In this document: positions 1 through 64,000 of the stretch, piece by piece
How the letters are laid out: each line of letters begins with the position of its first letter
Position numbering within the stretch: position 1 is the first letter of the stretch
NCBI GenBank assembly: GCA_963758085.1
Contig: CAVWUB010000004.1
Location: forward strand, 334,259-398,258
DNA from: an uncultured Planctomycetaceae bacterium
GTDB taxonomy: Bacteria; Planctomycetota; Planctomycetia; Pirellulales; Pirellulaceae
Direction of reading: 5' to 3'
Length of the DNA: 64,000 bases
Program-made: the position numbers and the translations under genes
Notes under the pieces: model-generated
The model's input: the letters and a program-made list of their open reading frames with translations, nothing else
Told to the model about the DNA's origin: nothing
The model's database searches: none

Positions 1-824
1 AAGCAATCGTCCGTCAGATGGCCAAAAACAGCCATAGTTGCGTCTACCTCAGCCTGGCGCACCTGCCAGCCGACGTCGTTCGAAACCGTTTTCCAGGCAT
101 CGCCGAAGCCTGCGCAAAGTTTAGCCTCGATATCACCCGCGACCCGATTCCGGTACGGCCAGGTGCGCACTACATGGTCGGCGGCGTGACGGTCAACCGC
201 CAGGGCCAAACGAGCTTGCCGGGATTGTGGGCTGCGGGCGAGGTGACCAGCAGCGGATTGCACGGCGCCAATCGCCTAGCGAGCAACAGCTTGCTCGAAG
301 GATTGGTCTATGGGGCACACGCCGGTCAAGCGGCATCGCGGGCCGCGGGGGAAATGCCGGACACGATGAAGGCGCTGCGGATCGAGCAGCCAGTCAATCC
401 CTCGTCCAATGAGTTCGACGTTGCCGACGTCCGCGCTTCGCTGCGCAGTTTGATGGGACGGCTGGTGGGGGTCGAACGCGATGCGGAGGGACTGCGCGAA
501 GCCGCTGCAGGCGTCGATTCTTTTTGCAGCTACGTCATGCCGCGGCAGTTCGCGAGCATCACTGGCTGGGAGTTGCAGAACCTGCTGTGCACGGCGCAGA
601 TGATGACCCGCGCCGCGTTTGCTCGTCAGGAATCCCGCGGCGTCCATTTTCGGCTGGACTATCCGGCCGTCGATGATTTGCACTGGCGGCGGCATCTGAC
701 CATCCGGATCGACCGCAACGGCGGCCAGCCGCACAAGGAAGAGCTGTTCCCAGTGCAGGCCGATCCGCTGCGTTCGGCTCACGGGGAGCGGCTCGAGCGG
801 CCCGGACCGGTGACGGCTGGCTAG
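1..824 (+). CDS. nadB: L-aspartate oxidase, C-terminal part (5' end lies outside the window)
   Basis: The translation HYMVGGVTVN...GLWAAGEVTSSGLHGANRLASNSLLEGLVYG closely matches the E. coli NadB segment HYTCGGVMVD...[31 protein letters not shown]. The ORF runs to the window edge. Confidence 0.7.
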   Translation, partial: AIVRQMAKNSHSCVYLSLAHLPADVVRNRFPGIAEACAKFSLDITRDPIPVRPGAHYMVGGVTVNRQGQTSLPGLWAAGEVTSSGLHGANRLASNSLLEGLVYGAHAGQAASRAAGEMPDTMKALRIEQPVNPSSNEFDVADVRASLRSLMGRLVGVERDAEGLREAAAGVDSFCSYVMPRQFASITGWELQNLLCTAQMMTRAAFARQESRGVHFRLDYPAVDDLHWRRHLTIRIDRNGGQPHKEELFPVQADPLRSAHGERLERPGPVTAG

Positions 825-875
825 GCCAGCCGCGGCAAATTTCTCAATCCGATCCCGACGGCAGTGCCTGCGAAG

Positions 876-3119
876 TCAGTCCAGCACACCCCACTGCGAG
901 AGCGTCGGTACAATCCCTTCGGCCCAGCGGCGGTAGCCTTCGGCGCTGAGGTGCAGCCGGTCGGGCATCACCTCGGTGGGCAATGTTCCGTCGTCTTCGA
1001 GGAATAGCTCGCCCAAGTCCTGGTAGACCACGTGGTCGCCATCTGCCATCTCGCTGATCAGTCGGTTGACCGCTTCGTTGTTGACGCGCATGGGGTCATC
1101 GGCGCTTGCGCCGCGGGGAAAAACACCCAACAGCAGAATCCGAGTCGGCGGCGACTTTTGCCGCAGCGTCTGAATGATCTCCGCGACTCCTGCGGCAATC
1201 TGTTCCGGTTGCTGCATCAGATGACCGGTATTGTTCGTACCGATCAGTACCACCGCGGCCTGCGGCTGGTTCTGGCCCATTTGGTTATGTTTTAAACGCC
1301 ACAACACGTGCTCGGTCCGGTCGCCGCTGAAACCGAGGTTGAGCGCCTTGACCGAGCCGAAGTGCTGCTCCCAAACCTCCTTGCCGACCCCTTCCCATCC
1401 CTGGGTGATCGAGTCGCCGATGAACACCAGATCGTGGTCATTGGCCTTGGCCTGCTCGCGTTTAGCGCGGTCGCGTTGCTTCCACCAAGCTTCGTCGCCG
1501 CGGGTGGCGGGAAAGATCGCCGTGTTGACCTGATACTCATCGCGCAATTGCTGATAACGCTGTTGCAGTTCGGCGAGTACCGACTGATATTGCTCCACGT
1601 CGTGAACGCTTTGCATTTCCTGAGGATCGGTTTCCAAGTCAAACAGGTTCCATTCTTGCGTGCGCGGGAAGTACATCGCCTTATAGCGTTTTGTCCGCAC
1701 GCCGTCATGCTTGGGCACCATGTGCACTGCATCGTTTTCGTAATAGGCGTAGTAGATGGCATCCCGCCATCCTTCGACGGCCTCGCCTTGATTTTTCAGG
1801 ATCGGCAACAGGCTGCGGCCCTGAATCTCCTCAGGCACTTCCACACCGGCAACCTCTAAAAATGTGGGTGCGTAGTCGATATTCTGAATCAGCTCACCCG
1901 AACGTTTGCCGGCTTCGATCACTCCTGGCCAACGGATCAAGAACGGCATTCTCAGCGATTCTTCAAACATCCAGCGTTTGTCATACCAGCCGTGCTCGCC
2001 GAGATAGAAACCTTGATCGGAGGCATAGATGACGATCGTATTGTCCGACAAATTGTGCTCATCGAGATAATCGAGGATCCGTCCGACGTTATCGTCGACC
2101 GCTGCGACGCAGCCGAGGTAGTCGTGCATGTAACGTTGATACTTCCACTGGGTTACGTCCTGGTCGGAAAGCTCGCCCGCTCGCAGTTGCTTGAGAAACG
2201 CCTCGTTCTCCGGCTGATAATAAGCATCCCACTGTTGTTTCTGCTCGGCTGTCATCCGCTGATATTCGCCGTTGCCCATACCGCTTTGGAAATGTTGTGG
2301 AAACTCATTGGCGCCTTTGAACTTCATGTCGTGGGCCCAGTACATGTGCTTGGCGATCGTCATTTCGTTTTCTTGCAGCAACTTGCTGCGGCCCGCATAG
2401 TCGTCAAACAACGTTTCCGGCTCGGGAATGCTGCCGAGCTTGTATTTCCCGAAGTGCCGCGGGTGCGGCGACCAGTTGCGGTGCGGCGCCTTGTGTTGGC
2501 TCATCAATAAGAATGGGCGGTCGGGATCGCGATCTTCCAGCCACTGCAGCGAGAAGTCTCCGATCAAGTCGGTGCAGTAGCCTTCATAGCGTTTGCGTGA
2601 GCCATCCATGTGAATGAAGTCAGGGTTATAGTAACTGCCCTGACCCGGCAGGATTTGCCAGTAATCAAAGCCGGTCGGCTGGCTGACCAGGTGCCATTTA
2701 CCGATCACCGCCGTCTGGTAGCCCGCCTGCTGCAGCAGTTTGGGAAACGTCAGCTGCGAACCATCAAACCGGTCTTCGTTTCTCATAAACCCGTTCAAAT
2801 GGCTGTGCTTGCCCGTCAGGATGCAGGCGCGCGAGGGACCGCAGATCGAGTTGGCGCAGTACGAGCGGTCGAACACCATGCCGGCACCGGCCAATCGATC
2901 CAGCTGAGGCGTCGAGTTGACCTGTGAGCCGTAGCTGCCCATTGCCGCCAACGCGTGATCGTCGGAAAAGATGAACACGATGTTCGGCGGCTTGGCGGCC
3001 GTGCGACCCGCTGCGCTGGCTCGATCGTTTCCGTCGCCAAACTGCGCGACCGCTGGGTAATGCCCCAGCGCCGCGAGCAGCGCCAGACACAGGAGTGAAA
3101 CGTGATGAAGAAGACGCAT
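876..3119 (-). CDS. Secreted sulfatase fused to a C-terminal SGNH/GDSL esterase domain
   Basis: There is an N-terminal signal peptide. The sulfatase formylglycine signature C-X-P-S-R is present (SICGPSRACILTGKHSH). The C-terminal ~200 aa carry a GDSL-like block (LVFIGDSITQGWEG) and a DxxH block (DRLHLSAEGY). It is one 747-aa ORF. Confidence 0.75.
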   Translation of the reverse strand: MRLLHHVSLLCLALLAALGHYPAVAQFGDGNDRASAAGRTAAKPPNIVFIFSDDHALAAMGSYGSQVNSTPQLDRLAGAGMVFDRSYCANSICGPSRACILTGKHSHLNGFMRNEDRFDGSQLTFPKLLQQAGYQTAVIGKWHLVSQPTGFDYWQILPGQGSYYNPDFIHMDGSRKRYEGYCTDLIGDFSLQWLEDRDPDRPFLLMSQHKAPHRNWSPHPRHFGKYKLGSIPEPETLFDDYAGRSKLLQENEMTIAKHMYWAHDMKFKGANEFPQHFQSGMGNGEYQRMTAEQKQQWDAYYQPENEAFLKQLRAGELSDQDVTQWKYQRYMHDYLGCVAAVDDNVGRILDYLDEHNLSDNTIVIYASDQGFYLGEHGWYDKRWMFEESLRMPFLIRWPGVIEAGKRSGELIQNIDYAPTFLEVAGVEVPEEIQGRSLLPILKNQGEAVEGWRDAIYYAYYENDAVHMVPKHDGVRTKRYKAMYFPRTQEWNLFDLETDPQEMQSVHDVEQYQSVLAELQQRYQQLRDEYQVNTAIFPATRGDEAWWKQRDRAKREQAKANDHDLVFIGDSITQGWEGVGKEVWEQHFGSVKALNLGFSGDRTEHVLWRLKHNQMGQNQPQAAVVLIGTNNTGHLMQQPEQIAAGVAEIIQTLRQKSPPTRILLLGVFPRGASADDPMRVNNEAVNRLISEMADGDHVVYQDLGELFLEDDGTLPTEVMPDRLHLSAEGYRRWAEGIVPTLSQWGVLD

Positions 3120-3246
3120 GAGTGATCAACTCCGCGGACGAGGGGGGATGGGTGAAGGAGGTAGGAGGAAAAGGCGTGGCCGGTACTCCGACGATAGCAC
3201 ACTGCGATGCGAGCGGGGCAGGTGCGCGAACAGGGGCACGAGGGCC

Positions 3247-4068
3247 TTAGGACTGCGGCGCGTCGTCCGGAGCAATTTCGACAGCGAAATCGGCGATCAG
3301 CGGCAGATGATCCGATGCGTGCTTGGCCAGTGCGGTATGCCCCACAAATGAGGATTGCAGGTGCATCCCGCCACGGTAGTAGATCGCGTCGAGGCTGCGC
3401 ATCGGTCGATAAGCCGGAAACGTGCGGGACTGGCCCGAGGCGTTGACGAAGCCTTGGACGGTCATGATCTTCTTGCCGAGCGAACCCCAGACATCGTTGA
3501 AGTCGCCGCCGATCAGCGCAGGGGTGTCGCGGCGGATGTGCAGCAGCGGATCGCTGGCGAGCAAGCGGCCGAGCTGAATCACTCGCTCGAATCCAGCCAA
3601 GCCGAGATGCACGTTGGTCAGCACGAGCGTGCGCGAGTGGCCCTGGTGGTGGAGCAGTGCCTTGGCAACAATCGCCTGCCGGCGCTTCTTCATCCGGATG
3701 GTCAAGTCGATGTCCCAGGTCTCCGCCAAGGCAAACCGCGATAGGATGGCGTTACCGTAGTGTCCTTGAGTCAGCTTCACATTGGCCTGAAAAGCGTGGT
3801 GCTCAAAACCCAACGCCGCGCCAATCTGCTCCGCTTGCCGGTCAAAGCGTGACCGGGGAACGCCTTCGTCTACTTCCTGCAGGAACACAACGTCGGGTTG
3901 ATAGTGGCCGATCGTGTCGATGACTCGTTGCGGACGGTAACGCCGGTCGATACCCCCAATCCCTTTGTGGATATTGTACGTCATTACCCGTAGCATCATC
4001 ATAGCCGGCCCGTCCTCAGAACACGTATCTCGTCTCCAAATCATTTTACCCACAACCCTGCGCGTCAA
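3247..4068 (-). CDS. Endonuclease/exonuclease/phosphatase (EEP) family protein
   Basis: MTYNIHKGIGG...PDVVFLQEVDEG at the N-terminus and SDHLPLIADF at the C-terminus are typical EEP-fold motifs. The exact start is uncertain because there are several in-frame Met codons. Confidence 0.6.
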   Translation of the reverse strand: MTRRVVGKMIWRRDTCSEDGPAMMMLRVMTYNIHKGIGGIDRRYRPQRVIDTIGHYQPDVVFLQEVDEGVPRSRFDRQAEQIGAALGFEHHAFQANVKLTQGHYGNAILSRFALAETWDIDLTIRMKKRRQAIVAKALLHHQGHSRTLVLTNVHLGLAGFERVIQLGRLLASDPLLHIRRDTPALIGGDFNDVWGSLGKKIMTVQGFVNASGQSRTFPAYRPMRSLDAIYYRGGMHLQSSFVGHTALAKHASDHLPLIADFAVEIAPDDAPQS

Positions 4069-5519
4069 TGATGTGGCAGTCTGCCGCCTGGATTCTTGCG
4101 CTCGACTGGACGCTGCGGATCGGCTTTGCGATCCATGTCGTGATGCGGAAGCAGTCGATTGGGATGTCGCTGTCGTGGTTGATGATTGTATTGCTGTTCC
4201 CTTTCGTCGGGCCAGCTATTTACCTGGTGCTGGGGGAAAACTGGCTGGGGATCATGCGGTCCAAATGGGCCGCGCGGATGCCGCAGCACTACCAGGCGTG
4301 GAAGTCCCGCCAGGCCAAATGGGTGTTTAACGATTGGCCCGAGCGTCTCGGCGACCCCGCCCAGCTATCGCGGATCATCACTGCCGCCAGCGGGGAAAAG
4401 CCACTGGGGGGCAACAAGTTAAAACTGCTCGAGTCGACCCGGGCGATCTTCGCTTCGATGATCGACGACATCGATCACGCCCAGAGCTCCTGCAACATGG
4501 AGTTCTACATCTGGGAAGTCGGTGGTTGGGCAGATAAGTTCTGCGAGAGCCTGCGCAACGCAGCATCGCGGGGGCTCAAGGTGCGAATTCTCGTTGATGC
4601 TGTGGGCAGCCGCGGCTTCTTGCGCAGCCGGCAATGCGCCGAACTTCGCGCAGCGGGCGCTGAAGTGCGTGCCGCTCTGCCGGTCTGGCCGCTGCGGGCG
4701 TTGTTTTACCGGTTCGATCTGCGGATGCACCGCAAAACACTGATCGTCGACGACACCATCGGCTACGTCGGCAGCCAAAACATCGCTGACCCCAAAATCT
4801 TTCGCAACGGCGCGGGCTTTGGTCAGTGGGTCGACGCGATGGTGCGGATGGTTGGGCCTGCCGTTGACTCGCTGTCGATGGTGTTTTTCGAGGACTGGCA
4901 CTTCGAGCAAAGCGATTTTGAGACGGCCAACCAGTGGGAATCAGTTCGCCCTGTTCCGGCCGCCGAGGGCACGGTGCCGGTCCAAGTGGTTCCCGCCGGA
5001 CCAGGCATCGATAGCGAAGCGATTGTGCAGATCCTGCTCAATGCGATCTACATGGCTGATCAACACCTCACCATCACAACACCGTACTTCGTGCCCGACG
5101 AGTCGCTGCAGCGGGCGCTGATCTCCGCAGCCCGGCGCGGGGTGCATGTCACGCTGGTGGTCCCCAAGAAAGTCGACTCGCGGCTGGTGCGGTTGGCTAG
5201 CCGACCGTTCTTGCGGGAACTGGTACGGGCGGGCGTGACAGTGGCCGAATACCACCGCGGGATGCTGCACACCAAATCGATCACGATCGACCACGACACC
5301 AGTTTTTTCGGGTCGCTGAACCTCGATCCCCGCAGCCTGGAGCTGAACTTTGAGTTGATGTTGGCGATCTATGACGACACATTCACACGCGATTTGATCG
5401 CCTTACAAAAGGAATACGTCGCGCAGTCGGACGTGCTGTCAGCCAACCAGATCATCGTCCCGTCATTTTTTGTGCGATTTGCAGAACGTTGTGTTCGGCT
5501 GGTCTCGCCGCTGTTGTGA
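4068..5519 (+). CDS. cls: Cardiolipin synthase (two PLD/HKD domains)
   Basis: N-terminal TM helices are followed by two HKD motifs: HRKTLIVDDTIGYVGSQNI and HTKSITIDHDTSFFGSLNLDPRS. Confidence 0.85.
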   Translation: MMWQSAAWILALDWTLRIGFAIHVVMRKQSIGMSLSWLMIVLLFPFVGPAIYLVLGENWLGIMRSKWAARMPQHYQAWKSRQAKWVFNDWPERLGDPAQLSRIITAASGEKPLGGNKLKLLESTRAIFASMIDDIDHAQSSCNMEFYIWEVGGWADKFCESLRNAASRGLKVRILVDAVGSRGFLRSRQCAELRAAGAEVRAALPVWPLRALFYRFDLRMHRKTLIVDDTIGYVGSQNIADPKIFRNGAGFGQWVDAMVRMVGPAVDSLSMVFFEDWHFEQSDFETANQWESVRPVPAAEGTVPVQVVPAGPGIDSEAIVQILLNAIYMADQHLTITTPYFVPDESLQRALISAARRGVHVTLVVPKKVDSRLVRLASRPFLRELVRAGVTVAEYHRGMLHTKSITIDHDTSFFGSLNLDPRSLELNFELMLAIYDDTFTRDLIALQKEYVAQSDVLSANQIIVPSFFVRFAERCVRLVSPLL

Positions 5520-5588
5520 TTAGCAGATTTGTTGCCGGATCTCTCTCGAAGGTTCTTCCGCGAGGCAGGTAACCCGGCTGATAACACG

Positions 5589-5724
5589 CTTGGGTGGCAC
5601 GCTCAGAGACCCAGCGATAGGCGTGAGCGGCCGGAGTAGAAGATCTGGAACGACCAGACATGGTGTGGTAGCCACGCAGTTCCATCCAGCACGCCCTTCG
5701 TTCCCCAGGGACGTGCCACCCGCA
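5589..5724 (+). repeat. Conserved ~130-nt structured element, copy 1 of 3 (candidate sRNA or MITE-like)
   Basis: The 5' end is cttGGGTGGCACGCTCAGAGacCCAGCGATaGGCGTGaGCGG and the 3' end is CAGCACGCCCTTCGTTCCcCAGGGACGTGCCACCCg. The 10-nt terminal inverted repeat is GGGTGGCACG/CGTGCCACCC and there is an inner GGGCGTG/CACGCCC pairing. It is near-identical to the segments at 18356-18488 and 45946-46080. Confidence 0.7.
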
Positions 5725-5885
5725 GGCTCACAATTCTCGCGCCCATGAGCCTTGAAGATCTCGGAAGAATCCTCTCGGAACTCTCCCCGGGCAGAACTCG
5801 AGCATGAACCGGCCCCTAGAACGCGAAAAAAAAATCGCCGAATCCGTTTTTTGGCACTGCTCTTGTCGGTTTGCGCAGCGGCCAC

Positions 5886-5915
5886 TTGACGCAAACGGCA
5901 GACGGTTCCTATCCT
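5886..5915 (+). promoter_or_regulatory. Putative sigma70-type promoter for tRNA-Thr
   Basis: TTGACG (5886-5891), an 18-nt spacer and TATCCT (5910-5915) sit about 20 nt upstream of the tRNA 5' end. The same TTGACG -35 hexamer precedes tRNA-Ala. Confidence 0.4.
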
Positions 5916-5933
5916 TAGCCTTCCCGATTGGGT

Positions 5934-6007
5934 GCCAGCGTAGCTTCAATTGGTAGAGCATCGCATTCGTAATGCGAGGGTTGCGGGTTCGAGTCCCACC
6001 GCTGGCT
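5934..6007 (+). tRNA. tRNA-Thr (anticodon CGT)
   Basis: Manual cloverleaf: acceptor GCCAGCG/CGCTGGC, D-arm GCTC-AATTGGTA-GAGC, anticodon stem TCGCA/TGCGA with loop TTCGTAA (anticodon CGT), T-loop GGTTCGAGTCC. Length 74 nt. Confidence 0.85.
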
Positions 6008-6047
6008 TTCCTACGGTTCGTCTTTCCTTACTGGAGTTCTTGCATCC

Positions 6048-7378
6048 GTGGCCAACCAAGTCGATACCCAGGTGGATCTGCGGGAGCTTGTGGTCGCTAA
6101 CCAATCGTTCGGCCCTGCCGAAGTGGCAGCGATCCGTCAAGCGATTGTGGATAATCATCTCCATTTCATCGAACTGCGCGATGCGGTCGGCGAATTGGAA
6201 GACGATCCGGGGTTGACGCCGGCAGCGAGAACCAAGCTGGGCGTTTGCCTGTACTTGCTCGGCCGGTACAAGGCGGCCAGCGAGACACTCGCGCATGCCG
6301 ATGGCGGCGCGATGGCCCTGTTTTATTCGGCCCGCTGCGCTTTGGAGATGGGCGACTATCAGGGCGCGATCGAGCGCTACGAGCAGGCGCGGAAATCAGG
6401 CTACGACGGCGATCACTGCTTGTTAGGAATTGCCGAAGCCCATCGCTACCAGGGCAACCTGCAGGAAGCGATGAACATTCTGGACAACATGTTCGGGCCG
6501 ATCGAGCAGACCGCCAACTATTTGACTCAGCGTGCCGCCACTGTCTCGGCGATTGGCGGAAACCTGTCGGAAGCGATCGCACTCTACGAGCGCGCGGTGC
6601 AAACCGACAAAAATCATTCTGGCGCGTTGTTTGGTCTGGCATCGAAAACGACCGTCAGGGCAACGACGAAGAGGCACTGGCTCTTTACGAGCGGGCAGCG
6701 AACACCTTCCCGACCGGACTCGGGGCACTGCTGAACCTCGGCGTGTTCTACGAAGACAACAACCAGTACGACAAAGCACAGGTTTGTTATCGGCGGATTC
6801 TCGATGCGTTCCCCGATCATAAACAGGCGCTGCTGTACATGAAGGACGCTTCGGCGTCCGGCAATATCCTCTACGACGAAGAAACGCAGCGTCGCAACGA
6901 CCGTTTGGCTCAGATTCTCAACCAACCGGTCAGCAACTTCGAGTTGTCGGTTCGCAGCCGCAATTGCCTGGCGAAGATGGGCATCGAGACGATCGGGGAC
7001 CTAACGCGAACCAGCGAAGCGGAACTGCTGAGCAGCAAGAACTTCGGCGAAACCAGCTTGTATGAGATTCGCGAGGTGCTCTCGAGCAAAGGATTGTCGC
7101 TTGGCCAGTTCGCCAACGAACGCAAATCGAGCGATCCGCCGATCGACACGTCCCACATGTCGCCGGACGAACAGGCACTGTTGGATCGTCCGATCGCTGA
7201 TTTGAATCTGTCGGTTCGGGCTCGCAAGTGCATGGTCCGCTTGGGCATCAATACGATTGGCGAATTGATCCGCAAGACTGGCGACGACATGCTGGAGTGC
7301 AAGAACTTCGGTGTGACGAGCTTGAACGAGGTGCGTGAGAAGCTTGCGGCTCTCGGATTGAAGATGCGGGGCGACTGA
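6048..7378 (+). CDS. TPR-repeat protein with two tandem RNA polymerase alpha C-terminal-domain (alpha-CTD)-like modules. There is an apparent +1/-1 frameshift near 6620-6660.
   Basis: TPR-like repeats (LGRYKAASE..., [20 protein letters not shown]) lie in frame 0 up to ~6640. TPR ([15 protein letters not shown]...[23 protein letters not shown]) continues in frame 2, so the two ORFs 6048-6734 and 6245-7378 most likely belong to one gene. The C-terminus has two copies of [20 protein letters not shown]...[22 protein letters not shown], closely resembling E. coli RpoA alpha-CTD ([20 protein letters not shown]...[22 protein letters not shown]). Confidence 0.6.
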
Positions 7379-7394
7379 GCAACAGCCGAGCCTC

Positions 7395-8525
7395 GTGTCA
7401 TCATTTGTCTTTCAACTCCGCCACACCGATGCAGGTTGTGGCGCACGTCGCGGCGTTTTCTCAACGCCGCGTGGCGACGTGCAGACTCCGGCGTTCATGC
7501 CGGTCGGCACCCAGGGCTCCGTCAAGGGCCTGACCATCGAGCAAGTGCGGCAGAGCGGCGCTCAGATGCTGCTGGCCAACACTTACCACTTGGCCCTGCG
7601 GCCCGGCCATGAACTGGTCCGCAAGCTTGGCGGCTTGCATGCGATGATGCGCTGGGATGGCCCGATCCTCACCGACAGCGGTGGGTTTCAGATCTTCAGC
7701 CTCGGGGAACTCAACAAGGTCACCGAAGAAGCAGCGACCTTCAAAAGTCATCTCGATGGGGCAGTCATTCGGCTGACTCCGGAATATGCGATCGAGATCC
7801 AGGAGGCGCTGGGCAGCGACATCGCGATGGTCCTGGATCACGTGGTCGCCCTGCCCAATTCGCCTGAAGTGATCATCGATGCGGTGCAGCGAAGCGTGCG
7901 CTGGGCGGCACGTTGTCTGGCGGCCTCCAATCGCGACGATCAAGCATTGTTCGCAATTGTGCAAGGCGGACTCGACGAGACGCTTCGCCGGCAATGCGCG
8001 GCGGAGCTGGCGGTGATGGATTTTGAGGGCTTCGCGGTCGGCGGCCTGAGCGTTGGTGAGCCGCCCGAGGAGATGTACCGCATCACCGCCGCGACAACGC
8101 CGGAACTTCCAGTTGACAAGCCGCGGTATCTGATGGGCGTGGGCCGACCGATCGATCTGCTGGAGTCGATTGCCCGCGGGATCGACCTGTTTGATTGCGT
8201 GATGCCGACTCGCAATGGCCGCAACGCGATGGCGTTCACCTCGACCGGACCAATCAAAATCCGCAACGCCAGCCACCGCGAGGACACCCTGCCACTCGAT
8301 CCCGAGTGCCCGTGTGTGGCCTGTCAGCACAGCCGCGGCTACCTGCGACACCTGTTCATGGCCAACGAGATGCTCGGCCCGATCCTGCTCTCCCTGCACA
8401 ACCTGACGTACTACCAACGGCTGATGGCCACCGCTCGCCAAGCGATCGAGCAAGATCGGTTTGGGGAGCTGTTAGGGCATCACCGGGAGTTGTGGAAGCG
8501 CGGAACGGTAGCAGGTAGCAGGTAG
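7395..8525 (+). CDS. tgt: Queuine tRNA-ribosyltransferase (tRNA-guanine transglycosylase)
   Basis: [25 protein letters not shown]...[13 protein letters not shown]...[13 protein letters not shown] and the zinc site [16 protein letters not shown]. Confidence 0.85.
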
Positions 8526-8662
8526 CAGGTAGCAGGTGGACGGTGGACGGTGGACGGTGGACGGAATTCTGTATTTGCCGTGAGCGGTTGGTCGAGATCA
8601 AATTCCGCAACCCGCAACCCGCAACCCGCAACCCGCAACCCGCAACCCGCAACCCGCAACCC
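8506..8662. repeat. Cluster of heptanucleotide microsatellites: (GGTAGCA)x4, (GGTGGAC)x3, (CCGCAAC)x7-8
   Basis: Read directly: ggtagcaggtagcaggtagcaggtggacggtggacggtggacgg, then after ~40 nt ccgcaacccgcaacccgcaacccgcaacccgcaacccgcaacccgcaacccg. It lies in the tgt-serC intergenic region. Confidence 0.9.
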
Positions 8663-8840
8663 GTTCTGCTTCGATCGGCGGAGCGATCGACCGCTCTGCA
8701 ACCCCCAACCAACCGCGGCACGGTTCCGCAGTTGAGCCTGGGCCGATAGAATCCTGGGCGCATGTTTTCTGCCACCTGCGGACGCGATGCTGACCAGTCG
8801 CTCTGCATGTCCCCCAACCCGCAACGCTCGGATAGCCTCC

Positions 8841-9962
8841 ATGTCCACGTCGACGACCTCGGTCTCACAGCGCACCTACAATTTCTCGCCCGGCCCGGCG
8901 GTGCTTCCTGTTCCGGTCCTGGAAGAGATTCGCGACGAAATGCTTTGCCTGCCCGGCGCTGGATGCTCGTTGCTGGAGATGTCGCACCGAGACAAACGGT
9001 TCCTGGAAATCCTGCACGGGACTGAGGCATCGTTGCGGTCGCTGTTGGGCGTGAGCGACGATTACGCAGTGCTGTTCCTGCAGGGCGGTTCGCGGCTGCA
9101 GTTCTCGATGGTCGCCGCCAATCTGTTGCGAGGCACAGGTAAGCGGGCAGAGTATCTGCTGACCGGCTCGTGGGGCAAAACGGCGCTGGTCGAAGCGGTC
9201 AAGGAAGGTTCGGCCGCAGCGATCTACGACGCCAAGGCGACCAACTACAACGTCATTCCTACTTCCGATCAGTACCAAGTGTCAGCCGATGCCGCTTACC
9301 TGTATTACTGCAGCAACGAGACCATTCAGGGCGTGCAGTTCGGCAGCGAACCGGAATGTCCTCAGGGCGTGCCGCTGGTCTGCGACGCCTCGAGCGACTT
9401 CCTCAGCCGACCGGTGCAGATGGATCGCTACGGGATCTTGTATGCTTGTGCACAGAAAAATGCTGGCCCTGCCGGTGTGACGGTGGTGATCATCCGCCGC
9501 GATCTGTTGGCCCAGGGCAGTGACGACCTGCCGGGCTACCTGCTGTATCGCAACCACGCCGAGAACGATTCCGAATGGAACACCCCGCCGACGTTCGCGA
9601 TCTACGCGATGGGCAAAGTCGCTCGCTGGATCAGCGAAGACATCGGCGGGCTGGCGGCGATGAAGGCGCACAACGAGAAGAAAGCGGCGCTGCTGTACGA
9701 CGTGATCGAATCACATCGCGACTTCTATCAGGGTCATGCCGAGCCGAATTGCCGGTCGCTGATGAACGTCACCTTCCGCTTGCCCAATGACGAACTGCAG
9801 GCCTCGTTCTTGAAGGGAGCCAAAGCTCGCGAACTGGAAAACTTGGCCGGACACCGTAGCGTCGGCGGGATCCGTGCGAGCATCTACAACGCCATGCCGC
9901 TCCAGGGTGTCGAAGTGCTCGCTCAGTTCATGCGCGAGTTCGCTGCCGAGCACGCGTCCTAA
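8841..9962 (+). CDS. serC: Phosphoserine aminotransferase
   Basis: The N-terminus YNFSPGPAVLPVPVLEEIRDEM and overall class-V aminotransferase similarity support the call. The ATG at 8841 is preferred over the upstream in-frame ATG at 8787. Confidence 0.8.
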   Translation: MSTSTTSVSQRTYNFSPGPAVLPVPVLEEIRDEMLCLPGAGCSLLEMSHRDKRFLEILHGTEASLRSLLGVSDDYAVLFLQGGSRLQFSMVAANLLRGTGKRAEYLLTGSWGKTALVEAVKEGSAAAIYDAKATNYNVIPTSDQYQVSADAAYLYYCSNETIQGVQFGSEPECPQGVPLVCDASSDFLSRPVQMDRYGILYACAQKNAGPAGVTVVIIRRDLLAQGSDDLPGYLLYRNHAENDSEWNTPPTFAIYAMGKVARWISEDIGGLAAMKAHNEKKAALLYDVIESHRDFYQGHAEPNCRSLMNVTFRLPNDELQASFLKGAKARELENLAGHRSVGGIRASIYNAMPLQGVEVLAQFMREFAAEHAS

Positions 9963-10079
9963 GCCGGTTTTCGCCACTAGACCGATCTGCTGCGTGCGAC
10001 TGCGCTGCGGCGGATCGGCTGACCCAGTGTCACGGGTTCTCATTCACATCGCTCCACTTCCCCACGATCATCTGCTTCC

Positions 10080-11705
10080 ATGCACCGCATTCTTGTTTTA
10101 GATACCATCGCTCAGGACGGCCTCGATATTCTCGACCAAGCTGAAGGAATTCAGTATGAGGTTCGCACCGGCCTCAAGGGCGAGGAGCTGCGCAAGTCGC
10201 TCAATGAGTTTGACGGGGCGATCCTGCGATCAGGAGTCAAAATCACCGCCGAGTCGCTCGAAGGGAATACGCGCCTGCGGGCGTTGGTTCGCGCCGGGGT
10301 CGGCACGGACAACATCGACAAGGCCGCGGCAACGCGGCGCGGGATCGTGGTGATGAACACGCCAGCGGGAAACACGCTGTCGACCGCCGAACACACCTTT
10401 GCGTTGATGTTGGCCCTGAGCCGCAACATCGCGGCGGCCAACCAGAGCCTAGTCGAAGGGCGCTGGGACCGGAAATCCTACATGGGTACCCAGTTGGCCG
10501 GCAAAACGCTCGGCATCGTGGGAATGGGACGCATCGGCCGCGAGGTAGCGTCACGAGCGTTGGCGTTCGAGATGAAGGTCGTCGCCTACGACCCGTTCTT
10601 GACCACCGAGCAGGCTGCTGCCCTGGGTGTGGAGCTCTGCAAGACCGTCGAGGAGATGCTGCCGCAGCTCGATTACTTGACCGTCCACACGCCGCTAACG
10701 CCGGAAACCAAGGGGCTGATCAGTCAGGCACAGCTCGACCGCGTCAAACCGGGACTGCGGCTGATCAATGCCGCGCGCGGCGGGATCTACGACACCGCCG
10801 CGTTGATCGAAGGGCTCAAGAGCGGCAAACTCGGCGGCGTGGCCCTGGATGTTTTCGAAGAGGAACCATGCACCGACAGCCCGCTGTTCGGCATGCCCAA
10901 CGTCGTCTGCACCCCACACCTCGGAGCGAGCACCGAGGAAGCGCAAACCCAAGTCGCCGTCGAAGGGATTCACCTGTTGTTGAATTATCTGCGGACCGGC
11001 GAAATTCGTCACAGCGTGAACGTTGCCGCGCTGGATCCGAAAACACTCGAGGAGCTGCGGCCATTCCTCGACATCGCGTATCGGCTCGGCCTGTTGCTCT
11101 CGCAGTGGCACGGCGGCGGGGTCGATCAGGTTGCGCTGACTTTCCGCGGCGAAGTGTCGGGCCGCGACACCCGCATGCTCAACAACGCGTTCTGCGCAGG
11201 GTTGCTGCAGCGAGCGATCGGCGACGAAGTCAACGTGATCAATGCGGAGATGTTGCTGCGCGAGCGAGGGATTGAACTGACCGAGCAGAAGCACCGCGAA
11301 ATGACGGCATTTGCCTCGAGCATTGCCGCTCAAGTCAGTGGTGGTGGCGTTTCGGTCAGCGCATCCGGAGCGCCGCTGGGGCTGAAGATGCCGCGGCTGA
11401 TCATGATCGACGGGCATCGCTTGGAGTCATTCATGGACGGCACGCTGGTCGTTTTCGGCCATGAGGACGTGCCGGGCATCATCGGCCAGATCGGTACGGT
11501 GTTCGGCAAGCACAAGGTGAACATCGCACAGATGGCCGTCGGCCGCGGCAGCGACACGCCCGGCGGCGGCGCCATCGGCGTGCTCAACCTCGACACTCCG
11601 CCTTCGACCGAAGCACTGCAAGAGCTGACCGCGATCGAAGGGGTACACACAGCCAAGCTGATCGATCTGCCGCCGGCGGGCCAGTTGCCGTCTTGGCTGA
11701 GTTAA
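10080..11705 (+). CDS. serA: D-3-phosphoglycerate dehydrogenase with a C-terminal ACT domain
   Basis: A 2-hydroxyacid dehydrogenase fold with the NAD-binding motif GIVGMGRIGREVA and catalytic region, 541 aa with an ACT-like C-terminal extension. It lies immediately downstream of serC. Confidence 0.8.
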   Translation: MHRILVLDTIAQDGLDILDQAEGIQYEVRTGLKGEELRKSLNEFDGAILRSGVKITAESLEGNTRLRALVRAGVGTDNIDKAAATRRGIVVMNTPAGNTLSTAEHTFALMLALSRNIAAANQSLVEGRWDRKSYMGTQLAGKTLGIVGMGRIGREVASRALAFEMKVVAYDPFLTTEQAAALGVELCKTVEEMLPQLDYLTVHTPLTPETKGLISQAQLDRVKPGLRLINAARGGIYDTAALIEGLKSGKLGGVALDVFEEEPCTDSPLFGMPNVVCTPHLGASTEEAQTQVAVEGIHLLLNYLRTGEIRHSVNVAALDPKTLEELRPFLDIAYRLGLLLSQWHGGGVDQVALTFRGEVSGRDTRMLNNAFCAGLLQRAIGDEVNVINAEMLLRERGIELTEQKHREMTAFASSIAAQVSGGGVSVSASGAPLGLKMPRLIMIDGHRLESFMDGTLVVFGHEDVPGIIGQIGTVFGKHKVNIAQMAVGRGSDTPGGGAIGVLNLDTPPSTEALQELTAIEGVHTAKLIDLPPAGQLPSWLS

Positions 11706-11983
11706 TCACCACGTCTGCGCACGGGCTTGATGCCAGCGTTATCAAACAAATGTTTTGTGTCCGGCCGCTGAATCGTTTATATACTGGAAACCTCGGCCGG
11801 CAGGGTCACCGCGGTGCGCGGCTCCGCGGTGGCTCCGGCGTCAGCGGCGCCTGCCGATAGCGTTTCGCTCCCTTTATTTTTGCGGTCAATTCTGACCGTC
11901 GCAGATGTTAAAGCCAAACAAGAACATCGTTTTGACCGCAGCGCAGCGAGACAAGATGCGCCGCCGGACGCGCCAACGCTGAG

Positions 11984-12718
11984 TTGATGGATTACGTCCG
12001 GCCTCGCATCGCGGCCGGAGTGACCACCGAGCAGATCGACCAGTGGGTGCATGAGTGGACGTTGGAGCGAGGCTACCGGCCGGCGACGCTCGGTTATCAG
12101 GGCTACAGCAAGAGCTGCTGCACAAGCATCAATGAAGTGATCTGCCATGGGATTCCCGGTCCCTATGAGCTGCAAGAAGGCGACATCCTCAACCTCGACG
12201 TGACGACCGTTGTCGACGGTTGGCATGGCGACCAAAGCGAAACGTTCCTCATCGGTGCAGTCGACGAGGAAAAATTGGCCGTTACGCAGTGTGCGTTGGA
12301 CTGTCTGTACCTGGCGATCGACGCGATCACACCCGGCTGTCCAGTCAGCGTGATCGGTGAAACGATCGTCGCCGAAGCGCATCGTCGCGGTTTTGCGGTG
12401 GTCCGTGAGTACGTTGGTCACGGGCTGGGGCGGTCCTTTCATCAAGATCCCTCGATCCCGCACTTCCCCAATCGCCAAAGCCGCATCGATCGGTTGTTGC
12501 CAGGCATCGCCTTTACCGTCGAGCCGATGATCAATGCCGGATCGCGATTCACACGGCTCGACAAAGCCGATGGTTGGACCGTGCGGACCAAGGACGGCAA
12601 GCCGAGCGCGCAGTTCGAGCATTCGGTTCTCATGACCGAAGACGGGCCCGAGATCCTGACCATGACGCAGCACGGTCCCAAGCCTGGGCACATCTTCCGC
12701 AATCCCGTCGCCAGCTAG
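11984..12718 (+). CDS. map: Methionine aminopeptidase type I (N-terminus about 25 aa shorter than E. coli Map)
   Basis: LGYQGYSKSCCTSINEVICHGIP...DGWHGDQSETFLIG...HGLGRSFHQDPSIPHF...EHSVLMTEDGPEILT aligns to E. coli Map. An in-frame TGA at 11933-11935 limits any upstream extension. Confidence 0.75.
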   Translation: MMDYVRPRIAAGVTTEQIDQWVHEWTLERGYRPATLGYQGYSKSCCTSINEVICHGIPGPYELQEGDILNLDVTTVVDGWHGDQSETFLIGAVDEEKLAVTQCALDCLYLAIDAITPGCPVSVIGETIVAEAHRRGFAVVREYVGHGLGRSFHQDPSIPHFPNRQSRIDRLLPGIAFTVEPMINAGSRFTRLDKADGWTVRTKDGKPSAQFEHSVLMTEDGPEILTMTQHGPKPGHIFRNPVAS

Positions 12719-12748
12719 TCCTCGCCGTCAGGGTTTCAATTCGCCGGG

Positions 12749-14095
12749 TTAGAACCGAAAGTCACCGCCGACGGTGACGCCGTGCGCGTAGAAGTCACCT
12801 TGGCGGAACTCGAACCTCGGACGCAGCGGACCGGTCAGCGGATTCACCTCAACTGGAATCAGTTTCGGATTGACGTCGGTGTCGATCTGGTCGCCGGCGC
12901 GGACGACGTTGCTGAAGTACACGAAGGTGTAGCCGGCGGTCAGACTGAAACGTGGTGTGACGTGGAATCCGAGCGTCGCCCCCAGTTCCGGCACGACCGA
13001 TAGGCGATCGCGCTCATACGTGCCGATGTTGCTGCGCTGGGCGAGCAGGCCGCCCTGAAACGTGTCGGCGACCCCAGCCTCGACCAATTGCGTGGTACCT
13101 GCGATGCGTACCCGCTGGGCATTGTTACCGACCGCGATCTTGCTGACCGACTCGAACCACCAGCGACCGAATGGGATCTCGCGGACGATGCCGATCTCCA
13201 GCCCCTGGAAGCGGTTTTCGGTTTCAAAAGATTCGCGCAGGTTGAGCGAACCGCCAGGCGTGGTCAAGGAAGTCAGATTATCGGCGAAGACCAGCTCATC
13301 GTCGAGCATCACGTTCCGGTAGCCGACGGTCCAGTCGAGCCGAGGAAAACGGCCGCAGTCGTTGGCGACCTGAGTCACCGAATTGGGAGCGTTGAGCGCG
13401 TCGGCCTGGATGTGGATGCCGAATGATCGCAGGCGCGTGTCGGACTCGATGCTGGTGTTGCCGGCGACCAATCCTGGAAAACTGATCAGTTCGGCGGTTT
13501 CTCGTCCGGCAACGATGTCGAAGAACGGCCGCGCGAGAATCCGCGAGCCGTCCGACGACGCGGTGAAGTCATCGCCGCTGCCGAACAACTGGTAGTAGTC
13601 GCCGCCGATCCCCCAGTAGCGCGACGGGTCGACGTACCAGCCGCCGCGGACGCGAACACCGCTGCGAAACGCATCATTCAAGTCGCCGCCGAAGAGCGTG
13701 GATGTATTGGTGCCGCCGAGGAAGCCGGCTTGGCTGCGCGGCGTGCCGCTGGGGTTGGTTGTCACTAACGCTGGGGTTTCCAGCGGCGACGTCCACCAAG
13801 CCAGGTACTCACCGCGCAAGAACATTCGGCCGCGATAGGGCACCGGGTTAGCGAACAGCGGTTGGCCGCCGCCGACGGAGCCCAACAGCGGGCGGTCGAT
13901 CAGACCTGCTGTGGGTACATTGGAGTAGTAGCTGTTGGGCTGGATGGCGTAGGGGTCAACCGCTCCGGCCGTGATTGGGTCGTAGAGCACCGCACCGGCT
14001 GGCTGGGCGAGAGCATGGTGCAGCGCTCCTGTCCAAGCAGACCCAACCGCCCCGAGCGCGGCAACAATCAGCAGGATGTGAGGACGTGGGGACAA
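12749..14095 (-). CDS. Putative outer-membrane beta-barrel protein
   Basis: Signal peptide (MSPRPHILLIVAALGAVGSAWTGA). The protein is Gly/aromatic-rich with alternating hydrophobic residues and ends in a C-terminal aromatic residue (...GGDFRF), as is typical of OMPs. No specific family could be assigned. Confidence 0.5.
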   Translation of the reverse strand: MSPRPHILLIVAALGAVGSAWTGALHHALAQPAGAVLYDPITAGAVDPYAIQPNSYYSNVPTAGLIDRPLLGSVGGGQPLFANPVPYRGRMFLRGEYLAWWTSPLETPALVTTNPSGTPRSQAGFLGGTNTSTLFGGDLNDAFRSGVRVRGGWYVDPSRYWGIGGDYYQLFGSGDDFTASSDGSRILARPFFDIVAGRETAELISFPGLVAGNTSIESDTRLRSFGIHIQADALNAPNSVTQVANDCGRFPRLDWTVGYRNVMLDDELVFADNLTSLTTPGGSLNLRESFETENRFQGLEIGIVREIPFGRWWFESVSKIAVGNNAQRVRIAGTTQLVEAGVADTFQGGLLAQRSNIGTYERDRLSVVPELGATLGFHVTPRFSLTAGYTFVYFSNVVRAGDQIDTDVNPKLIPVEVNPLTGPLRPRFEFRQGDFYAHGVTVGGDFRF

Positions 14096-14665
14096 AGTCA
14101 GCTCTCAGTTCTCGAGATTCTTGAAGATTTTTATCAAGTTTTCGGCGATCGCTGCCGAGCCTGCAAAATTGCTGGCGGCTGAGTCAAGCCGAGAACGCCG
14201 CTTCACCGCGAGAAAAACCGTCCAGGAGAGAAAAATAGGGATCGCTGCTGCCGCGGCCAGAGAATCCTGAAGTTGCCGTGATTTCAACTCGATTCGCCTT
14301 GCCTCACGACGCGCCGGGTCGGTAGCCTTGGCCCATCCTTGATCCCGATTCAGTTCCCGTAGCCGAGAATGTTTGCCTAACAGCGACACGCGGAGATCAG
14401 TCCGGAAACGCTCAGCGCCGGGCGTGTGTGGGCCGATAACACAAGCATCTCGACATTTTGCGCTGGCGAAGTCTCTTTCAGTTACGGATTGCATCCTGGG
14501 ACAAGGATTGCGGCGCTCGGACTATTGGCGAGATCGACCATCGCATTTGTGGCTTGCCACGGTGTGCGGGTTGAGTCCACACTGGCGCTCGCATTCACCA
14601 CCGCTGGACGTAGCTAGGCTACTCCGACGCTGGTTTTGTTCATGTCCCTGGGGAGCAATTCCACA

Positions 14666-14959
14666 ATGCAGATTTTTGGCCCATTTCGGATTTCCACGAC
14701 GCAGGCAACCGGCCCCGCTCAGCGTTTGCAGCCGCAAGGTCCGCGAGAAGCCGGTCACCCGCGTGTATCCGGCCCCGTCGATCAGCTCGATCTTTCCAGC
14801 AGCGTTAGCCGAGCGGAAGGAACGTCCTCGATCGCCGGAGGCGGTGAAATCCGCATCGATCGAGTGGCCGATCTCCGCCGCCAAATCGCGAGCGGCAGCT
14901 ACGACACGCCTGAGAAGCTCGACTTTGCCCTTGAGCGGATGCTCGACCGGTTCGGGTAA
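14666..14959 (+). CDS. flgM: Anti-sigma-28 factor FlgM-like
   Basis: The C-terminus IRIDRVADLRRQIASGSYDTPEKLDFALERMLD matches the FlgM C-terminal helix region. It is a small (~97 aa) Ser-rich protein. The start was chosen at the internal Met MQIFGP. Confidence 0.6.
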   Translation: MQIFGPFRISTTQATGPAQRLQPQGPREAGHPRVSGPVDQLDLSSSVSRAEGTSSIAGGGEIRIDRVADLRRQIASGSYDTPEKLDFALERMLDRFG

Positions 14960-15064
14960 TCTGCCACCGGTAAGCCTCAATACGGGTAGCAGAGCCCACA
15001 AACCATCTGGCGGTCGTCGCCGCATCTTTTGATCCTACAGGCTTGGCGGCTACAATGCTAACAC

Positions 15065-15100
15065 TGCCGCGGACGTTCAGCGTCCCGCGGCATTTGTTTT
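15065..15100 (+). terminator. Rho-independent terminator downstream of flgM
   Basis: GC stem tgccgcggacg / cgtcccgcggca with loop ttcag, followed by tttgtttt. Confidence 0.55.
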
Positions 15101-15110
15101 CGCCGGTTTA

Positions 15111-15629
15111 TTGAGGTTTGGGGTGTCCATCGATCAAGCATCGCTCGGCAGCGTGGAAGTTGCGCTGACGCCACAAGAACGTTTTGAAGAGTACCTTCAA
15201 AGTCGAGGTTTGCGGCACACCGAGCAGCGACGGTTCTTGGTCAAACTGGTCTTTAGCCGGCATGAGCACTTCGACGCTGACATGCTGATCGAGAATCTGC
15301 CGCGGAAGGGCAAACCCGGTTATGTCAGCCCGGCAACCGTTTACCGGACTCTCAAGGAGTTCGTCGACGCTGGGCTGCTCAACTCGTTCCAGCTCGACGG
15401 GCGAACCGTCTACGAACATGACTACGGCTACCCGCAGCACGACCACTTGTACTGCACCCGTTGCCGTACGCTGGTCGAGTTCCGCAGTGAAGCGTTGATT
15501 GAGCTGCGCAATCAAGTCGGAACTGAGCATGGCTTCCGTGTGCTCGACCACCGCCTGATCATCAACGGCCTCTGTGGTGACTGCGCCAAGGTGCGGCGGC
15601 GAAAGAAGCGCAAGCAGGACCTCGTCTAA
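15111..15629 (+). CDS. Fur-family metalloregulator (Fur/Zur/PerR)
   Basis: RGLRHTEQRRFLVKLVFSRHEHFDADMLIENL...VSPATVYRTLKEFVDAGLL...HDHLYCTRCRTLVEFR...INGLCGDCA shows the Fur-family HTH and the two CxxC metal sites. Confidence 0.8.
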   Translation: MRFGVSIDQASLGSVEVALTPQERFEEYLQSRGLRHTEQRRFLVKLVFSRHEHFDADMLIENLPRKGKPGYVSPATVYRTLKEFVDAGLLNSFQLDGRTVYEHDYGYPQHDHLYCTRCRTLVEFRSEALIELRNQVGTEHGFRVLDHRLIINGLCGDCAKVRRRKKRKQDLV

Positions 15630-15668
15630 TTTGCCGATCGATCCGATTGTTCTTGCGGCGCAAGAGCG

Positions 15669-15709
15669 TCTTCTTTTAAAGAAGAGATCTGCCGATAGAT
15701 TCCATCGGC
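15669..15709. promoter_or_regulatory. AT-rich palindrome TCTTCTTTTAAAGAAGA plus inverted repeat GCCGAT-N7-ATCGGC between the fur homolog and the His-rich protein
   Basis: Read directly at 15669-15685 and 15691-15709. These are unusual AT-rich dyads in a GC-rich genome, located in the 90-nt gap upstream of the 15720 ORF. Confidence 0.35.
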
Positions 15710-15719
15710 ATCGGCTTGC

Positions 15720-16424
15720 ATGAGCCGTCCTGATTTCACCTTGATCGGAATGATGATGATGCGGCTGGTCCGTCGACGTGGTGTCTGGCGAGCGGGAACG
15801 CTGCTCGCAGTGGCGTGCTTGACAATGAAGTCAGGCGGTGCAGCGCATGCGCAAAACACGCAGCGCGGAGCTGTGGTGGGCGGACTCGGCGGCGCGATCG
15901 CCGGTGCGCTGATCGGTGATCACAACAACAAAGCAGGTGCCGGAGCCGCCATCGGTGGCGCACTCGGTGCCGTCGGCGGCGCGGTGATCGGCAACGCCCG
16001 CGACAAAGAGATCAACCAGCAGCGACAGCAGCAGTATTACGCTCAGCAGCACCAAGCCTACGCGTATCAGCAACAGCAGCTGGCCCAGACCCAAGCCGCA
16101 GTTTCAATCGGTGACATCGTCAACATGTCCCGCAGTGGACTGAGCGAGTCGGTGATGATCACGCAAATCCAGTCCCGCGGCGTCCAACAACAGCTGCAGG
16201 TCAGCGACATCATCCTGCTGCACCAACAGGGTGTACCCGAGTCGGTGATCACGGCGATGCAAAACGCACGTGTCGGTGCCGCCGTGCCAGCTCCGCCGAC
16301 CGTCGTTGTCCAGCAACCCCAGGTCGTGGTCCAGGAGCGATACGTCGTCCCGCACTATGCGCCGCCGGCCTACTACTACCACCACCGCCATCACCATCAT
16401 TATCACCGCGGACATCGCCACTGA
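15720..16424 (+). CDS. Glycine-zipper (17-kDa-antigen-like) protein with Gln-rich linker and His-rich C-terminal tail
   Basis: Hydrophobic N-terminal signal/anchor, a glycine zipper GGLGGAIAGALIGDHNNKAGAGAAIGGALGAVGGAVIG, and a tail ending HHRHHHHYHRGHRH. Confidence 0.55.
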   Translation: MSRPDFTLIGMMMMRLVRRRGVWRAGTLLAVACLTMKSGGAAHAQNTQRGAVVGGLGGAIAGALIGDHNNKAGAGAAIGGALGAVGGAVIGNARDKEINQQRQQQYYAQQHQAYAYQQQQLAQTQAAVSIGDIVNMSRSGLSESVMITQIQSRGVQQQLQVSDIILLHQQGVPESVITAMQNARVGAAVPAPPTVVVQQPQVVVQERYVVPHYAPPAYYYHHRHHHHYHRGHRH

Positions 16425-16545
16425 GGTGATCGGCGAATATCGGAGTAGGTACAATCCGAAGCTATAAATTTTCTGCGGAAGTTAACGGACGACGCAGGCT
16501 AAAGCCTGAACTCCAACCAGGGAGCATGCCTGTTGCCGCTGTTTC

Positions 16546-18279
16546 CTACTTTCCGTTCCACCACCAGCGGGACGCGCCTTCGGGACGCATTTGGGCGAAG
16601 TTGCTGATCGCATCGATCGTGGGATAAGGCTCAAAACGGGCCGCGAGCGTAGCGGCTGGCTCGACCCGCACACCCCCGCTGGCCATTAGTACGAAGTGGC
16701 GTTTCCTGCGGTGCTCGATCCGGTGGCCGACGGCGATCGAGTCAACTCGTTTGGGCACCGACATTGCACCGCCAGACGGATCGTCCAACAGCAGTGGGGC
16801 CAATAACTCGGCCATCCAATCACGAGCGTCGCTGCGGCGGATGACCTCCGCGACGGCTGCGGCTTGATAGACCGACTGCAGCGCGCCATAGGCCGGATAG
16901 GTGCGGATAATTTCTCCGAGATCGGCATTGAAGGCATCGACGAACTCAACCAGGCGAAAATCGTCGTTTGCATCCAGACGAGCGCCGTCTGCGCCGGCGA
17001 GCTGAGTTTCGCTAGCCAGCTTCATCGGTCGTCCGCCGAGCTGATAAACCATCGCGCTGCTGCCGACGCGCACCGCCAACGGCGAGGCCGTGAACCACAG
17101 CCGAAGCAGTTGGCCGTCGGGCGGCCCACGGTCGATATGCTCCCTGACGATGTCCACATAGTTGCGGCTGCCGCGCGGCATCGGCTGAAGGCCCAGCGAC
17201 ATCTGCTTCATGTGCCGATCGGCCTCGACCATCAGGTGAGCCAGCGGCGTGTCGCCCGCAGTCCCAAACACGCGGATTGACTGCTCGCCCAGTGCCTGTC
17301 GCAGATGCTCGGCTGCGCGTCCGAGCGGAATTTCGCCGCGGCGAATCTGCTCGCTCACATTCGCTGCCGCGGCCAATGACTCGGGGGCCGGATCGATCGA
17401 GCAGCCGAGCGGTTCCCCGGCAACGACTGCGGCGGCACAGGCCGCAAAGAAATCGAGCCGCATCGCCGGCAGCCCCGTTCGCCGGTCACGCAGCCAGCCC
17501 TGATGCGTTTCAATCCCGCCGACCGGCCCGATCAGCACCACATCGCGCTGCTGCGGGACCAGCACGACGTAATCGATCCGGCTCAGCCCAGCCAAGTGTC
17601 GCAGCTCGTCGCCAATCGGCAGGCCGCTGACCCGCGTTCGCAGCACCTGCTGGGTGACCCCGCGGAGCGAGACGCAGCGGCGACGCGCAGGCAATCGCCA
17701 ATCCGCTACGGCCGACGGCTGCGTGGCAGTCCGGTCCAGCGGTTCTTCGGCCAGCAGGACCGCGATGTTCTCAATCAGACTGTCATCAACGGGCTGTTCC
17801 GAGATGTCGGTGACCAGTCCGCTAGGATCGACCAAAATCCCGCCGGGATACGGTCGCGCGGTCCCCGATCCACCGGCCGGCTCCCACGTGTCCGGCGCGA
17901 TCGTCGCTTGAATCAGATCGATCAGCGGAGTGAAATCGGCAAACGGTGATCCGCCAGCTCCACCGCTGCGGCGCTGCTCGCCGGTTGCGCTGGGCAATAA
18001 CGCGACGCCGGCCGCTTGTGGACTGCTGGAAGCCTGACCCAAAGCGGTCTGCACCTGATCGAGCGCCTGAGCCAGCACGCGCCCATCGGCCACGCCGGCC
18101 AGCGTCCGCATCGAGCTGACCCAGTCGCCTCGCTGGGCCCGTTCGACAGCAAGCCGCTGTAGCTGCGCATCGCGCGCGGTGACCGCTGGCGCGGCGACTG
18201 GTTGCTGCGCGGAAGTTATGCCGTGCCAGAATTGACCCAAGACGAGCAGCATGACCAGCAAGACGAGTGGACGACCCAT
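16546..18279 (-). CDS. Hypothetical secreted protein (577 aa)
   Basis: A long ORF with a clear signal peptide MGRPLVLLVMLLVLGQFWHGITSAQ. No recognisable catalytic motifs. Confidence 0.5.
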   Translation of the reverse strand: MGRPLVLLVMLLVLGQFWHGITSAQQPVAAPAVTARDAQLQRLAVERAQRGDWVSSMRTLAGVADGRVLAQALDQVQTALGQASSSPQAAGVALLPSATGEQRRSGGAGGSPFADFTPLIDLIQATIAPDTWEPAGGSGTARPYPGGILVDPSGLVTDISEQPVDDSLIENIAVLLAEEPLDRTATQPSAVADWRLPARRRCVSLRGVTQQVLRTRVSGLPIGDELRHLAGLSRIDYVVLVPQQRDVVLIGPVGGIETHQGWLRDRRTGLPAMRLDFFAACAAAVVAGEPLGCSIDPAPESLAAAANVSEQIRRGEIPLGRAAEHLRQALGEQSIRVFGTAGDTPLAHLMVEADRHMKQMSLGLQPMPRGSRNYVDIVREHIDRGPPDGQLLRLWFTASPLAVRVGSSAMVYQLGGRPMKLASETQLAGADGARLDANDDFRLVEFVDAFNADLGEIIRTYPAYGALQSVYQAAAVAEVIRRSDARDWMAELLAPLLLDDPSGGAMSVPKRVDSIAVGHRIEHRRKRHFVLMASGGVRVEPAATLAARFEPYPTIDAISNFAQMRPEGASRWWWNGK

Positions 18280-18355
18280 GGCGACCTCCGTTGGAAATGA
18301 TCTGAACTCAATGTACCACGGCGAGTGAGTCTCCTTGGACTGGTATCGCCTTATC

Positions 18356-18488
18356 TTTGGGTGGCACGCTCAGAGCCCCAGCGATGGGCGTGGGCGGCAG
18401 GAGCAGATACCGAGTCGATGCGACATTTCCCGGTTGCGAAGTAGTTTTCCCAGCACGCCCTTCGTTCCTCAGGGACGTGCCACCCGAG
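18356..18488 (+). repeat. Conserved ~130-nt structured element, copy 2 of 3
   Basis: ctttGGGTGGCACGCTCAGAGCCCCAGCGATGGGCGTGGGCGG ... CAGCACGCCCTTCGTTCCTCAGGGACGTGCCACCCg. The termini are the same as copy 1 and the central ~45 nt diverge. Confidence 0.7.
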
Positions 18489-18733
18489 GGATCAGGACAC
18501 CCGCCCCAAGTGACGTCACGACATTCGTGGATAAAGCTGATATCAGCGGGCGGACTTCAGCTGGCAAGGCGTCATGTTAGAATCGCCGCCCGTTAGACAT
18601 GCCGACGCATCGGGCGCTGCCGACCATCGCTCCGCGCTGCCGAGCCAGCGACCCGCGAACCCGAGCCATCACGACGCGCGTCCTGTCCATAGCGCTGCGT
18701 TTTCCAAATCAACCACTGCCCTGCTTCATCACC

Positions 18734-21592
18734 ATGCCCCGATACAACCCCGCCGAAATCGAACCTCGCTGGCAGGCCTATTGGCAGCAGCACAAGACCT
18801 TCGCCACGGCCGAGATGCCTGACCTGAGCCGCGGGGGCAAGAAACGCTATATCCTGGACATGTTCCCGTACCCCAGCGGCGATGGGCTGCACGTCGGGCA
18901 CCCCGAAGGTTACACCGCCACCGACATTACATCGCGGTACGGGCGGATGCGCGGCGACAGCGTGCTGCACCCAATGGGCTTCGACGCCTTTGGACTGCCG
19001 GCGGAGGAACATGCGATTCGCACTGGCGAGCATCCGCGCGTGCAGACCTATCGCAACATCGAGACGTTCACGCGCCAGCTCAAAATGCTCGGTTTCAGTT
19101 ACGACTGGGACCGGACGATCGCGACCACCGACGAAGCCTACGTTCGCTGGACCCAGTGGATTTTCCTGGTGTTGTACGACACCTGGTTCGACACGCAGGC
19201 ACAACTGGGGCGGCCGATCGCCGAGCTGCCAATCCCGCCGGAAGTGTCGCTGCAGGGCGAAGACGCGGTTTCACGTTACCAGGACGCGCACCGCTTGGCC
19301 TATCAAGACGACGCTCTGGTCAACTGGTGTCCGGCCTTAGGAACCGTGCTGGCCAATGAAGAAGTGATCGACGGCAAGAGCGAACGCGGCTCGCATCCGG
19401 TTCAGCGGATCCCGCTGCGACAATGGATGCTGCGGATCACTTCTTACGCCGAACGGCTGCTCGAGGGGCTCGACGACCTGGACTGGCCGGCGGGAATTAA
19501 GAAGCTGCAACAGGACTGGATCGGCCGCAGCAGCGGCGCTGAAGTCGACTTCTATATCGGCGGCGCGGAGAGTTTCGAGTCCTGGAAGATCCTCCGCCAA
19601 GACGGTCCGCTGAACGACCCGCCACCGGCAGACGTGCTGCGCGTTTACACGACGCGGCCCGATACGTTATTCGGGGCGACCTACATGGTGATCGCGCCGG
19701 AACATCCATTGGTCGATGTGCTGACCGCTGCCGAGCAAACCGCCGAGGTCCGCGCGTATCGCGAGAAGGCGTCGTTCAAGAGCGACCGCGAACGAACCGA
19801 AGGTGATCGGCAAAAGACCGGCGTGTTTACCGGCAGCCATGCGATCAACCCGGTCACGGGAAAACCGATCCCGATCTGGGTCGCCGATTATGTGCTGGCA
19901 ACCTATGGCACCGGGGCGATCATGGCGGTCCCGGCGCACGACGACCGCGACTTCGAGTTCGCCGTCCAGTTCCGATTACCGATTATCCCGGTGGTCGATC
20001 CGCCGGCGGATTTCGAGCAGCGCGACCAGGTGCTCGCCGGCAAGGCCTGCTTTATCGGCTCCGGCAAAGTGATCAACAGCGGCGACTTCGATGGCCAGGA
20101 CAGCGACAGCGTGAAGTCCGCGATCACCGACCAACTCGCTCGTGAAGGGCTGGCGCGCGGAGCGGTGAATTACAAGCTGCGCGATTGGCTGTTCAGTCGC
20201 CAGCGGTTCTGGGGCGAACCGTTCCCGATCCTGCACGAGCTCGACACCCAGGGCAATCCAACCGGAGCAAAGCGGGCGGTGCCGGATGAGCAGTTGCCAG
20301 TCCTGCTGCCGGAACTCGCCGACTTCAAACCGCATGGTCGTCCCGAGCCACCGCTGGAAAAAGCGAGCGACGCGTGGCTGTATGTGACGATCGACGGCGT
20401 GCGTTACAAACGTGAAACCAACACGATGCCGCAGTGGGCCGGTTCGTGCTGGTACTACCTCCGCTACATCGATCCGAAGAACGATGCGGCGCTGGTCGAT
20501 CCGGCGAAGGAAAAAGCCTGGATGCCGGTCGACCTGTACGTCGGCGGGGCGGAGCACGCGGTGTTGCACCTGATGTATTCCCGCTTCTGGCACAAGGTGC
20601 TCTACGACCGCGGCCACGTCAGCACACCCGAGCCGTTCGGCAAGCTGGTCAATCAAGGGATGATCCTTGGCGAAGTGGAATTCACCGGCTACCAGAGCGA
20701 GGCCGGCCAATGGGTCTCGGCTCAGCAGTTGCGCCGCGACGCCGACGGCAATCGCGTCGATGCCGCGGGCAATGCCGTCTCGGCGGTGAAGGTTGACGAA
20801 GACGATGTGGAAAAGAGTGGCGAGGGATTTGTGCTCAAGGCCGACCCGTCGATCCGCATCGACAGCCGGGCGCACAAGATGTCCAAGAGCCGTGGCAACG
20901 TCGTCAATCCCGATGTCGTCGTCCGCGAGTACGGCGCCGATTCGTTGCGGCTGTATGAGATGTTCATGGGGCCGCTGGAGGCGACGAAGCCTTGGAGCAT
21001 GACCGGCGTCGGCGGCGTACGCAGCTTCCTCGACCGCGTGTGGCGGATGATCGTCGATGACCGCGCCGACGAGATGCAGCTTGCTGATGCCGTTGTCGAC
21101 ACACCGTGTGACGACGAACAGGCTCGCATGATGCACTTGACCATCAAGCGAGTTACCGAGGACATCGAGTCGATGAGTTTTAACACCGCGATCGCGCGGA
21201 TGATGGAGTTCACCAACTTCTTCACGCGCTGCGAACAGCGGCCGCGCGAAGCGATGGAGACGATCGTGGTTCTGCTGGCTCCGTACGCGCCACATATCGC
21301 TGAGGAGCTATGGCAACTGCTGTGCGGCGGCGATATTTCCGAGCGCGGCTGCGTGTCGCTGCAACCTTGGCCGGTCTGGGACGAAGCGGCCTTGGTTCAG
21401 AGCGCGATCGATTTGCCGGTTCAGATCAACGGCAAGGTGCGTGGCAAGATCAGCGTGTCGCCCGATGCCGATGAAGCGACGGTATTGCAGACCGCTCGCG
21501 AGGATGAGCGGATTGCGAAACTGATCGAAGGCAAGCAACTGGTCAAGTCGATCGTCGTGCCACAGCGGCTGGTCAACCTGGTGGTGAAGTAG
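18734..21592 (+). CDS. leuS: Leucyl-tRNA synthetase
   Basis: The class I HIGH motif (HVGHPEGY) and KMSKS ([12 protein letters not shown]) are present and the protein has LeuS-length architecture. The start is placed at [14 protein letters not shown], because the upstream in-frame extension overlaps the repeat element. Confidence 0.9.
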
Positions 21593-23129
21593 CGGCGGCA
21601 GAGGTGCCCATCGCGGCCAACAGCAGTTCGTGCTCGGTCCACGCGTGGGCCGGGCGAACCGCCACGATCCGGCCCCGCGCCATCACGGCGATCGTGTCGC
21701 ACAACTCGAGCAGCTCGCGAAAGTAGCTGCTGACAAACACGACCGCGCGCTGGTCGGCGGCCGCCGCGCCCATCAGCCGGTAGATTTCGGCCTTGGTGCC
21801 GACGTCAACCCCGCGCGTCGGCTCGTCGAACAACAAACACGTCGCCTCTTGGTGCAGCACGCGGGCGATCGCCACCTTTTGCTGATTGCCGCCGGACAGT
21901 GTCGCCACACTCTGATCCGGCCCATTGGCTTTGATTTGCAGTTTGTCCATCAGCTGACAAACCCGCCGATCTCGTTCGCCTCGCTGCAACCAACCACCGC
22001 GGGAGAAAGGGGACAGCCGACTGAGCACCGCGTTGTCGGCGATCGATAGGATCTGCGCCAACCCCTCGTGCTTGCGATCTTCGCTGAGCATGGCGATGCC
22101 GCGGCGAATCCGGCTTCCGGGCGTCCCGCTGAGCAATTTACCGCCGGCCGTGATCACGCCGCTGTGACAGGGTGCCAACCCGGCGATCACCCGTAGCGTC
22201 TCGGTGCGACCGGCACCGACCAGTCCAGCCAGTCCCATAATTTCACCCCGCCGCACCTGCAGCGAAACCGATCGCGGCAGCGGATCGCCCGAGACATTTT
22301 GGAGCGTCAGCCAAACTTCGCCTGGTGTGTGCGCAATTTTGGGAAAAAGTTCGTCGACACTGCGGCCGACCATCAGTTCCACGATCTCTCGTTCGCTGAC
22401 CCCTTTGAGCTCGCCTTGGCCAGCGACGCGGCCGTCACGGAGCACCAGATAGCTGTCGCAGATCTGCCGGACTTCCTCGAGAAAGTGGCTGATGTAAATC
22501 ACCGACAAGCCCTGAGCCGATAGCCGCTGGATTGTTTCAAACAACTTGGCGACATCGGCTGCGGCCAATGAACTGGTCGGTTCATCGAGCACCAGTACTT
22601 TCGCCTGGTCGACCAGCGCGCGGGCGATCTCCACCACCTGGCGCTGACCGATCGACAGCGACACCAGCAGGCGATCCGGATCGAGGTCTTCGTGCCCCAT
22701 TCGCGCCAAAACATCGCTGACCAGTTGCGACTGGGCGGCATGATCTAGCTTGCCGAAGTGGGAGCGCTCCCGGCCGAGCATGATGTTGTCTTGGATGCTC
22801 AAGTCCAGACAAACGCTCAACTCTTGATAAACGATCGCCAGTCCGGAGCGGCGGGCTAAGTCGGGTCTGCCCGGTGGTACAGCGTTGCCGCCGATCGTGA
22901 CCGATCCGGTGTCGGGCGATACAGCACCACTGAGGATCTTGACCAGCGTGCTTTTGCCGGCGCCATTTTCACCGAGCAGCGCCAGCACCTGACCGCTGCG
23001 GAGCATCAGGTCTGCATCGCGCAGCACCCAGTTTTTGCCATACCGCTTGCCCAGGCCGCGAGCCTCTAACGGCGGCTGGTCGCCGGCTCGTGCCGCTGGC
23101 CGGTCAATCGGAGCTTCGCCTACGCTCAC
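21573..23129 (-). CDS. Sugar ABC transporter ATP-binding protein (tandem ABC domains, RbsA/MglA/XylG type)
   Basis: Two Walker A sites (GENGAGKST and, by position, a second P-loop), an LSGGQQQ signature and a duplicated ABC cassette of 518 aa. Confidence 0.8.
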
Positions 23130-23135
23130 GCGACA

Positions 23136-24329
23136 TCAAACCTTTTCGGGGCTCAGCAGCTTTTGAATTTGCTCGCTGTCCATGTTTTCTTGCGTCGCCA
23201 CATGGACGCCGGTATCGACAAACGGCTCGACCGGTTCGCCGCGGATCGCTTTGACCATGGAGACGATCGCCAAATAACCCATCTGAACCGGGTCCTGCAG
23301 GATGATCGCCGAGAGTTTGCCATCCCGCAGCGCCTTAGCCATCGCGTCGCTGGAGTCGAAGCCGACGAACACAACTTTGCCGGCAAGTTTGCGATCCTCC
23401 AGCGCTCGCAGTACCCCTTCGGCGTTCGGTTCGCAGACGGCAAAGATCCCGTTGACTTGATCGGCGTAGCGATTGAGGACCTGCTGCGCCTTGTCCATCG
23501 CCGACTCGGTGGTCGTGCCGGCGTACTGGTCGCTGCTGATCACCTTGATGTCGGGGAATGCCTCGAGGCCTTTGAGAAAACCTTCTTCGCGTTGGTGCGT
23601 GCTTTCGCTCCCCTTGTTGTACCGCAGCAGGATGACGTTGCCCTTGCCACCGAGTTTCTCGGCCATCACTTCGGCCGCCAATTGGCCGCCGCGGTAATTG
23701 TCGGTGGAAACGTAGCTGGCAAACGCATCGGACGGGGCATTGAGTGCGCTGTCGAAGATCACCACCGGCACGCCGCCCCGGCGAGCTTCTTGAACGGGCC
23801 GGACCAGCGCATCGGCGTCGAGCGGCGCCAGACAGATGCCGTCGACCTGCTTGTTGACGAACCCCTGAACGACGTTGATCTGTTCGTCCCGGTCGCTTTC
23901 CTTTTGCGGTCCCCGCCACTGAATGTCGGCACCCAGTTCTTCGCCGGCCTTGAGCGCTCCGTAGTGGACCGACTTCCAAAAGATATGAGTTGTCCCCTTA
24001 GGGATCATCGCGATCTGCAGCCGCCGACCATCGCTGCCCGCAGCGGTCGATGCGGCTTGTTTGTCTGCGGAGGCCGGCGGTTGGCAGGCCACGGTGACGC
24101 CGAGCAGGAGCAACAGCAGGGGGGCAAGGTAACGCAAGGGAAAGTCGCCTCGTGAGGTGGGAAGATCGGGCAGCGATGTTGGGGACGCTGCCGCAGAGGT
24201 GAATAGTCCGGCCGAGCGAAGGTTGCCGTGATGGGTCGGGCTATTTGCCGTGCACCAGACGTTTAAACGCTTCGCTGAGCCGGAGCGTGATTTTACCCGG
24301 TTTGCCGTCGCCAATGGTGCGGTTATCAA
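23136..24329 (-). CDS. Periplasmic sugar-binding protein of an ABC transporter (RbsB/LacI-like PBP fold), probably a lipoprotein
   Basis: IAMIPKGTTHIFWKSVHYGALKAGEELG...VDGICLAPLDADALVRPVQEARRGGVPVVIFDS is typical of a PBP-I sugar-binding protein. A signal peptide with a lipobox (LGVTVAC) is present. The start codon is uncertain. Confidence 0.7.
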   Translation of the reverse strand: MITAPLATANRVKSRSGSAKRLNVWCTANSPTHHGNLRSAGLFTSAAASPTSLPDLPTSRGDFPLRYLAPLLLLLLGVTVACQPPASADKQAASTAAGSDGRRLQIAMIPKGTTHIFWKSVHYGALKAGEELGADIQWRGPQKESDRDEQINVVQGFVNKQVDGICLAPLDADALVRPVQEARRGGVPVVIFDSALNAPSDAFASYVSTDNYRGGQLAAEVMAEKLGGKGNVILLRYNKGSESTHQREEGFLKGLEAFPDIKVISSDQYAGTTTESAMDKAQQVLNRYADQVNGIFAVCEPNAEGVLRALEDRKLAGKVVFVGFDSSDAMAKALRDGKLSAIILQDPVQMGYLAIVSMVKAIRGEPVEPFVDTGVHVATQENMDSEQIQKLLSPEKV

Positions 24330-25105
24330 CCTTTGTCACTGAAATCACTTCGGCCGCACTACCGGTCAGGAAGCACTCGTCGGCGACGTAGATGTCATGA
24401 CGGACGAGCGTTTTTTCAGCCAGCGGAATGCCTTCGGCAGCGGCCAGCTCAATCACGGTGTTGCGGGTGATGCCTTCCAAGATGCCGGCATCGGTCGGTG
24501 GGGTGATCAGCATCCCGTGCTTAACGATGAAGATGTTGTCGCCGGTACACTCGGCCACTTCGCCCTTGTGGTTGAGCATCAGCGCTTCGTCGCAGCCGGC
24601 GCAGCCCTTCCATCTTCGCCAGAATGTTATTGAGATAGTTGAGCGATTTGATCCGCGGGCTCAGTGCCGCGGAGTGGTTGCGCATCGTCGACGCGGTGAC
24701 GATTTCCATCCCATCGCGGTAACGCTCCGGCGGATACAGCGCGATATGGTCGGTGATGATGATCACCTGCGGATTGGAGCAGCGATTGGGGTCCAGGCCC
24801 AGACTGCCGCTGCCGCGGGTGACGACCAGGCGGATGTACGCGTCGCTAAGCTGATTCACCTCCAACGTGCTGCGGACGCTATCGGCCATCGCCGCTTTGT
24901 CGATCGGGATGCTCAAGCCGATTGCCAGCGCCGATTCGTAGAGCCGATCGAGGTGTTCGGCGAGTTTGAACACTCGTCCGCTGTAGGCCCTCATCCCCTC
25001 GAAGACTCCATCGCCGTAGAGCAAGCCGTGGTCATAGACGCTGATTTTGGCGTCTTCTTTGTCGAACAATTGGCCGTTGATGGAAACCTTCAGGCTCATG
25101 ATCAA
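24241..25105 (-). CDS. ilvE: Branched-chain / class IV aminotransferase, interrupted by a single-nucleotide frameshift near 24595
   Basis: The N-terminal part (24521-25105) contains [22 protein letters not shown]...[14 protein letters not shown]. The C-terminal part (24241-24579, other frame) contains [28 protein letters not shown]...[11 protein letters not shown]. The junction ctgcgccggctgcgac reads LRAGCDEAL if one G is restored. Confidence 0.7.
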
Positions 25106-25514
25106 GTGTTTGCGGTGAGAGTGAACGTCGAGAAACGCGGCGATGGTTGTGGCAGTACGATGGTTGCGGCAGTATAAGAGGTCACCGGGGGTACCGCGAG
25201 TTCACTGGATTTCCACTCAGAGCGGTCCATTTCCCCCGCTGCCGGGCCGGCCGCAGAAGCAGCGACCGCGTTTAACGGAGCAGCCGAGGCTCAAGCCGGA
25301 CGGATGCTAGCGTTAAAATCGTGCCATGTCTTCTAGAAAGGGCTTCCGAGACGCCACCGCGAACGCTAAACTGCTCGACCGGCATCTTTCCTGCAGTGCC
25401 CACCGCGATCGGTCCGACTGGGACCCGTGCTGGGAAAAGTTAATGGGTGCCTCTAACCGAGCTGCGTCAGGCGGCTCCTAACCGAATCTTTAGCCAGTGA
25501 TCGAAGCAACCAGT

Positions 25515-25829
25515 ATGTACGCCATCATCGTCGACGGCGGTCGCCAGTACCGCGTGGAACCCGGCATGGAACTCGACTTGGATTTCCGGGAGGCCGCGGC
25601 CGGAGACAACATCACTTTGGGTAAAGTCCTCTGCATCGGCGGTGAGGATGGTCTCAAGCTCGGCTCGCCGACGCTTGCCAACACCGCGGTGATCGCTTCG
25701 GTCATCGGCGCACGTCAGGGTGAAAAGTTGTTCATCCAGAAATTTCGCCGCCGCAAACACTTCAAGAAGCGAACCGGCCACCGCCAGCTGTACACCCGCG
25801 TTCGCATCGAATCGATCGGCGCAGCCTAA
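25515..25829 (+). CDS. rplU: 50S ribosomal protein L21
   Basis: MYAIIVDGGRQYRVEPGMELDLD...KFRRRKHFKKRTGHRQLYTRVRIESI matches the L21 consensus. Confidence 0.85.
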   Translation: MYAIIVDGGRQYRVEPGMELDLDFREAAAGDNITLGKVLCIGGEDGLKLGSPTLANTAVIASVIGARQGEKLFIQKFRRRKHFKKRTGHRQLYTRVRIESIGAA

Positions 25830-25883
25830 TCCAGCCGCTGCTGACGGGAAGAGACGTTATTCCTCCGTTCCCCTGAGCCGACC

Positions 25884-26927
25884 ATGTCCAGGCTGAAGCT
25901 GGATGATTATCACGTCGGCTCGGTGCTCGGTGTCGGCACCGTGGGAACCATCTACGCGGCGACGGAGAAGGCGACCGGCAAACCGGTCGCGATCAAAAAG
26001 CTGCATCCTGCGGTCAGCCGTAATCCACTGATCGGAGCACGCTTCCGCCGCGAGATGATGATCCTCGAAAAGCTCCGCCACCCCAATGTGATTGGGTACT
26101 TCGGTGGCGGCGAGGACATCGACGGCAACCTGTTCTACATCATGGAACTGGTCGAGGGGGGATCGATCCGCGACCTGTTGGACAGTAGCGGTTTCCTCGC
26201 TTGGCAGCTGGTCGTCAGCGCAGCGGTTCAAATCTGTTCGGCCCTCCAGTGCGCCCACAACCACGGCATCATTCACCGTGACCTGAAGCCTGGCAATCTG
26301 TTCCTGACGCGCGACGGCATGATCAAGCTCGGCGACTTCGGAATCGCCCGCGATGTCAGCGCTTCGGACCTTACCGACCAGGGCCTGACCGTGGGAACGC
26401 ACGCCTACATGGCTCCGGAGCAAATCACCGGCGACGCGACGATCTCCGGCAAAGCCGACCTGTATGCCTTGGGATGCTGCCTGTATGAGATGCTCACCGG
26501 TCAAAAGCCGTACATCGCCGACAGCTTCCCGCAACTGTTCGAGCAACACCTGCGGGCGGATCCGCCCAAGCCGAGCCGGATCATCCAGTGCCCGCCGGAG
26601 GTCGATGAGATCGTCATCCATCTGCTTGCGAAGCGGCCCGAGGATCGTCCGTTCAATGCCCGCGAGGTGCAGGGCAAGATGCTGCGGATCATGGACAAAT
26701 ATGGCCTTCGTGACGAAGTGTCGCGGCCGCCGACTGCTGGCAATATGAAGGACATTTCAGCCGGCCAAGTGCAGGACATGGGACGGCAAATGCTGCAGCG
26801 TCAGATCCGGGCGAGGCTCGGCGGCGAGGCCCGCCGGGAGGTCTCCTGGAGTAAATTTGCGGCGATTCTGGCGATGATTATTATCCTGTGCGTTGCGTTG
26901 GTGGTCGCTCGCCGGTTTTCGGCATGA
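25884..26927 (+). CDS. Serine/threonine protein kinase with a C-terminal TM anchor
   Basis: Gly-loop LGVGTVGTIY, VAIK, HRDLKPGNLFL, DFGIAR and APE motifs, plus a hydrophobic C-terminal helix. Confidence 0.85.
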   Translation: MSRLKLDDYHVGSVLGVGTVGTIYAATEKATGKPVAIKKLHPAVSRNPLIGARFRREMMILEKLRHPNVIGYFGGGEDIDGNLFYIMELVEGGSIRDLLDSSGFLAWQLVVSAAVQICSALQCAHNHGIIHRDLKPGNLFLTRDGMIKLGDFGIARDVSASDLTDQGLTVGTHAYMAPEQITGDATISGKADLYALGCCLYEMLTGQKPYIADSFPQLFEQHLRADPPKPSRIIQCPPEVDEIVIHLLAKRPEDRPFNAREVQGKMLRIMDKYGLRDEVSRPPTAGNMKDISAGQVQDMGRQMLQRQIRARLGGEARREVSWSKFAAILAMIIILCVALVVARRFSA

Positions 26928-27098
26928 ACGACCGGCGCATGCTCGACCGGGCGACTCAGCGGTGGCGGGGCGTGATCAATTCCTGCCGCTCATTGTCAAA
27001 AAACGCTTAAGCGAGTAGCTTTTTGGCATAGCGGGCGACGTTGTTGCATCCCGCACCGGACATTCCGTTCCCGTTCATTTTGCGGATTTCTATTCCTC

Positions 27099-28365
27099 GT
27101 GATCGCCCCTTCTCGAGTCGATTCGCTTCCCGATTCTCAGCGGATTGTTATCACCGGCATCGGATTGACGTCTCCCAACGGCAACGATTGGCAATCCTTT
27201 CGCCAAGCGCTGTTAGAGAAACGCAGTGGCGTTAGGCCATACGAAATTCGCTACGTCGGCGAGACGCTGGCCGGCGTCTGCGATTTCGACGCGCTGCGAT
27301 ACCAGACGAAGAAAGACCTCCGCCGCGGCACCCGTGCCGGCAGCGTCGGCATCTACTGCAGCCAACGAGGCGGTCAAGCGACTGCGGGCTCGATTGGGCA
27401 AACATCGATCGTTCGCGCGTCGGCATCTACATCGGCGTGACCGAGCACGGCAACGTCGAGACCGAGAACGAGATCTACGAGATCAAGGGCTACGACTACG
27501 ACACCAAGGTCTGGTCGCACCACCACAATCCGCGCACGGTGGCCAACAACCCGGCCGGCGAAATCACGCTGAACATGGGCATCACCGGGCCCGCACTACA
27601 CGATCGGCGCCGCCTGTGCCGCCGGCAATGCCGGGCTGATCCAGGGCGCGCAGATGCTGCGGCTGGGCGAATGCGACGTGGCGCTGGCCGGCGGCGTCTC
27701 GCGAAAGCATTCACACGTTCGGCATCTTCGCCAGCTTCAAGAGCCAAGGCGCGCTGGCCACGCACGAGCGATCCGGCCCAAGCCGTCGCGCCGTTCGACC
27801 GCGATCGCAACGGCATCGTCGTGGCCGAAGGCGGCTGCGTCTACGTGCTGGAACGGCTCAGCGACGCGAAGAACCGCGGCGCGAAGATCTACGGCGAGCT
27901 GGCCGGCTACGCGATGAACACCGACGCCACCGACTTCGTGCTGCCCAATCCCGAGCGGCAGGCGCAGTGCATCGCAGCTGGCGCTGCAGCGCGCCGGGCT
28001 GGAGCCGGAGGAGATCGACATCGTCAGCACCCACGCCACGGGCACCAACAGCGGCGACGTCCAGGAGTGCGATGCGCTGCGCGGGTGTTCGGCGATTGCA
28101 AGACGGTGAAGTTCAACAACACCAAGAGCTTCATCGGCCACGCGATGGGCGCCGCCGGAGCGCTGGAATTGGCCGGCAACCTTGCCGGCCTTCGACGACG
28201 GCGTCGTGCCACGCCACGATCAACGTCGACGACCTCGATCCCGAGTGCGCTCTGCCGGGATTAGTGACCGGTGAGGCTCAGGAAGTCCGCGGCGTCGACT
28301 ACATTCTGAACAACTCGTTCGGCATGCTGGGCATCAACTCGGTCGTGATCATCCGGCGCGTGTAA
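27099..28365 (+). pseudogene. Beta-ketoacyl-ACP synthase (FabF/KAS-II-like), multiply frameshifted
   Basis: KAS segments were followed through all three frames: VITGIGLTSPNGNDWQSF (f0), AANEAVKRL (f1), IDRSRVGIYIGVTEHGN...ITGP (f2), HYTIGAACAAGNAGLIQGAQMLRLGECDVALAGGVS (f0), ESIHTFGIFASFKSQGALATHE (f1), FDRDRNGIVVAEGGCVYVLERLSDAKNRGAKIYGELAGY (f2), LALQRAGLEPEEIDIVSTHATGTNSGDVQECDALRG (f0), VFGDCKTVKFNNTKSFIGHAMGAAGALE (f2), TINVDDLDPECALPGL...NNSFGMLGINSVVIIRRV (f1). That gives about 8 frameshifts. Confidence 0.75.
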
Positions 28366-28441
28366 TTTCCAGTTATCAGGCAGCCCCACCAGCGGTACGG
28401 ACTGCATCTGCGATTGCCTTTATCCATTCACCACAGAGAAC

Positions 28442-28690
28442 CTACCGACCATGAGTCCCGCCGAAATCCGCGATGAGATCCTCGACATTCTTGGAGACAT
28501 CGCTCCGGACGAGGACCTCGACGAATGGTCGACGACAAGAACTTCCGCGAGCAGATGGAACTCGACAGCATGGACTTCCTCGACATCGTGATGGAACTCC
28601 GCAAGCGCCATCGCATGCAGATTCCGGAGGAGGATTACGGCCAATTGGCCAGCATGCAGACCACGGTGAGCTACCTCGAACCGAAAGATG
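28442..28690 (+). pseudogene. Acyl carrier protein, frameshifted once
   Basis: MSPAEIRDEILDILGDIAPDEDLDEW in one frame continues as LVDDKNFREQMELDSMDFLDIVMELRKRH in another. This is an ACP helix II region (DSM/DSL-like). Confidence 0.55.
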
Positions 28691-28722
28691 CGCAGACATC
28701 GTCAAGGCATAGCCTGCGCCAT

Positions 28723-30119
28723 GTACGACACGATCATCATCGGCGCCGGCATGTCCGGGTTGGCCGCGGGCATCCGCCTGGCATACTACGACCAGCGGGT
28801 CTGCATCCTCGAGCGGCACTACACGATCGGCGGGCTCAACTCGTTCTACCGCCTGCGCGGCCGCGATTACGACGTCGGCCTGCACGCGGTCACGAACTTC
28901 ACGCCCAAGGGGACCGCAGACGGGCCGCTGGCCCGGTTGCTGCGTCAGCTGCGTTTCAACTGGGAAGACTTCGCCCTGGCCGCAGATCGGCTCGTCGATT
29001 CGCTTTCCCGGCGTCAGTCTCGACTTCGGCAACGACATCGAACTGCTGCAAAGCGAGATCGCGCGCGAGTTTCCCGACTGGTCGAGGCAACTTGCGAAAC
29101 TGCTGCGATTCAGCTCGTCGACTACGACGATCTGGCGGGAGATGATCCGAACTTCAACCGCAGCGCCCGCACGGTGCTGGAGCAGTTGATCCCGATCCGC
29201 TGCTCGTCGAAATGCTGCTCTGCCCGCTGATGTGGTACGGCAATGCCCGCGAGGACGACATGGACTGCGGCCAGTTCTGCATCATGTTCCGCAGCATTTA
29301 TCTCGAAGGGTTCGGCCGTCCGTTCACCGGCGTGCGACTGATCCTCAAGACTCTGGTGCGCAAGTTCCGCGGCCTGGGCGGCGAACTGAAACTCCGCAGC
29401 GGTGTGTCGCGGATCCACGTCGAGGACGGCCGCGCCGTCGGCGTGGTGCTCGACGATGGGACGGAGCTCGCCGGCCGCCGCATCCTGTCCTCAGCCGGCA
29501 CGGTCGAAACGCTGCGGATGTGCGACGACATCACCGAAGTCGACGTGGCCAAAGCGGGCCAGCTGAGCTTTATCGAGTCGATCTCGATCCTCGATGTTCA
29601 ACCCAAGGACATCGGATACGACCGCACGATCGTGTTTTACAACGACAGCGAGACCTTCCATTGGCGGCGGCCCGAACAAGGACTGTGCGATATGCGCACC
29701 GGCGTCATCTGCTCGCCGAACAACTATCGTTATGATGCCGCCGACGGAATGCTGCCCGACGGTGTCATCCGGATCACCACGCTGGCCAACTACGACCGCT
29801 GGTGTGCGTTGCCCGAACCGATGTACCGGGCCGAGAAGGTCGCTCGGTACGACCGCGGTCGCACTCGGCGGTGCGGTTCATGCCCGACTTCCGCCGGCAC
29901 GTCATCGACACCGACATGTTCACGCCCACGACGATCCGCCGCTTCACCTGGCACGACAACGGCGCGGTGTACGGCGCGCCGGACAAACGGCTCGACGGCA
30001 CGACGCATCTGAAGAACCTGTTCCTCTGCGGCACCGACCAGGGCTTCGTCGGCATCATCGGCGCCATTATCAGCGGCATCAGCATGGCCAATCGCCACTG
30101 CCTCGTCTCAGCCGACTGA
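28723..30119 (+). pseudogene. FAD-dependent oxidoreductase (phytoene-desaturase/amine-oxidase-like), multiply frameshifted
   Basis: The N-terminus MYDTIIIGAGMSGLAAGIRLA (Rossmann GxGxxG) and C-terminus LFLCGTDQGFVGIIGAIISGISMA (FAD-binding) are in different frames. The body is split over at least 3 frames with at least 5 shifts (ORFs 28688-29230, 29212-30012, 29802-30119). Confidence 0.65.
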
Positions 30120-30261
30120 GCTGCTCGGTCAGATTGCGCGCCCTGAAGCGGATCAAAATCGGCCCGTGGTCATACCCGCATCGCGGGCGACGTCGGGTCC
30201 AGTTGTGGACTAGAATCTTTCGGGGGCCACGACCCTACCCGCTCGCTCGTCCACTCCTTCA

Positions 30262-30930
30262 GTGCAATCCGCAATCATGTGGCAGTCGCTACAACCGCTC
30301 ATCGAATCGTTGTTCGTCGGTCCGGTCTGGCCGGCTTCGGTGCTGTTGTTGTTGGTCTTGGGCTACCTGTTGTTGTCGCTGGGTACATCTTGGGATGTGG
30401 ACGGTCCGGACCTGGAGGTCGATGCCCACGTTTGGCAAAGCCTTGGAACTGCCACGCTGCGCTGGCTGCACTTGGATTCGGTTCCAGTGGTCATCTGGGG
30501 CGGTCTGTTTGCCTGCATCAACTGGTTGCTGGCCTACATCCTGTGGAATGCTTTTGATTCGGCGCGGCACGACCCGACGTGGCTTGTATCAGCGCTGCTG
30601 GCGACGCGCAACGCGGTGATCGCGGCGGTGATCACGAGGTTCGTCACCGCGCCGCTGGCGCCCTACCTGGGCGGCGGAGCGGCCTACGGTGTAGAGACGC
30701 TGATCGGCAGGTCGTGCGTCGTCTCCTCGGGTGAAGCGACGCCGACCTTTGGACAAGCGAAGTACGACACCGGCGGCGCTCCGCTGCTGCTCAACATCCG
30801 CACCGATGGACCTCATCTCGCCAAAGGCACACCGGTCCGCATCGTCTCCTTCGATCCCACCAAACGCATCTACTCTGTCACCCTCGATCTTGATACTGAT
30901 ATCAATACCTTTTCCGGGACCCAAACATGA
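30262..30930 (+). CDS. NfeD/YqiJ-like membrane protein (TM region plus a C-terminal soluble beta domain)
   Basis: Multiple TM helices are followed by a C-terminal ~70-aa soluble domain (GTPVRIVSFDPTKRIYSVTLDLD). It overlaps the flotillin start by 4 nt (ATGA), a pairing typical of nfeD-flotillin (yqiJ-yqiK, yuaF-floT) operons. Confidence 0.55.
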   Translation: MQSAIMWQSLQPLIESLFVGPVWPASVLLLLVLGYLLLSLGTSWDVDGPDLEVDAHVWQSLGTATLRWLHLDSVPVVIWGGLFACINWLLAYILWNAFDSARHDPTWLVSALLATRNAVIAAVITRFVTAPLAPYLGGGAAYGVETLIGRSCVVSSGEATPTFGQAKYDTGGAPLLLNIRTDGPHLAKGTPVRIVSFDPTKRIYSVTLDLDTDINTFSGTQT

Positions 30931-33074
30931 TCATCCATCCGCTGCTTGCTCTTTCTGATGCGGCGATGTACGGCCTGCTGACCGTCGGGCTGCTGGTGTT
31001 CTTCGCGATGTTGGCGGCGTTTTACGTCAGCATCTTTTTCGTCAAAGTTGGACCGGATGAGGCGATCGTCAAGTCGGGAGCGGGCGGGATCAAGGTCGTC
31101 ACCGATGGTGGTTTGCTGCGGATGCCGCTCGTCCAGCACATCGAGTACATGGACCTGACGCTCAAGAGCTTTGAGATCGCGCGTCAAGGCGCTGAAGGCT
31201 TGATCTGCAAGGACAATATTCGCGCCGATATTAAAGTCGCGTTCTTCATCCGTGTCGACAAAACGGCGGAAGAGATCAAGGAAGTCGCTCAGTCGATCGG
31301 CCCGAAGCGGTGCAGTGAGATCGAGACGCTCCGCGAACTGTTTGATGCCAAGTTCAGCGAAGCGCTCAAGACGGTCGGCAAACAGTTCGACTTCGTCGAC
31401 CTGTATGACAAACGCGATAAATTCAAGGACGAAATCCTCAAGGTCATCGGCACCGATCTCAATGGTTACCGACTCGACGATGCCGCGATCGACTACCTCG
31501 AGCAGACGCCGCTGTCGCTGCTCAACCCCAACAACATCCTCGACGCCGAAGGGATCAAAAAGATCACCGAGCTGACGTCGACCGAAAAGATCAAGGAAAA
31601 CCAGTTCACTCGTGACCGCGAAAAGACGCTTAAGAAACAAGACGTCGAAGCGGAAGAAACGATCCTCGAACTCGAGCGGCAACGCGTCCAGGCGGTCGAG
31701 AAGCAACAACGCGAAATCGCAGAACTCCGAGCTCGTGAAAAGGCATCAGCCGATAAGGTCCGCGAACAACAGCGACTAGAATCCGAACGTGTGCGGATTC
31801 AGACCGAGGAAGAAATCGGCATCGCCGAGGAAAACAAGTCCCGGCAAATCCTCGTCGCCCAGCGCAACAAGGAACGCACCGACGGGGTCGAACTGGAACG
31901 CGTCCAGCGTGATCGCGAACTGGAAGCGGTCGAACGCTTGCGGTTGGTCGGCGTCGCCGATGTCGAAAAGCAAAAGGCGATCGAAGTTGAAAACCGCAAC
32001 ATCCAAGAAGTGATTCGCGAGCGAGTGGCGGTCGAGCGGGCTGTGGTGGAAGAGAAAGAGCGAATCAAAGACACCGAAGAAAAGGCCGGGGCCGAACGAC
32101 TCAAGTCGGTCCAGATCACCGCCGCTCAAATGCGTGCCGAAGAAGATCTCATCCGCCAAACCAAAGCCGCTCAGGCCGAAAAAGAAGCTGCTCTAATGTT
32201 GGCCGATAAGATTCGCGTCGAGGCCGAGGCGATGAAGGACGCGGCCGAGCGCGAGACCGCTGCGACTAAGATGCTGGCCGAAGCCGAATCAGCCAAACAG
32301 GCAGCGGTCGGACTGGCCGAAGCGCGGGTTCAGGAAGCCAAAGCCGATTCGCTGCAGAAGGAAGGTATTGCTCAGGCCACCGTGCTGGAACGCAAAGCCG
32401 TTGCGGAAGCTAAGGGTATCGAAGCCAAGGCGGAGGCCCTTCAGAAGCAAGGCTTAGCTGAAGCGGCCGTGGCGCTGGAAAAGTACCACAGCGAAGCGAC
32501 CGGCATCACCGAAAAGGCCGAGGCGATGAAGCAACTCGACAGCGTCGGCAAGGAACACGAAGAGTTCAAGCTGCGACTGGAGAAAGAGCAGAACGTCGAG
32601 ATTGCGGCAATCAATGCCCAGAAGAATATCGCCGAAAGCCAAGCCGGCGTCGTCGGCGAAGCGCTGCGAGCGGCCCGAATCGACATCGTCGGCGGCGATG
32701 GCCAGTTCTTCGAGCAGATCACCTCAGCCGTCAAGGGCGGCAAGGCGATCGACCGCTTCGTCTACAACAGCCGCGTGGCAACTGACATTAAGGATACCTT
32801 CTTTGATGGCAACCCCGGCTACTTCCGCGACAAGCTGCTGACGCTAGTGGCGCAGTTCAACCTCAGCACCGACGATATCAAGGACCTGTCGATTGCGGCC
32901 CTAATCGCGCAGTTGATGGGCGCGGCTAAGAGTGAGGACCTTCGCTCGCAGCTGACCAGTCTGCTCGGCATGGCGGGCTCGGCTGGAATCGCTGACCAAC
33001 GGGTCTCCAAACTGGTGTTGGATGCCCCCAAAGTCACACAGGTAACCAGCGTCAACGGCAATAGCAAGAAATAA
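30927..33074 (+). CDS. Flotillin-family protein (SPFH/band-7 domain plus long Ala/Glu-rich coiled coil), 715 aa
   Basis: An N-terminal TM, then SPFH-like VKVGPDEAIVKSGAGGIKVV...LTLKSFEIARQGAEGLICKDNIRADIKVAFFIRV, then about 450 aa of EA-repeat coiled coil as in FloT/YqiK. Confidence 0.75.
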   Translation: MIIHPLLALSDAAMYGLLTVGLLVFFAMLAAFYVSIFFVKVGPDEAIVKSGAGGIKVVTDGGLLRMPLVQHIEYMDLTLKSFEIARQGAEGLICKDNIRADIKVAFFIRVDKTAEEIKEVAQSIGPKRCSEIETLRELFDAKFSEALKTVGKQFDFVDLYDKRDKFKDEILKVIGTDLNGYRLDDAAIDYLEQTPLSLLNPNNILDAEGIKKITELTSTEKIKENQFTRDREKTLKKQDVEAEETILELERQRVQAVEKQQREIAELRAREKASADKVREQQRLESERVRIQTEEEIGIAEENKSRQILVAQRNKERTDGVELERVQRDRELEAVERLRLVGVADVEKQKAIEVENRNIQEVIRERVAVERAVVEEKERIKDTEEKAGAERLKSVQITAAQMRAEEDLIRQTKAAQAEKEAALMLADKIRVEAEAMKDAAERETAATKMLAEAESAKQAAVGLAEARVQEAKADSLQKEGIAQATVLERKAVAEAKGIEAKAEALQKQGLAEAAVALEKYHSEATGITEKAEAMKQLDSVGKEHEEFKLRLEKEQNVEIAAINAQKNIAESQAGVVGEALRAARIDIVGGDGQFFEQITSAVKGGKAIDRFVYNSRVATDIKDTFFDGNPGYFRDKLLTLVAQFNLSTDDIKDLSIAALIAQLMGAAKSEDLRSQLTSLLGMAGSAGIADQRVSKLVLDAPKVTQVTSVNGNSKK

Positions 33075-33118
33075 ACTGTGATTCGGAATCTGCTCCACCG
33101 CCACTTAGACGTCCGCAC

Positions 33119-36100
33119 ATGACGACCAACGACGACCTCTCCGGCGGTACTTATGAGATCTTGCGCAACCGCCTTCGGGATGGAGCGACCGTGCTGCGCA
33201 ACCGCCTCGGCGGGCTTAACCAGGATCGTGCAGCGGTCTTCGGCAACATCCAAACCACACTGCTTGCCACCGAACGGGTGACGACGGAACACAATTGTGT
33301 ACCGCGAGATCTGGTGGCGGTCGGCGACCGCTTCTTGTTTGGATATAACGTCCAGTTCGGCCTAAAAACGGAGACGCATCTGCAGGACGTTTTCGCCTGC
33401 TATCGATTCGACGGTTTAGAGTTTCATCCTGAACCGCTTGAGAGTTTGCTGCGCGACGAGCGTTTCGCCACCGATTTTTCTGACCTCTACCGCTACTACA
33501 AACACACCGCGTTCACCCGTTTCTTTTCCAACGGTCCATTCGTCTACTTCGTGTTCCAGGTAGGACGCACTGCCGCGGATATCAAAGCGTTCAAGTGGCG
33601 GTCAGCCGGTGGCGAGTTTCAGTACGTCGATAACCGCAGCGAGCACGAGGTTGTCCACCCACCGCAACATGAGTTCGTGTGGAAACGCACCACGCGCGAC
33701 CAACATCACTACGGACGCCATCCGCACATCTCGATCGAAGACCGCATGTTTGTGGAAACCGTCGGCGGTGACTTGACTATCAAAGTTGAGAACAACACCG
33801 AATCCGGTGAAGGGATTTACAGCGAGCCGGTCGATCATGCCGACCAAACACTCGACGACGCCGAAATCTACTACGCATCGCTCGGCAACCTCGTACTGCT
33901 CAAGATCCGCCCGTATCAGGAGCAGCGGTTCCGTTTCCTCGTCTTCAATGCCAAGCTGAACACCGTGATCCGTATGGATGAGATCGAGCATGCATGCGTG
34001 ATGCTGCCCGACGATCAAGGGATCATCTTTCCCGGTGGATACTACTTACAGACGGGAGAGTATAAACGGTTCGATCACGGCCTCAATCAGATGCTCTATG
34101 AGCGAACACTGCCAGCATCCAATGGTGAGGATTTCCTGTATCTGTTCTATCAGCGCGACAGTGGAACTTACATCCAGCTGCGCTACAACCTGATCCGGCA
34201 GAGCGTCGACACGCCGATGATCACCAGCGGCCAGACGTTCTTTGGCGACGGCAAGATGGTCGCCTTCAAAGCGAATGAGCAGCCGCAGAAGCATCACGCC
34301 GTACAGATTTGGCAAACCCCGTTCACCGGTCCCGACTTTGTTCCCGACAGCAATTCCGATTCATTGTTATTCAAGATCGGCAATAAAGAACTCGTGCGCT
34401 GCATGGCTGAGTGCAGTGAGATCTTGCACCTGATCGACAAGGAAGACAACTACGAAGGTTTGTATGTCGATCTTGTCAAACGCAGCGGCGATGTGCTGGA
34501 TAGCTACTTCTGGATCGACAAGTCTGAGACACACAAACTCGATGAGCCGCTGCGCACGATCCGCGAGGCAGCTTCCGCCGCAGTCGAAGAGTATGAGAAG
34601 GTGGTTCGCTTGCGACGCGATACGAGCAGTCGCACCGAAACCGTCAAGCATTCCATCGAAGCGCTGATTAAGCAGCTCGACCTGGGCCGGTTTGAGGCCG
34701 TCGATGATTTTGTCAATGCACTGGCGAAACTGCGCGAGCAGCGCGGAGCTGCAATCGCCCTTCGCGAGCTGCGGTACGTCGATCTGCAAGTGGTCGAATC
34801 GCTCGAAAAGCTGACGGCCGAGCGTTCCGAACGGCTCAGTCGGCGGTGCGTCGATTTCCTTGCCACGCCGCATGCGCTCGATCCCTACCGTCAGCGTGTC
34901 GACAAGGCAGCGACCGCAGTTGCCGGGCTGGAGCGAGTGACGCAGGCGAAAGAGTTGCAAAAAACGATCGATGAAGCGGCAGGGCAACTGGAACTGCTGA
35001 CCGAGACGGTCAGCAACCTGCAGATCGAAGATACAACCAAGCGAACGGAGATCATCGACGGCATCAGCGAGGTTTTTGCCTCGCTCAATCGGGTTCGCAG
35101 CGCTCTGCGCTCGCGGCTATCGGAACTGATGGGCAGCGAGGGAAGAGCCGAGTTTGCATCGCAACTGAAGCTGCTGCAGCAGACCGTCAACGGCTACCTC
35201 GACGTCTGTGACGCGCCCGATAAATGCGACAGCTATCTGACCCGGCTGATGATCCAGTTGGAGGAACTCGAGGGCCGGTTCGCTGAGTACGACGAGTTTG
35301 TCAGCGAGCTGACTCAGCGCCGCGAGGACATCTACACCGCATTTGAGTCGCGCAAGGTTCAGCTCGTCGAGGCGCGCAATCGCCGCGCTGAGACACTCGC
35401 GTCATCGGCCAATCGGATCTTGCAGGGAATCCAGACCAAAGCCTCGTCGTTGAAGGGCGTCGACGAAATCCTCGCCTATTTCGCTTCCGATCTGATGGTC
35501 GACAAGGCGCGAGGCATCATTGAACAACTGCGCAAGCTCGACGATACGGTCCGCGCGGAAGAGATCGAAAGCCGGCTCAAAACGGTTCGCGAAGACACTG
35601 TCCGGCAGCTCAAGGATCGCCAGGAGCTGTTCGAGGACGGCGGCGACACAATCCGTCTGGGACGTCACCGGTTTGGGGTCAACACGCAGCCGATCGATCT
35701 GACGAGTGTTGTCCGGGATGGCGTGTTGAGTCTGCACGTGACGGGCACGCAGTTCTTTGAGCCGCTGGACGATCCCGACCTGCTCGCCGCTCAAGATTTA
35801 TGGAATCAGGAGCTGATCAGCGAGAATGCAGAGGTTTATCGCGGCGAGTTCCTGGCGACCGATCTGTTTGAAACCTGGAAACGGTCCGCCGATCATCCCG
35901 GCGCGGCCATCCCCACGCTCGCTTGGGTCCAGCAACAGATCGCGGGTCGATTTTCTGAGGGCTTTGCCAAGGGCGTGCATGACCACGACGCGGCGCTGAT
36001 CCTCGAAGCGCTGGTGCGTCTGGATCAGCAAATCGGCTTGCTCCGGCACCGCCCCAGCGCCCGTGCTGCGGCGACGCTCTGGTGGCAGCGTTTGATCTCG

Positions 36101-38377
36101 AAGGCGAATCGCAATGCTCTGACCAGCTGGATCGGCGGCTTCGCGCATCTGGCCAGAGCCTTCCCCGGCGCCCGCCCGGCCGCTGAGTTTCGCCAGCGGA
36201 TCGTCGACTTGGTAGGTGACCCTCAGCAGGATCATGGCAGCTCGCTGGCCGAGATTTTTCCGGACGTCACGGCAACCATGGTCGCCGATTATTTATTTGA
36301 TGTGCTGACCGCGGCGGCGGCGACGCCTGTCTTTAGCTCCACCGCGGCGCGGTGGTATGAGTCATTTTGCGAGTCGATGCCACAGGAGGACCGCAAGGCG
36401 TGGGTCACGGACGTGCTCGGCGCCAACAACGCTCGCCCGCTGGAGTCGTTCGTGCTGGCCCGCAACTGGGCCGATGCATTCTTGACCAGCCAGGCGCCTG
36501 CCGCCGACGTCATCGACCCGCCGTTGGATTATCGCGACGAATTGGCGCTGTTGATTCAGCAGGATGGGGTGGGCAATTCGCAAATAGTGACCGCACACGT
36601 TGCCCAGCAGGTCGAGGGACTGGTAGGCGATCATCGCCGCATTGCCGGCGGTAAGCTGGTGGTCCATTATCACGAGCTGCTGGAGCGATTGCGCCGGTAT
36701 CACGCTCGGGTCGTGCCGCGGTTCAAACGCTTGGGCACCGCGAAGCATCAGGTATTAGAACGCTCACGTGCGGAACTGCGATTGGATGAGTTCCGCCCCA
36801 AGGTGCTGACCAGCTTTGTCCGCAACCGGCTGATCGACGAGGTTTACTTGCCGATGATCGGCGACAACCTCGCCAAGCAACTCGGAGCGGCCGGTGAAAA
36901 CAAACGCACCGATCGCTCGGGCATGTTGCTGTTGATCAGCCCGCCGGGCTATGGCAAAACGACGCTGATGGAATACGTTGCCAATCGGCTGGGCGTCGTA
37001 TTCATGAAAATCAACGGCCCGACCATCGGCCATGGAGTCACGTCGCTCGATCCCGATGAAGCGCCCAACGCGGCGGCGCGGGAAGAGGTGGCGCGAATCA
37101 ACTTAGCCCTGGAAATGGGCGACAATGTGATGCTGTACCTCGACGACATCCAGCACACACACCCGGAGTTGCTGCAAAAGTTCATTTCGCTCTGCGACAG
37201 CACCCGCCGGATCGAAGGTGTGCGAAACGGACGCACCAAAACTTATGATCTGCGAGGCCGTCGGTTTGCCGTCGTCATGGCTGGAAATCCTTATACCGAA
37301 AGCGGCGAGCGATTTCAGATCCCCGACATGCTTGCCAACCGTGCCGACGTTTATAACCTCGGCGAAATCATCGGCGATGCCTCCGACGCATTCGAGATGA
37401 GCTACTTGGAAAATTGTTTGACCAGCAATGAGCATTTGGCGCCACTGGCGGCCGGCAATCCCGAAGACGCACGGCAACTGATCCGCGCCGCTGGGCGTGA
37501 CTCGATTGAGGGTGCCGAGCTGAAGGGGAATTACTCGGCGGACCAAGTGCGGTCGATGTTCGAGGTGCTGCGAAAACTTATCCGCGTGCGCGATGTCGTG
37601 CTCAAGGTCAACCGCGCCTATATCCGGTCCGCTGCGCAGGCGGATGCGTATCGCACCGAGCCGCCGTTCAAGCTGCAGGGCAGCTACCGCAACATGAACC
37701 GGATGGCGCAGAAGGTCGCACCGGTCATGAATGATGCGGAATTAGCAACACTCATCTATGCGAGCTACGAGCAGGATGCACAGACACTCACCACGGACAA
37801 CGAAGCCAATCTACTGAAGCTCAAAGAACTGCTCGGGACGCTCACGGTTCAGGAGCAGGAACGCTGGGATGCGATCAAGTACGCGTTTGTTGAAAACGTG
37901 CGAATGTCGGGAATCAGCACGGAAGACCAAGCCGGCCAAGTGCTGCGTCAACTCGCGTCGATGCGCGATGGGCTGGAGTCGATCCGTCAGGTGATTGCGC
38001 GAGCGGTTACCATTCACGGCGAAGGCGCCGAGCAGCGGATGGACGAGCGGTTCGATGCGCTGCGCAGCGGACTGGTCACCGCCACCGATCAGCTCGCCGT
38101 CGTGCTGCAGTCGACCGCCGGGCAGTTGCAGAAGATCAGCGAGTTCCAAGCCGCGAACCCACCGGAGCAGAATGTCACGGTCCAGCACAAGGTCCCACGG
38201 GTGATGCTCGATTTGATCCGTGGCCAGTTCCATCTGATGCAAGAATGGCTGCGCCCGATCCTCGAAGGCTCGACGGTGCAGGGGCGTGAACTGGAAAGCC
38301 TGCGCGTCCGCATCGACAGCATGCTCGATACCTACGTGCGGCTGCAATCAGAACTCGAATCGGCCGTCGACAAATAG
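33119..38377 (+). CDS. Giant (1752 aa) uncharacterised protein with a C-proximal AAA+ ATPase module
   Basis: A single uninterrupted ORF. Walker A LLISPPGYGKTTLMEY (about aa 1275), Walker B VMLYLDDIQH (about aa 1340) and a sensor/arginine region VVMAGNPYTESGERFQIPDMLANRADVY (about aa 1390). The N-terminal ~1200 aa have no motif I recognise, and the central region is coiled-coil-like. It is spaced 45 nt from flotillin on the same strand. Confidence 0.6.
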   Translation: MTTNDDLSGGTYEILRNRLRDGATVLRNRLGGLNQDRAAVFGNIQTTLLATERVTTEHNCVPRDLVAVGDRFLFGYNVQFGLKTETHLQDVFACYRFDGLEFHPEPLESLLRDERFATDFSDLYRYYKHTAFTRFFSNGPFVYFVFQVGRTAADIKAFKWRSAGGEFQYVDNRSEHEVVHPPQHEFVWKRTTRDQHHYGRHPHISIEDRMFVETVGGDLTIKVENNTESGEGIYSEPVDHADQTLDDAEIYYASLGNLVLLKIRPYQEQRFRFLVFNAKLNTVIRMDEIEHACVMLPDDQGIIFPGGYYLQTGEYKRFDHGLNQMLYERTLPASNGEDFLYLFYQRDSGTYIQLRYNLIRQSVDTPMITSGQTFFGDGKMVAFKANEQPQKHHAVQIWQTPFTGPDFVPDSNSDSLLFKIGNKELVRCMAECSEILHLIDKEDNYEGLYVDLVKRSGDVLDSYFWIDKSETHKLDEPLRTIREAASAAVEEYEKVVRLRRDTSSRTETVKHSIEALIKQLDLGRFEAVDDFVNALAKLREQRGAAIALRELRYVDLQVVESLEKLTAERSERLSRRCVDFLATPHALDPYRQRVDKAATAVAGLERVTQAKELQKTIDEAAGQLELLTETVSNLQIEDTTKRTEIIDGISEVFASLNRVRSALRSRLSELMGSEGRAEFASQLKLLQQTVNGYLDVCDAPDKCDSYLTRLMIQLEELEGRFAEYDEFVSELTQRREDIYTAFESRKVQLVEARNRRAETLASSANRILQGIQTKASSLKGVDEILAYFASDLMVDKARGIIEQLRKLDDTVRAEEIESRLKTVREDTVRQLKDRQELFEDGGDTIRLGRHRFGVNTQPIDLTSVVRDGVLSLHVTGTQFFEPLDDPDLLAAQDLWNQELISENAEVYRGEFLATDLFETWKRSADHPGAAIPTLAWVQQQIAGRFSEGFAKGVHDHDAALILEALVRLDQQIGLLRHRPSARAAATLWWQRLISKANRNALTSWIGGFAHLARAFPGARPAAEFRQRIVDLVGDPQQDHGSSLAEIFPDVTATMVADYLFDVLTAAAATPVFSSTAARWYESFCESMPQEDRKAWVTDVLGANNARPLESFVLARNWADAFLTSQAPAADVIDPPLDYRDELALLIQQDGVGNSQIVTAHVAQQVEGLVGDHRRIAGGKLVVHYHELLERLRRYHARVVPRFKRLGTAKHQVLERSRAELRLDEFRPKVLTSFVRNRLIDEVYLPMIGDNLAKQLGAAGENKRTDRSGMLLLISPPGYGKTTLMEYVANRLGVVFMKINGPTIGHGVTSLDPDEAPNAAAREEVARINLALEMGDNVMLYLDDIQHTHPELLQKFISLCDSTRRIEGVRNGRTKTYDLRGRRFAVVMAGNPYTESGERFQIPDMLANRADVYNLGEIIGDASDAFEMSYLENCLTSNEHLAPLAAGNPEDARQLIRAAGRDSIEGAELKGNYSADQVRSMFEVLRKLIRVRDVVLKVNRAYIRSAAQADAYRTEPPFKLQGSYRNMNRMAQKVAPVMNDAELATLIYASYEQDAQTLTTDNEANLLKLKELLGTLTVQEQERWDAIKYAFVENVRMSGISTEDQAGQVLRQLASMRDGLESIRQVIARAVTIHGEGAEQRMDERFDALRSGLVTATDQLAVVLQSTAGQLQKISEFQAANPPEQNVTVQHKVPRVMLDLIRGQFHLMQEWLRPILEGSTVQGRELESLRVRIDSMLDTYVRLQSELESAVDK

Positions 38378-38423
38378 CAGTCGTTTAACCGTGCTCGCTG
38401 AAAACGATTTGCCGGGTGCGGGA

Positions 38424-39470
38424 ATGTCGACTAATCTCGTGCCAACGGAGCGCGGTTGGCGGATCCGGCTTGGTGGCAGCGACTCAAGGCTTTCAGTTTT
38501 GGCAATCCAGTTTCAGTGCCATGAGTGTGGCAAAACGATCAGCGTGAAAGACGAACTAGCCGGTAAGCGGGTGAAGTGCCCGTGCGGCGCTGTCGTCACT
38601 GCAACCGCTGCGGCTCCCACGGCGACTGCCGGCGCCGCACGTCCTGCCCGGCCGGCGCCTGCGCGGCCGGTGCCCGCCCGACCGGTGGCTGCCCGACCCG
38701 CTGTTCAAACTTCTACCGCTGCCCGAGCGGGCACCGCACGCCCGGCACCGGGTCTACCGGCCAGCGGCAATCCGTACATCGCGGGCAGCAATGACCTCAG
38801 TTCGCTGTTTGATGAACTGACGGAATCGGATCTGCAGACCAAGCGTGAGCGGGATCAGCAGGCGGCGGACTCGCAGGCCGCGGTCAAAGATCCGCTGGCC
38901 GCCTACCGCCCCGATAAAGGCGGCAAAGCATCGCGTCCCGGCGGTGCCGGTCCGCGGCCGGTGGGGCTGACGATCCTGGCGGTCCTCAACTTTTTAATCG
39001 CGGCGCTCATGCTCACGCTCGGGGTGCTGTTCCTGGTTGGCACCCAAGCCTTCGGTGATGCCCTCGCAGAAGTGGAGTTCCTGCAAGAAGTCGCCACTGC
39101 CATTGCGGTGACGATACTCATCGCTGGCGGCTTTTGTGCAGCCACCGGCGCGGGGTTACTCAGCGGCCAGCCCTGGGGTTGGTGGCTCGGCACGACGGTC
39201 TATACATACAGTGCCTTCGACGGCATCTTCTCCATCATCTTCGCACTGCTCGAGGCCGCTCCGCCGGACACTGCATTTAAAAATGTTGGGAGGGTCCTGT
39301 TTGCGATCGGGGTCGTCTCCTACCTCTTTAATGAAGAACGTCGCGCGTATTACAGAATCCAAACCAAGCCCGCGATCGCCGCGGTGATCGTGATTGGCAC
39401 GATGGCAGTCCTAGCGTTCGCACTGCAATTGGGCCTGCACCTGATGGTCGAGGATGTGCCGGCCCAGTAG
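38424..39470 (+). CDS. Membrane protein with an N-terminal zinc ribbon, Pro/Ala-rich linker and a C-terminal 4-TM domain
   Basis: CHECGKTISVKDELAGKRVKCPCG (C-x2-C...C-x-C), then PAPARPVPARPVAARP repeats, then four hydrophobic helices. The start is set at the ATG at 38424 to avoid overlapping the upstream gene. Confidence 0.5.
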   Translation: MSTNLVPTERGWRIRLGGSDSRLSVLAIQFQCHECGKTISVKDELAGKRVKCPCGAVVTATAAAPTATAGAARPARPAPARPVPARPVAARPAVQTSTAARAGTARPAPGLPASGNPYIAGSNDLSSLFDELTESDLQTKRERDQQAADSQAAVKDPLAAYRPDKGGKASRPGGAGPRPVGLTILAVLNFLIAALMLTLGVLFLVGTQAFGDALAEVEFLQEVATAIAVTILIAGGFCAATGAGLLSGQPWGWWLGTTVYTYSAFDGIFSIIFALLEAAPPDTAFKNVGRVLFAIGVVSYLFNEERRAYYRIQTKPAIAAVIVIGTMAVLAFALQLGLHLMVEDVPAQ

Positions 39471-39516
39471 CCGCGGCATCGCTACTGCGGCGGTCGCCCT
39501 AGCCCGCTGCCCGTGC

Positions 39517-40629
39517 CTATTGCACAGCCGAAAAACGGTGCGTCGGCAGTGGCCGGCCGGGCCGGAAACTCTGTGTCTGAGTGACTTGGCAGCTCCCGCC
39601 CACCGACCGGCAAGCCTGCTCGACCGCCTGCTGCACCAGTTCTTGCAGCGTCTGCGGATCGATGGCCACGCGAGCGTTGACCACCACATCGGCCGCTGCG
39701 GTCTGGCACTGGGAGGCCAATGACAGTTCGGCTGGCGACAGGCTGCTGGTCAAGTTGGCGACCGCGGAAAAACCTTCCCACAGCCCGATCGCTTTCAGGT
39801 GAGCGGTTTCAGCGCCGGCATGGGCCAGCGACGCCTGCAGCGCCGCGACAATCCCCAGGATCAATTCGTCTAGCGCAAACGGCTCATTGGCCGTAGCCTT
39901 CAAACTCATATTGAGCCAGCCGAGTTCCGCTTCGCCCTCGGCGTAAATGTCGTAGTCGATTTCCAGCGTCCGCCGCCCGAAGTCGCCGCGCTGGTCGAGC
40001 ATTTCTAGCAACAGGTCGAACCCGGCCCCGGTACGCGCGCTGGTCCGCAGGATCGGCACTCCGGCGGCTTCGGTCGCCAATAGCCCCGCCAACTCATCGA
40101 GTTCCTCTGCCGTCAGCTCGTCGGCGCGATTGATGATCACGAAGTCGGCTTCTTCGAGCTGTTTTTTGAAGATGTACTGGGCCTTGGGCGAGAAACCGGC
40201 CCGCTGACCACCGGAAAGGATGCGTTTACCGTGATTTGGCTTGAGGATGACGCCATAAGGTGCCACGTCGAACTGCTCGCCCAACAATTGCACCAGCGGC
40301 TGGATCACGGTGGCGACCAAGTCGGTGCAACTACCGACCGGCTCGGCCAGAATCACGTCCGGCCGCCCATCGCGACCGAGCTCTTCAGCCCGCTGAGTCA
40401 GCTCATTGAAATTGCAGCAGAAACAAGAGCCCGCTACCTCGCCGACCTCAAAGCCCTGCGCCCGCAGCGTCTGCGTGTCGACCAGATCGGTCGCTTGATC
40501 GTTGGTCACGATCGCCACCCGCAGCCCACGGCTCTGATAAGTGCGAGCCAACCTGGCAATGGTGGTCGTCTTACCGGCGCCAAGGAAGCCGCCGAGCATG
40601 ATGAATCGAATCGGTGCCATGGGACGCAA
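39517..40629 (-). CDS. G3E-family P-loop GTPase (HypB/UreG/CobW-like), putative metallochaperone
   Basis: The N-terminal P-loop is GGFLGAGKTT. IVTNDQATDLVDTQTLRAQG and EPVGSCTDLVATV resemble the UreG/HypB Switch and ENVGNLVCP regions. A CFCC Cys cluster is present. There is a ~170-aa C-terminal extension of unknown function. Confidence 0.45.
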   Translation of the reverse strand: MRPMAPIRFIMLGGFLGAGKTTTIARLARTYQSRGLRVAIVTNDQATDLVDTQTLRAQGFEVGEVAGSCFCCNFNELTQRAEELGRDGRPDVILAEPVGSCTDLVATVIQPLVQLLGEQFDVAPYGVILKPNHGKRILSGGQRAGFSPKAQYIFKKQLEEADFVIINRADELTAEELDELAGLLATEAAGVPILRTSARTGAGFDLLLEMLDQRGDFGRRTLEIDYDIYAEGEAELGWLNMSLKATANEPFALDELILGIVAALQASLAHAGAETAHLKAIGLWEGFSAVANLTSSLSPAELSLASQCQTAAADVVVNARVAIDPQTLQELVQQAVEQACRSVGGSCQVTQTQSFRPGRPLPTHRFSAVQ

Positions 40630-40740
40630 GACCTTCTATTTCAGGTGCATTCGGGATCGCTGCGGCGATAGGCGGCAGGGAGCAAGAGGAATGAGGCGTT
40701 CACGATAGCTCAGAGTGAGACGGTAGGCGAGGAGCGGGTG

Positions 40741-40775
40741 GCGGGAGAACGGAGGACGGTGGACGGTGGACGAGG
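40741..40775. repeat. GGACGGTGGACGGTGGACG heptamer repeat (same unit as at 8536-8560)
   Basis: Read directly: ggaggacggtggacggtggacgagg, at the 3' end of the YihY-family gene. Confidence 0.8.
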
Positions 40776-40776
40776 A

Positions 40777-42318
40777 TTATCCGGCGGCCGCGATGGCGTC
40801 ACTGGCGGCTTCAGGTTCCAGCGGCACTGGCTGATCGCAGACGAGGTCGGCGAGCGTTTTATCGCCGGCGGCGGCAAGCTGGGCGGCTTTGAGCGCATCG
40901 AGCGTCTGCCAAGCGGTGCCCGAGAGGCCGGAGGGCAATTCGTGAGCGATCTCCAACACATCGCGAATCTGAATCGACTCCGGCGGACATGCCAGCGTGT
41001 AACTCTCGTCAGCTTCATCCGAACAAGCCAACCGGGCGACCCAGCCGGCGGCTTCCAGCTTGCGAACCATCGAGTGCACGACGGTTGTTGGTAGCAGCAA
41101 CCGCTCGGACAGGTCCTGCTGGTCGGTCGCACTGCCGCGCATGAACGCCTGGCCGATCGTGACCAGAATCGGCAAGATCCAAATCGGGTCGCCGGTAGGA
41201 AGGTTGGCCAGTGGCGTTTGCAGCTTGGCGGGGTAACGTCCGCGGAGGGTCTGTAGGGTGTGGGTCAGCACCACGCCGAACAAGATGATCATCCACGTCA
41301 CGTAGATCCAGAACAGGAACAGTGGGATCAGTCCCAATGAGCCGTACAACGACGAATAGGGGAGTGCTTTGACCACGTAGAGCTGGAAACCGAGCTTGGC
41401 GACTTCCCACAGCGCCGCTCCAACGGCCGCGCCGATCGCTGCGGCGCGAAGCGAGACGTGGGTGTTGGGCATCAGCGCGTAGAGCAGGAACAGCAGCACC
41501 CAGCTAGCGAGGATCGACAGGCCCCGGGTCAGCACCGTCGCCGTGGTCGCGATCGGGACGACCCCCGAGAGGTACTCGATGAACTGCCCGGACAGATAGA
41601 GGCTGGCCGCCAGCAGGCCGCTGCCCAAGGTGATGATCGACCAATGGATCGCCAGCCGCAGGTGTAGAGGACGCTCCGTGGGCGCCTCAAAGATGATGTT
41701 GAACAGATATTCCACAGCGTTGGAGAGCGCCACGGCGGTGTAGATGAACAGCAGCAGACCAAAGATCCCCAGCGAGGCGAAATCGAGGCTGGCGACCTTG
41801 CCGGTCGCCTCCCGCAGCCCCCGGCGGATGCTCGCCTTCACTTCGTGGCTCTCATCGCTCAAGTCGGCGATCGGCTCAGCTAACGCCGTATCCAACACCG
41901 TATCCCCCGATTCGGGCTCGGCTGCCTCCAGATCGAGCCCATACGTCTCGGGCACTTCGGGGACGCCGAAAAATGAGTAGAGCTGGTTTTCCAGACTCGC
42001 CTGGACTTCCTCCACTCCGCCGACGACACGAAACATCACCAGGCTCAAGACCACGACCGGAATCAGCGAAAAGATCGTCCGATAGGTCAGCTCGGCGGCC
42101 ATGCCTTCGGCCCGTACCCGCGCCAATTCACGATAACAGTGAGCCGCAATCCGTCCCGCCTTGCGAACGCGGATCTGCAGCCGAGTCAGTTCGTCTTCGG
42201 GACGAGCAAAGAAGTCCTGCAGTCGTTCAATATGTTCACGCAGCATAGACGCCGAGCCGATGGGACTGGAAAATACGGACCGAGCCGGTGCCGACAGCAG
42301 CGAGTGGGGGGTCAACAC
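40777..42318 (-). CDS. YihY/BrkB-family inner-membrane protein with a C-terminal soluble (winged-helix-like) extension
   Basis: ELTYRTIFSLIPVVVLSLVMF and about 6 TM helices are typical of YihY/BrkB. A ~130-aa C-terminal hydrophilic domain follows. The start could be 42318 or the internal MLREH. Confidence 0.55.
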   Translation of the reverse strand: MLTPHSLLSAPARSVFSSPIGSASMLREHIERLQDFFARPEDELTRLQIRVRKAGRIAAHCYRELARVRAEGMAAELTYRTIFSLIPVVVLSLVMFRVVGGVEEVQASLENQLYSFFGVPEVPETYGLDLEAAEPESGDTVLDTALAEPIADLSDESHEVKASIRRGLREATGKVASLDFASLGIFGLLLFIYTAVALSNAVEYLFNIIFEAPTERPLHLRLAIHWSIITLGSGLLAASLYLSGQFIEYLSGVVPIATTATVLTRGLSILASWVLLFLLYALMPNTHVSLRAAAIGAAVGAALWEVAKLGFQLYVVKALPYSSLYGSLGLIPLFLFWIYVTWMIILFGVVLTHTLQTLRGRYPAKLQTPLANLPTGDPIWILPILVTIGQAFMRGSATDQQDLSERLLLPTTVVHSMVRKLEAAGWVARLACSDEADESYTLACPPESIQIRDVLEIAHELPSGLSGTAWQTLDALKAAQLAAAGDKTLADLVCDQPVPLEPEAASDAIAAAG

Positions 42319-42706
42319 CGACTGTTCGGGTCAAGGGGTCAGCAGTCAATTGTGCGCAGCACCTGAAGGGCCGTGCCGGCAATTCACTCCTGACCCCTTA
42401 ACCGCTCCTGCACGAATCCATCCGGCCGTTCATCATACCGCAGGTCCTGTGCCCAGCCGATCGGTGAGCGCTGCTCACAGCTTGACGGCTTACCGGCGAC
42501 GATGGTCACAACCCTCACCCAGATGGCTCGAATGCGCCGCTCAAGCGGACCAACTGCGCAAAAGCTATATCGCATCGGTGCCCTCGGCGTTACAACGGTG
42601 GCCTTTCGGTGAGTTATCCCAAAGATCGAGTCGGAGTCGGAATCGTTTGCTGATGCTCAAGGATCTAAGCCCTCTAAAAGTGCCCGTCGATTCAGCGGTT
42701 CGCAGC

Positions 42707-43579
42707 ATGACCGGCCAGGGTACCGGTCGCGTTGAGAGCGAACTCGGTTCGCTGACGGTGGAGTTGCGTTCGGTCAACCAACGCGGACTGCGGGTCTCGC
42801 CGCGGATGGGCGAACTGCTATCGCCGCTCGAAAGTCGCTTTGAGCAGCTGATCCGTAGCCAGTTGAAGCGCGGAGCGCTGCAGGCTTCGGTTCGCTTTGC
42901 GCCCTCGGCGGCCATTTTGCCGACAATGATCAACTCGGAGGTGGTCATCGCCTACGTGGCCCAGCTGCGTCAGATCCGCACCTCGATCGGGCTCCAGGAT
43001 CCAATTGATCCGACCGGACTGCTGCAGTTGCCCGGAGTGATCAGCGGGACGGAAGGGGCGGCGATTGATCCCGAAGCGGTGTGGCCACTGCTGCAGGAAG
43101 CGACCGAGCTGGCGCTGCAGAGCCTTGACGAGATGCGCGCTGTCGAAGGTGCGGCGATGGCTGTTCAGCTGCGACTGGATGCCGCCTCGATCTCAGAGCA
43201 GCTGCGGCAAATCACGGTTCTGGCACCCCGGGTCGTGGTCCAGCATCGCGATCGGCTCGAAGGCCGTGTTACGCGTTACTTGGAACAGCGCGGCTTGGAG
43301 GTGACGCAGTTGGACTTGCTGCGTGAAGTGCAATTGTTCGCCGATCGTTGTGACATCAGCGAAGAAATCACGCGGCTCTCTAGCCACCTGCAACTGTTTG
43401 CCGACACGCTCGGCGGCTCCGAAGCCAGCGGCCGTAAACTCGATTTCATCATCCAGGAAATGTTCCGCGAGACCAACACGATCGGCAGCAAGGCCAGCGA
43501 CGCTCAAATCGCCGCGCTGGTGGTCGAGATCAAGTGTGCCCTGGAGCGAATGCGTGAACTGGTGCAAAATCTTGAGTAA
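42707..43579 (+). CDS. yicC: YicC-family stress-induced protein
   Basis: The N-terminus MTGQGTGRVESELGSLTVELRSVNQRGL and C-terminus KLDFIIQEMFRETNTIGSKA are conserved YicC N- and C-terminal domains. The upstream in-frame extension overlaps the opposite-strand gene and was rejected. Confidence 0.75.
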   Translation: MTGQGTGRVESELGSLTVELRSVNQRGLRVSPRMGELLSPLESRFEQLIRSQLKRGALQASVRFAPSAAILPTMINSEVVIAYVAQLRQIRTSIGLQDPIDPTGLLQLPGVISGTEGAAIDPEAVWPLLQEATELALQSLDEMRAVEGAAMAVQLRLDAASISEQLRQITVLAPRVVVQHRDRLEGRVTRYLEQRGLEVTQLDLLREVQLFADRCDISEEITRLSSHLQLFADTLGGSEASGRKLDFIIQEMFRETNTIGSKASDAQIAALVVEIKCALERMRELVQNLE

Positions 43580-43584
43580 CGAAC

Positions 43585-44217
43585 GTGCGTAACTTTGATG
43601 CCGGAATCATGACTAGGAACGAACCGGCCCGCGGCCAGCTGATCATCGTCTCCGGCCCCAGCGGTGCGGGTAAGTCGACCGTCGTGCGCCGGCTGATCCA
43701 GGAATGCCCGCTGCCGCTGGCGACGAGCATTTCGGCGACCACGCGGCAGCCGCGAGACACCGAACGCGACGGCATCGATTACTTCTTCATGTCCCCGGAG
43801 CGATTCGCCCAGCTCCAGCGCGAGGGGGCGTTTGTCGAGTGCAAACAGAACTTCGGGCTGCAGCACTGGTACGGGACGCTGCACGATCAGGTTGCCGCTG
43901 GCTTAAATGCCGGCAAATGGTTAATCTTAGAGATCGATGTTCAGGGCGCGATGGAGGTGATGGAAAATCCTCACTTCGACCCGATCACCATCTTCATCCA
44001 TCCCGGCGGCTTGGATGAGCTGGAACGCCGACTGCGAGGCCGTGGCAGCGAAACCGAAGAATCGCTGGCAGCCCGGCTAAAAACCGCTGCGGCGGAAATG
44101 CGGTACATGTCGCGCTACCAATACGAAGTGGTCAACGCGTCGGTCACCCAAGCTGTCACCGAAATCTGCCAGATCTTACTGCACGCTAAGGAACTGAACG
44201 AATGCTCGAAGAGCTAA
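43585..44217 (+). CDS. gmk: Guanylate kinase
   Basis: LIIVSGPSGAGKSTVVRRL...SISATTRQPRDTERDGIDYFFMSPERF. It is a conserved yicC neighbour. Confidence 0.85.
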   Translation: MRNFDAGIMTRNEPARGQLIIVSGPSGAGKSTVVRRLIQECPLPLATSISATTRQPRDTERDGIDYFFMSPERFAQLQREGAFVECKQNFGLQHWYGTLHDQVAAGLNAGKWLILEIDVQGAMEVMENPHFDPITIFIHPGGLDELERRLRGRGSETEESLAARLKTAAAEMRYMSRYQYEVVNASVTQAVTEICQILLHAKELNECSKS

Positions 44218-44465
44218 AAGAAGAAGAAATCGTCAACAAAGTTGGCGGCCGGTTCAAACTCAGCACTTTGATCCAGAAACGACTGGTCCAGCTCAACCAA
44301 GGCAGCCGCGCCCTGGTCAACGTCGATACCCATGACAAGATGAGCATCGTGCTCAAGGAGATCATGGCCGACAAGATCACGCTGAGCTTGGACAACGAAA
44401 TCCAAACGCTCGACGCACAGATCGCCGCCTTCGAAGGCCCTGATCTGGGCGCCATGGACCTGTAA
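44202..44465 (+). CDS. rpoZ: DNA-directed RNA polymerase subunit omega
   Basis: An 87-aa protein, VNKVGGRFKLSTLIQKRLVQLNQG, in the conserved position after gmk. Confidence 0.65.
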   Translation: MLEELKEEEIVNKVGGRFKLSTLIQKRLVQLNQGSRALVNVDTHDKMSIVLKEIMADKITLSLDNEIQTLDAQIAAFEGPDLGAMDL

Positions 44466-44473
44466 GCGTCAGC

Positions 44474-44531
44474 GTGGCCGACCGCTCCGCCGGTCGGAGT
44501 TGAATGTGGCCGACCGCTCCGCCGGTCGGTG
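44474..44531 (+). terminator. Two tandem GC hairpins (GGCCGACCG-CTCCGC-CGGTCGG, twice) downstream of rpoZ; no U-tract
   Basis: A direct repeat of a 24-nt unit, each self-complementary (CCGACCG/CGGTCGG). Confidence 0.35.
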
Positions 44532-44599
44532 CTCCCTGACAGCAACCGTTCGATCGCGGAGCGATCGACCACCTAACACTGCACTTCCACGAGCTTTCT

Positions 44600-45214
44600 A
44601 TGGCCGCTGCGGGCCGACCTGTTGTGATTCTCGCTGTCGGCGGCGGGATCGCCGCTTACAAATCCGCAGCCCTCTGTAGCCGATTGGTCCAGAGCGGCTA
44701 TGAAGTCCGTGTCGCCATGACCTCCTCGGCGACCGAATTCGTGGGACCGGCGACCTTTGCGGCGCTCTCGGGCCAAGCGGTCGCAACCGGGTCCTTTGAT
44801 CCGGCTCAGTGGCCGCTTGGACCTCACATCGAACTCGCCGGCGGAACGCGTCGAGCCGACGCCGACTTACTGATCGTTGCTCCGGCGACCGCGAACCTGC
44901 TCGGCCAGTTCGCCCACGGGATCGCAATCGATTTGGTCACCACGCTGTACTTGCAGGTCGGCTGCCCCGTGCTCCTGGCTCCGGCGATGAGCCAAGTGAT
45001 GTGGGCCAAGCCGGCGGTCCAGAGAAATATCCAACAGCTGCGCGATGACGGCTGCCACTTCGTCGGACCGGAACAGGGCTGGCTCAGTTGCCGGCAGTCC
45101 GGCAGCGGCCGCATGAGCGAACCGGAATCGATCGCTCAGGCATGCGATGAGTTGCTGCGGACCGCTCGTGAGCGACTCGAAGAAGATGCCCGCGCAGCCG
45201 ACCAGCGCTGCTGA
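44600..45214 (+). CDS. coaC: Phosphopantothenoylcysteine decarboxylase flavoprotein (CoaC domain only)
   Basis: VVILAVGGGIAAYKSAALCSRLVQSGYEVRVAMTSSATEFVGPATF...ADLLIVAPATANLLGQFAHGIA is a flavodoxin-like CoaC. The 204-aa ORF stops before any CoaB domain. Confidence 0.75.
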   Translation: MAAAGRPVVILAVGGGIAAYKSAALCSRLVQSGYEVRVAMTSSATEFVGPATFAALSGQAVATGSFDPAQWPLGPHIELAGGTRRADADLLIVAPATANLLGQFAHGIAIDLVTTLYLQVGCPVLLAPAMSQVMWAKPAVQRNIQQLRDDGCHFVGPEQGWLSCRQSGSGRMSEPESIAQACDELLRTARERLEEDARAADQRC

Positions 45215-45238
45215 CCGGGCACCTGTACCTCGGTTTTC

Positions 45239-45790
45239 TCAACCGCCATCGCTGGACGCGATCTTCCCTTTCGACACCAAGTCAAAGTCAGCCACATTGC
45301 GCTTGCCTGCTACGACTTCAAATTGCAGTGTCGACTCCGCATTGAACTGACTTGGGATCCGCTCGGGAACGGCAGGAACAGGAGTCCCGTCGGCCGTTTC
45401 ACTCGGCCCCTGTGCGGTCGTAATACGAACGCGACTCAAGCCCGGCACGGCACCTTGCCGTCCCTGAGCATAATTCAATACGTAACGCCCCTGATCGTCG
45501 GTGATCCCACCCGCTGGCCTGCCTTGACCCCGGATGAACACGACCGTTGCCTTGGGCAACGGCTGCCCGTCCATGGTAACCGTCCCTTCCACCCTGCCGA
45601 TGTCGGAGTCCGATGAGCAGCCGCCGGTGTAGAGGAGCGCGCCAGCAGGAACGCCCGCCCAATCCGGAGGCGACGGGACACGCCGGTTCGTGGTCGACCT
45701 GCGCAACGGGAGACCAAGCGTTGCGAAACCCTTGCCGAAGCTGCATGTCCACCTCCAACGGGACGCAACTTCGGCTCGTGGCTGGACCAT
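45239..45790 (-). CDS. Small lipoprotein with a carboxypeptidase-regulatory-like beta-sandwich domain
   Basis: A lipobox-like LLYTGGCSS, then GTVTMDGQPLPKATVVFIRG...DDQGRYVL, a typical CarbopepD_reg-like pattern. The start is uncertain, possibly a non-ATG start downstream of 45790. Confidence 0.45.
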   Translation of the reverse strand: MVQPRAEVASRWRWTCSFGKGFATLGLPLRRSTTNRRVPSPPDWAGVPAGALLYTGGCSSDSDIGRVEGTVTMDGQPLPKATVVFIRGQGRPAGGITDDQGRYVLNYAQGRQGAVPGLSRVRITTAQGPSETADGTPVPAVPERIPSQFNAESTLQFEVVAGKRNVADFDLVSKGKIASSDGG

Positions 45791-45945
45791 TTAGTGGAGA
45801 CTGCGTCCATTGCTTTGGTGATTTTCATATTGGTGCTAAAAAATGATGGATTCACTGGACGTTATGAGATATCAATTGATCTCGCAGGTATCAATAACCT
45901 GGTGCTTCCGCGAATTGCGTGGCAGGCAACCCGTCAGGTAAACCT

Positions 45946-46080
45946 CTTGGGTGGCACGCTTAGAGCCACAGCGATGGGCGTGGGCGGACAGAGTTAACTT
46001 CCCGAACGACCAGCCATGCTGTGGTAGCCACGCCGTTCCCTCCAAGACGCCATTCGTTCCTCAGGGTCGTGCCACTTGAG
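45946..46080 (+). repeat. Conserved ~130-nt structured element, copy 3 of 3
   Basis: ctcttGGGTGGCACGCTTAGAGCCACAGCGATGGGCGTGGGCGG ... ACGCCATTCGTTCCTCAGGGTCGTGCCACTTg. The 3' terminal repeat is CCACTT instead of CCACCC, which still pairs with 5' GGGTGG through G-U pairs. Confidence 0.7.
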
Positions 46081-46206
46081 AGTTCAAAGCCCGCACCCCA
46101 TGCGCCATCAAAAGCCCGGAAGAACCAAAATCTCAACCGCTCCGTTGCCCCGTGTCCCACAACTCCAATGGGACACAGGGGCAGCGGATGGCTGATTGCA
46201 TACAGC

Positions 46207-47306
46207 TTAGAACTCGCCGACAATCAATCCATCATTGATGGAGTAGAGTCGCTGATAAATGCCATAACCCTCGCCACGATTTGGACGCTCGAAGGCGCTG
46301 GCCGCGTTGACCCATGCAGTCGCCGTGTGCTGGACGAACTCCGAGACGAACCGGACCGATCCGTCGGCAAACCCAAACGTCGCACCTCCGGGGTGCTGGC
46401 TGCTGGCGGTGCGGTGCGGCTGCGGGTTTCCTTGGTCCTGGGTCCAGTTAATCGCCCACTGGCCATTGACCATCAGCGCATTGGTCGCACCGGACGCGTA
46501 CTCCGCAATATCCTTGCCTGCATAGATCCGGGACCGGTTGCGACCATTGGCATCCATCTCCCATTTGGTTTCAGCAACCATGATGGTATTGGTCGAGCCA
46601 TCGAGGATGTCACGTAGACCGACGGCCGGCCCGCGGTTGTTGCGGCAGAATACACCGTTGAACCGGCCGGCGGCCGGTTCGCGCCGACCGCAGCTCCTGC
46701 CCAGCCGTCGTAGGCACTGCCGGCACCTTGATAACTGCTTGTCGCCGAATTCGGTATGGCGCCGTCGTTCCACTGCGGCGGCTTGGTATCAGAGGGGCAG
46801 CTGAACAATGCCAGGGGTGTCTGGCACACCTCACGGTTTCGTGTGATCGTATTCTCGCCCGCGGGGTACCTGGGATCAAAGCGATCGAACTGATTGCCTT
46901 GTTCAATGAAGTGCAGCAAGCCGGTGGCCCAACCAAAACCTGATCCGCCTTCGGCATTGAGCCGATTGCCGTCAAAATCTCCACGGTAATCGTGACCGAT
47001 CGGAAACTTATTATGAGTATCGTGGTAGTTGTGCAGTGCCAGCCCGATGTTCTTAAGGTTGTTACTGCACGACATCCGCCGCGCCGCCTCACGAGCCGAT
47101 TGCACAGCCGGCAACAGCAGTCCGACCATCACGCCAATGATGGCGATCACGACCAGGAGTTCGACGAGCGTGAAACCGCTAGAGCAATGGCTGGCTGAGT
47201 GCCGTGGTGGCTGTGACGATGGGATCGGCCTCGGCTTGCGCGTCGTCGAAGGTTTGACCGGGGCAGTATCGAGATAGTACCGCCGTTGAGTTGCATTCCA
47301 TTTCAT
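46207..47306 (-). CDS. DUF1559 / prepilin-type N-terminal cleavage-methylation domain protein, with a frameshift near 46680-46770
   Basis: [53 protein letters not shown] is in ORF 46473-47306. The typical C-terminus NTIMVAETK...[16 protein letters not shown] is in the overlapping ORF 46207-46773 in another frame. Confidence 0.7.
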
Positions 47307-47653
47307 TTTGTGGTGCTCGGTGCAGGTGAGTGGAGTATGTGGCTAAAACCGCACGCTGGGTGCTGTATGAGGGCTTGAGGAGATCGGGATTCAGTCCGTC
47401 AGAAACCTTCTGAGTCGGCGTCTACGCGAGACCTGTGCCAAATGATGAGTAGCTCCCGAAAAAGAGCCTCTTGGGGCGTCATGAAGGGCGCATTGACGCC
47501 GTTTTTTGTTGCTTCCTTGCCATTGGCGACGAAATTGCAAACAGTGCAGCAGAGGCATTGTGGCCGTGCGCCGCCGTGAGATATTATGGCTCCCCCGACG
47601 GCTTCCCGTGATATGTGACGGCAAGCCAGTAAATCAGATAACACGAGATCGAC

Positions 47654-49297
47654 TTGGAACGCTTTCAGTCTCTTTTACTGAGCGTGTGGCGTGAGGCTTG
47701 CCGCCACATTGAATTATCCGAATCTGCAGCCGTGATCGCGTGCCTGCTCGAGGAGCGTTTGCCACTGGAGTTGCTGATGGTTCGTCAGTTCGACTTCGAC
47801 AGCTGCGCCCTGAAGACCGTTGCGATTGGGCAATCGCATTCGGCTCCCTTTCACGCCACGCCCGACGCTTTCGCTTCTCCGGCTCGGTGGCAGCGGTTGA
47901 TCGCTTGGGCGCAACGCGGAGCGACTCTGTCGAGTCCGGCGAACCGGCGTAGCGGGGAAACGGCCCTGCTGGTGCCGCCCGAGGTAGAAGGCGACGTGAT
48001 CGCCGGTCCGCTGACCGGTTCGGCGGGACCGATTGGAGCACTGGTGCTCACCGCCCCATTCAATCGTTCATTTAGCACCTTGGATGCTCAGCTGCTGGCT
48101 CAACTGTTAGAGCCGTTTTCGGTGGCGTTGGAGAATCACCTGCGCGTGCATGAACTGAAGACGCTGCGGGAAGCGGCGGTTGCGGAGAAACACACGCTCC
48201 TAAAACGCTTAGGCCATTCAAAAAAAACCGATGAGACGATCATCGGGGCCGAGTCTGGATTGCACCGCGTGATGCAACGGGTGGATATGGTGGCCTCCTC
48301 GGATGTGCCGGTGCTGATCTTGGGCGAGACCGGGACGGGTAAGGAAGTGATCTCGCGAGCGATCCATACCCGCTCACGACGATCCAGCGGACCTTTCATC
48401 CGAGTCAACTGTGGTGCGATCCCAAACGAATTGATCGATAGCCAACTGTTTGGGCATGAACGCGGCAGCTTCACCGGCGCCGACGCCACTCGGCAAGGTT
48501 GGTTCGAGCGCGCCGATGGCGGCACGCTGTTCTTGGACGAGATCGGCGAGTTGCCGTTGGCTGCTCAGGTGCGTCTGCTGCGCGTGCTTCAAGACGCATT
48601 CATCGAACGCGTGGGCGGGCAGAACCCCATACGCGTCGATGTCCGGATCGTTGCGGCGACTCACCGGGACCTATCATCCATGGTCCGCAGCGGCCAGTTC
48701 CGCGAAGACCTGTGGTATCGCATCAACGTGTTTCCATTGCAAATGCCGCCGCTACGCGATCGTCCCGAGGATATCGCTAAGTTGGTGCGGCATTTCACCG
48801 CCCGCGCGTCCGAACGGTTTGGGCTGCCCTACGTCGAGCCATCCTCGGACGACTTGTTGGTGATGTTACAGTACCGCTGGCCGGGCAACATCCGCGAGCT
48901 CGCCGCGGTGATCGACCGCGCTGTGATCCTCGGCGAAGGTCAGCGACTGGAAATTGGAACCGCACTGGGAGTGGGCCGGCCGACTGAGCCCGTCATGCCG
49001 CCCACCGATGGTACGGAGGAGCAGCCGACCTTCTATGAAGTGATTCCCGAGTCACTTCCCAGCACTTCGGGTGCACCGTCCAGACTGACCGCTGGTCAAC
49101 AAGTGTCCGCTGAGCCGCTGACGCTCGATGAGGCGATGAAACGGCACATCCAGTCGGTCCTGCAGCGTGTTTCGGGCCGGATCGAAGGTCGCGGTGGCGC
49201 GGCGGAACTGCTGGGAATCAACCCGCACACCTTGCGCGCCCGGATGCGCAAGCTCGGTGTCCAGTGGGCCGCCTTCCGCGGCCGCAATGGGTATTGA
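47654..49297 (+). CDS. Sigma-54-dependent transcriptional activator (GAF-like sensor, AAA+ sigma54-interaction domain, Fis-type HTH)
   Basis: VLILGETGTGKEVISRAIH, the GAFTGA-like motif ERGSFTGA, GGTLFLDEIGELP, and the C-terminal HTH AAELLGINPHTLRARMRKLG. Confidence 0.85.
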   Translation: MERFQSLLLSVWREACRHIELSESAAVIACLLEERLPLELLMVRQFDFDSCALKTVAIGQSHSAPFHATPDAFASPARWQRLIAWAQRGATLSSPANRRSGETALLVPPEVEGDVIAGPLTGSAGPIGALVLTAPFNRSFSTLDAQLLAQLLEPFSVALENHLRVHELKTLREAAVAEKHTLLKRLGHSKKTDETIIGAESGLHRVMQRVDMVASSDVPVLILGETGTGKEVISRAIHTRSRRSSGPFIRVNCGAIPNELIDSQLFGHERGSFTGADATRQGWFERADGGTLFLDEIGELPLAAQVRLLRVLQDAFIERVGGQNPIRVDVRIVAATHRDLSSMVRSGQFREDLWYRINVFPLQMPPLRDRPEDIAKLVRHFTARASERFGLPYVEPSSDDLLVMLQYRWPGNIRELAAVIDRAVILGEGQRLEIGTALGVGRPTEPVMPPTDGTEEQPTFYEVIPESLPSTSGAPSRLTAGQQVSAEPLTLDEAMKRHIQSVLQRVSGRIEGRGGAAELLGINPHTLRARMRKLGVQWAAFRGRNGY

Positions 49298-49599
49298 GCA
49301 GACCTGCTTCATTCGCACCTTACGGTGATAACACTTTGCTTAGCCCAACTCGTTGCGTTCCCCTGCATTAACGGATGAACCGCAACTCAGCCGCCGCCAG
49401 CAGCGATTGGCTCCTCCTACAGGTCGCTGGGGCCTTCCGTTTCATAAACCGCTGCGGATGACGCCGGCCATTTTGCACCGCACCATGCTGAGCAGCTAAC
49501 GCCGACTTAGGGACTGCCCGTCTTCGCCTGGAGTGATCGTGCAGCTAAACTGAACAAGCCCGAGAACCCATTTCCGCCCGCTTTCGATGGAGACTTGCG

Positions 49600-50181
49600 A
49601 TGTCCCGCACCTTCGCCCTTTTGGTCACACTGTTGGTAAGTGCCGCGGTTCCAGCTGCGAATGCCGAAGAACCCAAATCGCCTGGCGTGGGTGATCCGGC
49701 GCCTACGTTTGAGGCGCAGGATGACCAAGGGAAAACCTGGAAGTCGTCCGAACATTTCGGCAAGAAGATCGTCGTGATTTACTTTTATCCTGCGGACATG
49801 ACCGGTGGGTGTACCGCTCAAGCGTGCGCGTTCCGCGATGACATGGGCGAGTTGGCTGACAAGGAAGTTGAAGTCGTTGGAGTCAGTGGTGACTCAGTGG
49901 AAAACCACCAGTTGTTTAAGAAAGCGCACGGCTTGAACTTTACCCTGCTAGCCGACGTCGACGGTAAAGTCGCCGATGCGTTCGGGGTGCCGAAAACGGT
50001 CGGCGAGAAGACCGTCAAGGCGGTCATTGACGGAGTGACTCACGATCTCACCCGCAACGTCACCACCCAGCGTTGGACCTTTATCGTCGACCGTGATGGC
50101 AAAATCGCCTATAAGGATCCGAGCGTGAACGCCCGTCAGGACAGCCAAAAGGTCTTGGCCGCCCTGGATAAACTGCGCTAA
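49600..50181 (+). CDS. bcp: Secreted peroxiredoxin, Bcp/PrxQ type
   Basis: A signal peptide, and FYPADMTGGCTAQACAFRDD closely matches the Bcp active site FYPKAMTPGCTVQACGLRD. Confidence 0.8.
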   Translation: MSRTFALLVTLLVSAAVPAANAEEPKSPGVGDPAPTFEAQDDQGKTWKSSEHFGKKIVVIYFYPADMTGGCTAQACAFRDDMGELADKEVEVVGVSGDSVENHQLFKKAHGLNFTLLADVDGKVADAFGVPKTVGEKTVKAVIDGVTHDLTRNVTTQRWTFIVDRDGKIAYKDPSVNARQDSQKVLAALDKLR

Positions 50182-50645
50182 GCACCCGGGAACAATTGGG
50201 TTCAGTCAGCGGATTTTTCCAAAACCACTAAGGATTGGTTTCGGCTAAGTCAATCCCAACAGCCGGACTGTGTCTCGACATTGAATAGATCCATGAGCAT
50301 TGAAGCTTAGGTCATGCTTGGCGTGGTCGGATTCGACTTTGTAGTCGTCGCCGGCGTGCGTGAGACGCGGGCTTGCTGGGCTGGGCAGGACAACAGATCC
50401 CTGGTCGGGCAAAAACAGAATGAGGTGTGATGCTCCGCCTAGCCGGGGTGGTGCTGCCGATGTTCGCCTTCCTGAACAATACGCCTGTCGCCGCGATGTT
50501 CGTGCCGGTGGTCCTCGACTGGTGCCGCCGGCAGTCACTGTGCTGGAAGGCAGTCTGGGTAGCGGCAGGCAAATCCGTTACACTTTGCCGGCCCACACCG
50601 GATTGTTGCATTTGATGTCCCGCCGAAGCCGTCGACGGATCGCTG

Positions 50646-53591
50646 ATGAGCCTTGCCCTGATCGTTTTGCTCCCGTTTCTCGGAGCCGTGCTACCGGCGC
50701 TGATGATTCGTTCAGGACGAGATGCGTGTGCGATCGCGACCGGATCAATCAACACGCTCGCTCTGGCACTTTTGCTGACCAACATCCCGGCAGTGCTCCG
50801 CGGCGAGGTCGTTCGCGCCGATTGGCCGTGGATGTCTCGCCTGGGCTTGAATATCCAGTTCTTCGTCGATGGGCTCGGGTTGCTGTTTGCCGCGATGATT
50901 TTGGGCATCGGGCTGCTGATCGTGCTGTATGCCCGATTCTACCTGTCCGATGGCGACACGATGGGCAACTTTTACACGTACCTACTGCTCTTTCAGGGGG
51001 CGATGGTCGGCATCGTGTTGTCCAACAACGTGCTGCTGATGCTGATCTTTTGGGAACTAACCAGCCTGTCGTCGTTCTTGTTGATCGGATTTTGGGGACA
51101 TACGGCGGCCGGGCGGCAGGGCGCGAGGATGGCGCTGACGGTCACCGGCGGAGGAGGGTTGGCATTAATCGCTGGCATGATGCTGCTGGGGCACATCGCC
51201 GGCTCCTATGAGTTGACCGAGATCCTTACCAGCGGCGCGGCAGTCCGCAGTTCAGCGCTCTATCCGTGGGCACTGATGCTGATCCTGATTGGCTGTTTCA
51301 CCAAGAGTGCGCAGTTTCCATTTCACTTCTGGCTGCCTCATGCCATGGCTGCGCCGACACCGGTTTCGGCGTACCTGCACTCAGCGACGATGGTCAAAGC
51401 GGGCATCTTTCTGATGGCCAGGTTGTGGCCGGTCCTATCGGGGACTGACCTGTGGTTCTACATCGTCGCGACGACAGGCCTGGTGACGATGCTGGTCGCC
51501 GCCACCATTGCGCTGTTTGAAGACGACCTAAAAGGTTTATTGGCTTATTCTACGGTCAGCCACTTAGGTCTGATGACGATGCTGCTGGGGTTTTCAACGC
51601 CGATGGCGGTGGTTGCCTGCATGTTGCACATCATCAATCATGCGACATTTAAGGCGGCCCTGTTTATGAATACCGGTATCATCGATCACGAGACCGGTAC
51701 CCGAGACCTTCGCAAACTTGGCGGGCTGATCCACCTCATGCCGATGACGGCAACGCTCGGCATCACGGCCGCCGCGTCGATGGGTGGTTTACCGCTGCTA
51801 AGTGGCTTTCTCTCTAAAGAGATGATGCTCGAGGAGGCATCTCATACCGTCTGGGCGGGATCAACTTGGGTGCTTCCCGTGCTGGTCACGCTGGCAGCAG
51901 TGCTGTCAATGGCATACTCGCTGCGCTACATCGCTCACCTGTACCTCGGCAAACAACGCGATGACTACCCTCAACCGCCGCACGATCCAGGGTTGGGCTT
52001 AACGCTGCCGTCGGCTGTGTTGGTGGTCTTGGTGGTCTTGGTCGGGTTGTTTCCTGAAACGTTTGCGGGAACCACGGTGCGACTTGCATCGTCAGCTGTA
52101 CTGCAAGCACCGCTGCCGGAGTTTCACCTGGCGATCTGGCACGGTTGGACTCCGGCCGTGACAATGTCGGCGATCGCAATCGTCGTCGGATTTAGCACAT
52201 TGCTCGCATTTGGTTTGATTCGTGAACCTTGGACGCGGCTGCCGCTGCCCGTAGGCAAGTCGCTCTTTGATGCCCTCATCGATGCGCTTGCCGCCCTTTC
52301 GCGGGCGGTGGGCTCAGGACTCCACAACGGTTCGCTGCAGCGCTATTTGTTTGTGATGATCACCACCACACTCATCCTGGGCATGTGGTCATTTATAAGG
52401 CACGAACATGCCGCTGGCCAGCGGCCTCTGATGCCAATCAACGCAGTCGTTTTCGTTGCCTGGTTGCTCCTGATGGGCTCTTGCTTCTTGATCATCCGCC
52501 ATCATGCAGACCGTTTATTGGCGTTGATCATTGTCAACGTGATCGGGCTGATCGCGTCACTGGGGTTCGTCTACCTGTCAGCACCCGACCTGGCGCTGAC
52601 TCAGATTTCGGTCGAGGTGGTGACGCTGATCCTGATGCTCTTGGCGCTTTACTTCTTGCCAAAACATTCACTGACAGCGGTAACGCGGGCGGTGCGTGTT
52701 CGGCATGGCCTGTTGTCGGTGTTTGCCGGAGCAGCCGCAGGTGGTCTGACCTGGGCGATGATGACACGCGATTCCAAGTCAATTTCAGAATACTACTGGC
52801 AACAGGCGATTCCCGGCAGCGGCGGCAAGAATGTCGTCAATGTGATCATCGTTGACTTCCGCGGCTTTGACACTTTCGGCGAGATCATGGTACTGGGCAT
52901 CTCAGCGCTGATCATCTACGCACTGCTCGAGGGGATGCTGCGCGGGGAGGCATTGATGAAGCTGGCAATGTGGAACTCAGACCAGCGGTATTCACCCAAT
53001 CGCCACCCACTGGTGATGGTGGTGGTAACGCGGCTGATGTTACCTTTGGCGCTGATGGTCAGCGTGTTCATCTTCCTGCGCGGCCATAATATGCCAGGAG
53101 GCGGCTTCATTGCCGCATTGGTGGTGGCGATTGCGCTGATCATGCAGTACATGGCCAGCGGGTTCGGCTGGGCCGCCAAGCAGGTGCGATTCGACTACCA
53201 CGCGCTGATCGGCGGCGGTGCCTTGATCGCTGCGGCGACAGGGATTTCTGCGATGGTTCTGGATCTCCCCTTTCTGACCAGCGGCCATGACCATTTTCAT
53301 TTGCCTTGGATCGGCGACGTCGAACTTTCCAGTACCGTCGCATTTGATCTTGGCGTGTTTCTAACAGTAGTTGGCGGGGTGATGCTGGCGCTGGCGCAGT
53401 TATCTTACCTCGGAGAGAACACCGCTCGAGAAAAGATGAATGAAGAGCCGATGGATTTTGATCCCTCGGCGCGGCGGCCTCGGCTCGCCTCTGCCGATCA
53501 ACAAGCGGCAAGTGCAGCGGCGTCGCTGCCGCGACCTCAAGCCGGCCAGATCACTGGTTCGGAAGCGTCCGATTTCCCTAAAGAGCACTGA
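50646..53591 (+). CDS. mrpA: Na+/H+ antiporter subunit A, fused with subunit B (MrpA/MrpB)
   Basis: A 981-aa polytopic protein with NuoL-like MrpA conservation. The extra ~200 aa at the C-terminus are consistent with an MrpB fusion. It is the first gene of a 7-cistron mrp cluster. Confidence 0.8.
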   Translation: MSLALIVLLPFLGAVLPALMIRSGRDACAIATGSINTLALALLLTNIPAVLRGEVVRADWPWMSRLGLNIQFFVDGLGLLFAAMILGIGLLIVLYARFYLSDGDTMGNFYTYLLLFQGAMVGIVLSNNVLLMLIFWELTSLSSFLLIGFWGHTAAGRQGARMALTVTGGGGLALIAGMMLLGHIAGSYELTEILTSGAAVRSSALYPWALMLILIGCFTKSAQFPFHFWLPHAMAAPTPVSAYLHSATMVKAGIFLMARLWPVLSGTDLWFYIVATTGLVTMLVAATIALFEDDLKGLLAYSTVSHLGLMTMLLGFSTPMAVVACMLHIINHATFKAALFMNTGIIDHETGTRDLRKLGGLIHLMPMTATLGITAAASMGGLPLLSGFLSKEMMLEEASHTVWAGSTWVLPVLVTLAAVLSMAYSLRYIAHLYLGKQRDDYPQPPHDPGLGLTLPSAVLVVLVVLVGLFPETFAGTTVRLASSAVLQAPLPEFHLAIWHGWTPAVTMSAIAIVVGFSTLLAFGLIREPWTRLPLPVGKSLFDALIDALAALSRAVGSGLHNGSLQRYLFVMITTTLILGMWSFIRHEHAAGQRPLMPINAVVFVAWLLLMGSCFLIIRHHADRLLALIIVNVIGLIASLGFVYLSAPDLALTQISVEVVTLILMLLALYFLPKHSLTAVTRAVRVRHGLLSVFAGAAAGGLTWAMMTRDSKSISEYYWQQAIPGSGGKNVVNVIIVDFRGFDTFGEIMVLGISALIIYALLEGMLRGEALMKLAMWNSDQRYSPNRHPLVMVVVTRLMLPLALMVSVFIFLRGHNMPGGGFIAALVVAIALIMQYMASGFGWAAKQVRFDYHALIGGGALIAAATGISAMVLDLPFLTSGHDHFHLPWIGDVELSSTVAFDLGVFLTVVGGVMLALAQLSYLGENTAREKMNEEPMDFDPSARRPRLASADQQAASAAASLPRPQAGQITGSEASDFPKEH

Positions 53592-53593
53592 AG

Positions 53594-53947
53594 ATGGAAT
53601 ATCTAGTGGCGAGCGCGGTGGCGGTGATGGCCGCTGCGGGAGTTTACCTGACGCTCAGCCAAGGAACCTTCACCATTGTGATCGGACTGACCCTGCTGAC
53701 CTATGCGACCAATTTGTTTCTCTTCACGATGGGGCGCTTGGCTGCCAATCAACCGGGCATTATCTTCGATCCGGCGGCTCCCCATTCTGATCCGATTCCA
53801 CAAGCACTGGTACTGACGGCAATCGTCATCTCTTTCGGGATGACGGCACTGCTACTGGTAATGTCCGTGCGCGGGTACTTTGAGAGTGATGGCGACACCG
53901 TCGACCTGCTTGGCCCCGAGGAAACGGTGGCGCGGAGCCGGCAATGA
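53594..53947 (+). CDS. mrpC: Na+/H+ antiporter subunit C (NuoK-like)
   Basis: A 117-aa, 3-TM protein (LTLLTYATNLFLFTMG), positioned after mrpA. Confidence 0.75.
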   Translation: MEYLVASAVAVMAAAGVYLTLSQGTFTIVIGLTLLTYATNLFLFTMGRLAANQPGIIFDPAAPHSDPIPQALVLTAIVISFGMTALLLVMSVRGYFESDGDTVDLLGPEETVARSRQ

Positions 53948-55470
53948 ACCATTGGTTGATCCTACCGATCTTAGTGCCTGCCATTGTGGCGCCCCTACTG
54001 GCGATGGCGGTCCGACACGACATTGTGCTGGCACGCGTTTACTCAGTCGGCTCGACCGTTTTACTCGTGCTGATTGGACTCCTGCAAGTTTGGATGGCGT
54101 TTGACGGAACAACGCGCACCTATGCGCTGGGCAACTGGGCGGCGCCGTTCGGGATCATTTTGGTCCTGGATCGCTTGGCGGCGATCATGCTGCTGCTGAC
54201 CGCCGTGCTGGGATTGTTCGTTCTGCTCTATGCCATCAATGGGTGTGACCGCCGCGGACAACATTTTCACGCGCTGTTTCAGTTTCAGTTGATGGGGCTC
54301 AATGGTGCATTTTTAACGGGTGACCTGTTTAATCTGTTTGTGTTTTTCGAGGTTTTGCTGATTGCATCGTATGGGCTAATGGTTCATGGCGGCGGTGCGG
54401 CAAGAACGCGAGCAGCAATCCAGTACGTGGTTGTGAACCTCGTCGGCTCGAGCCTGTTCCTGTTCGCTTTGGGATTGATTTATGGTGTCACCGGCACGCT
54501 AAACATGGCCGACTTGGCGACAAAGGTCCCTCAAGTTGAAAGCGGCAATCGAGCCTTGCTTTACACCGGCGCCACACTGCTGTTGATCGTTTTCGGTCTG
54601 AAAGCCGCGATGGTCCCGCTGCATTTTTGGTTGCCCGGAACGTATGCCAATACGACCGGCCCTGTGGCGGCACTGTTTTCGATCATGACGAAGGTCGGTG
54701 CTTACGGGATCATCCGCGTTTTTATTTTGGCGTTTGGCCCAGCGGAAGGTGAAAACGGTTGGTTCATGGCCGATTGGTTGATGCCGTCGGCGGCCATCAC
54801 CGTGGTGTTAGGAATGATCGGGGTTGTCGCCGCACGCAGCCTCAGTCAGCAAGGTAGCTTCGCCGCCATGGCGTCGATGGGAACCGTGATGATTGCGGTT
54901 GCCGGTTTTACCCCGCAGACGGAATCGGCGGCGCTCTACTACCTCATTCATTCCACCCTTGCAATTGCGGCGTTGTTCCTCGTCATCGACGCGGTGACCA
55001 TCCGCCGCCCCGGCTTTGGCGATGCGTTGACCACCGCTCCTCAGTTCGCTCAGATCGGCTTGATTGGATCGATGTTTTTCGTCACTGTGATTGCGGTAGC
55101 CGGACTGCCGCCACTCTCCGGCTTCACCGGCAAACTGCTCATTCTCGACGCAACTAGGGGACTGCAGGGCTGGGGGTGGATTTGGGCTGTGATTTTAGGA
55201 ACATCGCTGCTGGCATTGATCAGTTTTGCCAGTAGCGGGAGTGTGATTTTCTGGAAAAGCACATCGGTCGAGGGCACATTGGTCACAGCGGATCGCCCGC
55301 CAATCGCGTTGCCCATGGTAGCCATTGGATCCGTTCTCGCGATCTTGTTTCTGTTCACGGCAGCGTCACCCGCAGTCAACAGCTACCTCGATGCGACCGC
55401 CGAGCAACTCTTCGATTCTCAGCAATACATCCGCGCTGTCCTCGATGAAGCGGAGCTTGCCTCGTCATGA
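53944..55470 (+). CDS. mrpD: Na+/H+ antiporter subunit D (NuoM/N-like)
   Basis: A 508-aa polytopic protein with the proton-pumping antiporter-like fold. It overlaps mrpC by 4 nt. Confidence 0.8.
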   Translation: MNHWLILPILVPAIVAPLLAMAVRHDIVLARVYSVGSTVLLVLIGLLQVWMAFDGTTRTYALGNWAAPFGIILVLDRLAAIMLLLTAVLGLFVLLYAINGCDRRGQHFHALFQFQLMGLNGAFLTGDLFNLFVFFEVLLIASYGLMVHGGGAARTRAAIQYVVVNLVGSSLFLFALGLIYGVTGTLNMADLATKVPQVESGNRALLYTGATLLLIVFGLKAAMVPLHFWLPGTYANTTGPVAALFSIMTKVGAYGIIRVFILAFGPAEGENGWFMADWLMPSAAITVVLGMIGVVAARSLSQQGSFAAMASMGTVMIAVAGFTPQTESAALYYLIHSTLAIAALFLVIDAVTIRRPGFGDALTTAPQFAQIGLIGSMFFVTVIAVAGLPPLSGFTGKLLILDATRGLQGWGWIWAVILGTSLLALISFASSGSVIFWKSTSVEGTLVTADRPPIALPMVAIGSVLAILFLFTAASPAVNSYLDATAEQLFDSQQYIRAVLDEAELASS

Positions 55471-56093
55471 GTGAACATGCGCAACAACGTCATCGCCAAG
55501 AGGTGAAGCACCAGCGAGATCTCGACACGGGCGAGCGTGATATCGACCATCGCGACAATGACCGCCGCGACACGCGTGCCGGCATGCCACACCGCCGTGG
55601 CTATCTGCAACGTTGGTTACCACACCCGCTGTTGACGCTTGTGCTGGTGTTGCTGTGGATGGCGTTGCTCAATAGTTTTACCGTAGGTGGTCTGTTGATG
55701 GGCATCGTGCTTGGCATGTTGATTCCGATCTACACCGCCCATTTCTGGCCAGAACGCCCGGTGGTGCGATCACCGCACAAGGTGTTGGTGCTTATTGGGA
55801 TTGTTGCATTCGACATGATTGTCGCCAACATTCATGTGGCATACCTCATTCTGTTTCGGCCCGTGGCGCGTCTGCAGAACCGATGGGTTAGCATACCTCT
55901 AGACTTAACCAGCCCCGAGGCAATTACCGTCCTGATTGGTACCATCACTCTCACGCCTGGGACGGTAGCCAGCGACTTGGCAGCCGATGGAAGCTCGCTG
56001 CTGATCTATTGCCTCGACGTGGATGATGAAGATGAGCTCATTCGCCGCGTCAAGGATCGCTACGAGAGAAGAATCGGAGAGTTTTTGCCATGA
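55467..56093 (+). CDS. mrpE: Na+/H+ antiporter subunit E
   Basis: The MrpE-like core LLTLVLVLLWMALLNSFTVGGLLMGIVLG...ITLTPGTVASDL. The N-terminal His/Asp/Arg-rich 40 aa may not be translated, so the start is uncertain. Confidence 0.65.
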   Translation: MSEHAQQRHRQEVKHQRDLDTGERDIDHRDNDRRDTRAGMPHRRGYLQRWLPHPLLTLVLVLLWMALLNSFTVGGLLMGIVLGMLIPIYTAHFWPERPVVRSPHKVLVLIGIVAFDMIVANIHVAYLILFRPVARLQNRWVSIPLDLTSPEAITVLIGTITLTPGTVASDLAADGSSLLIYCLDVDDEDELIRRVKDRYERRIGEFLP

Positions 56094-56359
56094 TCGAGTA
56101 CGCCCTGGCATTTGGCTTTGTCGCCGTCTCCGCAGCACTATTGATGAATCTGTGGCGACTGGCGGCCGGTCCAACTGTGATGGATCGCGTGGTGGCCGTT
56201 GACACGATGGTGATCAATATCATCGCGCTGATCATTCTATATGGGATTTGGGTTAACACCACACTTTATTTTGAATCCGCACTGCTACTGGCGATGTTCA
56301 GTTTTATCTCCACGGTAGCGTGCTGCCGGTTCTTGCTGCGCGGCGACGTAATCGAGTAG
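56090..56359 (+). CDS. mrpF: Na+/H+ antiporter subunit F
   Basis: An 89-aa, 3-TM protein, MIEYALAFGFVAVSAALLMNLWRL, the typical MrpF N-terminus. Confidence 0.7.
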   Translation: MIEYALAFGFVAVSAALLMNLWRLAAGPTVMDRVVAVDTMVINIIALIILYGIWVNTTLYFESALLLAMFSFISTVACCRFLLRGDVIE

Positions 56360-56369
56360 AGCTAGACTC

Positions 56370-56771
56370 ATGAATCTTTACACTGAGATATTGATCACGT
56401 TTTTCATCATCGTGGGGGCATTCTTCATCGCCGTCGGCTCCTATGGATTGATCAAGTTCCCGGACCTGATGAGCCGGTTGCATGGTCCTTCCAAAGCCAC
56501 CACCCTCGGCGTCGGCGGATGTTTGATCGCTTCGATGATCCACTTTGCTGCCATCGAGGGTCGGTTGTCGATCCAAGAGCTGCTGATCACGTTCTTTCTG
56601 TTCATTACCGCTCCTGTGACCGCCCATTTTGTTGCCAAGGCTTACTTGCACACAGAAGTTGATCCGGATCAGGACTTGCCTCAACCATCTGGTCGCTATG
56701 GCTGGAGTACCTTCGAATCGGTCGAAGACGAGCCGCTGGCCACCGGAGATTCAGCAGCCAGGGTGCTCTGA
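56370..56771 (+). CDS. mrpG: Na+/H+ antiporter subunit G
   Basis: MNLYTEILITFFIIVGAFFIAVGSYGLIKFPDLMSRLHGPSKATTLG is the conserved MrpG N-terminus. Confidence 0.75.
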   Translation: MNLYTEILITFFIIVGAFFIAVGSYGLIKFPDLMSRLHGPSKATTLGVGGCLIASMIHFAAIEGRLSIQELLITFFLFITAPVTAHFVAKAYLHTEVDPDQDLPQPSGRYGWSTFESVEDEPLATGDSAARVL

Positions 56772-56862
56772 GAGCCTATCGGAAACAACGTGCATTTTGG
56801 CAGGCGGTGCGTTATCCTGATCCTCCGACTGAGTCCGGTGATATCAACCAAAAGGTGTTGCG

Positions 56863-58116
56863 ATGTCTGCGGGGAACCAACATGGGCGCGTTGGGGTGCT
56901 ACTATTTTTGCTGCTGCTCGGTCTGGCTGTCGGACCAGCACGCTTGCTGGCCGACGGCACGCTCAATTCGGCTGGCCCACCGATCATTTCCTGCATCGGC
57001 GGTGAGAATGCAACGACAGTTGCCACCTGCGGCCAAGGGTGGCTGGAGCAAATCAACGGCTACCGGGTATTGCACCTCAAAGGTTCGCCCTACGAGATGG
57101 GATACCAGCACGGCGTGCTGCTGCGGGACAGCGTTCGCAAAAATTTTGACACCTTGCTGCGGATCAAAGGCGATGAGACGCTAGTGGAGTTTGCGGGGCT
57201 GAAGGTCAAGCCGCGTGGCGTGATCGAGATGATCATGAAGGTTCAGGAGCCGTTTGTCCCGGAGAAGTACACGCAGGAGATGGACGGCTTGGCGGCCGGT
57301 GCTGGTCTGGCGGCCAGCGACATCCGCGTGGCGAACTTCATCCCGGAGTTGTTTCACTGCAGCGGCTTCGCCATCTCAGGGGGTGCTACCGCAGATGGAA
57401 CCTTATATCACGGCCGCGTGCTGGACTACGCGGTGGACTGGGGACTGCAGGAGCATTCGGTGATCATCGTTGCTCAGCCCGATGAGGGTATCCCGTTTGT
57501 AAACATTTCTTATGCGGGGTTCGTCGGCAGCGTCACCGGGATGAATACGCAGCAGGTTTCGATTGGCGAAATGGGTGGCGGTGGCCTGGGCAATTGGGAA
57601 GGCGTGCCGATGGCACAGCTGATGCGCGAGGTTCTGCAAACGGCAGCAACGCTCGATGATGCCATTGCTGTTTTTAAGAACCATCCGCGGACTTGCCAGT
57701 ACTTCTATGTGATCGCTGATGGCAAGACCGGTCAGTCGGTTGGGATCGAAGCGACTTGGGAAAAGGTCGATGTGATCCGCGCCGGCGAAGCCCACCCGCT
57801 GTTGCCCCACGCGGTCGAGCACTGCGCACTGCTAAGCGCCGGGGATCGCTACCATGAACTGGTCCGGCGTGTCAAAGCAGGGGCCGGAACCTTTGATGCT
57901 CACTCGGCACTCAGCTTAATGGCTCGACCGGTGGCAATGGGTTCCAACCTGCACAACGTGCTGTTCGAGCCGGCTTCGACCTGTTTTTGGGTGGCCAATG
58001 CCGGCATCGATGGCAGCCCGGCCGCTGAGCAGCCCTACTACGCCTTTCAATTGACCGAGTTGCTCGCCAGGCAGCCTGACCCGGCGGCACCCGCGCTGGC
58101 GATGCAGACGCGGTGA
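56863..58116 (+). CDS. Secreted C45-family Ntn-hydrolase (acyl-CoA:6-aminopenicillanic-acid acyltransferase / choloylglycine-hydrolase-like)
   Basis: A signal peptide. HCSGFAISGGATADGTLYHGRVLDY places the Cys nucleophile in the CxxF...GRxxD context typical of the C45/C59 families. Confidence 0.6.
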   Translation: MSAGNQHGRVGVLLFLLLLGLAVGPARLLADGTLNSAGPPIISCIGGENATTVATCGQGWLEQINGYRVLHLKGSPYEMGYQHGVLLRDSVRKNFDTLLRIKGDETLVEFAGLKVKPRGVIEMIMKVQEPFVPEKYTQEMDGLAAGAGLAASDIRVANFIPELFHCSGFAISGGATADGTLYHGRVLDYAVDWGLQEHSVIIVAQPDEGIPFVNISYAGFVGSVTGMNTQQVSIGEMGGGGLGNWEGVPMAQLMREVLQTAATLDDAIAVFKNHPRTCQYFYVIADGKTGQSVGIEATWEKVDVIRAGEAHPLLPHAVEHCALLSAGDRYHELVRRVKAGAGTFDAHSALSLMARPVAMGSNLHNVLFEPASTCFWVANAGIDGSPAAEQPYYAFQLTELLARQPDPAAPALAMQTR

Positions 58117-58191
58117 ACAACTCACCGCCTGAGATTCACACCGCAGCCGATGCTTGCCATGGAAAATGGCTGGCTCGCTTGCGGACAGGAA

Positions 58192-59542
58192 TTAAAACTG
58201 GAATCCGTCGGGGATCTCGGCGTCCTTGATCACCACGGGAATACCATCGCGGACCTGCATCGGCTCATCCTCGCCTTGGTTCTCGACCGCCCCTGCGTTG
58301 GTGATCCGCACGTTCTTACCGATGCGGCAGTTCTTGTCCAACAGCGTGCCTTCGATCACGCTGCCGTCCCCGATGCCGACCGGAATTTGTCCCTCTTTCA
58401 GATCTTCCTTCGATTCGCGGTAATCGGCGCCCATGATCACCGAATTGCGAATCGTGACATTGTCACCGATCACCGTTCGCAGCCCGATCACGCTGCCTTC
58501 GATGACGGTTCCGCGGCCGATCTGACACCCATCTGCGATCAACGAGCTGGTGATTTTGGCATCTTCAACCACTGTCGGCGGCAGAAAGCGGCCGCGGCTG
58601 TAGACCGGCGCTCGACTGTCACTGAAGTCGAAGGGCGGCGACTTGCGGGTCAAGCTGAGGTTAGCCTCATAGAACGCCCGAATGGTGCCGATGTCTTCCC
58701 AGTAGCCATCAAACAGGTGCAACTGAACGTGGTAATTGTTCAGCGCAGCAGGAAATACTTCCTTGCCGAAATCTTGATAATCCGTGTTGGTCAGCAGGTC
58801 GACCATCACGTCACGGTTAAAAATATAAAGTCCCATGTTGGCCAACAGGTCGCGGCCCTCGGAAGGAATACCATGGGCATCGATCCAAGCGGGATCCGTG
58901 CGAACGCCGGCATGTTGATCTTCCGTCTTTGGCTTCTCAACAAAACCGGTTACTCGGCCACTGTCGTCAACCTTAATGATCCCCAGCGCTTCGGCGTCCT
59001 TGCGGTGGACCGGAATCCCTGCGATCGTCACCGCCGCGCCGGATTCGACATGCGTCTTCATCATGTCTTCGAAGTTCATCCGGTAGAGTTGATCGCCCGA
59101 GAGGATCAGGACGTGGTCGACCCAGCGTTGTTCGATGTAGCGGATGTTTTTCCGCACGGCGTCCGCGGTCCCTTGGTACCAGTCCATTCCCTCTTCGACG
59201 GTCTGCTGGGCAGCGAGCAGTTCGACAAAGCCGTTGTTGAAGTGATCAAAGCGGTAGGTCTGACGCAGGTGACGGTGCAAGCGAGACCGACAGGAACTGC
59301 GTCAGCACGTAGATGCGGTTGACGCCGCTGTTGATGCAATTGCTGATCGGAATGTCGATCAAGCGGTACTTGCCCGCCAACGGCACGGCCGGCTTGGCGC
59401 GGATCTTGGTCAGTGGGAACAGCCGAGTTCCTCGGCCACCGCCGAGAATCAAGGCAACCGTGTTTCGCATGTCCATCGGAAAACTATTGGTTGGAGGTGA
59501 GTGCTGGGGTCCGCTTCCGATGGACGCCAGCCAGGCGCTCAC
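58192..59542 (-). CDS. glgC: Glucose-1-phosphate adenylyltransferase, interrupted by a frameshift near 59275-59290
   Basis: The N-terminal part (59246-59542) is [54 protein letters not shown]. The body (58192-59280, other frame) starts at ...[12 protein letters not shown], which is the expected NSASLNRHL region. A one-nucleotide indel lies at the junction. Confidence 0.75.
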
Positions 59543-59576
59543 CGGGTGAAGGCGATCTTACCAGATTGGCGCTCCC

Positions 59577-61232
59577 TCAATCACGGGGGCGATCTTCGAC
59601 CGTGCTGAGGATGGGCGAATCGACCATCGACGCCGACAGCCGAACCCCGAGAACCCGCAAACAGACATTGATCGCCGAAATCGATTTCAGCTGTGTTCCG
59701 AACAACAGTCCCAGCGCCAACAGACGCCCGCAGGAGGACATCCCGAACAGCACCCAGTAGGCCGATTGGCCTCCCCCTAGCAGTTGCAGCATTCCTGCAC
59801 CGACGAAGGCCCCACCACATAACGCCATCATGTTGGCCAAGTTGTAGTAGGTCAGCATCCGGGTACGTTTCTCGATCGGCAGCGTCTCAAAGAACATCAG
59901 AAAAAACCCAAGCTCATAGGCGGCCCACATGATCCCTGAGATCATCTGCACTATGGCTAGCTGATAAATGTTGTCCGAGATGATCCACAGTGCTGACAGC
60001 GGAACGATCCCGACTCCACCGATCCACAACAGGCGCTGCGCCCCACCGTTGTGAGTGAGCTTAGTCCACCATGACAGCGCGATGATTTTCGACAGAAAAC
60101 CGATCGCTAGAAGCGTCACGAACTGTGAGTATGAGAAATGAAGTTGCTTGAGCATGTAGGGCGAGAAGAACGGTCCAGAGATCTGTACCATTCCCTGTAC
60201 GGCAACCAAGTAGGTCAACAATCGCATGCCGCTAATGCCGGGCGATCGCTTTCGCCGCGTGGAAGTGCTGGCCGCAGCCGTCGCTGCCGCCTTGCGGGTG
60301 CGACTGTGAACGCTCGGCTCGCCGGTCCTAGCCGGCTGGTGATGGCGGATCAGCCATGACACCGACCACATGCGAAACAAACCCGCTGCGGCAAAGATGC
60401 ACGCGAACCCTACCAGCGCGTGACCATGCGTGTCCGCCCACTGCAGCGTCACTCCACCGGCAACCAACCCGGTCAAGGTGCAGATCTGGGACAGCCGCGT
60501 GCGTAAGGAAAAGTACCGCGGTCGAATCCGCGACGGCACGATCGATTCCATCCAAGTATTCCACGCCGGTCCACTGGCCAAACCGCCCGCCCAGTACAGT
60601 GATGCGATCGCCAATAGCGGCACGAGCGCAAGGGAGCCCTGAATCGCTGCATAAACCAAAGGAAAAAAGCTCAGGCCTTGCAACGTGGCGCAACAGACCA
60701 CCCAGCGTTTCTCCGAGCCGAACCAGTGCACGGCGCGCAGGGAAATCAATTGCAAAATACCGCCGGCGAGCAGCGGCACACTAGACACCAATCCAGCCGA
60801 AATCTCGCCTAGACCAATCGCTAGCGCGAATGCCGCTAAGTAGCTCTCACCCACTCCGACCATCACGCCGAACGTCGCTCCGTCGGCCATGCTGGCGCAC
60901 AGGTTGGCGCGTGTGGTCAGCGCTCGGGTGCCGTCAGTTGTCGCAGGCTGTACAGCTGGCGAGACCGGTGGCTCGTCCGTGTGAACCAGCGGAAAGGGAT
61001 GCGAAGTCGGCTCGCTGACGGTCCAGTCCGCGAGGACCGCGATCTGTGGCGATGTGGTAAACGAATCGCAAAGCGGGTCAGAAGCAGAGGAAGACGCGGC
61101 CGTAAGGGTGGCGGACATATTGCACGAGGTACGGGTAAAGGCCAGATCCGTACCGATTGTACGGATTGGGTGGACACGAAGGGATTGTTCAAAGTTCGCG
61201 GCGCTTCCGCCACGGCAAAACAGCAAAATCAA
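59577..61232 (-). CDS. MFS transporter (12-TM)
   Basis: Two 6-TM halves with a central Arg/Lys-rich loop and a transporter-like hydrophobicity pattern. An N-terminal Ser/Thr/Pro-rich extension is present and the start could be 61232 or the internal MSATL. Confidence 0.55.
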   Translation of the reverse strand: MILLFCRGGSAANFEQSLRVHPIRTIGTDLAFTRTSCNMSATLTAASSSASDPLCDSFTTSPQIAVLADWTVSEPTSHPFPLVHTDEPPVSPAVQPATTDGTRALTTRANLCASMADGATFGVMVGVGESYLAAFALAIGLGEISAGLVSSVPLLAGGILQLISLRAVHWFGSEKRWVVCCATLQGLSFFPLVYAAIQGSLALVPLLAIASLYWAGGLASGPAWNTWMESIVPSRIRPRYFSLRTRLSQICTLTGLVAGGVTLQWADTHGHALVGFACIFAAAGLFRMWSVSWLIRHHQPARTGEPSVHSRTRKAAATAAASTSTRRKRSPGISGMRLLTYLVAVQGMVQISGPFFSPYMLKQLHFSYSQFVTLLAIGFLSKIIALSWWTKLTHNGGAQRLLWIGGVGIVPLSALWIISDNIYQLAIVQMISGIMWAAYELGFFLMFFETLPIEKRTRMLTYYNLANMMALCGGAFVGAGMLQLLGGGQSAYWVLFGMSSCGRLLALGLLFGTQLKSISAINVCLRVLGVRLSASMVDSPILSTVEDRPRD

Positions 61233-61331
61233 ATCAGTGGCGGAGATTCGGATCTACCTGCCGCGCGGCCGCTCCGTCATCGACCGCTAGGCGCTCAGTT
61301 CGGGGACACCTACACAGGGTGACTCCGCAGG

Positions 61332-62456
61332 TTAAGAATCCGGCAAGGCCTGCGGTGTTGGCTGCTCGCTCCGATTCATCTCGTGAGCGGTGACCAACTC
61401 GCTAGTCACGGCTGAATCACCCGTGGTTAAGACACCGCTGCTCGAATTGCCAACGAGGGGGCCGTCAGGTGGCACAGCGCCCAGACTCTGGAACTCGCCC
61501 AGCTGCGCGGTACCGCTGGTGCCACCGAGTGAACTCGGCTCGACCGGGTCGCTGAGGTACTGCTCGCGCGTAGCAAACGGCCGGATCGGTGGCGGCACCG
61601 CCGGTTCCCAAACCTTGGTGCTGAGAGTGACTTCGGGAATGGCGTAAGCGTGATGGTGAGCGGCGGCGTGACCAACAATGACTGATCCGTAGTACAGTGG
61701 ATCGGCATAACGAGGGAGGACAAATCCCAGCGCGCCGCCGACGTACGTTCCATAGGCCGGGTAGAGGATGCGGTAAGCCTCACGCTGCAACTCTGCGTCA
61801 CCGGTCGCTGCGACATACGCCATCACATCACCCGTTGCGACCCGCTCATGCCAGAGCGGCACGATCGGAATCAGGTACACCAGCGCGTAGGTTCCCGGAT
61901 GTTCCTGCCGCGAAAAATCCTTGGCATGTGCCGCCTCGTGCAACGCAATCGACGGCAGGTCGCTGTAAAGATGCACCGTTGCGGTAAATGGGTTGTAGTG
62001 ATCGCCGCCGAAAATCCGACCCGGTAGGATCGCTTCACCCAATACCGAGAGCGTGCCGAGCGTATAGCGATACCCCCAGCCGACCGTTTTATTGGCCCGC
62101 AACCGCCGCCAATCTTCCAGCGGCGCGTATTGGTTGATCCGCAGCTTGACGTGCTCCAGGTCGTTGGCGGCCAGGTAGCCGGCTACCACCGCCTCGCTGT
62201 GCTGTGAGATGTGGTGGTTGTCGATCCGCGGATCCCACAACAGCAGCCGGCCTGGAATGCCAAACACCCAGCCGACCGAGTCGATGATCGGCAGCGGCCG
62301 CCCGCGTTCGATCGGTGGCCTGGTCAGGGCCAGCAGTTCCGGAGCGACCCGGTAGGAATCGACAATGATCGGTCGTGGAGCCAGTGGATTGCACCCTGGG
62401 GCGACCGACAGAGCGATGGAGATAATCGCCGAGGCGACCATGCGATCAAGGAGCAT
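61332..62456 (-). CDS. Putative lipoprotein with an HExxH metallopeptidase-like motif
   Basis: Signal/lipobox ISIALSVAPGC, an LHEAAHAKD motif (HEXXH), and a second His cluster HAAAHHHAYA. Confidence 0.45.
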   Translation of the reverse strand: MLLDRMVASAIISIALSVAPGCNPLAPRPIIVDSYRVAPELLALTRPPIERGRPLPIIDSVGWVFGIPGRLLLWDPRIDNHHISQHSEAVVAGYLAANDLEHVKLRINQYAPLEDWRRLRANKTVGWGYRYTLGTLSVLGEAILPGRIFGGDHYNPFTATVHLYSDLPSIALHEAAHAKDFSRQEHPGTYALVYLIPIVPLWHERVATGDVMAYVAATGDAELQREAYRILYPAYGTYVGGALGFVLPRYADPLYYGSVIVGHAAAHHHAYAIPEVTLSTKVWEPAVPPPIRPFATREQYLSDPVEPSSLGGTSGTAQLGEFQSLGAVPPDGPLVGNSSSGVLTTGDSAVTSELVTAHEMNRSEQPTPQALPDS

Positions 62457-62601
62457 TCCGAACTCGGCCCAAGCGGTGATAGAACGCTGCGCACCCGTAG
62501 TGAATGGCTCTACCGCTCCGGCTGCCGCCGGGTCAAGATCGCTGCTGAAACCGCCTGCGTTCCGACTCCCGCCGCGACAAAAAGTTTCATCCTCAACACG
62601 C

Positions 62602-62629
62602 TTGACGAGCCCTGGCCAGACGTGATACT
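62602..62629 (+). promoter_or_regulatory. Putative sigma70-type promoter for tRNA-Ala
   Basis: TTGACG (62602-62607), a 16-nt spacer, then GATACT preceded by TG (62623-62629), about 70 nt upstream of the tRNA. Confidence 0.4.
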
Positions 62630-62698
62630 CTTCTCGACCCGGCGACGGGGAAGCGGCAACAGCCGACCGCGATCGGACGCCGACCGAATTAAAAACTC

Positions 62699-62774
<76 letters not shown>

Positions 62775-62775
62775 C

Positions 62776-62800
62776 AAGCCACCTTCGGGTGGCTTTTTTT
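62776..62800 (+). terminator. Rho-independent terminator after tRNA-Ala
   Basis: AAGCCACC-TTCG-GGTGGCTT followed by TTTTTTT. Confidence 0.8.
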
Positions 62801-62893
62801 ACGTCTGCCCGACCGGGGCGACGACGCGTTGCCGACAGCCACGGCGGTTTTGCACGCGACCAAGTGAACCGGACCGCCCAGCCATGGCTTCGG

Positions 62894-63358
62894 TCAGTCT
62901 CGCAGGTCGATCTTGCAACAGCCGAAGTCCAGCGACTTGATCACCGCGCGCCCCTTGAGGAAGTCGGCGTTGAGTTGGTAGTAGCTGAACTTCCCTTCTT
63001 TCTGCGTCGTCACCAACTGGGCATGAAATAGCACCCGCAGGTGGTGAGATACGTTCGGCAACTCCAGTTCCAGCATTTCGGCAATGTCCGTCACGCTCAG
63101 CGGACCGGCCTGGAGTAGCCGGACGATCTGCAGACGCACCGGATCGCCGAGCGCCTTCAGGTAGCCTGCGCATCGATCGGCCGCTTGAGTCGATGAACTG
63201 TCGGCCACCCTCTCACCCGCCTTGCGAACGCTGAACCTCGGATCTCCACCGGCCCGAATTATCGCAGCGATCAGCGCGGGTGCAACCGGAGCGCGGCACT
63301 CGCCGAACTGACGCCAGCTAAACTGCCCACTCGTCGCCGTATTCCAGCTAGTTGACAC
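62894..63358 (-). CDS. ArsR/SmtB-family transcriptional regulator
   Basis: The wHTH LKALGDPVRLQIVRLLQAGPLSVTDIAEMLELELPNVSHHLRVL is the ArsR signature. There are Cys residues N-terminal of the HTH (DRCAGYL) and a C-terminal CC pair. Confidence 0.8.
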   Translation of the reverse strand: MSTSWNTATSGQFSWRQFGECRAPVAPALIAAIIRAGGDPRFSVRKAGERVADSSSTQAADRCAGYLKALGDPVRLQIVRLLQAGPLSVTDIAEMLELELPNVSHHLRVLFHAQLVTTQKEGKFSYYQLNADFLKGRAVIKSLDFGCCKIDLRD

Positions 63359-63374
63359 GCGCTGCGGGGCGACG

Positions 63375-63400
63375 TACGCTCAAACGCTCGTTTGAGCGTA
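63375..63400. promoter_or_regulatory. Perfect 12-2-12 palindrome TACGCTCAAACG-CT-CGTTTGAGCGTA, a candidate ArsR-family operator
   Basis: Read directly. It lies 17 nt upstream of the ArsR start codon, in the divergent region shared with the rhodanese gene. 12-2-12 dyads are the classical ArsR/SmtB operator geometry. Confidence 0.55.
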
Positions 63401-63485
63401 GGCTCAGCGAGGACGCGATGAGTTCAAGCCGCAAGCAACTCATGATCGATCCTTATCACTGCCCTTTCACTTGAGGAACGACAAC

Positions 63486-64000
63486 ATGAAGCAGATTTTC
63501 TTGGTCGCTATCGCGCTCTGGACCGGCTCCGCAAGTCTGGGGCGGGCCGAAATTGGAATTATCTCTCCGGCTGAAGCCAAACGTCTCATGGAGGTGTCCG
63601 ATCCAGCGAAGCGTCCGATCGTACTCGATACGCGCGGTGGCTATAAGGATTATTTTCGCGGGCATTTGCCACTGGCTCATCACCTCAACTTCGATACCCT
63701 CCGCGGCACCGATCGCGGTGTTCCTGTGCAATACCTTCCCGACGACCTCACCCGGGCGCTGTTGGTCCGTGCGGGTGTGGACCGCGACCGGACGCATTTG
63801 ATTTATGCCACCGGTGATCGACTACCCAACGATGAGGTGCTCAGCGCCAGCATGGTGGCCTATGTGCTGGAAAAGTTTGGCGTACAGGATATTCGCATCA
63901 TTGACGGCGGGCTGCCGCAGTGGGAGCGTGCGAACCTGCCCGTCGTGCAGGAATACTTTGGCAACCCGCCGGGAAAACTGCCTGAGCAAGATCATCCAGC
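63486..64000 (+). CDS. Secreted rhodanese-domain sulfurtransferase (3' end outside the window)
   Basis: A signal peptide MKQIFLVAIALWTGSASLGRA. PIVLDTRGGYKDYFRGHLPLAHHLNF is a rhodanese-like fold start. The ORF runs off the window end and is therefore absent from the ORF track. Confidence 0.6.
   Translation, partial: MKQIFLVAIALWTGSASLGRAEIGIISPAEAKRLMEVSDPAKRPIVLDTRGGYKDYFRGHLPLAHHLNFDTLRGTDRGVPVQYLPDDLTRALLVRAGVDRDRTHLIYATGDRLPNDEVLSASMVAYVLEKFGVQDIRIIDGGLPQWERANLPVVQEYFGNPPGKLPEQDHP

What the first reader, a model, noticed from the sequence alone, without database searches (positions are those of the whole stretch)
5589..5724. Conserved ~130-nt structured element present three times in the same orientation: candidate sRNA family or MITE
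Three intergenic segments (5589-5724, 18356-18488, 45946-46080) share a near-identical ~40-nt 5' arm (GGGTGGCACGCTCAGAGCCCCAGCGATGGGCGTGGGCGG) and a ~35-nt 3' arm (CAGCACGCCCTTCGTTCCTCAGGGACGTGCCACCC) around a more variable ~45-nt centre. The arms contain a 10-bp terminal inverted repeat (GGGTGGCACG/CGTGCCACCC) and an inner 7-bp pairing (GGGCGTG/CACGCCC), which predicts a long imperfect stem with internal loops. Copy 3 ends CCACTT instead of CCACCC. That still pairs with 5' GGGTGG, but only through G-U pairs, which work in RNA and not in DNA. This hints at selection on an RNA structure rather than on a DNA transposon end. All three copies are on the + strand and lie in 5' or intergenic regions (after cls and before tRNA-Thr, before leuS, and before the DUF1559 cluster). 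I could not assign the element to any known RNA family from memory.
Basis: seen in the sequence. Interest (0 to 1): 0.7.

Follow-up and report, generated by a model that had tools for sequence, protein, structure and literature searches.

The report
Small mobile DNA repeat, not sRNA
The three "structured elements" are the hairpin-forming middle of a miniature, non-coding transposable element (MITE) that has inserted into intergenic DNA of this planctomycete genome, an ordinary kind of selfish repeat and not a new RNA gene.

Summary
The three copies are real, at the stated coordinates, and far beyond chance. They are not the whole element. Copies 1 and 3 are the centres of 221- and 226-bp units (5551-5771, 45901-46126). 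These units are bounded by terminal inverted repeats GGYTCTTCCGC…GCGGAAGARCC and flanked by 8-bp direct repeats (copy 1: CTCTCGAA/CTCTCGGA). Across related metagenomic copies, 5 of 7 full units have 7/8-matching flanking octamers; 0 of 4830 random pairings reach that. Close relatives have the same cls–tRNA-Thr and DUF1559–downstream-gene spacers without the element, so these are empty sites. Ends and duplication length match ISL3-family insertion sequences and their MITEs. No Rfam family matches. Forty family members show 0 compensatory changes in 25 predicted pairs. Orientation relative to genes is random, and both strands occur within single contigs. The G·U argument is explained by C→T changes in a C-rich arm. 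Verdict: an undescribed MITE family of Pirellulaceae-like planctomycetes. One thing remains unexplained.

The parts
5551..5771 (+). Copy 1, full MITE unit (221 bp) between the cls stop and the tRNA-Thr promoter-like site
   Evidence: Terminal inverted repeats GGTTCTTCCGCGAG... / ...CTCGGAAGAATC. The orthologous spacer in L128 lacks the element.
5543..5550 (.). Copy 1, left target-site duplication CTCTCGAA
   Evidence: Matches 7/8 with 5772-5779. L128 has a single CGCTCGGA at the corresponding place, within 1781-1795.
5772..5779 (.). Copy 1, right target-site duplication CTCTCGGA
5592..5721 (+).
18359..18485 (+). Copy 2 hairpin core (5' arm 18359-18397, 3' arm 18454-18485). It is an old copy, and its outer terminal repeats are no longer recognisable.
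   Evidence: The orthologous filled site in L040 has arms that are 39/39 and 30/30 identical. The element is absent upstream of leuS in L132, L133 and L134.
45901..46126 (+). Copy 3, full MITE unit (226 bp) between two minus-strand genes
   Evidence: Terminal repeats GGTGCTTCCGCGAA... / ...CCCGGAAGAACC. The syntenic locus L135 has a 179-nt spacer without the element, against 418 nt here.
45893..45900 (.). Copy 3, decayed left target-site duplication AATAACCT
   Evidence: Matches only 4/8 with 46127-46134. Each copy matches 6/8 to the single AAGTTTTT (reverse strand) at the empty site in L135, within 1519-1533.
46127..46134 (.). Copy 3, decayed right target-site duplication AAAATCTC
45949..46077 (+). 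Copy 3 hairpin core (5' arm 45949-45987, 3' arm 46046-46077, ending CCACTT)

Best explanation
[quoted passage not shown] A full unit is about 220-240 bp, encodes nothing, and begins and ends with about 25-bp terminal inverted repeats (GGYTCTTCCGCnGATTnnAnTGGC ... GCCACGAAATTCGCGGAAGAACC). I infer that an ISL3-family DDE transposase encoded elsewhere in the genome binds these ends, moves the element, and inserts it at a staggered 8-bp cut whose repair produces the flanking 8-bp direct repeats. Copies 1 and 3 are such insertions into intergenic DNA. Copy 2 is an older insertion whose outer ends have decayed. There is no evidence that it reflects selection on an RNA fold. Shown here: the terminal repeats, the target-site duplications, the empty sites in relatives, many copies in many genomes in both orientations, and the absence of covariation. 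Inferred: the identity of the transposase (from the end sequence and the duplication length) and mobilisation in trans.
For: Extent: the flanks of copies 1 and 3 and of about 15 metagenomic relatives align 45-60 nt beyond the core and end in mutually complementary termini. Target-site duplications: the octamers abutting the termini match 7/8 in 5 of 7 full copies that carry the core (window copy 1, L032, L055, L123, L124). In 4830 mismatched pairings, 0 reach 7/8 and 0.17% reach 6/8. L088 and L065 also give 7/8 by eye. Empty sites: L128 (Cls 92% identical) has a 196-nt cls-tRNA-Thr spacer against 415 nt in the window. The window aligns to it end to end once the MITE and one duplication copy are removed, and L128 has one CGCTCGGA at the junction. 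L135 (syntenic DUF1559 / CarboxypepD_reg / flavoprotein) has 179 nt against 418 nt and no element at nhmmer E<=10. Both strands occur within L110 and L112. Orientation relative to flanking ORFs is +E+ 6, -E- 5, +E- 7, -E+ 5. ISL3 link: published ISL3 ends are ISArsp7 IRL/IRR GGCTCTTCGCGGTTGGTGGTGAAT / GGCTCTTCGCGTTTCGTGGTGAAT with an 8-bp direct repeat (PMC6305408). A Microcystis MITE with GGCTCTTCG ends and 8-nt repeats has been attributed to ISL3 transposases (PMC11448079). Our right end aligns as GG.TCTT-CGCG---TTTCGTGG (shuffle p 0.0015; p 0.016 beyond the first 8 nt). A second, coreless 175-bp MITE with GGTTCATCCGG ends and a 7/8 octamer duplication sits in the same contigs (L083, L020). 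Against RNA: see the rival explanations.
Against: No transposase gene with matching ends was found in the window or in about 750 kb of fetched loci, so the partner is inferred. Similarity to ISL3 ends is concentrated in the first 8-11 nt, and the left end shows nothing beyond that. Other IS families also make 8-bp duplications. Copy 3 has only a 4/8 duplication, and L120 has 1/8. Copy 2 has no recognisable termini. The most conserved part of the unit is the internal arms, not the termini, which is unusual for a MITE, although my search pattern selected for intact arms. The arms of copy 2 are identical in an orthologous copy from a genome about 85% identical, while the adjacent intergenic DNA is about 55-70% identical. 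Simple decay of a dead transposon does not predict this.
Confidence: 0.85

Rival explanations
1. The 130-nt core is itself a separate mobile module, nested inside the ISL3-type MITE. It would be a Tn3-derived miniature element (TIME-like) whose roughly 38-bp arms are transposase-binding ends. It would have been captured by, or inserted into, several different repeat backbones. This complements the best explanation and does not exclude it.
For: The arms are about 35-39 nt, the length of Tn3-family ends. TIMEs are defined by 38-bp Tn3-type inverted repeats and 5-6-bp duplications (PMC4133298). The Tn3 IR sequence GGGGTCTGACGCTCAGTGGAACGAAAACTCACGTTAAG, recalled from memory, is present exactly in at least 5000 plasmids, about 110 nt from blaTEM. 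The left arm shares 19/38 positions with it, including GGGGT and ACGCTCAG at the same positions (p 0.002; run of 8, p 6e-4). The reverse complement of the right arm shares GGAACGAA within 1 nt of its Tn3 position (the shuffle test allows offsets of -1 to +1; p 9e-4). The same arms occur in several settings: with different centres (12 to about 400 nt); as a perfect palindrome (type C, about 33 cases); alone (L008, L017, L039, L071 and others); back to back in permuted order (L001, L004); and inside at least one other backbone with different outer repeats (GGAGGTCGTACAGCTTT, L099).
Against: There is no 5-bp duplication signal at the arm ends: 3/88 perfect against 0.6% in the null, and those cases are driven by shared flanks. 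The inner TAAG that I recall as typical of Tn3-family ends is absent. No Tn3-type transposase was found among the 28 of 31 ORFs of at least 800 aa that were scanned; leuS and two ORFs of 1770 and 2044 aa were not scanned. The window MITE has no match in the plasmid collection. TIMEs are usually single-copy. The similarity was noticed after the fact, against a single remembered sequence.
Confidence: 0.3
2. The element, or its arms, has been taken over by the host and is kept by selection for a function in place. Candidate functions are a protein-binding DNA site, an mRNA-stabilising or attenuating hairpin as proposed for ERIC/REP, or a sigma-54-like TGGCACG-N4-GAGC site.
For: Copy 2 and its orthologue L040 have identical arms (39/39 and 30/30), while the outer ends and neighbouring intergenic DNA have diverged. 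The arm sequence is nearly invariant across copies from many environments. The 5' arm contains GG-N10-GC in the spacing of a sigma-54 promoter, as the sequence shows directly.
Against: Ascertainment: every fetched locus, L040 included, was found by an exact pattern in the 5' arm, and the 3' arm was then required to be within 4 mismatches. The other orthologous pairs are too close to be informative, and in L047/L110 the element is the least conserved stretch. Copies 1 and 3 are absent from close relatives, so they are dispensable. Orientation relative to genes is random. No consistent promoter-like or terminator-like site was found. Gene conversion among hundreds of copies could also keep the arms uniform.
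Confidence: 0.1
3. It is a family of small or cis-regulatory RNAs whose long imperfect stem is maintained by selection on RNA structure.
For: The + strand consensus contains G-U pairs (AGCGA/UCGUU and CUC/GGG) that would be A-C on the other strand. Single-sided changes give 9 wobble pairs against 2 A-C. Copy 2 folds with z = -3.5.
Against: No Rfam 15 match was found, even at E<=10. RNAalifold on 40 copies gives 25 pairs with 0 compensatory changes, a covariation term of +0.19 kcal/mol, and no conserved structure in the centre. The 3' arm is about 64% C+A at paired positions, so most transitions there give wobble pairs by composition. Reverse strands fold as well as forward strands. Orientation relative to genes is random and mixed within contigs. 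In the type C subfamily the internal loops vanish because the second arm is the exact complement of the first. Target-site duplications and empty sites show spread at the DNA level.
Confidence: 0.04
4. It is a REP/REPIN-type repeat spread by a RAYT (IS200-like tyrosine transposase).
For: Each arm can fold on itself (CACGCUC/GGGCGUG). The arms occur singly, as inverted doublets and in clusters, as REPs do. REP superfamilies have been reported in Planctomycetes (PMC3733652).
Against: The window copies have terminal inverted repeats and 8-bp duplications, which HUH-type REP spread does not produce. No GTAG or CGTC tag sits at the end of the arms in the window type, as the sequence shows. The arms, at 35-39 nt with a 14-nt loop, are unlike the compact GC-rich REP stems. 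No RAYT was looked for or seen.
Confidence: 0.03

Closest known systems
ISL3-family-derived MITEs (for example the Microcystis aeruginosa MITE with GGCTCTTCG ends and 8-nt direct repeats, PMC11448079) and ISL3 insertion sequences such as ISArsp7 (PMC6305408)
   Same: Non-coding and about 0.2 kb. The terminal inverted repeats start GGYTCTTC(C)GCG. Target duplications are 8 bp, insertions are intergenic, and there are many copies.
   Different: There is no sequence similarity outside the termini. The host is a Pirellulaceae-like planctomycete. The unit carries a strongly conserved internal hairpin core that is shared with other repeat backbones. The cognate transposase has not been identified.
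[quoted passage not shown] 2014, PMC4133298)
   Same: The core has two inverted arms of about 38 nt around a variable centre and folds into a long stem-loop. The arms share two 8-nt blocks with the Tn3 end, at the same or an adjacent position.
   Different: No 5-6-bp duplications were found at the arm ends. The inner TAAG is missing. Copy number is high, whereas TIMEs are usually single-copy. No Tn3-family transposase was found. The core sits inside another element.
ERIC/IRU, Correia and RUP elements (bacterial intergenic imperfect palindromes of 100-160 bp)
   Same: They are multicopy intergenic imperfect palindromes that can fold as RNA when co-transcribed. Size variants arise from internal insertions and deletions.
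   Different: There is no sequence relationship. The duplication length and termini are different. Effects on transcripts have not been tested here.

Membership tests
[quoted passage not shown] | Short (under about 500 bp) with no coding capacity | tested here: met
   The units are 221 and 226 bp. Only short overlapping ORFs of 45-124 aa cross copy 1, on both strands, and none is conserved. A small downstream ATG ORF differs in length and sequence between copies.
[quoted passage not shown] | Terminal inverted repeats | tested here: met
   GGYTCTTCCGC... / ...GCGGAAGARCC at the ends of copies 1 and 3 and of the relatives. Not met for copy 2, whose ends have decayed.
[quoted passage not shown] | Target-site duplication of fixed length | tested here: met
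   The 8-bp flanks match 7/8 in 5 of 7 full copies, against 0 of 4830 random pairs. Copy 1 matches 7/8 and copy 3 matches 4/8.
[quoted passage not shown] | Presence/absence polymorphism at orthologous sites (empty sites) | tested here: met
   Copy 1 against L128. Copy 3 against L135.
[quoted passage not shown] | An autonomous partner with the same ends that encodes the transposase | tested here: inconclusive
   No pair of matching ends encloses a transposase-sized ORF with a duplication, either in the window or in the fetched loci. The rest of the 2.89-Mb source contig could not be read.
ISL3-family derivative | Ends resembling ISL3 inverted repeats (GGCTCTT...) | tested here: met
   Compared with the published ISArsp7 ends and the Microcystis ISL3/MITE ends. 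The first 8-11 nt match at both ends, and the right end also shares TTTCGTGG (p 0.016).
ISL3-family derivative | 8-bp target duplication | tested here: met
ISL3-family derivative | DDE_Tnp_ISL3 transposase in the same genome acting on these ends | not testable with these tools
TIME (Tn3-derived miniature element), for the 130-nt core | About 38-bp terminal repeats homologous to Tn3-family ends | tested here: inconclusive
   19/38 and 16/36 identities, with two 8-nt runs at the same or an adjacent (±1 nt) position. The inner TAAG is absent. Only one reference end was compared.
TIME (Tn3-derived miniature element), for the 130-nt core | 5-6-bp target duplication at the ends of the repeats | tested here: not met
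   Most of the cores tested sit inside larger shared backbones, so few independent insertions were sampled.
TIME (Tn3-derived miniature element), for the 130-nt core | Tn3-family transposase available in the host | tested here: inconclusive
   None was found among the 28 of 31 ORFs of at least 800 aa that were scanned in the fetched loci and the window. The three not scanned were leuS and two ORFs of 1770 and 2044 aa. Whole genomes were not searched.
Structured non-coding RNA family | Match to a curated RNA family | tested here: not met
   Rfam 15, at the gathering threshold and at E<=10.
Structured non-coding RNA family | Compensatory base changes that support the fold | tested here: not met
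   0 of 25 pairs, with a covariation term of +0.19. The alignment is biased towards intact arms.
Structured non-coding RNA family | Consistent orientation or position relative to genes, and a discrete transcript | tested here: not met
   Orientation is random. No expression data are available, so the existence of a transcript could not be tested.
REP/REPIN | GTAG- or CGTC-tagged short palindromes, no target duplication, and an associated RAYT | tested here: not met
   The window-type arms carry no tag, as the sequence shows. Duplications are present. RAYT was not tested.

The most novel reading that the evidence does not exclude
The 35-39-nt arms (GGGTGGCACGCTCAGAGC-N2-4-AGCGATGGGCGTGG and its partner) may be a functional cassette and not transposon ends. 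They could be a binding site for a host or element-encoded protein, or an RNA/DNA hairpin. In this reading, selection keeps them intact in place, and at least three different mobile backbones across Pirellulales have picked them up and spread them. The MITEs would then act as vehicles for a conserved regulatory or structural module.
Probability: 0.1. Interest if true: 0.6.

Novelty: new member of a known kind. Interest (0 to 1): 0.25.

Why it matters
For annotation, these segments should be masked as a mobile repeat. They should not be reported as sRNA candidates or as leaders of leuS, tRNA-Thr or DUF1559 genes. The family appears to be undescribed: there is no literature hit for the sequence, no plasmid match and no Rfam match. 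It is abundant in planctomycete metagenomes, so a consensus would help repeat masking, assembly (many contigs end in it) and strain typing. If the shared core proves to be a Tn3-type module nested in ISL3-type and other backbones, it would be a clear case of mosaic non-autonomous elements outside Proteobacteria. If instead the core is under selection in place, it would be more interesting.

Tried and rejected
- **Rfam.** I searched the window, each copy at E<=10, and seven related loci. Only tRNAs and noise were found.
- **Viral contigs.** The scan gave one chance hit inside a coding region.
- **Self-cleaving ribozyme.** The permuted order in L001/L004 suggested a circularly permuted ribozyme such as hammerhead or twister. 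I rejected this because there is no Rfam hit, the type C copies have no internal loops, and lone arms exist.
- **Integron attC site, retron, 6S-like rod.** All rejected on context: there are no arrays of cassettes and no reverse transcriptase, and the element is multicopy with duplications.
- **Conserved small ORF downstream (ATGAGCCAC...).** This stretch turned out to be the right-hand terminal repeat, complementary to the left end.
- **5-bp duplications at the core ends.** No signal.
- **Full-length IS bounded by the same ends.** Only chance pairs were found.
- **Clustering of 1050 ORFs from the loci to find a recurring transposase.** None was found.
- **Pfam scan of large ORFs for a Tn3 transposase.** None was found among the 28 of 31 scanned. 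One call failed on a size limit.
- **Coreless copies of the same backbone.** None was found in the fetched loci, although the sample is biased.
- **Other orthologous pairs as a test of conservation in place.** The pairs are too similar to be informative.
- **Source record look-up by exact protein.** The proteins are not on record.
- **Plasmid collection.** No match.
- **Promoter and terminator scans.** Nothing consistent within the elements.

Full report
**Observation.** The three segments are present as described. The 39-nt 5' arm occurs three times with at most 3 mismatches, against none in 100 shuffles. Both arms are recovered as three-copy direct-repeat families. A profile built from 40 relatives finds only these three copies in the 64-kb window. 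Each copy folds into the predicted rod: a 10-12-bp outer stem, CUC/GGG and GAG/CUC, AGCGA/UCGUU, and a 7-bp inner stem. The z-scores are only -2.5, -3.5 and -1.0, and the reverse strands fold about equally well.

**The element is larger than reported.** Copies 1 and 3 remain similar for about 45-55 nt on either side of the reported segment. I scanned public collections with a degenerate 5'-arm pattern. Aligning the window-type copies with their flanks shows a unit of about 220-240 bp whose two ends are complementary: GGYTCTTCCGCnGATTnnAnTGGC... and ...GCCACGAAATTCGCGGAAGAACC. In the window the units are 5551-5771 and 45901-46126. Copy 2 has no recognisable outer ends.

**Target-site duplications.** The eight bases immediately outside the termini repeat each other:
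- window copy 1: CTCTCGAA / CTCTCGGA
- L124: CTCATTTT / CTCCTTTT
- L032: GTTTTAGG / ATTTTAGG
- L055: CTGACAAC / CTTACAAC
- L123: TGCCGGAT / CGCCGGAT

Five of seven full copies score 7/8. Among 4830 mismatched left/right pairings none reaches 7/8 and 0.17% reach 6/8. L088 and L065 give 7/8 as well. Copy 3 scores 4/8.

**Empty sites.**
- *Copy 1.* The closest available relative for the cls locus is L128, whose Cls is 92% identical. It has cls followed by tRNA-Thr(CGU) with a 196-nt spacer, against 415 nt in the window. The window spacer aligns to it end to end once the 221-bp unit and one octamer are removed. L128 carries a single CGCTCGGA at the junction.
- *Copy 3.* L135 has the same gene order (DUF1559, CarboxypepD_reg-like, flavoprotein). 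Its spacer is 179 nt against 418 nt, and it has no element at nhmmer E<=10. Its single AAGTTTTT matches each of the two diverged octamers of the window at 6/8.
- *Copy 2.* It is shared with the syntenic contig L040, which is about 85% identical over 10 kb. It is absent upstream of leuS in L132, L133 and L134, which keep the conserved TAGAAT promoter-like block lying downstream of copy 2.

**Which transposon family.** Published ISL3-family ends begin GGCTCTTCGCG and make 8-bp duplications (ISArsp7, PMC6305408). A Microcystis MITE with GGCTCTTCG ends and 8-nt repeats has been attributed to ISL3 transposases (PMC11448079). The right end of our family aligns to the ISArsp7 IRR as GG.TCTT-CGCG---TTTCGTGG, with p 0.0015 overall and 0.016 beyond the first eight bases. 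The left end matches only in the first 8-11 bases. A second 175-bp MITE with GGTTCATCCGG ends, a 7/8 octamer repeat and no core lies in L083 and L020. This shows that such elements are active in these genomes. No partner transposase was found in the DNA I could read.

**Tests of the RNA reading.**
- Rfam 15 gives nothing at the gathering thresholds or at E<=10.
- RNAalifold on 40 distinct window-type cores predicts only the arm pairings: 25 pairs, none with a compensatory change, a covariation term of +0.19 kcal/mol, and no consensus structure in the centre.
- Single-sided changes give 9 wobble pairs against 2 A-C. However, the 5' arm was fixed by my search pattern, and the paired positions of the 3' arm are about two-thirds C or A. 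Transitions there therefore give wobble pairs by composition. The CCACTT end of copy 3 is two C-to-T changes.
- Orientation relative to the nearest long ORFs is even (6, 5, 7 and 5 across the four arrangements).
- L110 and L112 carry copies on both strands within a few kb.
- Copy 3 is antisense to both of its neighbours.
- No consistent promoter-like or terminator-like site lies in the elements.

**The core remains partly unexplained.**
- a 95-nt form with a different centre, some copies inside a backbone with outer repeats GGAGGTCGTACAGCTTT (L099);
- an 80-nt perfect palindrome in which the second arm is the exact complement of the first, with its own asymmetric flanks (about 33 cases);
- a minimal 80-nt form (L003);
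- arms in permuted order (L001, L004);
- lone arms;
- tandem arrays of whole cores (L118, L021);
- tandem micro-duplications of the arm tips (L094, L033, L115, L109, L036).

The duplication junctions fall at short direct repeats such as GCGATGG. This points to slippage at a hairpin-forming repeat. The arms have the length of Tn3-family ends. The left arm shares GGGGT and ACGCTCAG with the Tn3 end at the same positions, and the right arm shares GGAACGAA within 1 nt of its Tn3 position (the test allows offsets of ±1). The core may therefore be a Tn3-type miniature element (TIME; PMC4133298) nested in other elements. Against this, there is no 5-bp duplication at the arm ends, the inner TAAG is missing, and no Tn3-type transposase was seen among the 28 of 31 large ORFs scanned.

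One further point is not predicted by simple decay. In the one informative orthologous pair (copy 2 and L040), the arms are identical (39/39 and 30/30) while the adjacent DNA is about 55-70% identical. L040 was itself found through its 5' arm. Other pairs are too close to be informative, and in L047/L110 the element is the least conserved stretch. Gene conversion among many copies or selection in place could both explain the identical arms.

**Mechanism.**
- *Shown:* terminal inverted repeats, 8-bp duplications, precise presence/absence at two loci, many copies in both orientations, and no coding capacity.
- *Inferred:* an ISL3-family DDE transposase encoded elsewhere binds the ends and inserts the unit at a staggered 8-bp cut, and the hairpin is a by-product of the inverted-repeat design.

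**Novelty.** No paper in the held library contains the arm sequence. None of the papers I read describes such an element in Planctomycetes. The plasmid collection has no match. I rate this a new member of a known kind. It is of practical use for annotation and of modest biological interest. The shared core is the one thread worth pulling.

Noticed in passing
window 8507-8663: Three adjacent perfect heptamer tandem arrays: GGTAGCA x4.4, GGTGGAC x4.3 and CCGCAAC x8.4. They lie at or just past the end of the ORF 7395-8525. A similar GGTGGAC-rich stretch is at 40733-40772.
   Followed up: partly
window 46208-47306 (minus strand): The DUF1559 gene next to copy 3 looks frameshifted. The ORF 46476-47306 (277 aa) is covered only about 60% by homologues of about 335-365 aa. 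The conserved C-terminus ...[11 protein letters not shown] is read in another frame that ends near 46208.
   Followed up: partly
window 18545-18575 and 18734: A promoter-like block TTCAGC-17-TAGAAT upstream of leuS is conserved in L040, L132, L133 and L134. The conserved LeuRS start is the ATG at 18734 (952 aa), whereas the public record P0121 calls a 997-aa product from 18599.
   Followed up: partly
window 5886-5915: A sigma-70-like TTGACG-18-TATCCT lies upstream of tRNA-Thr(CGU). It is conserved in L128 and lies downstream of the MITE.
   Followed up: no
L083:6268-6442 and L020:8465-8639: A different 175-bp MITE. It is a near-perfect hairpin (-101 to -110 kcal/mol) with ends GGTTCATCCGG...CCGGATGAACC and a flanking octamer match of 7/8 in L083. 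It lacks the conserved core.
   Followed up: partly
L001:2195-2290 and L004:5507-5630 (Pirellula sp. JTS-AC113): The two arms occur in permuted order: 3' arm, a 30-57-nt spacer, then the 5' arm. This forms a repeat of about 120 nt shared by two contigs, followed by unrelated sequence.
   Followed up: partly
L118:4803-5300, L021:3480-3891, L109:2869-3181, L036:1575-1840, L094:2985-3030, L115:5960-6230: Tandem arrays of whole cores (period about 151 nt), of the 3' arm (periods 55-61 nt), or of the arm tip (GTGTGGCAC x5; CCTCAGAGCGTGCCACCCAATT x3-4). The junctions fall at short direct repeats, which suggests replication slippage or unequal exchange at the hairpin.
   Followed up: partly
L020:4137-4216, L097:8787-8866, L107:2423-2502 and about 30 others: An 80-nt perfect palindrome subfamily (GGGTGGCACGCTCAGAGCGYAGCGATGGGCGTGG-loop-complement). 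It has conserved asymmetric flanks: about 70 nt (...GTTGCAGGCAAACAAG...CACTGTGTAT) on one side and TGAATAATCCGGGCT on the other. Its true ends were not determined.
   Followed up: no
L099:290-520: A 95-nt form of the core sits inside another backbone with outer inverted repeats CCTGGGAGGTCGTACAGCTTTTGC...GAAAGCTGTACGACCTCCATGG. L116 has the same layout with concerted changes in both outer repeats (AGGCCGTCTCACTTT / AAAGCGAGACGGCCT).
   Followed up: no
window 6245-7378: The gene after tRNA-Thr encodes a TPR protein with two RNA-polymerase alpha-CTD-like repeats. Its orthologue in L131 has 443 aa and hits PF03118, so the start of the window ORF is probably upstream of the TTG that was called.
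   Followed up: no

Follow-up and report, generated by a model that had tools for sequence, protein, structure and literature searches.

The locus at 6048..7378 on the forward strand of the window (the whole stretch of 64,000 nucleotides analysed here) encodes a 443-residue protein in which a set of tetratricopeptide repeats (TPRs) is followed by two tandem copies of the C-terminal domain of the RNA polymerase alpha subunit (alpha-CTD). That the locus is one gene and not two, and an orthologous gene that is intact in the organism, we regard as almost certain. Judged by its sequence, it represents, in the Pirellulaceae, a conserved orthologous group of cytoplasmic proteins of 430-460 residues that occurs throughout the Planctomycetota. 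Our best overall explanation, to which we assign a probability of roughly 0.55, is that the frame break in the middle of this single gene is an artefact, and that the protein would work as an adaptor that bridges DNA and another protein.

Two open reading frames make up the locus, 6048..6734 in frame 0 and 6245..7378 in frame 2. The two overlap and, joined over the break, give a product whose N-terminus is helical and is followed by some 6.5 TPR repeats and a pair of RNA_pol_A_CTD domains. The 5' part of the gene (6048..6640, +, frame 0) opens with a GTG start, which the closest orthologue shares together with the VANQVDTQ N-terminus, and covers codons 1-197 plus two bases of Ala codon 198; it encodes the acidic helical N-terminus (residues 1-55) and the first TPRs. 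The 3' part (6641..7378, +, frame 2) supplies codons 199-443 and the TGA stop. On the same strand, the TPR solenoid of about 13 helices, delineated by Pfam, AlphaFold and Foldseek, spans residues 56-272 (6213..6862) and runs across the frame break. It is followed by a connector with a conserved helix and a YDEE motif (residues 273-291; 6863..6919), as defined by the family alignment and the AlphaFold model, which leads into alpha-CTD copy 1 (residues 292-355; 6920..7111), the more RpoA-like of the two. A flexible, acidic and Ala-rich linker (residues 356-372; 7112..7162), recognized by its low pLDDT and variable length, then leads to copy 2 (residues 373-443; 7163..7375).

The assignment of the C-terminal modules is secure by profile. 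In the joined protein, Pfam RNA_pol_A_CTD (PF03118) scores 151.3 bits against a gathering threshold of 23.8 (E=5.7e-45) in two stretches, at residues ~292-355 and 371-434, and the matches of a sequence search against the PDB are to RpoA alpha-CTDs only. The earlier note, which had described TPRs with two tandem alpha-CTDs on a protein separate from rpoA and had suggested a Pfam search for this very domain, is thus borne out; the protein lacks an alpha N-terminal domain (alpha-NTD). The note had also seen an almost residue-for-residue likeness to the E. coli domain in both copies. This holds for copy 1, which aligns with E. coli alpha-CTD 1coo_A with no gap (E=2.9e-15) and at 53% identity; copy 2 reaches 36% identity to E. 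coli, finds its best PDB matches among B. subtilis-type alpha-CTDs such as 3gfk_B, and is 44% identical to copy 1.

Work on the E. coli alpha-CTD has established the roles of the DNA-contact and 265-determinant residues R265, N268, C269, G296, K298 and S299, with K298 a key phosphate contact. In copy 1 the equivalents of R265, N268, C269, N294, G296, S299 and E302 are kept in 111 to 116 of the 116 family sequences aligned. Copy 2 is somewhat freer, with R265 in 104, G296 in 101 and S299 in 100 of the 116, and N268 replaced by Lys or Arg in 108; the R265 equivalents in the protein itself are R303 and R391. The surfaces for protein contacts are also well represented in copy 1, where the sigma-region-4 contacts of the 261 determinant are kept as D259 in 86/116 and E261 in 104/116, and the 287 determinant as T/S285 in 112/116, E286 in 116/116 and E288 in 88/116. 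The K298 position is Thr in 115 of 116 sequences in copy 1 and in 94 of 116 in copy 2, and K297 is Glu in copy 1, so that the affinity or specificity for DNA may differ from that of RpoA or may even be lost. On balance, the pattern of kept DNA-contact residues favours DNA binding over a pure protein decoy, and we consider it somewhat more probable than otherwise that the protein binds DNA through its alpha-CTDs.

In the scaffold that carries these domains, about ten TPR families match residues ~60-265 (TPR_19, TPR_2, TPR_16 and TPR_1 among those above the Pfam cut-off), and the AlphaFold model, with a mean pLDDT of 86.9 and a pTM of only 0.61, places the helices at residues 58-272 with pLDDT values of 88-96. 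A Foldseek search against the PDB returned generic TPR superhelices and solenoids only, and is uninformative on function. The connector segment bounded by D267 and P294 measures exactly 26 residues in each of the 116 family members, and a helix is predicted within it at residues 278-291. The linker between the two alpha-CTDs, the sole low-confidence linker in the model (pLDDT 54-65), ranges from 20 to 41 residues in length across the family. Mean conservation is 0.91-0.93 over the alpha-CTDs and connector (0.91 for the connector) versus 0.80 for the TPR region and 0.72 for the N-terminus. The net charge of the alpha-CTDs is -1 and +1, so that neither of them is basic, and the N-terminus plus TPR is acidic, with a net charge of -16; these charges count against the adaptor reading.

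These features can be put together into a working mechanism. Both alpha-CTDs would contact the minor groove and backbone of DNA, much as the pair from an alpha dimer does on UP elements; copy 1 would be fixed in position on the TPR solenoid, while the flexible tether would let copy 2 reach an adjacent site. The solenoid would hold another protein, for which RNA polymerase, a sigma factor and a regulator are candidates. The whole would then be a trans-acting adaptor from DNA to protein, involved in global transcription or in nucleoid organization. This specific role we put forward as a tentative proposal, one that is plausible but on the whole less likely to be right than wrong in its particulars. 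A still more doubtful extension is that this pair of alpha-CTDs, detached from the polymerase and universal in the Planctomycetota, might form a general transcription factor that, without help from the polymerase, reads promoter DNA of the UP type and perhaps also sigma region 4, and that recruits or excludes RNA polymerase through its TPRs at growth-rate-controlled (rRNA, tRNA) promoters.

The strongest of the competing explanations, which we hold to be possible but rather unlikely, turns the same domains to a different use. The earlier note had put forward both kinds of role, a competition for UP elements or activator contact surfaces and a tethering of TPR partners to promoter DNA, and both are still plausible. 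As a decoy or competitor, the free alpha-CTDs would, rather than mainly bind DNA, mimic the polymerase surface and titrate activators, Spx-like or NusA-like factors or sigma region 4, or would occupy UP elements and so exclude RNA polymerase. The 261-determinant equivalents and much of the 287 determinant kept in copy 1 would suit such a role, as would alpha-CTDs nearly devoid of net charge, and the constant substitutions K298T and K297E might make for a weaker hold on DNA and leave the protein-contact surfaces as they are. Against this, the DNA-contact surface (R265, N268, N294, G296, S299, E302) is the most invariant of all, which is hard to explain if no DNA is bound, and a decoy has no obvious use for a conserved TPR solenoid that is rigidly attached.

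The protein belongs to a large orthologous family. The closest match, P0001, is 97% identical over 100% of the length, hundreds of 443-residue orthologues lie at 72-97% identity, and a threshold of E<=1e-30 takes in 415 clusters formed at 50% identity. Exactly two alpha-CTDs are found in 138 of the 149 best cluster representatives, the remainder being fragments. All named family members are Planctomycetota, and they include Pirellulaceae, Thermoguttaceae, Phycisphaerae and Brocadiae; the guess of a planctomycete origin made in the earlier note was right by these named relatives, with homologues very common in the phylum. The gene analysed here is collinear with this group over its full length, has its domains in an identical order and encodes, like the others, about 440 residues; the uninterrupted frame that is usual for the group is interrupted by the missing base at 6640/6641. 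No extra domains were found in the longer family members (472-507 residues), so their extensions are probably mis-called starts. Database names follow one domain or the other, either 'DNA-directed RNA polymerase subunit alpha C-terminal domain-containing protein' or 'tetratricopeptide repeat protein', and many JGI and NCBI records misname the family 'RNA polymerase subunit alpha'. Full-text searches of the literature found no study of the family; rpoA of R. baltica (RB12626) is mentioned as salt-repressed only, with nothing there on the proteins described here. Neither the phylum-wide catalogue of the family nor the neighbourhood of the gene had figured in the earlier note.

That neighbourhood is made up of a tRNA gene on one side and a tRNA-modification gene on the other. 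A tRNA-Thr gene with anticodon CGT (5934..6007, +; found by ARAGORN, with an Rfam tRNA score of 57.2 bits) ends 40 nt before the gene start, and tgt, for queuine tRNA-ribosyltransferase (7395..8525, +; Pfam TGT, E=1.4e-153), begins 16 nt past the stop codon. The window locus thus shows the gene order conserved in the Pirellulaceae subgroup, with tRNA-Thr(CGT) before the gene and tgt after it. Of the 81 related loci, 80 have this tRNA upstream (on the same strand in 72, 28-216 nt away), and tgt follows immediately after the gene in 79 of 81 Pirellulaceae loci, with a median spacing of 16 nt; it is probably co-transcribed with the TPR-alphaCTD gene. In locus L082, a 95-nt 'tRNA-Thr(GGT)' called by ARAGORN falls within a called prepilin-peptidase gene and was for this reason left out of the count of conserved upstream tRNAs. 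Just upstream of the tRNA in the window there is a promoter-like site, TTGACG-18 nt-TATCCT (5886..5915, +). It is the sole sigma-70-like match in 5500-8700, where 0.8 would be expected, so it is weak when taken alone; a TTGAC..TAnnnT pattern stands at an equal offset in each of the 12 nearest loci and, over the 72 loci as a whole, in 32. This putative promoter could drive a transcript of tRNA-Thr, the TPR-alphaCTD gene and tgt, and in the Pirellulaceae a probable transcription together with tgt from the tRNA-Thr promoter would tie the level of the protein to growth.

We had considered whether the linkage to tgt is specific to the Pirellulaceae, an idea overturned by distant lineages in which tgt, queH, spoIID and ruvAB recur downstream of the gene. 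In the distant members L088-L090, tgt and/or queH lie 1-3 genes downstream, and in two distant members ruvA is the next gene. The gene seems to head an ancestral housekeeping block, an arrangement that we do not take as a functional link, and no conserved partner gene pointing to a TPR ligand was found among the distant-lineage loci examined.

The same surroundings give rise to an improbable alternative, namely that the helix-hairpin-helix modules bind structured RNA and act alongside the adjacent enzymes of queuosine tRNA modification. Its appeal lies in the flanking of the gene by tRNA-Thr on one side and tgt on the other, seen in about 80 Pirellulaceae loci, and in the queH and/or tgt genes 1-3 genes downstream in three distant lineages. 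However, the surroundings resemble the widespread housekeeping block ruvAB-que-tgt-yajC-secDF, with the unrelated spoIID, ruvAB and secDF in it, and other lineages have none of these neighbour genes. Moreover, tRNA-Thr is not a queuosine substrate, and to our knowledge alpha-CTD domains have no RNA-binding role.

The earlier note had placed a frameshift near 6620-6660, with a switch from frame 0 to frame 2, and it is there as described: one base is lost after 6640 (6639..6641, +), in the alignment with L001, the closest relative at 88% nucleotide identity. It is the sole gap between the two sequences, the window reading CTGGC-ATCG where L001 reads TTG GCG CTG. The missing base is the third of Ala codon 198, of which the window keeps GC-. 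We think it quite likely that the break is a sequencing or assembly error, a view that rests on three observations. An intact open reading frame of 441-447 residues is present at all 81 related loci. The dN/dS ratio against L001 is 0.032 upstream of the break and 0.014 downstream, at a dS of 0.64-0.78. Further single-base breaks occur in housekeeping genes of the same window, where an ilvE-like gene is also broken (at positions 129/140 of its Pfam profile) and a ketoacyl synthase and an oxidoreductase gene at 27.1-30.0 kb change frame about ten times. Breaks shared across 64 kb in this way point to poor consensus quality rather than to a selective decay of the TPR-alphaCTD gene, and gene calls made from the window need care. 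With the break most likely an error, it is very probable that the protein is made at full length in the organism.

The opposite case, that of a real frameshift, would leave either a recent pseudogene or a TPR-only fragment of 228 residues, and the alpha-CTD part would then be missing or translated from a start of its own. The deletion does stand in the sequence as given, frame 0 as written reads through to a stop at 6732-6734, and the missing base lies outside any long homopolymer. However, the intact relatives and the similar breaks in the ilvE-like, ketoacyl-synthase and oxidoreductase genes speak against it, and with a dN/dS of 0.014 at a dS of 0.78 downstream the inactivation would need to be extremely recent; we consider a real frameshift unlikely. 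The earlier note's scenario of separate or degraded N- and C-parts fails on the same intact loci, low dN/dS and similar breaks in other genes.

The name that many databases give to the family raises the question of whether the protein could be RNA polymerase alpha itself, or a second alpha subunit built into the core enzyme, as has a precedent in the two different alpha subunits of Francisella (PDB 6wmp). The source names, 'DNA-directed RNA polymerase subunit alpha' in JGI and in some NCBI records, say as much, yet Pfam finds only TPRs and alpha-CTDs and no alpha-NTD/dimerization domain, and a protein that lacks the alpha-NTD is not RpoA. Matches to the rpoA equivalogs of NCBIfam lie at 88-140 bits, where cut-offs of 228-523 apply, and cover the last ~80 profile positions only; the best are NF003513 (140 bits versus 302) and TIGR02027 (131.6 versus 227.8). 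A tblastn search of the window with E. coli RpoA gave a match confined to RpoA residues 200-315, and no further alpha-CTD or rpoA was found elsewhere in the window, nor was rpoA found at the related family loci examined. The gene also sits between tRNA-Thr and tgt, outside the ribosomal-protein operon that holds rpoA (rpsK-rpsD-rpoA-rplQ). With the alpha-NTD absent and the equivalog scores below cut-off, we rule out a true or second RpoA, which is scarcely credible. The weakest alternative concerns the frame break once more: a programmed -1 ribosomal frameshift joining both frames, in which a slip at CUG-G would give back the correct downstream frame, is next to impossible and is ruled out by the absence of an X XXY YYZ slippery heptamer at 6630-6645 and by the 81 intact orthologues, none of which needs one, with similar breaks in other genes of the window besides.

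Bacterial RNA polymerase reads UP elements and docks activators mainly through the alpha-CTD; we know of almost no studies of this domain other than as a part of RpoA. The Planctomycetota, as a whole phylum, carry two alpha-CTDs on a separate TPR scaffold, with strict purifying selection on the DNA-contact residues and a fixed architecture, a pattern that points to an unrecognized general factor in planctomycete transcription or chromosome organization. Gene regulation in planctomycetes is poorly understood. Should the doubtful reading of a detached, promoter-reading pair prove true, it would amount to a phylum-specific layer of global promoter control that has no characterized counterpart in model bacteria. 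Orthologues in the cultivated Rhodopirellula, Rubripirellula and Planctopirus make the idea directly testable.

Several known systems share one or another element of this design. The (HhH)2 proteins that bind DNA non-specifically, RuvA domain II and ComEA among them, touch the DNA backbone with paired helix-hairpin-helix motifs, but the Pfam HHH and HHH_5 profiles do not match here and the match is specific to RNA_pol_A_CTD. The alpha-CTD fold is also seen as a mobile module outside RpoA, in PRK07758 (a hypothetical protein of 95 residues), PRK14906 (an RNA polymerase beta' model) and the BREX kinase PglW, whose NCBIfam models match the alpha-CTD regions at E=9.2e-13, 3e-08 and 8.5e-08, respectively. 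These scores are far under the cut-offs, so the protein belongs to none of the three, and none of them unites TPR repeats with two tandem alpha-CTDs.

A TPR solenoid that takes a peptide or protein as its ligand and is fused to a DNA-binding module is the general theme shared with the RRNPP regulators (PlcR/NprR) and the SARP-NOD-TPR regulators (AfsR). Those regulators carry N-terminal HTH or winged-helix (OmpR-type) domains, are lineage-specific and multi-copy, and adjoin their targets. The family described here has instead two C-terminal alpha-CTDs and a phylum-wide fixed length and architecture; Pfam gave no HTH or Trans_reg_C match, a sequence relation to these regulators was undetected in Pfam and NCBIfam, and no cognate peptide or target gene is conserved next to the gene in the loci examined.

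The closest comparison remains that with RpoA itself. Both C-terminal modules are true homologues of its alpha-CTD (PF03118; E. coli 1coo and the CAP-alphaCTD-DNA complex 1lb2), the DNA-contact residues and most of the 261 determinant are conserved, and there are two alpha-CTDs per molecule just as there are two per RNA polymerase. The differences lie in how they are carried. A single chain, encoded outside the rpoA operon, holds both domains in tandem, and without the alpha-NTD the protein cannot join the core polymerase in the manner of alpha. Thr takes the place of K298 and Lys that of P293, and at K297 there is Glu or a variable residue. Finally, copy 1 is joined to its scaffold by an invariant 26-residue connector, whereas in RpoA the domain hangs on a flexible linker.

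The gene at window positions 6048-7378 on the forward strand is read in two overlapping ORFs, one in frame 0 (6048..6734) and one in frame 2 (6245..7378), which yield a 443-residue protein when joined across the frame change. The earlier note had proposed, from the sequence alone, that this protein combines TPR repeats with two tandem copies of the RNA polymerase alpha-CTD, and the profile searches bear this out: Pfam recognises RNA_pol_A_CTD (PF03118) in two C-terminal stretches (E=5.7e-45; 151 bits, cut-off 23.8), and about ten TPR families match over residues ~60-265. A PDB sequence search returned RpoA alpha-CTDs only. The first copy aligns with the E. coli domain (1coo_A, E=2.9e-15) without gaps, reproducing exactly the alignment proposed earlier, while the best match of the second is to Bacillus-type alpha-CTDs (3gfk_B). 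Over 66 ungapped positions, copy 1 is 53% and copy 2 36% identical to the E. coli alpha-CTD, and the two copies are 44% identical to each other. Neither rpoA nor a further alpha-CTD was found elsewhere in the 64-kb window. The protein is stand-alone, cytoplasmic and strongly conserved, and its TPR solenoid and two genuine alpha-CTDs are arranged in a fixed architecture.

The frameshift suspected near 6620-6660 is present in the sequence as given. The closest relative, a JGI metagenome contig (L001) with identical gene order and a 97% identical protein (P0001), differs from the window by a single gap in DNA that is 88% identical: one base is missing after 6640 (CTGGC-ATCG in the window, TTG GCG CTG in the relative), the third of Ala codon 198, within a TPR helix. 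This break is most likely a sequence error and not biology, since the ORF is uninterrupted (441-447 residues) in all 81 related loci, dN/dS against the relative is low (0.032 before the break and 0.014 after it, with dS of 0.64-0.78), the window holds other breaks of the same kind, and there is no recoding signal. A very recent real mutation is a formal possibility. The possibility that the two parts are separate or degraded genes does not agree with the 81 intact relatives, nor with the downstream dN/dS of 0.014, which means that for nearly the whole divergence time purifying selection on the alpha-CTD part has been very strong. Programmed frameshifting is ruled out, as there is no slippery heptamer at the break and no orthologue requires recoding.

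The other breaks affect an ilvE-like gene, a ketoacyl-ACP synthase and an FAD/NAD oxidoreductase. The first, a class-IV aminotransferase (Pfam Aminotran_4; 24241-25105, reverse strand), is split near 24590 by a single-base deletion, with ORF 24521..25105 covering profile positions 1-129 and ORF 24241..24579 covering positions 140-223. At 27099-30012 on the forward strand, a beta-ketoacyl-ACP synthase-like gene followed by an FAD/NAD oxidoreductase-like gene is fragmented over several frames; a codon-usage scan gives about ten frame changes across 27.1-30.0 kb, and Pfam ketoacyl-synt matches are spread over different ORFs. This fragmentation indicates either low consensus quality or local gene decay. 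Separately, the window holds a Mrp/Mnh-type multisubunit cation/proton antiporter operon (50646-55470, forward strand; gene identities taken from ORF translations only), whose short gene overlaps were at first taken for frameshifts; its genes proved intact.

Homologues are common in Planctomycetes, a point the earlier note had raised for checking. A word-indexed search returned hundreds of 443-residue relatives at 72-97% identity from Rubripirellula, Rhodopirellula, Novipirellula, Stieleria and many Pirellulaceae MAGs, and when representatives at 50% identity were searched exhaustively, 415 clusters scored E<=1e-30; nearly all of the top 150 are full-length matches (~430-460 residues, 33-51% identity). 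Exactly two alpha-CTDs are found in 138 of 149 new representatives; most of the remaining 11 are short or incomplete sequences with one alpha-CTD match or none. Longer members (472-507 residues) carry no extra Pfam domains. Phycisphaerae, Candidatus Brocadiae, Thermoguttaceae and plain 'Planctomycetota bacterium' are among the source names of the distant members, and no other phylum was seen among the names inspected. Near-identical whole neighbourhoods (EEP, PLD, tRNA-Thr, gene, tgt, serC) occur on two contigs of one MAG, UBA6163 (L002 and L004), and are probably due to heterogeneous strains or to contigs duplicated within the bin, not to paralogues.

In databases these proteins go under the name 'DNA-directed RNA polymerase subunit alpha C-terminal domain-containing protein' or that of 'tetratricopeptide repeat protein', and JGI and some NCBI records misname them 'DNA-directed RNA polymerase subunit alpha'. 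Identity with RpoA was rejected: Pfam finds no alpha-NTD, the NCBIfam rpoA equivalogs score 88-140 bits against cut-offs of 228-523 with only the last ~80 profile positions matched, and the gene is not in the rpoA operon. Full-text searches found no literature on the family. The window's gene is one further orthologue of a catalogued, uncharacterised family; the alpha-CTD itself is known, and what is new as a biological system is a TPR scaffold that carries detached alpha-CTDs in tandem.

An AlphaFold model of P0001, built with 116 aligned homologues (mean pLDDT 86.9, pTM 0.61), predicts three N-terminal helices (residues 11-51), a TPR solenoid of ~13 helices (58-272), a connector helix (278-291), alpha-CTD 1 (295-350), a low-confidence linker (351-372) and alpha-CTD 2 (373-437). 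Among 82 Pirellulaceae sequences, the alpha-CTDs score 0.91 and 0.93 for conservation and the connector 0.91, above the TPR region (0.80) and the N-terminus (0.72). The distance from D267 at the TPR end to P294 at the beginning of the first alpha-CTD (P0001 residues) is exactly 26 residues in all 116 sequences across the phylum, even though overall identity drops to ~33%. The Glu/Ala-rich linker that joins the alpha-CTDs is anywhere between 20 and 41 residues long. Because the one length is fixed and the other variable, copy 1 appears to be rigidly mounted on the TPR solenoid and copy 2 to be held on a flexible tether. With a net charge of -16, the N-terminus and TPR region together are acidic; the alpha-CTDs (-1 and +1) are close to neutral, as is the E. 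coli alpha-CTD (0).

By the residue counts in these 116 sequences, with E. coli numbering checked against sequence and with residue roles as published for the alpha-CTD (DNA contact; sigma region 4 contact for D259 and E261), no part of the protein is conserved more strictly than the RpoA-type DNA-binding surface. In copy 1, R265, N294, G296, S299 and E302 are kept in all 116, L262 in 115, C269 in 114 and N268 in 111; in copy 2, E302 is kept in 114, R265 in 104, N294 and G296 in 101 each, S299 in 100 and L262 in 82, with Lys/Arg at N268 in 108 and Cys (72) or Ala (37) at C269. D259 and E261 are kept in 86 and 104 copies of the first domain, and are an acidic/amide mix in the second (E44/D43; E57/N24). 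P293 is Lys in 108 (copy 1) and Lys 84 or Arg 23 (copy 2), and K297 is Glu in 113 (copy 1) and variable in copy 2 (Gln 55, Val 30). KNFG(E/x)TSL is the family signature. The one systematic substitution in this surface is of the phosphate-contacting Lys, K298, to Thr (115 in copy 1, 94 in copy 2).

By analogy with RpoA, both alpha-CTDs would bind DNA through the R265-type surface, and the pair may resemble the alpha-CTD pair that an alpha dimer places on the proximal and distal UP subsites. Copy 1, with its rigid mounting, would set how the TPR solenoid is oriented relative to DNA; copy 2, on its tether, would supply another DNA contact close by, and the solenoid would bind a protein partner. 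In this way the protein could link DNA to the transcription machinery as an adaptor acting in trans, or serve as a nucleoid-organising factor. The functional ideas of the earlier note, read from sequence, that the protein competes for UP elements or activator contact surfaces or tethers TPR partners to promoter DNA, are plausible. The main rival to the adaptor is a decoy or competitor, which would titrate the ligands of alpha-CTDs or obstruct UP elements; this reading is compatible with the changes K298T and K297E and with the conserved residues of the 261/287 determinants.

The neighbourhood offers no consistently adjoining candidate gene for a TPR partner among the loci compared. In the window, a promoter-like TTGACG-18-TATCCT (5886-5915) precedes tRNA-Thr(CGT) (5934-6007), 40 nt before the GTG start at 6048, and tgt (7395-8525) begins 16 nt past the stop at 7378, with no terminator-like sites between the three genes. 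The tRNA lies upstream in 80 of 81 related loci, on the same strand in 72 (28-216 nt away, median 95) and on the opposite strand in eight; tgt lies downstream in 79 of 81 (median 16 nt). TTGAC(G)-17..20-TAnnnT recurs upstream of the tRNA in 32 of 72 loci, including the 12 closest, at the offset seen in the window. The same-strand tRNA, the close tgt and the recurring motif make co-transcription from a tRNA promoter plausible in most Pirellulaceae. In place of TTGAC..TAnnnT, several Rubripirellula-type loci have a recurring TTGGCAC(G) motif, whose spacing does not match a canonical sigma-54 -24/-12 promoter.

At and after the tgt 3' end, three perfect heptanucleotide tandem arrays span 8507-8663: (GGTAGCA)x4.4, (GGTGGAC)x4.3 and (CCGCAAC)x8.4. 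L001 has matching arrays at 8459-8701 (x6.9, x7.4 and x14.7, the second unit being GGAGGAC), and L004, an 87%-identity relative, lacks them. Since the first array overlaps the stop region of tgt, gain or loss of its repeat units would change the C-terminal tail of Tgt.

Outside Pirellulaceae, the gene is followed by a prepilin peptidase in two Brocadiae loci, and adjoins SpoIID or unrelated genes in two Phycisphaerae loci, RuvA in L086 and a gene of no known identity in L087. The orders gene-ruvA-ruvB-queH-spoIID (L088), gene-queH-spoIID-tgt-yajC-secD (L089) and gene-spoIID-tgt-yajC-secDF (L090) are why the gene seems to head an ancestral housekeeping block of ruvAB, queuosine genes and tgt-yajC-secDF, an order widespread in bacteria; the gene-tgt adjacency in Pirellulaceae would be a remnant of it. 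In our reading this neighbourhood reflects a housekeeping gene inherited vertically and is no proof of a queuosine link, and an RNA- or tRNA-related role, for which the neighbourhood is the sole basis, is the weaker rival.

The protein is not specific to the window, and databases already recognise its domains; it is a candidate transcription factor of phylum-wide occurrence, so far uncharacterised and easily testable. Its closest characterised counterpart is the RpoA alpha-CTD, as which both C-terminal modules score; unlike RpoA, it has no alpha-NTD, stays below the equivalog score and lies outside the rpoA operon. Weak, sub-threshold NCBIfam matches were seen to other models with alpha-CTD-like modules (PRK07758, the beta' model PRK14906 and BREX PglW). 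RRNPP and SARP/AfsR regulators share its overall logic of TPR plus a DNA-binding module, but the family differs from them both in its DNA-binding domains and in its genomic pattern.

Follow-up and report, generated by a model that had tools for sequence, protein, structure and literature searches.

In anammox planctomycetes, the gene clusters kuste3603-3608 combine a non-canonical FabF, a dedicated acyl carrier protein (ACP) and a CrtI-like 'phytoene desaturase', and it has been hypothesised that this flavoprotein desaturates acyl-ACPs, the anammox homologues being without phytoene desaturase activity in vivo (PMC2649909, PMC4790861). Long-read assemblies are known to produce false pseudogenes through indel errors, for example those that Kastor targets (PMC12007338). 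For genuine pseudogenes, a curated set of 151 bacterial examples contains 396 deletions versus 300 insertions, with 131 of the 396 deletions being 1 nt long and a mean deletion of about 19 nt (PMC6054270).

We analysed a 64,000-nucleotide stretch of DNA (the window) from a member of the Pirellulaceae, in which positions 27099-30119 of the + strand hold three adjacent lipid-synthesis genes, each legible solely by changing reading frame. The first (27099-28365, +; start GTG at 27099, stop at 28363-28365) encodes a FabF-like beta-ketoacyl-ACP synthase of 419 codons when corrected, and 378 of the 419 residues are identical to those of its orthologue in a close relative, L008. Both Pfam domains of this ketosynthase score above the gathering score (PF00109, 128.7 bits; PF02801, 102.1 bits). 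However, the score of 314.7 bits against the NCBIfam fabF model falls below the equivalog cut-off of 493.75, so we regard the protein as a FabF-like ketosynthase and not as the housekeeping FabF. Its corrected translation shows the motifs GAACAAG (the context of the active-site Cys), STHATGT and GHAMGAAG, which we take to be the Cys-His-His catalytic triad of a ketosynthase. The second gene (28451-28712, +) encodes a dedicated ACP (Pfam PF00550) of 86 corrected codons with the phosphopantetheine-site motif LDSMDF, and shares 78 of 86 residues with L008. The third (28721-30119, +; Pfam PF01593 and PF13450) encodes an FAD-dependent oxidoreductase of the amine-oxidase/CrtI-like superfamily, with 466 corrected codons, a GAGMSGLAAG dinucleotide-binding motif and 417 of 466 residues identical to L008. 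This flavoprotein misses the thresholds of both the phytoene desaturase family (CrtI, TIGR02734; 45.6 bits, cut-off 238.1) and the NCBIfam carotenoid isomerase (82.8 bits, cut-off 586.9), and its membership is thus confined to the broad PF01593/PF13450 superfamily.

The trio is probably a small module resembling a type-II fatty acid synthase, in which the non-housekeeping ketosynthase would extend an acyl chain carried by its dedicated ACP, and the CrtI-like flavoenzyme would probably desaturate or isomerise the ACP-held chain. All three genes are intact in every syntenic relative that we fetched (L001, L005, L008-L011 and L015). The ketosynthase, whose amino-acid identity across Pirellulales is 75-92%, is full-length and in a single frame in 80 of 80 retained species loci (from at least 570 relatives confirmed among the matches listed), and the gene order of the block is kept in at least 37 of these 80 loci. 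Split copies of the ketosynthase also occur in other long-contig metagenome-assembled genomes (MAGs), beside further split genes.

We placed the net frameshifts by frameshift-aware alignment to the intact L008 orthologues, and found short compensating pairs from nucleotide alignments to four independent relatives. The initial annotation, made from the sequence of the window, had described a cluster with more than ten shifts, and the alignments bear this out, with 17 net frameshifts across the three genes. Frame-hopping in the ketosynthase was rightly recognised, although its count of about 8 switches becomes 9 net shifts relative to L008: eight of +1 (27357, 27382, 27587-92, 27702, 27766, 27974, 28181 and 28209) and one of -1 (28081), along with one compensating micro-shift pair (27785/27796). 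For the ACP, where a single shift had been reported, we find three: -1 at 28524-28527, +1 at 28684-28686 and a second +1 at 28694. The two +1 shifts garble the last 8 residues and mask the true stop codon, TAG at 28710-28712. The claim of at least five shifts in the flavoprotein agrees with our five net shifts (-2 at 28982, +1 at 29103 and 29113, and -1 at 29196 and 29861), to which compensating micro-shifts are added at 28915/28920, 29081-29091, 29293/29299 and 29853/29860. An ab initio GC3 frame plot for siting the frameshifts was too noisy and was discarded.

With compensating pairs included, the total comes to 22-30 indels (about 25), a range that depends on the reference and on how three or four short-spacer indels are counted. 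Every one is 1-2 nt long, and all lie in a patch at 27357-29862 (about 1 per 100 nt), leaving 258 nt at the start of the ketosynthase gene and 257 nt at the end of the flavoprotein gene free of indels. The same sites recur against L001, L005, L008, L011 and L015. Insertions (16-19) outnumber deletions (9-11), and 12 of 17 insertions are non-templated, i.e. unlike both adjacent bases. Only 2 of the 17 fall in runs of 3, and the whole region has 4 runs of at least 4; the homopolymer errors that had been suggested as an example of assembly artefact therefore describe few of these sites. Five plus/minus pairs, at most 11 nt apart, garble otherwise invariant residues (SR to VA, DG to RQ, AC to SI), and such pairs look like the misplacement of bases in a noisy consensus sequence. 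Once 1-2 nt are taken out at each site, all three proteins are full-length and share about 90% of their residues with the orthologues, with proper starts, stops and catalytic motifs and without larger deletions. As had been noted from the sequence, in-frame stops derived from substitutions are absent (0 in 971 corrected codons). Overall, the error density of the patch amounts to about 1% indels, to which the flavoprotein adds some twelve odd substitutions. The insertions all appeared to fall at codon boundaries, an observation that we did not use because the model behind the alignment partly creates it and G/C-rich codon junctions would lead one to expect it.

The strong localisation of the damage, also part of the initial description, is confirmed by its distribution: 17 of 21 frameshifts lie within 4.7% of the window (binomial P ~1e-19). 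The remaining four, in the other 61 kb, are indeed isolated, each splitting its gene between two frames, and affect ilvE, glgC, a DUF1559 protein and a TPR/RpoA-CTD protein. Both neighbours of the trio are intact. Upstream, a Ser/Thr protein kinase of 347 aa (25884-26927, +) has zero indels relative to L001 and L008, and an identical kinase protein is encoded on a 2314-bp Logan contig from run ERR11593883, which is colinear with window positions 24630-26943 by gene coordinates and ends 16 nt past the kinase. Downstream, a YqiJ-like membrane protein of 217 aa (30277-30930, +) differs from L008 by in-frame indels only (6 and 12 nt), and is called with an identical protein sequence on the deposited 2,888,995-bp contig. 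Compared with L008, some 17 kb of coding sequence on the flanks shows only in-frame indels plus a single 2-nt deletion, in ilvE. In nucleotide terms, the flanking genes match the nearest relatives about as closely as the trio does, yet they are clean.

Judged against its homologues, the frame-corrected ketosynthase is an ordinary family member without sign of relaxed selection. Four of its residues are unseen among 120 homologues (control mean 1.45, maximum 15), and 3 of 244 near-invariant columns are changed, two of them inside a micro-shift. Even 25 neutral substitutions should have produced about 11 changes at such columns (P(<=3) = 0.005). The flavoprotein is less clear. It has 22 residues unseen in 120 homologues, 10 of them in micro-shifted segments and about 12 isolated (control mean 2.45, maximum 10), and 10 of its 259 near-invariant columns are changed, about half in micro-shifts. 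These odd residues could reflect either substitution error or real relaxation. Their transition/transversion ratio of 3:8 is not clearly unlike that of ordinary non-synonymous changes, and we made no use of it. Among the changes private to the window, synonymous third-position transitions form the most numerous class and the replacements are mostly conservative, a pattern that bears the mark of selection.

We consider it very likely that the frameshifts are consensus errors within one patch of a putative long-read or hybrid assembly, and that the organism itself almost certainly has all three genes intact. The indels are very short and largely non-templated, in sequence under clear purifying selection, as befits an error patch; so does the co-occurrence of other broken genes, conserved or housekeeping, with a contiguity typical of long reads (2,888,995 bp). 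The patch would then be about 2.5 kb of consensus of roughly single-read or few-read quality, perhaps because usable coverage was lost locally, because polishing failed or because reads from other Pirellulaceae were recruited to the block in polishing. The damage nevertheless falls on a single co-oriented, co-functional unit of three genes and spares both neighbours, exactly as loss of a pathway predicts; a randomly placed bad patch needs moderate luck to do the same. The isolated odd residues and altered near-invariant columns of the flavoprotein likewise sit less comfortably with artefact. The assembly problem raised in the initial annotation fits the data except in two details: the errors are mostly outside homopolymers, and a paralogous copy was not seen, the window having no second copy and none of the 80 retained loci, among the matches listed, coming from a contig as long as that of the source.

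As a special case of artefact, the patch could be a consensus of a mixed population, blending reads of related Pirellulaceae or a collapsed paralogue into a sequence that matches no real molecule. We regard this as possible but doubtful. The conserved gene order of the block means that foreign reads could be recruited to it, and the compensating micro-shifts and garbled invariant residues are of a kind that such blending could leave. In addition, the patch includes several 150-nt windows whose best reference belongs to a more distant lineage, although this switching is confounded because the ketosynthase is represented by far more reference loci than the flanks are. The same sliding best-match scan, over about 90 reference loci, contains no window of at least 95% identity, so a donor lineage is not identified, and the flanks, similarly conserved, are clean. 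Against artefact in general stands that the collections searched yielded no intact version of the locus from this species: full-length searches with the ketosynthase and flavoprotein gave no match above 89% identity, a 101-aa ketosynthase fragment gave none above 84%, an exact 50-mer of the broken ketosynthase had no match in the genome contigs searched, and five best-guess corrected ACP sequences were absent from the protein collection searched.

Recent, real pseudogenisation would instead mean that the lipid module is no longer needed and that all three genes are eroding by small indels, in line with one of the two initial proposals, that a dispensable module is being eroded. Frames are certainly disrupted relative to intact orthologues (17 net frameshifts versus L008), the indels are present in the deposited record, the damage is restricted to one functional unit between clean flanks, and the flavoprotein has an excess of window-private changes at conserved sites. 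First and second codon positions also account for a larger share of window-private changes in the patch than in its neighbours, which hinted at real decay; we dropped this line of argument as the ketosynthase replacements fall at variable columns and introduce residues known from homologues. However, the substitutions at constrained sites and the nonsense substitutions that mark relaxed selection are not seen, only the flavoprotein being ambiguous in this regard, and the invariant residues of the ketosynthase are essentially unhit despite 9-11 indels in its gene. Starts and stops are kept, and larger deletions do not occur. Nor is the indel spectrum a natural one, in which deletions would be at least as frequent as insertions and many of them would be of 3 nt or more; indels of 1-2 nt that are insertion-biased and mostly non-templated are the opposite of what has been measured in bacterial pseudogenes. 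Under the published frequencies (PMC6054270), nine deletions all of at most 2 nt have P = 6e-4, and at least 16 insertions among 25 indels have P = 0.03. Finally, ilvE and glgC are broken in the same assembly, and a module whose ketosynthase is full-length in every retained locus is not obviously dispensable. Genuine erosion is thus poorly supported, and we judge it improbable.

If the indels were nevertheless real, a free-living member of the Pirellulaceae would have inactivated the module very recently, through small and mostly non-templated insertions that arose in one local burst with hardly any substitutions, a scenario that we find very improbable. It would imply an unusual, locus-specific mutational process that is confined to indels, and would show the module to be dispensable; the locus would then be a rare case of localised indel-only mutagenesis, to which the evidence is strongly contrary. 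The idea that programmed ribosomal frameshifting or transcriptional slippage lets the broken genes be expressed draws its sole support from every segment still being readable and is effectively refuted by the site contexts (the scarcity of runs of identical bases given above), besides calling for at least 17 events of both signs where the orthologues have uninterrupted frames and none needs recoding.

Under the preferred reading, that of errors in the consensus, the locus is mainly a caution and of low biological interest as a pseudogene. The deposited annotation makes the genome seem to lack a lipid module that is intact in every Pirellulales relative examined, and spurious short proteins enter the databases in this way: the deposited NCBI/ENA contig (2.89 Mb) already bears broken fragments of 113 aa and 275 aa as gene calls. 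The genes are best treated as intact, so that loss of the pathway is not wrongly inferred. Error-induced and genuine pseudogenes appear separable from sequence alone by the size and sign of indels, their templating and changes at invariant residues. Independently of the frameshifts, the strikingly conserved trio may merit functional study.

Compared with the described systems, the trio resembles kuste3603-3608, by literature description only, in that both are planctomycete systems in which a non-housekeeping ketosynthase is joined by a dedicated ACP and a flavoprotein of the CrtI family, and differs from it in having no radical-SAM, FabZ or methyltransferase partners. To our knowledge, ladderane production is not known in Pirellulaceae. 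The locus shares with genuine bacterial pseudogenes the presence of several frameshifts in functionally linked genes with unaffected neighbours. Unlike these, in which deletions exceed insertions, many deletions are of 3 nt or more and constrained sites carry substitutions (PMC6054270), the patch is dominated by insertions, its indels are of 1-2 nt, and the ketosynthase is almost unchanged at invariant positions. In contrast to the false pseudogenes of long-read and hybrid assemblies (PMC12007338), its errors are not scattered but about 86-fold concentrated in one 2.5-kb stretch, and are mostly outside homopolymers, with insertions dominant. It nevertheless shares their main features: indels of 1-2 nt split genes whose conservation is otherwise perfect, the source contig is very long, other genes including housekeeping ones are broken, and the orthologues in short-read assemblies are intact.

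The damaged genes at 27099-30119 (+) encode a FabF-like ketosynthase (Pfam PF00109 and PF02801), a small acyl carrier protein (ACP; PF00550) and a flavoprotein of the amine-oxidase/CrtI-like superfamily (PF01593, PF13450). By ORF list and three-frame translation, none of these three co-oriented genes is an open frame; all segments are present and scattered across all frames. We mapped net frameshifts, which alter the frame onward, by frameshift-aware alignment of the window DNA with the proteins of the close relative L008. There are 17: nine in the ketosynthase (eight +1, one -1), close to the eight or so frame switches in the initial annotation, five in the flavoprotein (-2, +1, +1, -1, -1), where at least five had been seen, and three in the ACP (one -1, two +1 towards the 3′ end), where only one had been counted. 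These sites recur in nucleotide alignments with four references, which also contain compensating plus/minus pairs, or micro-shifts, at 27785/27796, 28915/28920, 29081-29091, 29293/29299 and 29853/29860. In total, 22-30 indels (16-19 insertions, 9-11 deletions), all of 1 or 2 nt, fall in a patch spanning 27357-29862. When ~17 kb of coding sequence on the flanks is set against L008, every indel is a multiple of three, except for a 2-nt deletion in ilvE. The 17 net shifts and their ~86-fold concentration in the trio (binomial P ~1e-19) therefore confirm that the damage is strongly localised, as first observed.

The ketosynthase and flavoprotein are very strongly conserved in Pirellulaceae (76-89% identity, 120 clusters each, in protein searches). 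Our comparison loci were metagenomic and genomic contigs with the window's gene order: ilvE(-), L21, Ser/Thr kinase, ketosynthase, ACP, flavoprotein, a YqiJ-like protein, a 715-aa coiled-coil protein and a ~1750-aa DUF3686/AAA protein. The order from the kinase to the last of these is kept among close relatives (window 25884-38377, L001, L008, L011). Nucleotide identity to the window is ~85.5% for L008-L011, 83% for L015, 81% for L001 and 78% for L005. The initial annotation had proposed looking for intact orthologues, and in all these fetched relatives the trio is intact (419, 86 and 465-466 codons). Scanning one genome for each species confirmed at least 570 ketosynthase relatives. Of the best 80 loci, all 80 carry a single-frame, full-length ketosynthase, 76 have the ACP after it, and at least 37 have the whole trio contiguous. 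The ketosynthase-ACP pair is conserved across Pirellulales, with 75-92% amino-acid identity in the ketosynthase. Exact DNA matching, protein and fragment searches, and look-ups with the corrected ACP found no intact same-species copy.

The trio's frameshifts are very probably an ordinary technical artefact, a patch of consensus or assembly error, including its mixed-read variant. Other causes take a small share of the probability. Genuine recent pseudogenisation of the trio is improbable, although the patch lies inside one functional unit with both neighbours clean, as pathway loss predicts, and a random bad patch would need moderate luck to coincide with one unit. With the frame restored at each indel, the trio has correct start codons, stop codons and motifs, is ~90% identical to L008 (ketosynthase 378/419, ACP 78/86, flavoprotein 417/466) and, in alignment to L008, contains no substitution-derived stop, in agreement with the initial annotation. 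Had the indels (9-11 in the ketosynthase) been gained neutrally, substitutions should have come with them; base substitutions exceed indels several-fold in mutation-accumulation studies. With even 25 neutral substitutions, ~11 near-invariant ketosynthase columns would be expected to change, but only 3/244 did (P(<=3) = 0.005; 120 homologues), two of them (SR to VA) inside a micro-shift. Four ketosynthase residues are unseen in 120 homologues (control mean 1.45, maximum 15). Among window-private substitutions, the biggest class is that of synonymous third-position transitions, and replacements are mainly conservative. The flavoprotein speaks to some extent for real decay: 22 of its residues are unseen in 120 homologues, 10 accounted for by micro-shifts and ~12 isolated (including H22Y, F183C, K203T, F300Y and K404T); controls average 2.45 and reach at most 10. 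These isolated residues could reflect partial relaxation, and could also be substitution errors in a stretch with ~1% error.

The indels are likewise unlike those of real pseudogenes. In 151 curated bacterial pseudogenes, deletions outnumber insertions (396 vs 300) and are often long (mean ~19 nt; only 131/396 are of 1 nt) (PMC6054270), whereas in the trio insertions outnumber deletions and none exceeds 2 nt. Under those frequencies, nine trio deletions all of <=2 nt have P = 6e-4, and the insertion excess has P = 0.03. Inserted bases differ from both neighbours in 12/17 cases and lie within runs of three in only 2/17; the indels look unlike replication slippage and appear to resemble single-molecule-read noise. 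The five plus/minus pairs, each within 11 nt, scramble residues invariant in 118-120/120 homologues, which would arise if a noisy consensus had a base out of place and would not be expected from neutral decay.

The assembly also breaks four other genes, as the initial annotation had noticed, each being one Pfam family running on across two frames. These are a TPR-repeat protein (+, ~6638-6656; ORFs 5973-6731 and 6155-7375), an ilvE-like branched-chain aminotransferase (-, 24241-25099; PF01063 positions 1-129 and 125-223), a DUF1559 (SBP_bac_10) protein with an N-terminal prepilin-type methylation motif (-, ~46660-46680; ORFs 46210-46788 and 46476-47342; profile positions 1-128 and 146-266) and a glgC-like glucose-1-phosphate adenylyltransferase (-, ~59278-59286; ORFs 58195-59301 and 59249-59557; NTP_transferase positions 2-61 and 59-243). 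Compared with L001 and L008, one GC unit is missing from a GCGCGC run at the ilvE lesion (24601-24603). The TPR-repeat protein carries two C-terminal RNA-polymerase-alpha-CTD-like domains, an unusual combination. Outside the trio this amounts to one broken gene per 15 kb, housekeeping genes included, a rate typical of assemblies with indel noise (PMC12007338). Two broken fragments, of 113 aa and 275 aa, appear as gene calls on a 2,888,995-bp contig (NCBI, ENA), whose contiguity suggests long reads. The orthologous ketosynthase is also fragmented in two long-contig MAGs, L013 (GCA_036704275.1, 1.8-Mb contig) and L014 (ERZ25039549 contig_25476), where other genes are split as well, among them a chorismate-binding enzyme broken into three, an illustration of the indel noise general to such assemblies. 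The sole independent record of this exact organism, a 2314-bp contig of Logan run ERR11593883, corresponds to window 24630-26943 with an identical kinase; it starts 27 nt away from the lesion in ilvE and runs to 16 nt past the stop codon of the kinase, shortly upstream of the trio.

As for why an error patch would coincide with an operon, one may speculate that, at the polishing step, the conserved block draws in reads of other Pirellulaceae; no donor lineage emerged from a sliding-window test. Recoding, i.e. expression despite the shifts, is excluded by their number and context.

The ketosynthase scores 314.7 bits against NCBIfam fabF (equivalog cut-off 493.75), which rules out a housekeeping FabF, and the flavoprotein scores far under the CrtI and carotenoid-isomerase cut-offs, which rules out a carotenoid enzyme. 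Given these scores, the trio is predicted to be a specialised lipid-type module, distinct from housekeeping FabF/AcpP. Judged from domains alone, the ketosynthase would extend an acyl chain carried by the dedicated ACP, and the CrtI-like flavoenzyme would then desaturate or isomerise it. By domains and literature only, this functional reading may echo the role, proposed but unproven, of CrtI-like proteins in anammox fatty-acid clusters (PMC4790861; PMC2649909).

Follow-up and report, generated by a model that had tools for sequence, protein, structure and literature searches.

The closest described counterpart of the locus analysed here is the PSP-associated CesT/Tir-PspA-YqiJ/YuaF-flotillin-AAA+ operon class of Ravi et al. 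2024 (mSystems 9:e00847-23, PMC11237479), with ANH61663.1 of Dokdonia donghaensis as the example row. Its description there assigns no Pfam family name or AAA+ clade and includes neither linkage statistics nor experiments. A single sentence of that paper notes the wide occurrence of abbreviated operons that lack PspA, and the authors suggest that these work with PspA encoded elsewhere. The yqiJ-yqiK genes of E. coli and yuaF-floT of B. subtilis form SPFH2-type NfeD-flotillin operons (Hinderhofer et al. 2009, PMC2636767), and SPFH scaffolds with a membrane AAA+ machine are represented by HflK/C-FtsH and prohibitin/m-AAA protease (cited in PMC1468410).

The window (the whole stretch of DNA that was analysed, 64 kb) contains a three-gene module that is a new member of this known, experimentally uncharacterised class, in the "abbreviated" (PspA-less) form of the flotillin/AAA+ operons of Ravi et al. 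2024. As in yqiJ-yqiK and yuaF-floT, an NfeD-like gene lies immediately upstream of the flotillin gene and is translationally coupled to it, its 3' end overlapping the flotillin gene by 4 nt. With two genes each, those operons lack an ATPase (sibD/ibsD follow yqiK), whereas an ATPase gene is present here, and the flotillin has 715 aa as against 553 aa in the known NfeD-flotillin operon.

The gene cluster and its NfeD-flotillin pair

Four ORFs on the + strand were confirmed at 30262-39470, with spacings of -4, 44 and 46 nt:

30262-30930, + strand: gene 1, YqiJ/YuaF-type NfeD-like membrane protein, 222 aa
30927-33074, + strand: gene 2, YqiK-type flotillin (SPFH/band-7 family), 715 aa
33119-38377, + strand: gene 3, giant soluble DUF3686-family AAA+ ATPase, 1752 aa
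38424-39470, + strand: gene 4, zinc-ribbon-like membrane protein, 348 aa (longest ORF start at 38286)

The tight same-strand packing described in the earlier note is there, including the 4-nt overlap, and its gaps of 45 and 47 nt were each off by one. Its four-gene system is reduced to genes 1-3, a real and tightly conserved unit with gene 4 outside it. The region 30262-38377 is a predicted three-gene operon encoding a YqiJ/NfeD-like 3TM protein, a YqiK-type flotillin and a giant DUF3686 AAA+ ATPase.

The gene 1 protein matched the Pfam families NfeD (E=3e-4) and YqiJ_N (E=6e-4), both under the gathering score. It is collinear with E. coli YqiJ (BLASTP E=0.002), and the family alignment agreed (hhalign probability 95.5, E=1.6e-8). 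Hydropathy predicts three TM segments (residues 13-46, 73-95 and 106-136), followed by a C-terminal NfeD-like beta domain; the ATG at 30277 may be the true start. Gene 2 resembles E. coli YqiK (BLASTP E=5e-45, 30% identity over 468 aa; hhalign probability 100, E=1e-40, covering the SPFH domain and coiled coil). The Pfam Band_7 search of the gene 2 protein gave no match and the NCBIfam FloT match was weak (E=5e-5), while PF01145 is present in homologues of 75-80% identity, which are annotated as flotillin, SPFH or YqiK. The protein runs from an N-terminal hydrophobic anchor (segment 6-43) through the SPFH domain and a long Glu/Ala-rich coiled coil to a flotillin C-terminal region. Homology to YqiJ and YqiK by both BLASTP and hhalign upholds the earlier assignment of genes 1 and 2 as an NfeD/YqiJ-flotillin pair.

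Domains and clade of the giant ATPase

Residues 26-464 of gene 3 are Pfam DUF3686 (PF12458; E=1e-188, 627.9 bits against a gathering threshold of 25) and residues 585-668 are DUF7902 (PF25472; E=4e-27, 94.6 bits against a threshold of 26), with matches to Pfam AAA and AAA_5 as well and no protease domain in the Pfam search. The N-terminal ~1200 aa, called novel in the earlier note, thus contain two catalogued families, and the protein has more than 6500 homologues (731 clusters at 50% identity). We found no paper naming DUF3686 or PF12458; the module is known from comparative genomics. Hydropathy gave no TM segment in gene 3, pointing to a soluble protein. Two AlphaFold2 models (mean pLDDT 87 and 88) divide it as follows:

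33257-34318, + strand: beta-propeller, residues ~47-400, the DUF3686 core, preceded by a long N-terminal helix at 11-41 (AlphaFold2 model, Foldseek)
34364-35629, + strand: all-helical coiled-coil/helical-bundle region of ~420 residues (~416-837), including DUF7902 at 585-668 (DSSP, Pfam)
35648-36793, + strand: small beta domain (~844-882), then a helical middle domain (~908-1225); both models agree
36827-37648, + strand: AAA+ module with a helical lid, residues ~1237-1510
37649-38374, + strand: C-terminal helical extension with two long terminal helices, residues ~1511-1752 (model 2 DSSP)

The predicted propeller has ~26 strands in four-strand groups at pLDDT mostly >90, and its Foldseek matches in the PDB are six- and seven-bladed propellers (E ~1e-4, probability 1.0), namely CyRPA, paraoxonase, the prolyl-oligopeptidase propeller, WD40 and the clathrin terminal domain. 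In the coiled-coil region the long helices of the model span 475-522, 639-696 and 725-776 (DSSP). The small beta and middle domains are modelled at pLDDT mostly >85 and hold the family invariants G848, F852, G952, H954 and D957. The C-terminal extension bears the invariant EPPFKLQGSYRNMN motif, and its pLDDT falls below 75 beyond about residue 1600.

Walker A (SPPGYGKTT, 1274-1282, with K1280) and Walker B (LYLDDIQH, 1339-1346, with D1342-D1343), both recognised earlier, are invariant across the family. The putative sensor-1 is N1390 and the putative arginine finger R1408. Invariance of the Walker motifs and conservation of the NR motif speak in favour of an active ATPase, and since Walker B reads DD, not DE, hydrolysis may be slow or regulatory. 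A beta-hairpin at 1364-1377 (model positions 525-530 and 533-538), assigned by its position, lies between the Walker B and sensor-1 strands, where the MoxR/AAA_5 (helix-2-insert) clade has its pre-sensor-1 hairpin. Residues ~1304-1318 after strand 2, the presumed helix-2 insert site, form a loop without strands in the model.

The nearest structural neighbours of the AAA+ module are MoxR proteins (CbbQ, NorQ), dynein, midasin and McrB, with a TM-score normalised to the target of up to 0.58 against CbbQ/NorQ in Foldseek. Gene 3 has a single AAA+ module, against six per chain in dynein and midasin. MoxR-class ATPases are ~270-500 aa and usually work with a VWA partner. Compared with CbbQ, NorQ and RavA, gene 3 adds ~1230 N-terminal and ~240 C-terminal residues and has no VWA partner: no VWA family was found among six window neighbours (Pfam scan) or in the annotated loci of relatives. 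Two other assignments were tried and rejected. The marks of the Vps4/classical AAA clade (an MIT domain, a two-arginine second region of homology and a closest fold in Vps4/p97) were not found, and the NCBIfam RuvB equivalog models, with cut-offs of 282 and 299 bits, gave scores of 22.9 and 19.7.

Linkage to flotillin and the PspA-associated form

In 66 of 73 assessable loci, drawn from at least 588 genomes, the gene directly upstream of the giant ATPase gene and in the same orientation encodes a flotillin; L015, L017, L023, L025, L027, L051 and L083 have no adjacent flotillin gene. Among loci whose upstream sequence reaches 3 kb or more the count is 59 of 62, and the plasmid collection adds 4 of 4 records (Pseudomonas pQBR103, Streptomyces, Deinococcus and Vibrio); at least eight phyla are represented in all. 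The median gap between the aligned ends of the two genes is ~220 nt, and in 50 loci an orthologue of gene 1 precedes the flotillin gene. The flotillin and the ATPase are each ~45-50% identical across phyla, and the genes flanking the module vary from locus to locus, which counts for the linkage. The refuting condition set in the earlier note, a giant ORF that is common without flotillin neighbours, does not hold: the ORF almost never lacks flotillin directly upstream.

A PspA_IM30 gene is added in 19 of ~80 loci (representative E=4e-42), a CesT_Tir_1 gene in 14 (E=2e-51) and a divergent HTH/S24-like regulator in 17. PspA is near only this minority of loci, and the link to stress rests on them. 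Flavobacterial loci with a DUF3686 gene reproduce the published gene string exactly, including the divergent HTH+protease regulator, and pQBR103 has PspA and yjf-type polyamine genes in one gene string with the module.

The operon class of Ravi et al. (PMC11237479) contradicts the view in the earlier note that no described system has such an architecture. The order of genes 1-3 is identical to the row published there, and gene 3 has the domain composition of the class, in which a beta-propeller and a coiled coil precede the AAA+ ATPase in one chain. We infer that the published ATPase belongs to the DUF3686 family because architecture and gene order are identical, the Dokdonia sequence itself not being the basis. 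The full form has a CesT/Tir-PspA dyad and a regulator, both absent from the window. HMMs of the flavobacterial PspA and CesT proteins found nothing among all ORFs of the window, which fits only the abbreviated form.

Proposed role and competing explanations

We propose, with moderate confidence, that the ATPase of this abbreviated-form operon is an ATP-driven remodeller of flotillin (possibly PspA) assemblies at the inner membrane face; of the roles suggested in the earlier note, a remodeller of flotillin scaffolds is still the best reading. On the cytoplasmic side of the inner membrane, the flotillin would oligomerise into SPFH scaffolds with the aid of its NfeD-like partner. The ATPase would assemble into a MoxR/dynein-like ring, probably a hexamer of ~1.2 MDa, and its propellers, borne on long helical arms, would dock onto the flotillin scaffold and maybe onto PspA polymers where these are present. 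Hydrolysis of ATP would then drive the assembly, reshaping or dismantling of membrane-bound scaffolds or their clients in envelope stress. The identities of the genes and their linkage are established by the comparisons above; ring formation, physical contact, the substrate and the stress link are what we infer here. As the ATPase has no TM segment and the flotillin has an N-terminal anchor, both would meet on the cytoplasmic side.

The best precedent for this proposed division of labour is HflK/C-FtsH and prohibitin/m-AAA protease, where an SPFH scaffold and an AAA+ machine meet at the membrane. FtsH is a membrane-anchored protease of the classical AAA clade, whereas gene 3 is predicted to be soluble, protease-less and MoxR/dynein-like, in an operon with an SPFH gene. 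With Vps4/CdvC and ESCRT-III the resemblance may be one of function, as an ATPase works there on polymers bound to the membrane, and PspA, of the ESCRT-III superfamily, is co-operonic with the module in some phyla.

This analogy can be carried further: the ATPase could be a bacterial Vps4 counterpart acting on PspA/ESCRT-III polymers, which here would be encoded elsewhere in the genome, with flotillin as a membrane platform only. The presence of PspA in the gene string of 19 loci and of pQBR103 is consistent with that, as is the suggestion by Ravi et al. that abbreviated operons use PspA encoded elsewhere (PMC11237479). According to a 2025 review a Vps4-like ATPase appears to be absent in bacteria, so the role would be vacant, which we counted in its favour. 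We nevertheless regard this explanation as unlikely.

Rather unlikely, too, is a MoxR-type maturation chaperone which, as CbbQ, NorQ and RavA, would load a cofactor into a specific client membrane complex corralled by the flotillin microdomain, or switch that complex on, and would not remodel flotillin itself. CbbQ and NorQ are the closest solved folds, Pfam AAA_5 matches over nearly its whole length, and the motif GNPYTESGExFxIPDMLANRAD resembles the sensor-1/arginine-finger region of MoxR proteins. However, neither a VWA-domain partner nor a recurring client gene was found beside the module, the genes that follow the ATPase show no relation from one locus to the next, and MoxR proteins have nothing to match the large propeller and coiled-coil additions.

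The module might also be an anti-phage or conflict system, for example one of membrane-based abortive infection triggered via the ATPase, which we judge very improbable. Some conflict systems include SPFH/NfeD genes and large NTPases, one copy of the module is on the megaplasmid pQBR103, and close to the rearrangement point relatives carry a recombinase and toxin-antitoxin genes. Against this, the only matches in PADLOC-DB v2 were two weak local ones, LmuB (E=1.4e-4, over a coiled-coil stretch) and IetA (E=4.6e-4, over a 31-residue P-loop stretch), with none for genes 1, 2 and 4; no match was found in 50,697 phage records, and the 13 matches in 72,556 plasmid records are mostly chromids or megaplasmids. 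The module occurs once per locus, is conserved at ~50% across phyla and here has housekeeping-type neighbours, all unlike fast-evolving defence islands. The defence module considered in the earlier note gains no support from these searches.

That gene 4 is an integral component of a four-gene system is hardly credible. Its protein has a CxxC...CxC zinc-ribbon-like motif (weak Pfam match, E=0.005) and several hydrophobic segments, and the gene follows the ATPase on the same strand after 46 nt. However, nucleotide synteny with a relative of 91% identity ends at 38385, eight bases beyond the ATPase stop codon, the downstream genes are unrelated in five relatives of 67-91% identity, and two downstream proteins of similar size showed no similarity when compared directly. 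Gene 4 was absent from all 83 loci by tblastn and has only 23 homologues. One of these, 65% identical (L090), adjoins CobW and BrkB-MarR genes, with no ATPase nearby; CobW and BrkB-MarR genes are also the downstream neighbours of gene 4 in the window. Linkage to genes 1-3 was found in none of the relatives examined. On comparative sequence grounds gene 4 is a chance neighbour, refuted as a conserved component.

That the ATPase acts in DNA repair and that its adjacency to flotillin is incidental is equally hard to credit: the NCBI/Pfam names "DNA repair ATPase" and "ATPase involved in DNA repair", weak Pfam RuvB_N matches and Foldseek matches to RuvB speak for it, and the "DNA repair ATPase" name rests on no characterised relative.

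Returning to a remodeller of flotillin assemblies, we tentatively suggest, as a possible but doubtful elaboration, that the DUF3686 protein could be the missing ATP-driven motor of membrane-scaffold dynamics in bacteria, a MoxR/dynein-type ring with six propeller-tipped coiled-coil arms that would grip flotillin cages, along with PspA/ESCRT-III polymers where these occur, and assemble them or strip them off the membrane. If true, the DUF3686 protein would be an independently evolved functional analogue of Vps4 or FtsH-HflK/C, and bacterial flotillins would gain their first dedicated enzymatic partner.

The module in the window and its linkage across genomes

The window (G+C ~60%) very probably carries a three-gene YqiJ/NfeD-like, flotillin and giant AAA+ ATPase module, whose closest relatives are Planctomycetota of the Pirellulaceae/Planctomycetaceae type. 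These genes and their neighbors are located as follows.

Features of the window
25884-26927, + strand: gene for a Ser/Thr protein kinase (Pkinase E=4e-53), ~3.3 kb ahead of the operon
30262-30930, + strand: gene 1, YqiJ/NfeD-like, 222 aa
30927-33074, + strand: gene 2, flotillin, 715 aa
33119-38377, + strand: gene 3, AAA+ ATPase, 1752 aa
38424-39470, + strand: gene 4, zinc-ribbon membrane protein, 348 aa from the first ATG (longest ORF from 38286)
39517-40629, - strand: CobW-type GTPase, downstream block
40777-42318, - strand: BrkB/YihY-MarR fusion, downstream block
38385-42318: separate block of gene 4, CobW and BrkB-MarR (6606-10545 in L090, a metagenome locus)

Genes 1 to 4 are spaced by a 4-nt overlap, 44 nt and 46 nt, and the true start of gene 1 may be the ATG at 30277. 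Promoter and terminator scans returned site numbers not above shuffled-sequence expectation, and an Rfam search of 26-41 kb gave no match.

Pfam Band_7 did not match gene 2 even at E≤10, the PDB sequence search was empty and the profile search returned only a weak coiled-coil match to QmcA, so gene 2 was identified by aligning it directly to E. coli YqiK. The BLASTP alignment (E=5e-45, 30% identity, 468 residues) spans the membrane anchor, SPFH domain and coiled coil, and the family profile of 17 sequences matched YqiK with an hhalign probability of 100. Homologues at 75-80% identity contain PF01145 and go by the names flotillin, SPFH or YqiK; judged by these comparisons, gene 2 is clearly a flotillin. 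Its C-terminus aligned locally to that of YqiK no better than shuffled sequences (score 46 vs 34.6 +/- 5.8). A tail specific to ATPase-linked flotillins was looked for and is not claimed; the E.FKL / IDIVGGDG block by eye resembles an ordinary flotillin C-terminus. Gene 1 has three membrane segments by hydropathy and sub-threshold Pfam matches to the NfeD C-terminal domain and YqiJ_N, and its family profile matched E. coli YqiJ (probability 95.5, E=1.6e-8).

When one genome per species was scanned, relatives of the ATPase turned up in at least 588 genomes; the 80 best loci were retrieved together with their flanks and searched by tblastn with the window proteins. In 66 of these 80 a same-strand flotillin gene lies upstream of the ATPase, and 7 of the 14 remaining loci start within the ATPase gene and were set aside as not assessable. 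The earlier note would have counted a giant protein widespread without flotillin against its reading, and the reading passes this check: flotillin was found upstream in 66 of the 73 assessable loci, and in 59 of the 62 whose upstream flank reaches 3 kb or more, leaving seven true exceptions (L015, L017, L023, L025, L027, L051 and L083). An NfeD/YqiJ-like gene stands upstream of the flotillin gene in 50 loci. The loci are from Planctomycetota, Bacteroidota, Verrucomicrobiota, Desulfobacterota and Clostridia; a tblastn search of a plasmid collection added records from Pseudomonas (pQBR103), Streptomyces, Deinococcus and Vibrio, with the flotillin gene directly upstream of the ATPase in all four fetched records. 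The linkage extends over ATPase-bearing lineages of at least eight phyla, with flotillin and ATPase each retaining about 45-50% identity across phyla while the flanking genes vary by locus. Together, the upstream position in 66/73 loci, the varying flanks and the cross-phylum conservation are strong evidence that flotillin and ATPase form a functional unit.

Some Bacteroidota (L019, L026, L028, L037, L041, L042, L070) have 1-4 small genes between flotillin and ATPase; judged from sequence, their putative products are lipoproteins, a transposase-like protein and a DUF559-like endonuclease. Inserts as long as 2.4 kb are tolerated between the two genes. The small genes are mutually unrelated and were dropped as candidate module parts.

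Gene 4 had been read as the last member of a four-gene system; the linkage of genes 1-3 stands, and the membership of gene 4 is rejected. It was found by tblastn in 0 of 83 loci, and in relatives of 67%, 76%, 79%, 89% and 91% identity the genes downstream of the ATPase are unrelated to it, including two similar-sized proteins that showed no similarity to gene 4 in direct comparison. Nucleotide similarity with the 91% relative covers 27277-38385, ending eight bases past the ATPase stop codon. Gene 4 homologues are rare (only 23 in a 5.8-billion-protein collection), and one of 65% identity in L090, from the metagenome of the 91% relative, adjoins CobW-type GTPase and BrkB-MarR genes, as gene 4 does in the window, with toxin-antitoxin genes (ParE/antitoxin) on the other side and no ATPase. 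Given the end of synteny at 38385 and this shared neighborhood, gene 4 is part of the downstream block, not of the module, and a rearrangement placed it beside the operon. A 688-aa serine recombinase is encoded ~2.3 kb downstream of the ATPase gene in the 91% relative (L088, 13581-15647), which suggests that mobile DNA inserts or rearranges at this breakpoint.

Upstream of the operon (27277-30116, + strand), ketoacyl-synthase, acyl-carrier-protein and FAD amine-oxidase genes match their intact L088 orthologues only as fragments in different reading frames (amine oxidase 2, 1, 3; acyl carrier protein 2, 1; ketoacyl synthase 2, 1, 3), implying several frameshifts. They could be pseudogenes or reflect local assembly indels; the 8.1-kb operon directly after them is intact. 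No link between the kinase gene and the module was seen in other loci. At 50000-58000, a stretch with large + strand ORFs (e.g., 50646-53591 and 53944-55470), G+C drops to 0.565-0.58 and AT skew to -0.19, which sets the stretch apart in composition from the remainder of the window.

Family, structure and active site of the giant ATPase

The N-terminal ~1200 aa had been called novel, which is contradicted by Pfam matches to DUF3686 (PF12458; residues 26-464, E=1e-188) and DUF7902 (residues 585-668). More than 6500 homologues of the ATPase were counted by shared words, and searching exhaustively by HMMER with the DUF3686 part gave 731 clusters at 50% identity; full-length family members have 1600-1900 aa. 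They are named 'DNA repair ATPase', 'AAA family ATPase' or 'MoxR-like ATPase' in their sources, and we found no paper naming the Pfam family.

Solved structures matched the AAA+ core and no other part of the protein. Two AlphaFold2 models built from an alignment of 66 sequences (residues 1-1150, mean pLDDT 87.0; residues 840-1752, mean pLDDT 88.4, pTM 0.76) predict the following layout, and no membrane segment was predicted.

Domain layout of the ATPase in the AlphaFold2 models
Residues 11-41: N-terminal helix
Residues 47-400: beta-rich domain
Residues 416-837: long helices, about 420 residues
Residues 844-882: small beta domain
Residues ~908-1225: helical domain
Residues ~1237-1510: AAA+ module
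After the AAA+ module: helical C-terminal extension

A modeled beta-hairpin (residues 1364-1377) between Walker B and sensor 1 places the predicted motor in the MoxR/dynein/midasin (AAA_5) group, not in the classical Vps4/p97 clade, and sequence matches to p97 and Rix7 were confined to the Walker A neighborhood. Both Walker strings reported earlier were found, and 20 diverse members share K1280, D1342-D1343, N1390 and R1408 without exception, suggesting an active enzyme. The Walker B (window 37142-37147) reads hhhhDD, not hhhhDE, with both aspartates invariant in the same 20 members, which is unusual for an active AAA+ ATPase.

The PspA-containing long form

In 19 loci, mostly from Flavobacteriia and other Bacteroidota, the module is part of a longer gene string: a divergent HTH + S24-like regulator, CesT_Tir_1 (PF22550, E=2e-51), PspA/IM30 (PF04012, E=4e-42), YqiJ-like, flotillin and ATPase. 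The regulator combines an XRE-type HTH with a weak LexA-like (S24) peptidase domain. It occurs with the long form in 17 loci, ~2-4 kb upstream of the flotillin gene in L046, L055, L058, L071, L082 and other flavobacterial loci, and hints at control via self-cleavage under stress. The window lacks PspA and CesT genes throughout its 64 kb, so its module is the abbreviated form, of which it is a typical planctomycete copy. Linkage of the ATPase to flotillin is near-obligate and to PspA facultative. That PspA is the real substrate of the ATPase is unlikely.

On the megaplasmid pQBR103 of Pseudomonas fluorescens SBW25 (NC_009444.1, 85112-97641), a single + strand string runs from PspA, rhomboid protease, DUF2491, DUF350, DUF1190 and glutathionylspermidine-synthase-like genes to the YqiJ-like gene, SPFH protein and DUF3686 ATPase, uniting an E. 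coli yjf-type PspA/polyamine cluster with the flotillin-ATPase module in a host amenable to genetics.

The architecture, taken in the earlier note to be undescribed, had already been published by Ravi et al. 2024 (PMC11237479; preprint 2020), with identical gene order in a supplementary row for Dokdonia ANH61663.1. The published AAA+ operon is probably the DUF3686 module, based on the architecture and gene order of the flavobacterial loci fetched here and not on the Dokdonia protein. The two-gene yqiJ-yqiK/yuaF-floT operon has been on record since at least 2009 (PMC2636767), and knocking out a yqiK-like gene in Shewanella produced pleiotropic iron and oxidative-stress phenotypes (PMC1468410). 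The prior literature on the module amounts to one paragraph; the assignment of the ATPase to its Pfam family and to a MoxR/dynein-like class, the linkage statistics over at least eight phyla and the exclusion of gene 4 are new here.

A candidate motor for membrane scaffolds

The role of bacterial flotillins is still debated, and we know of no enzyme acting on them. According to a 2025 review (PMC7619361), bacteria appear to lack a Vps4-like ATPase for their ESCRT-III (PspA/Vipp1). Starting from the gene identities, domain layout, AAA+ class and linkage to flotillin and PspA established here, we propose that the ATPase would assemble as a ring whose propellers, carried by long helical arms, would dock on the flotillin scaffold at the cytoplasmic face of the membrane, and that under envelope stress ATP hydrolysis would reshape this scaffold, polymers of PspA or clients enclosed within. 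Taken as one statement, the module identity and this full mechanism stand evenly balanced between right and wrong. SPFH proteins are likewise paired with AAA+ motors in HflK/C-FtsH and in prohibitin with the m-AAA protease, but those motors are unrelated to that of DUF3686.

That the ATPase is instead a MoxR-like chaperone in the maturation of a client complex is quite unlikely, as neither a VWA partner nor a recurrent client gene accompanies it in the neighborhoods compared. The defense role offered in the earlier note is very improbable and was rejected: the PADLOC search was negative, there were 0 phage matches, plasmid matches are rare and conservation is high. Action in DNA repair, as the name has it, is scarcely credible and was likewise rejected, with RuvB models scoring 20-23 bits against cut-offs near 290; names such as 'DNA repair ATPase' in the databases probably mislead and deserve correction.

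The window copy alone contributes little, and the interest lies in the family as a candidate for the motor of flotillin and ESCRT-III-like scaffolds in bacteria. With flotillin coupled to the giant ATPase in about nine-tenths of assessable ATPase genomes, across at least eight phyla, and PspA alongside in some, the module offers a concrete candidate, amenable to testing, for the ATP-dependent control of membrane scaffolds.
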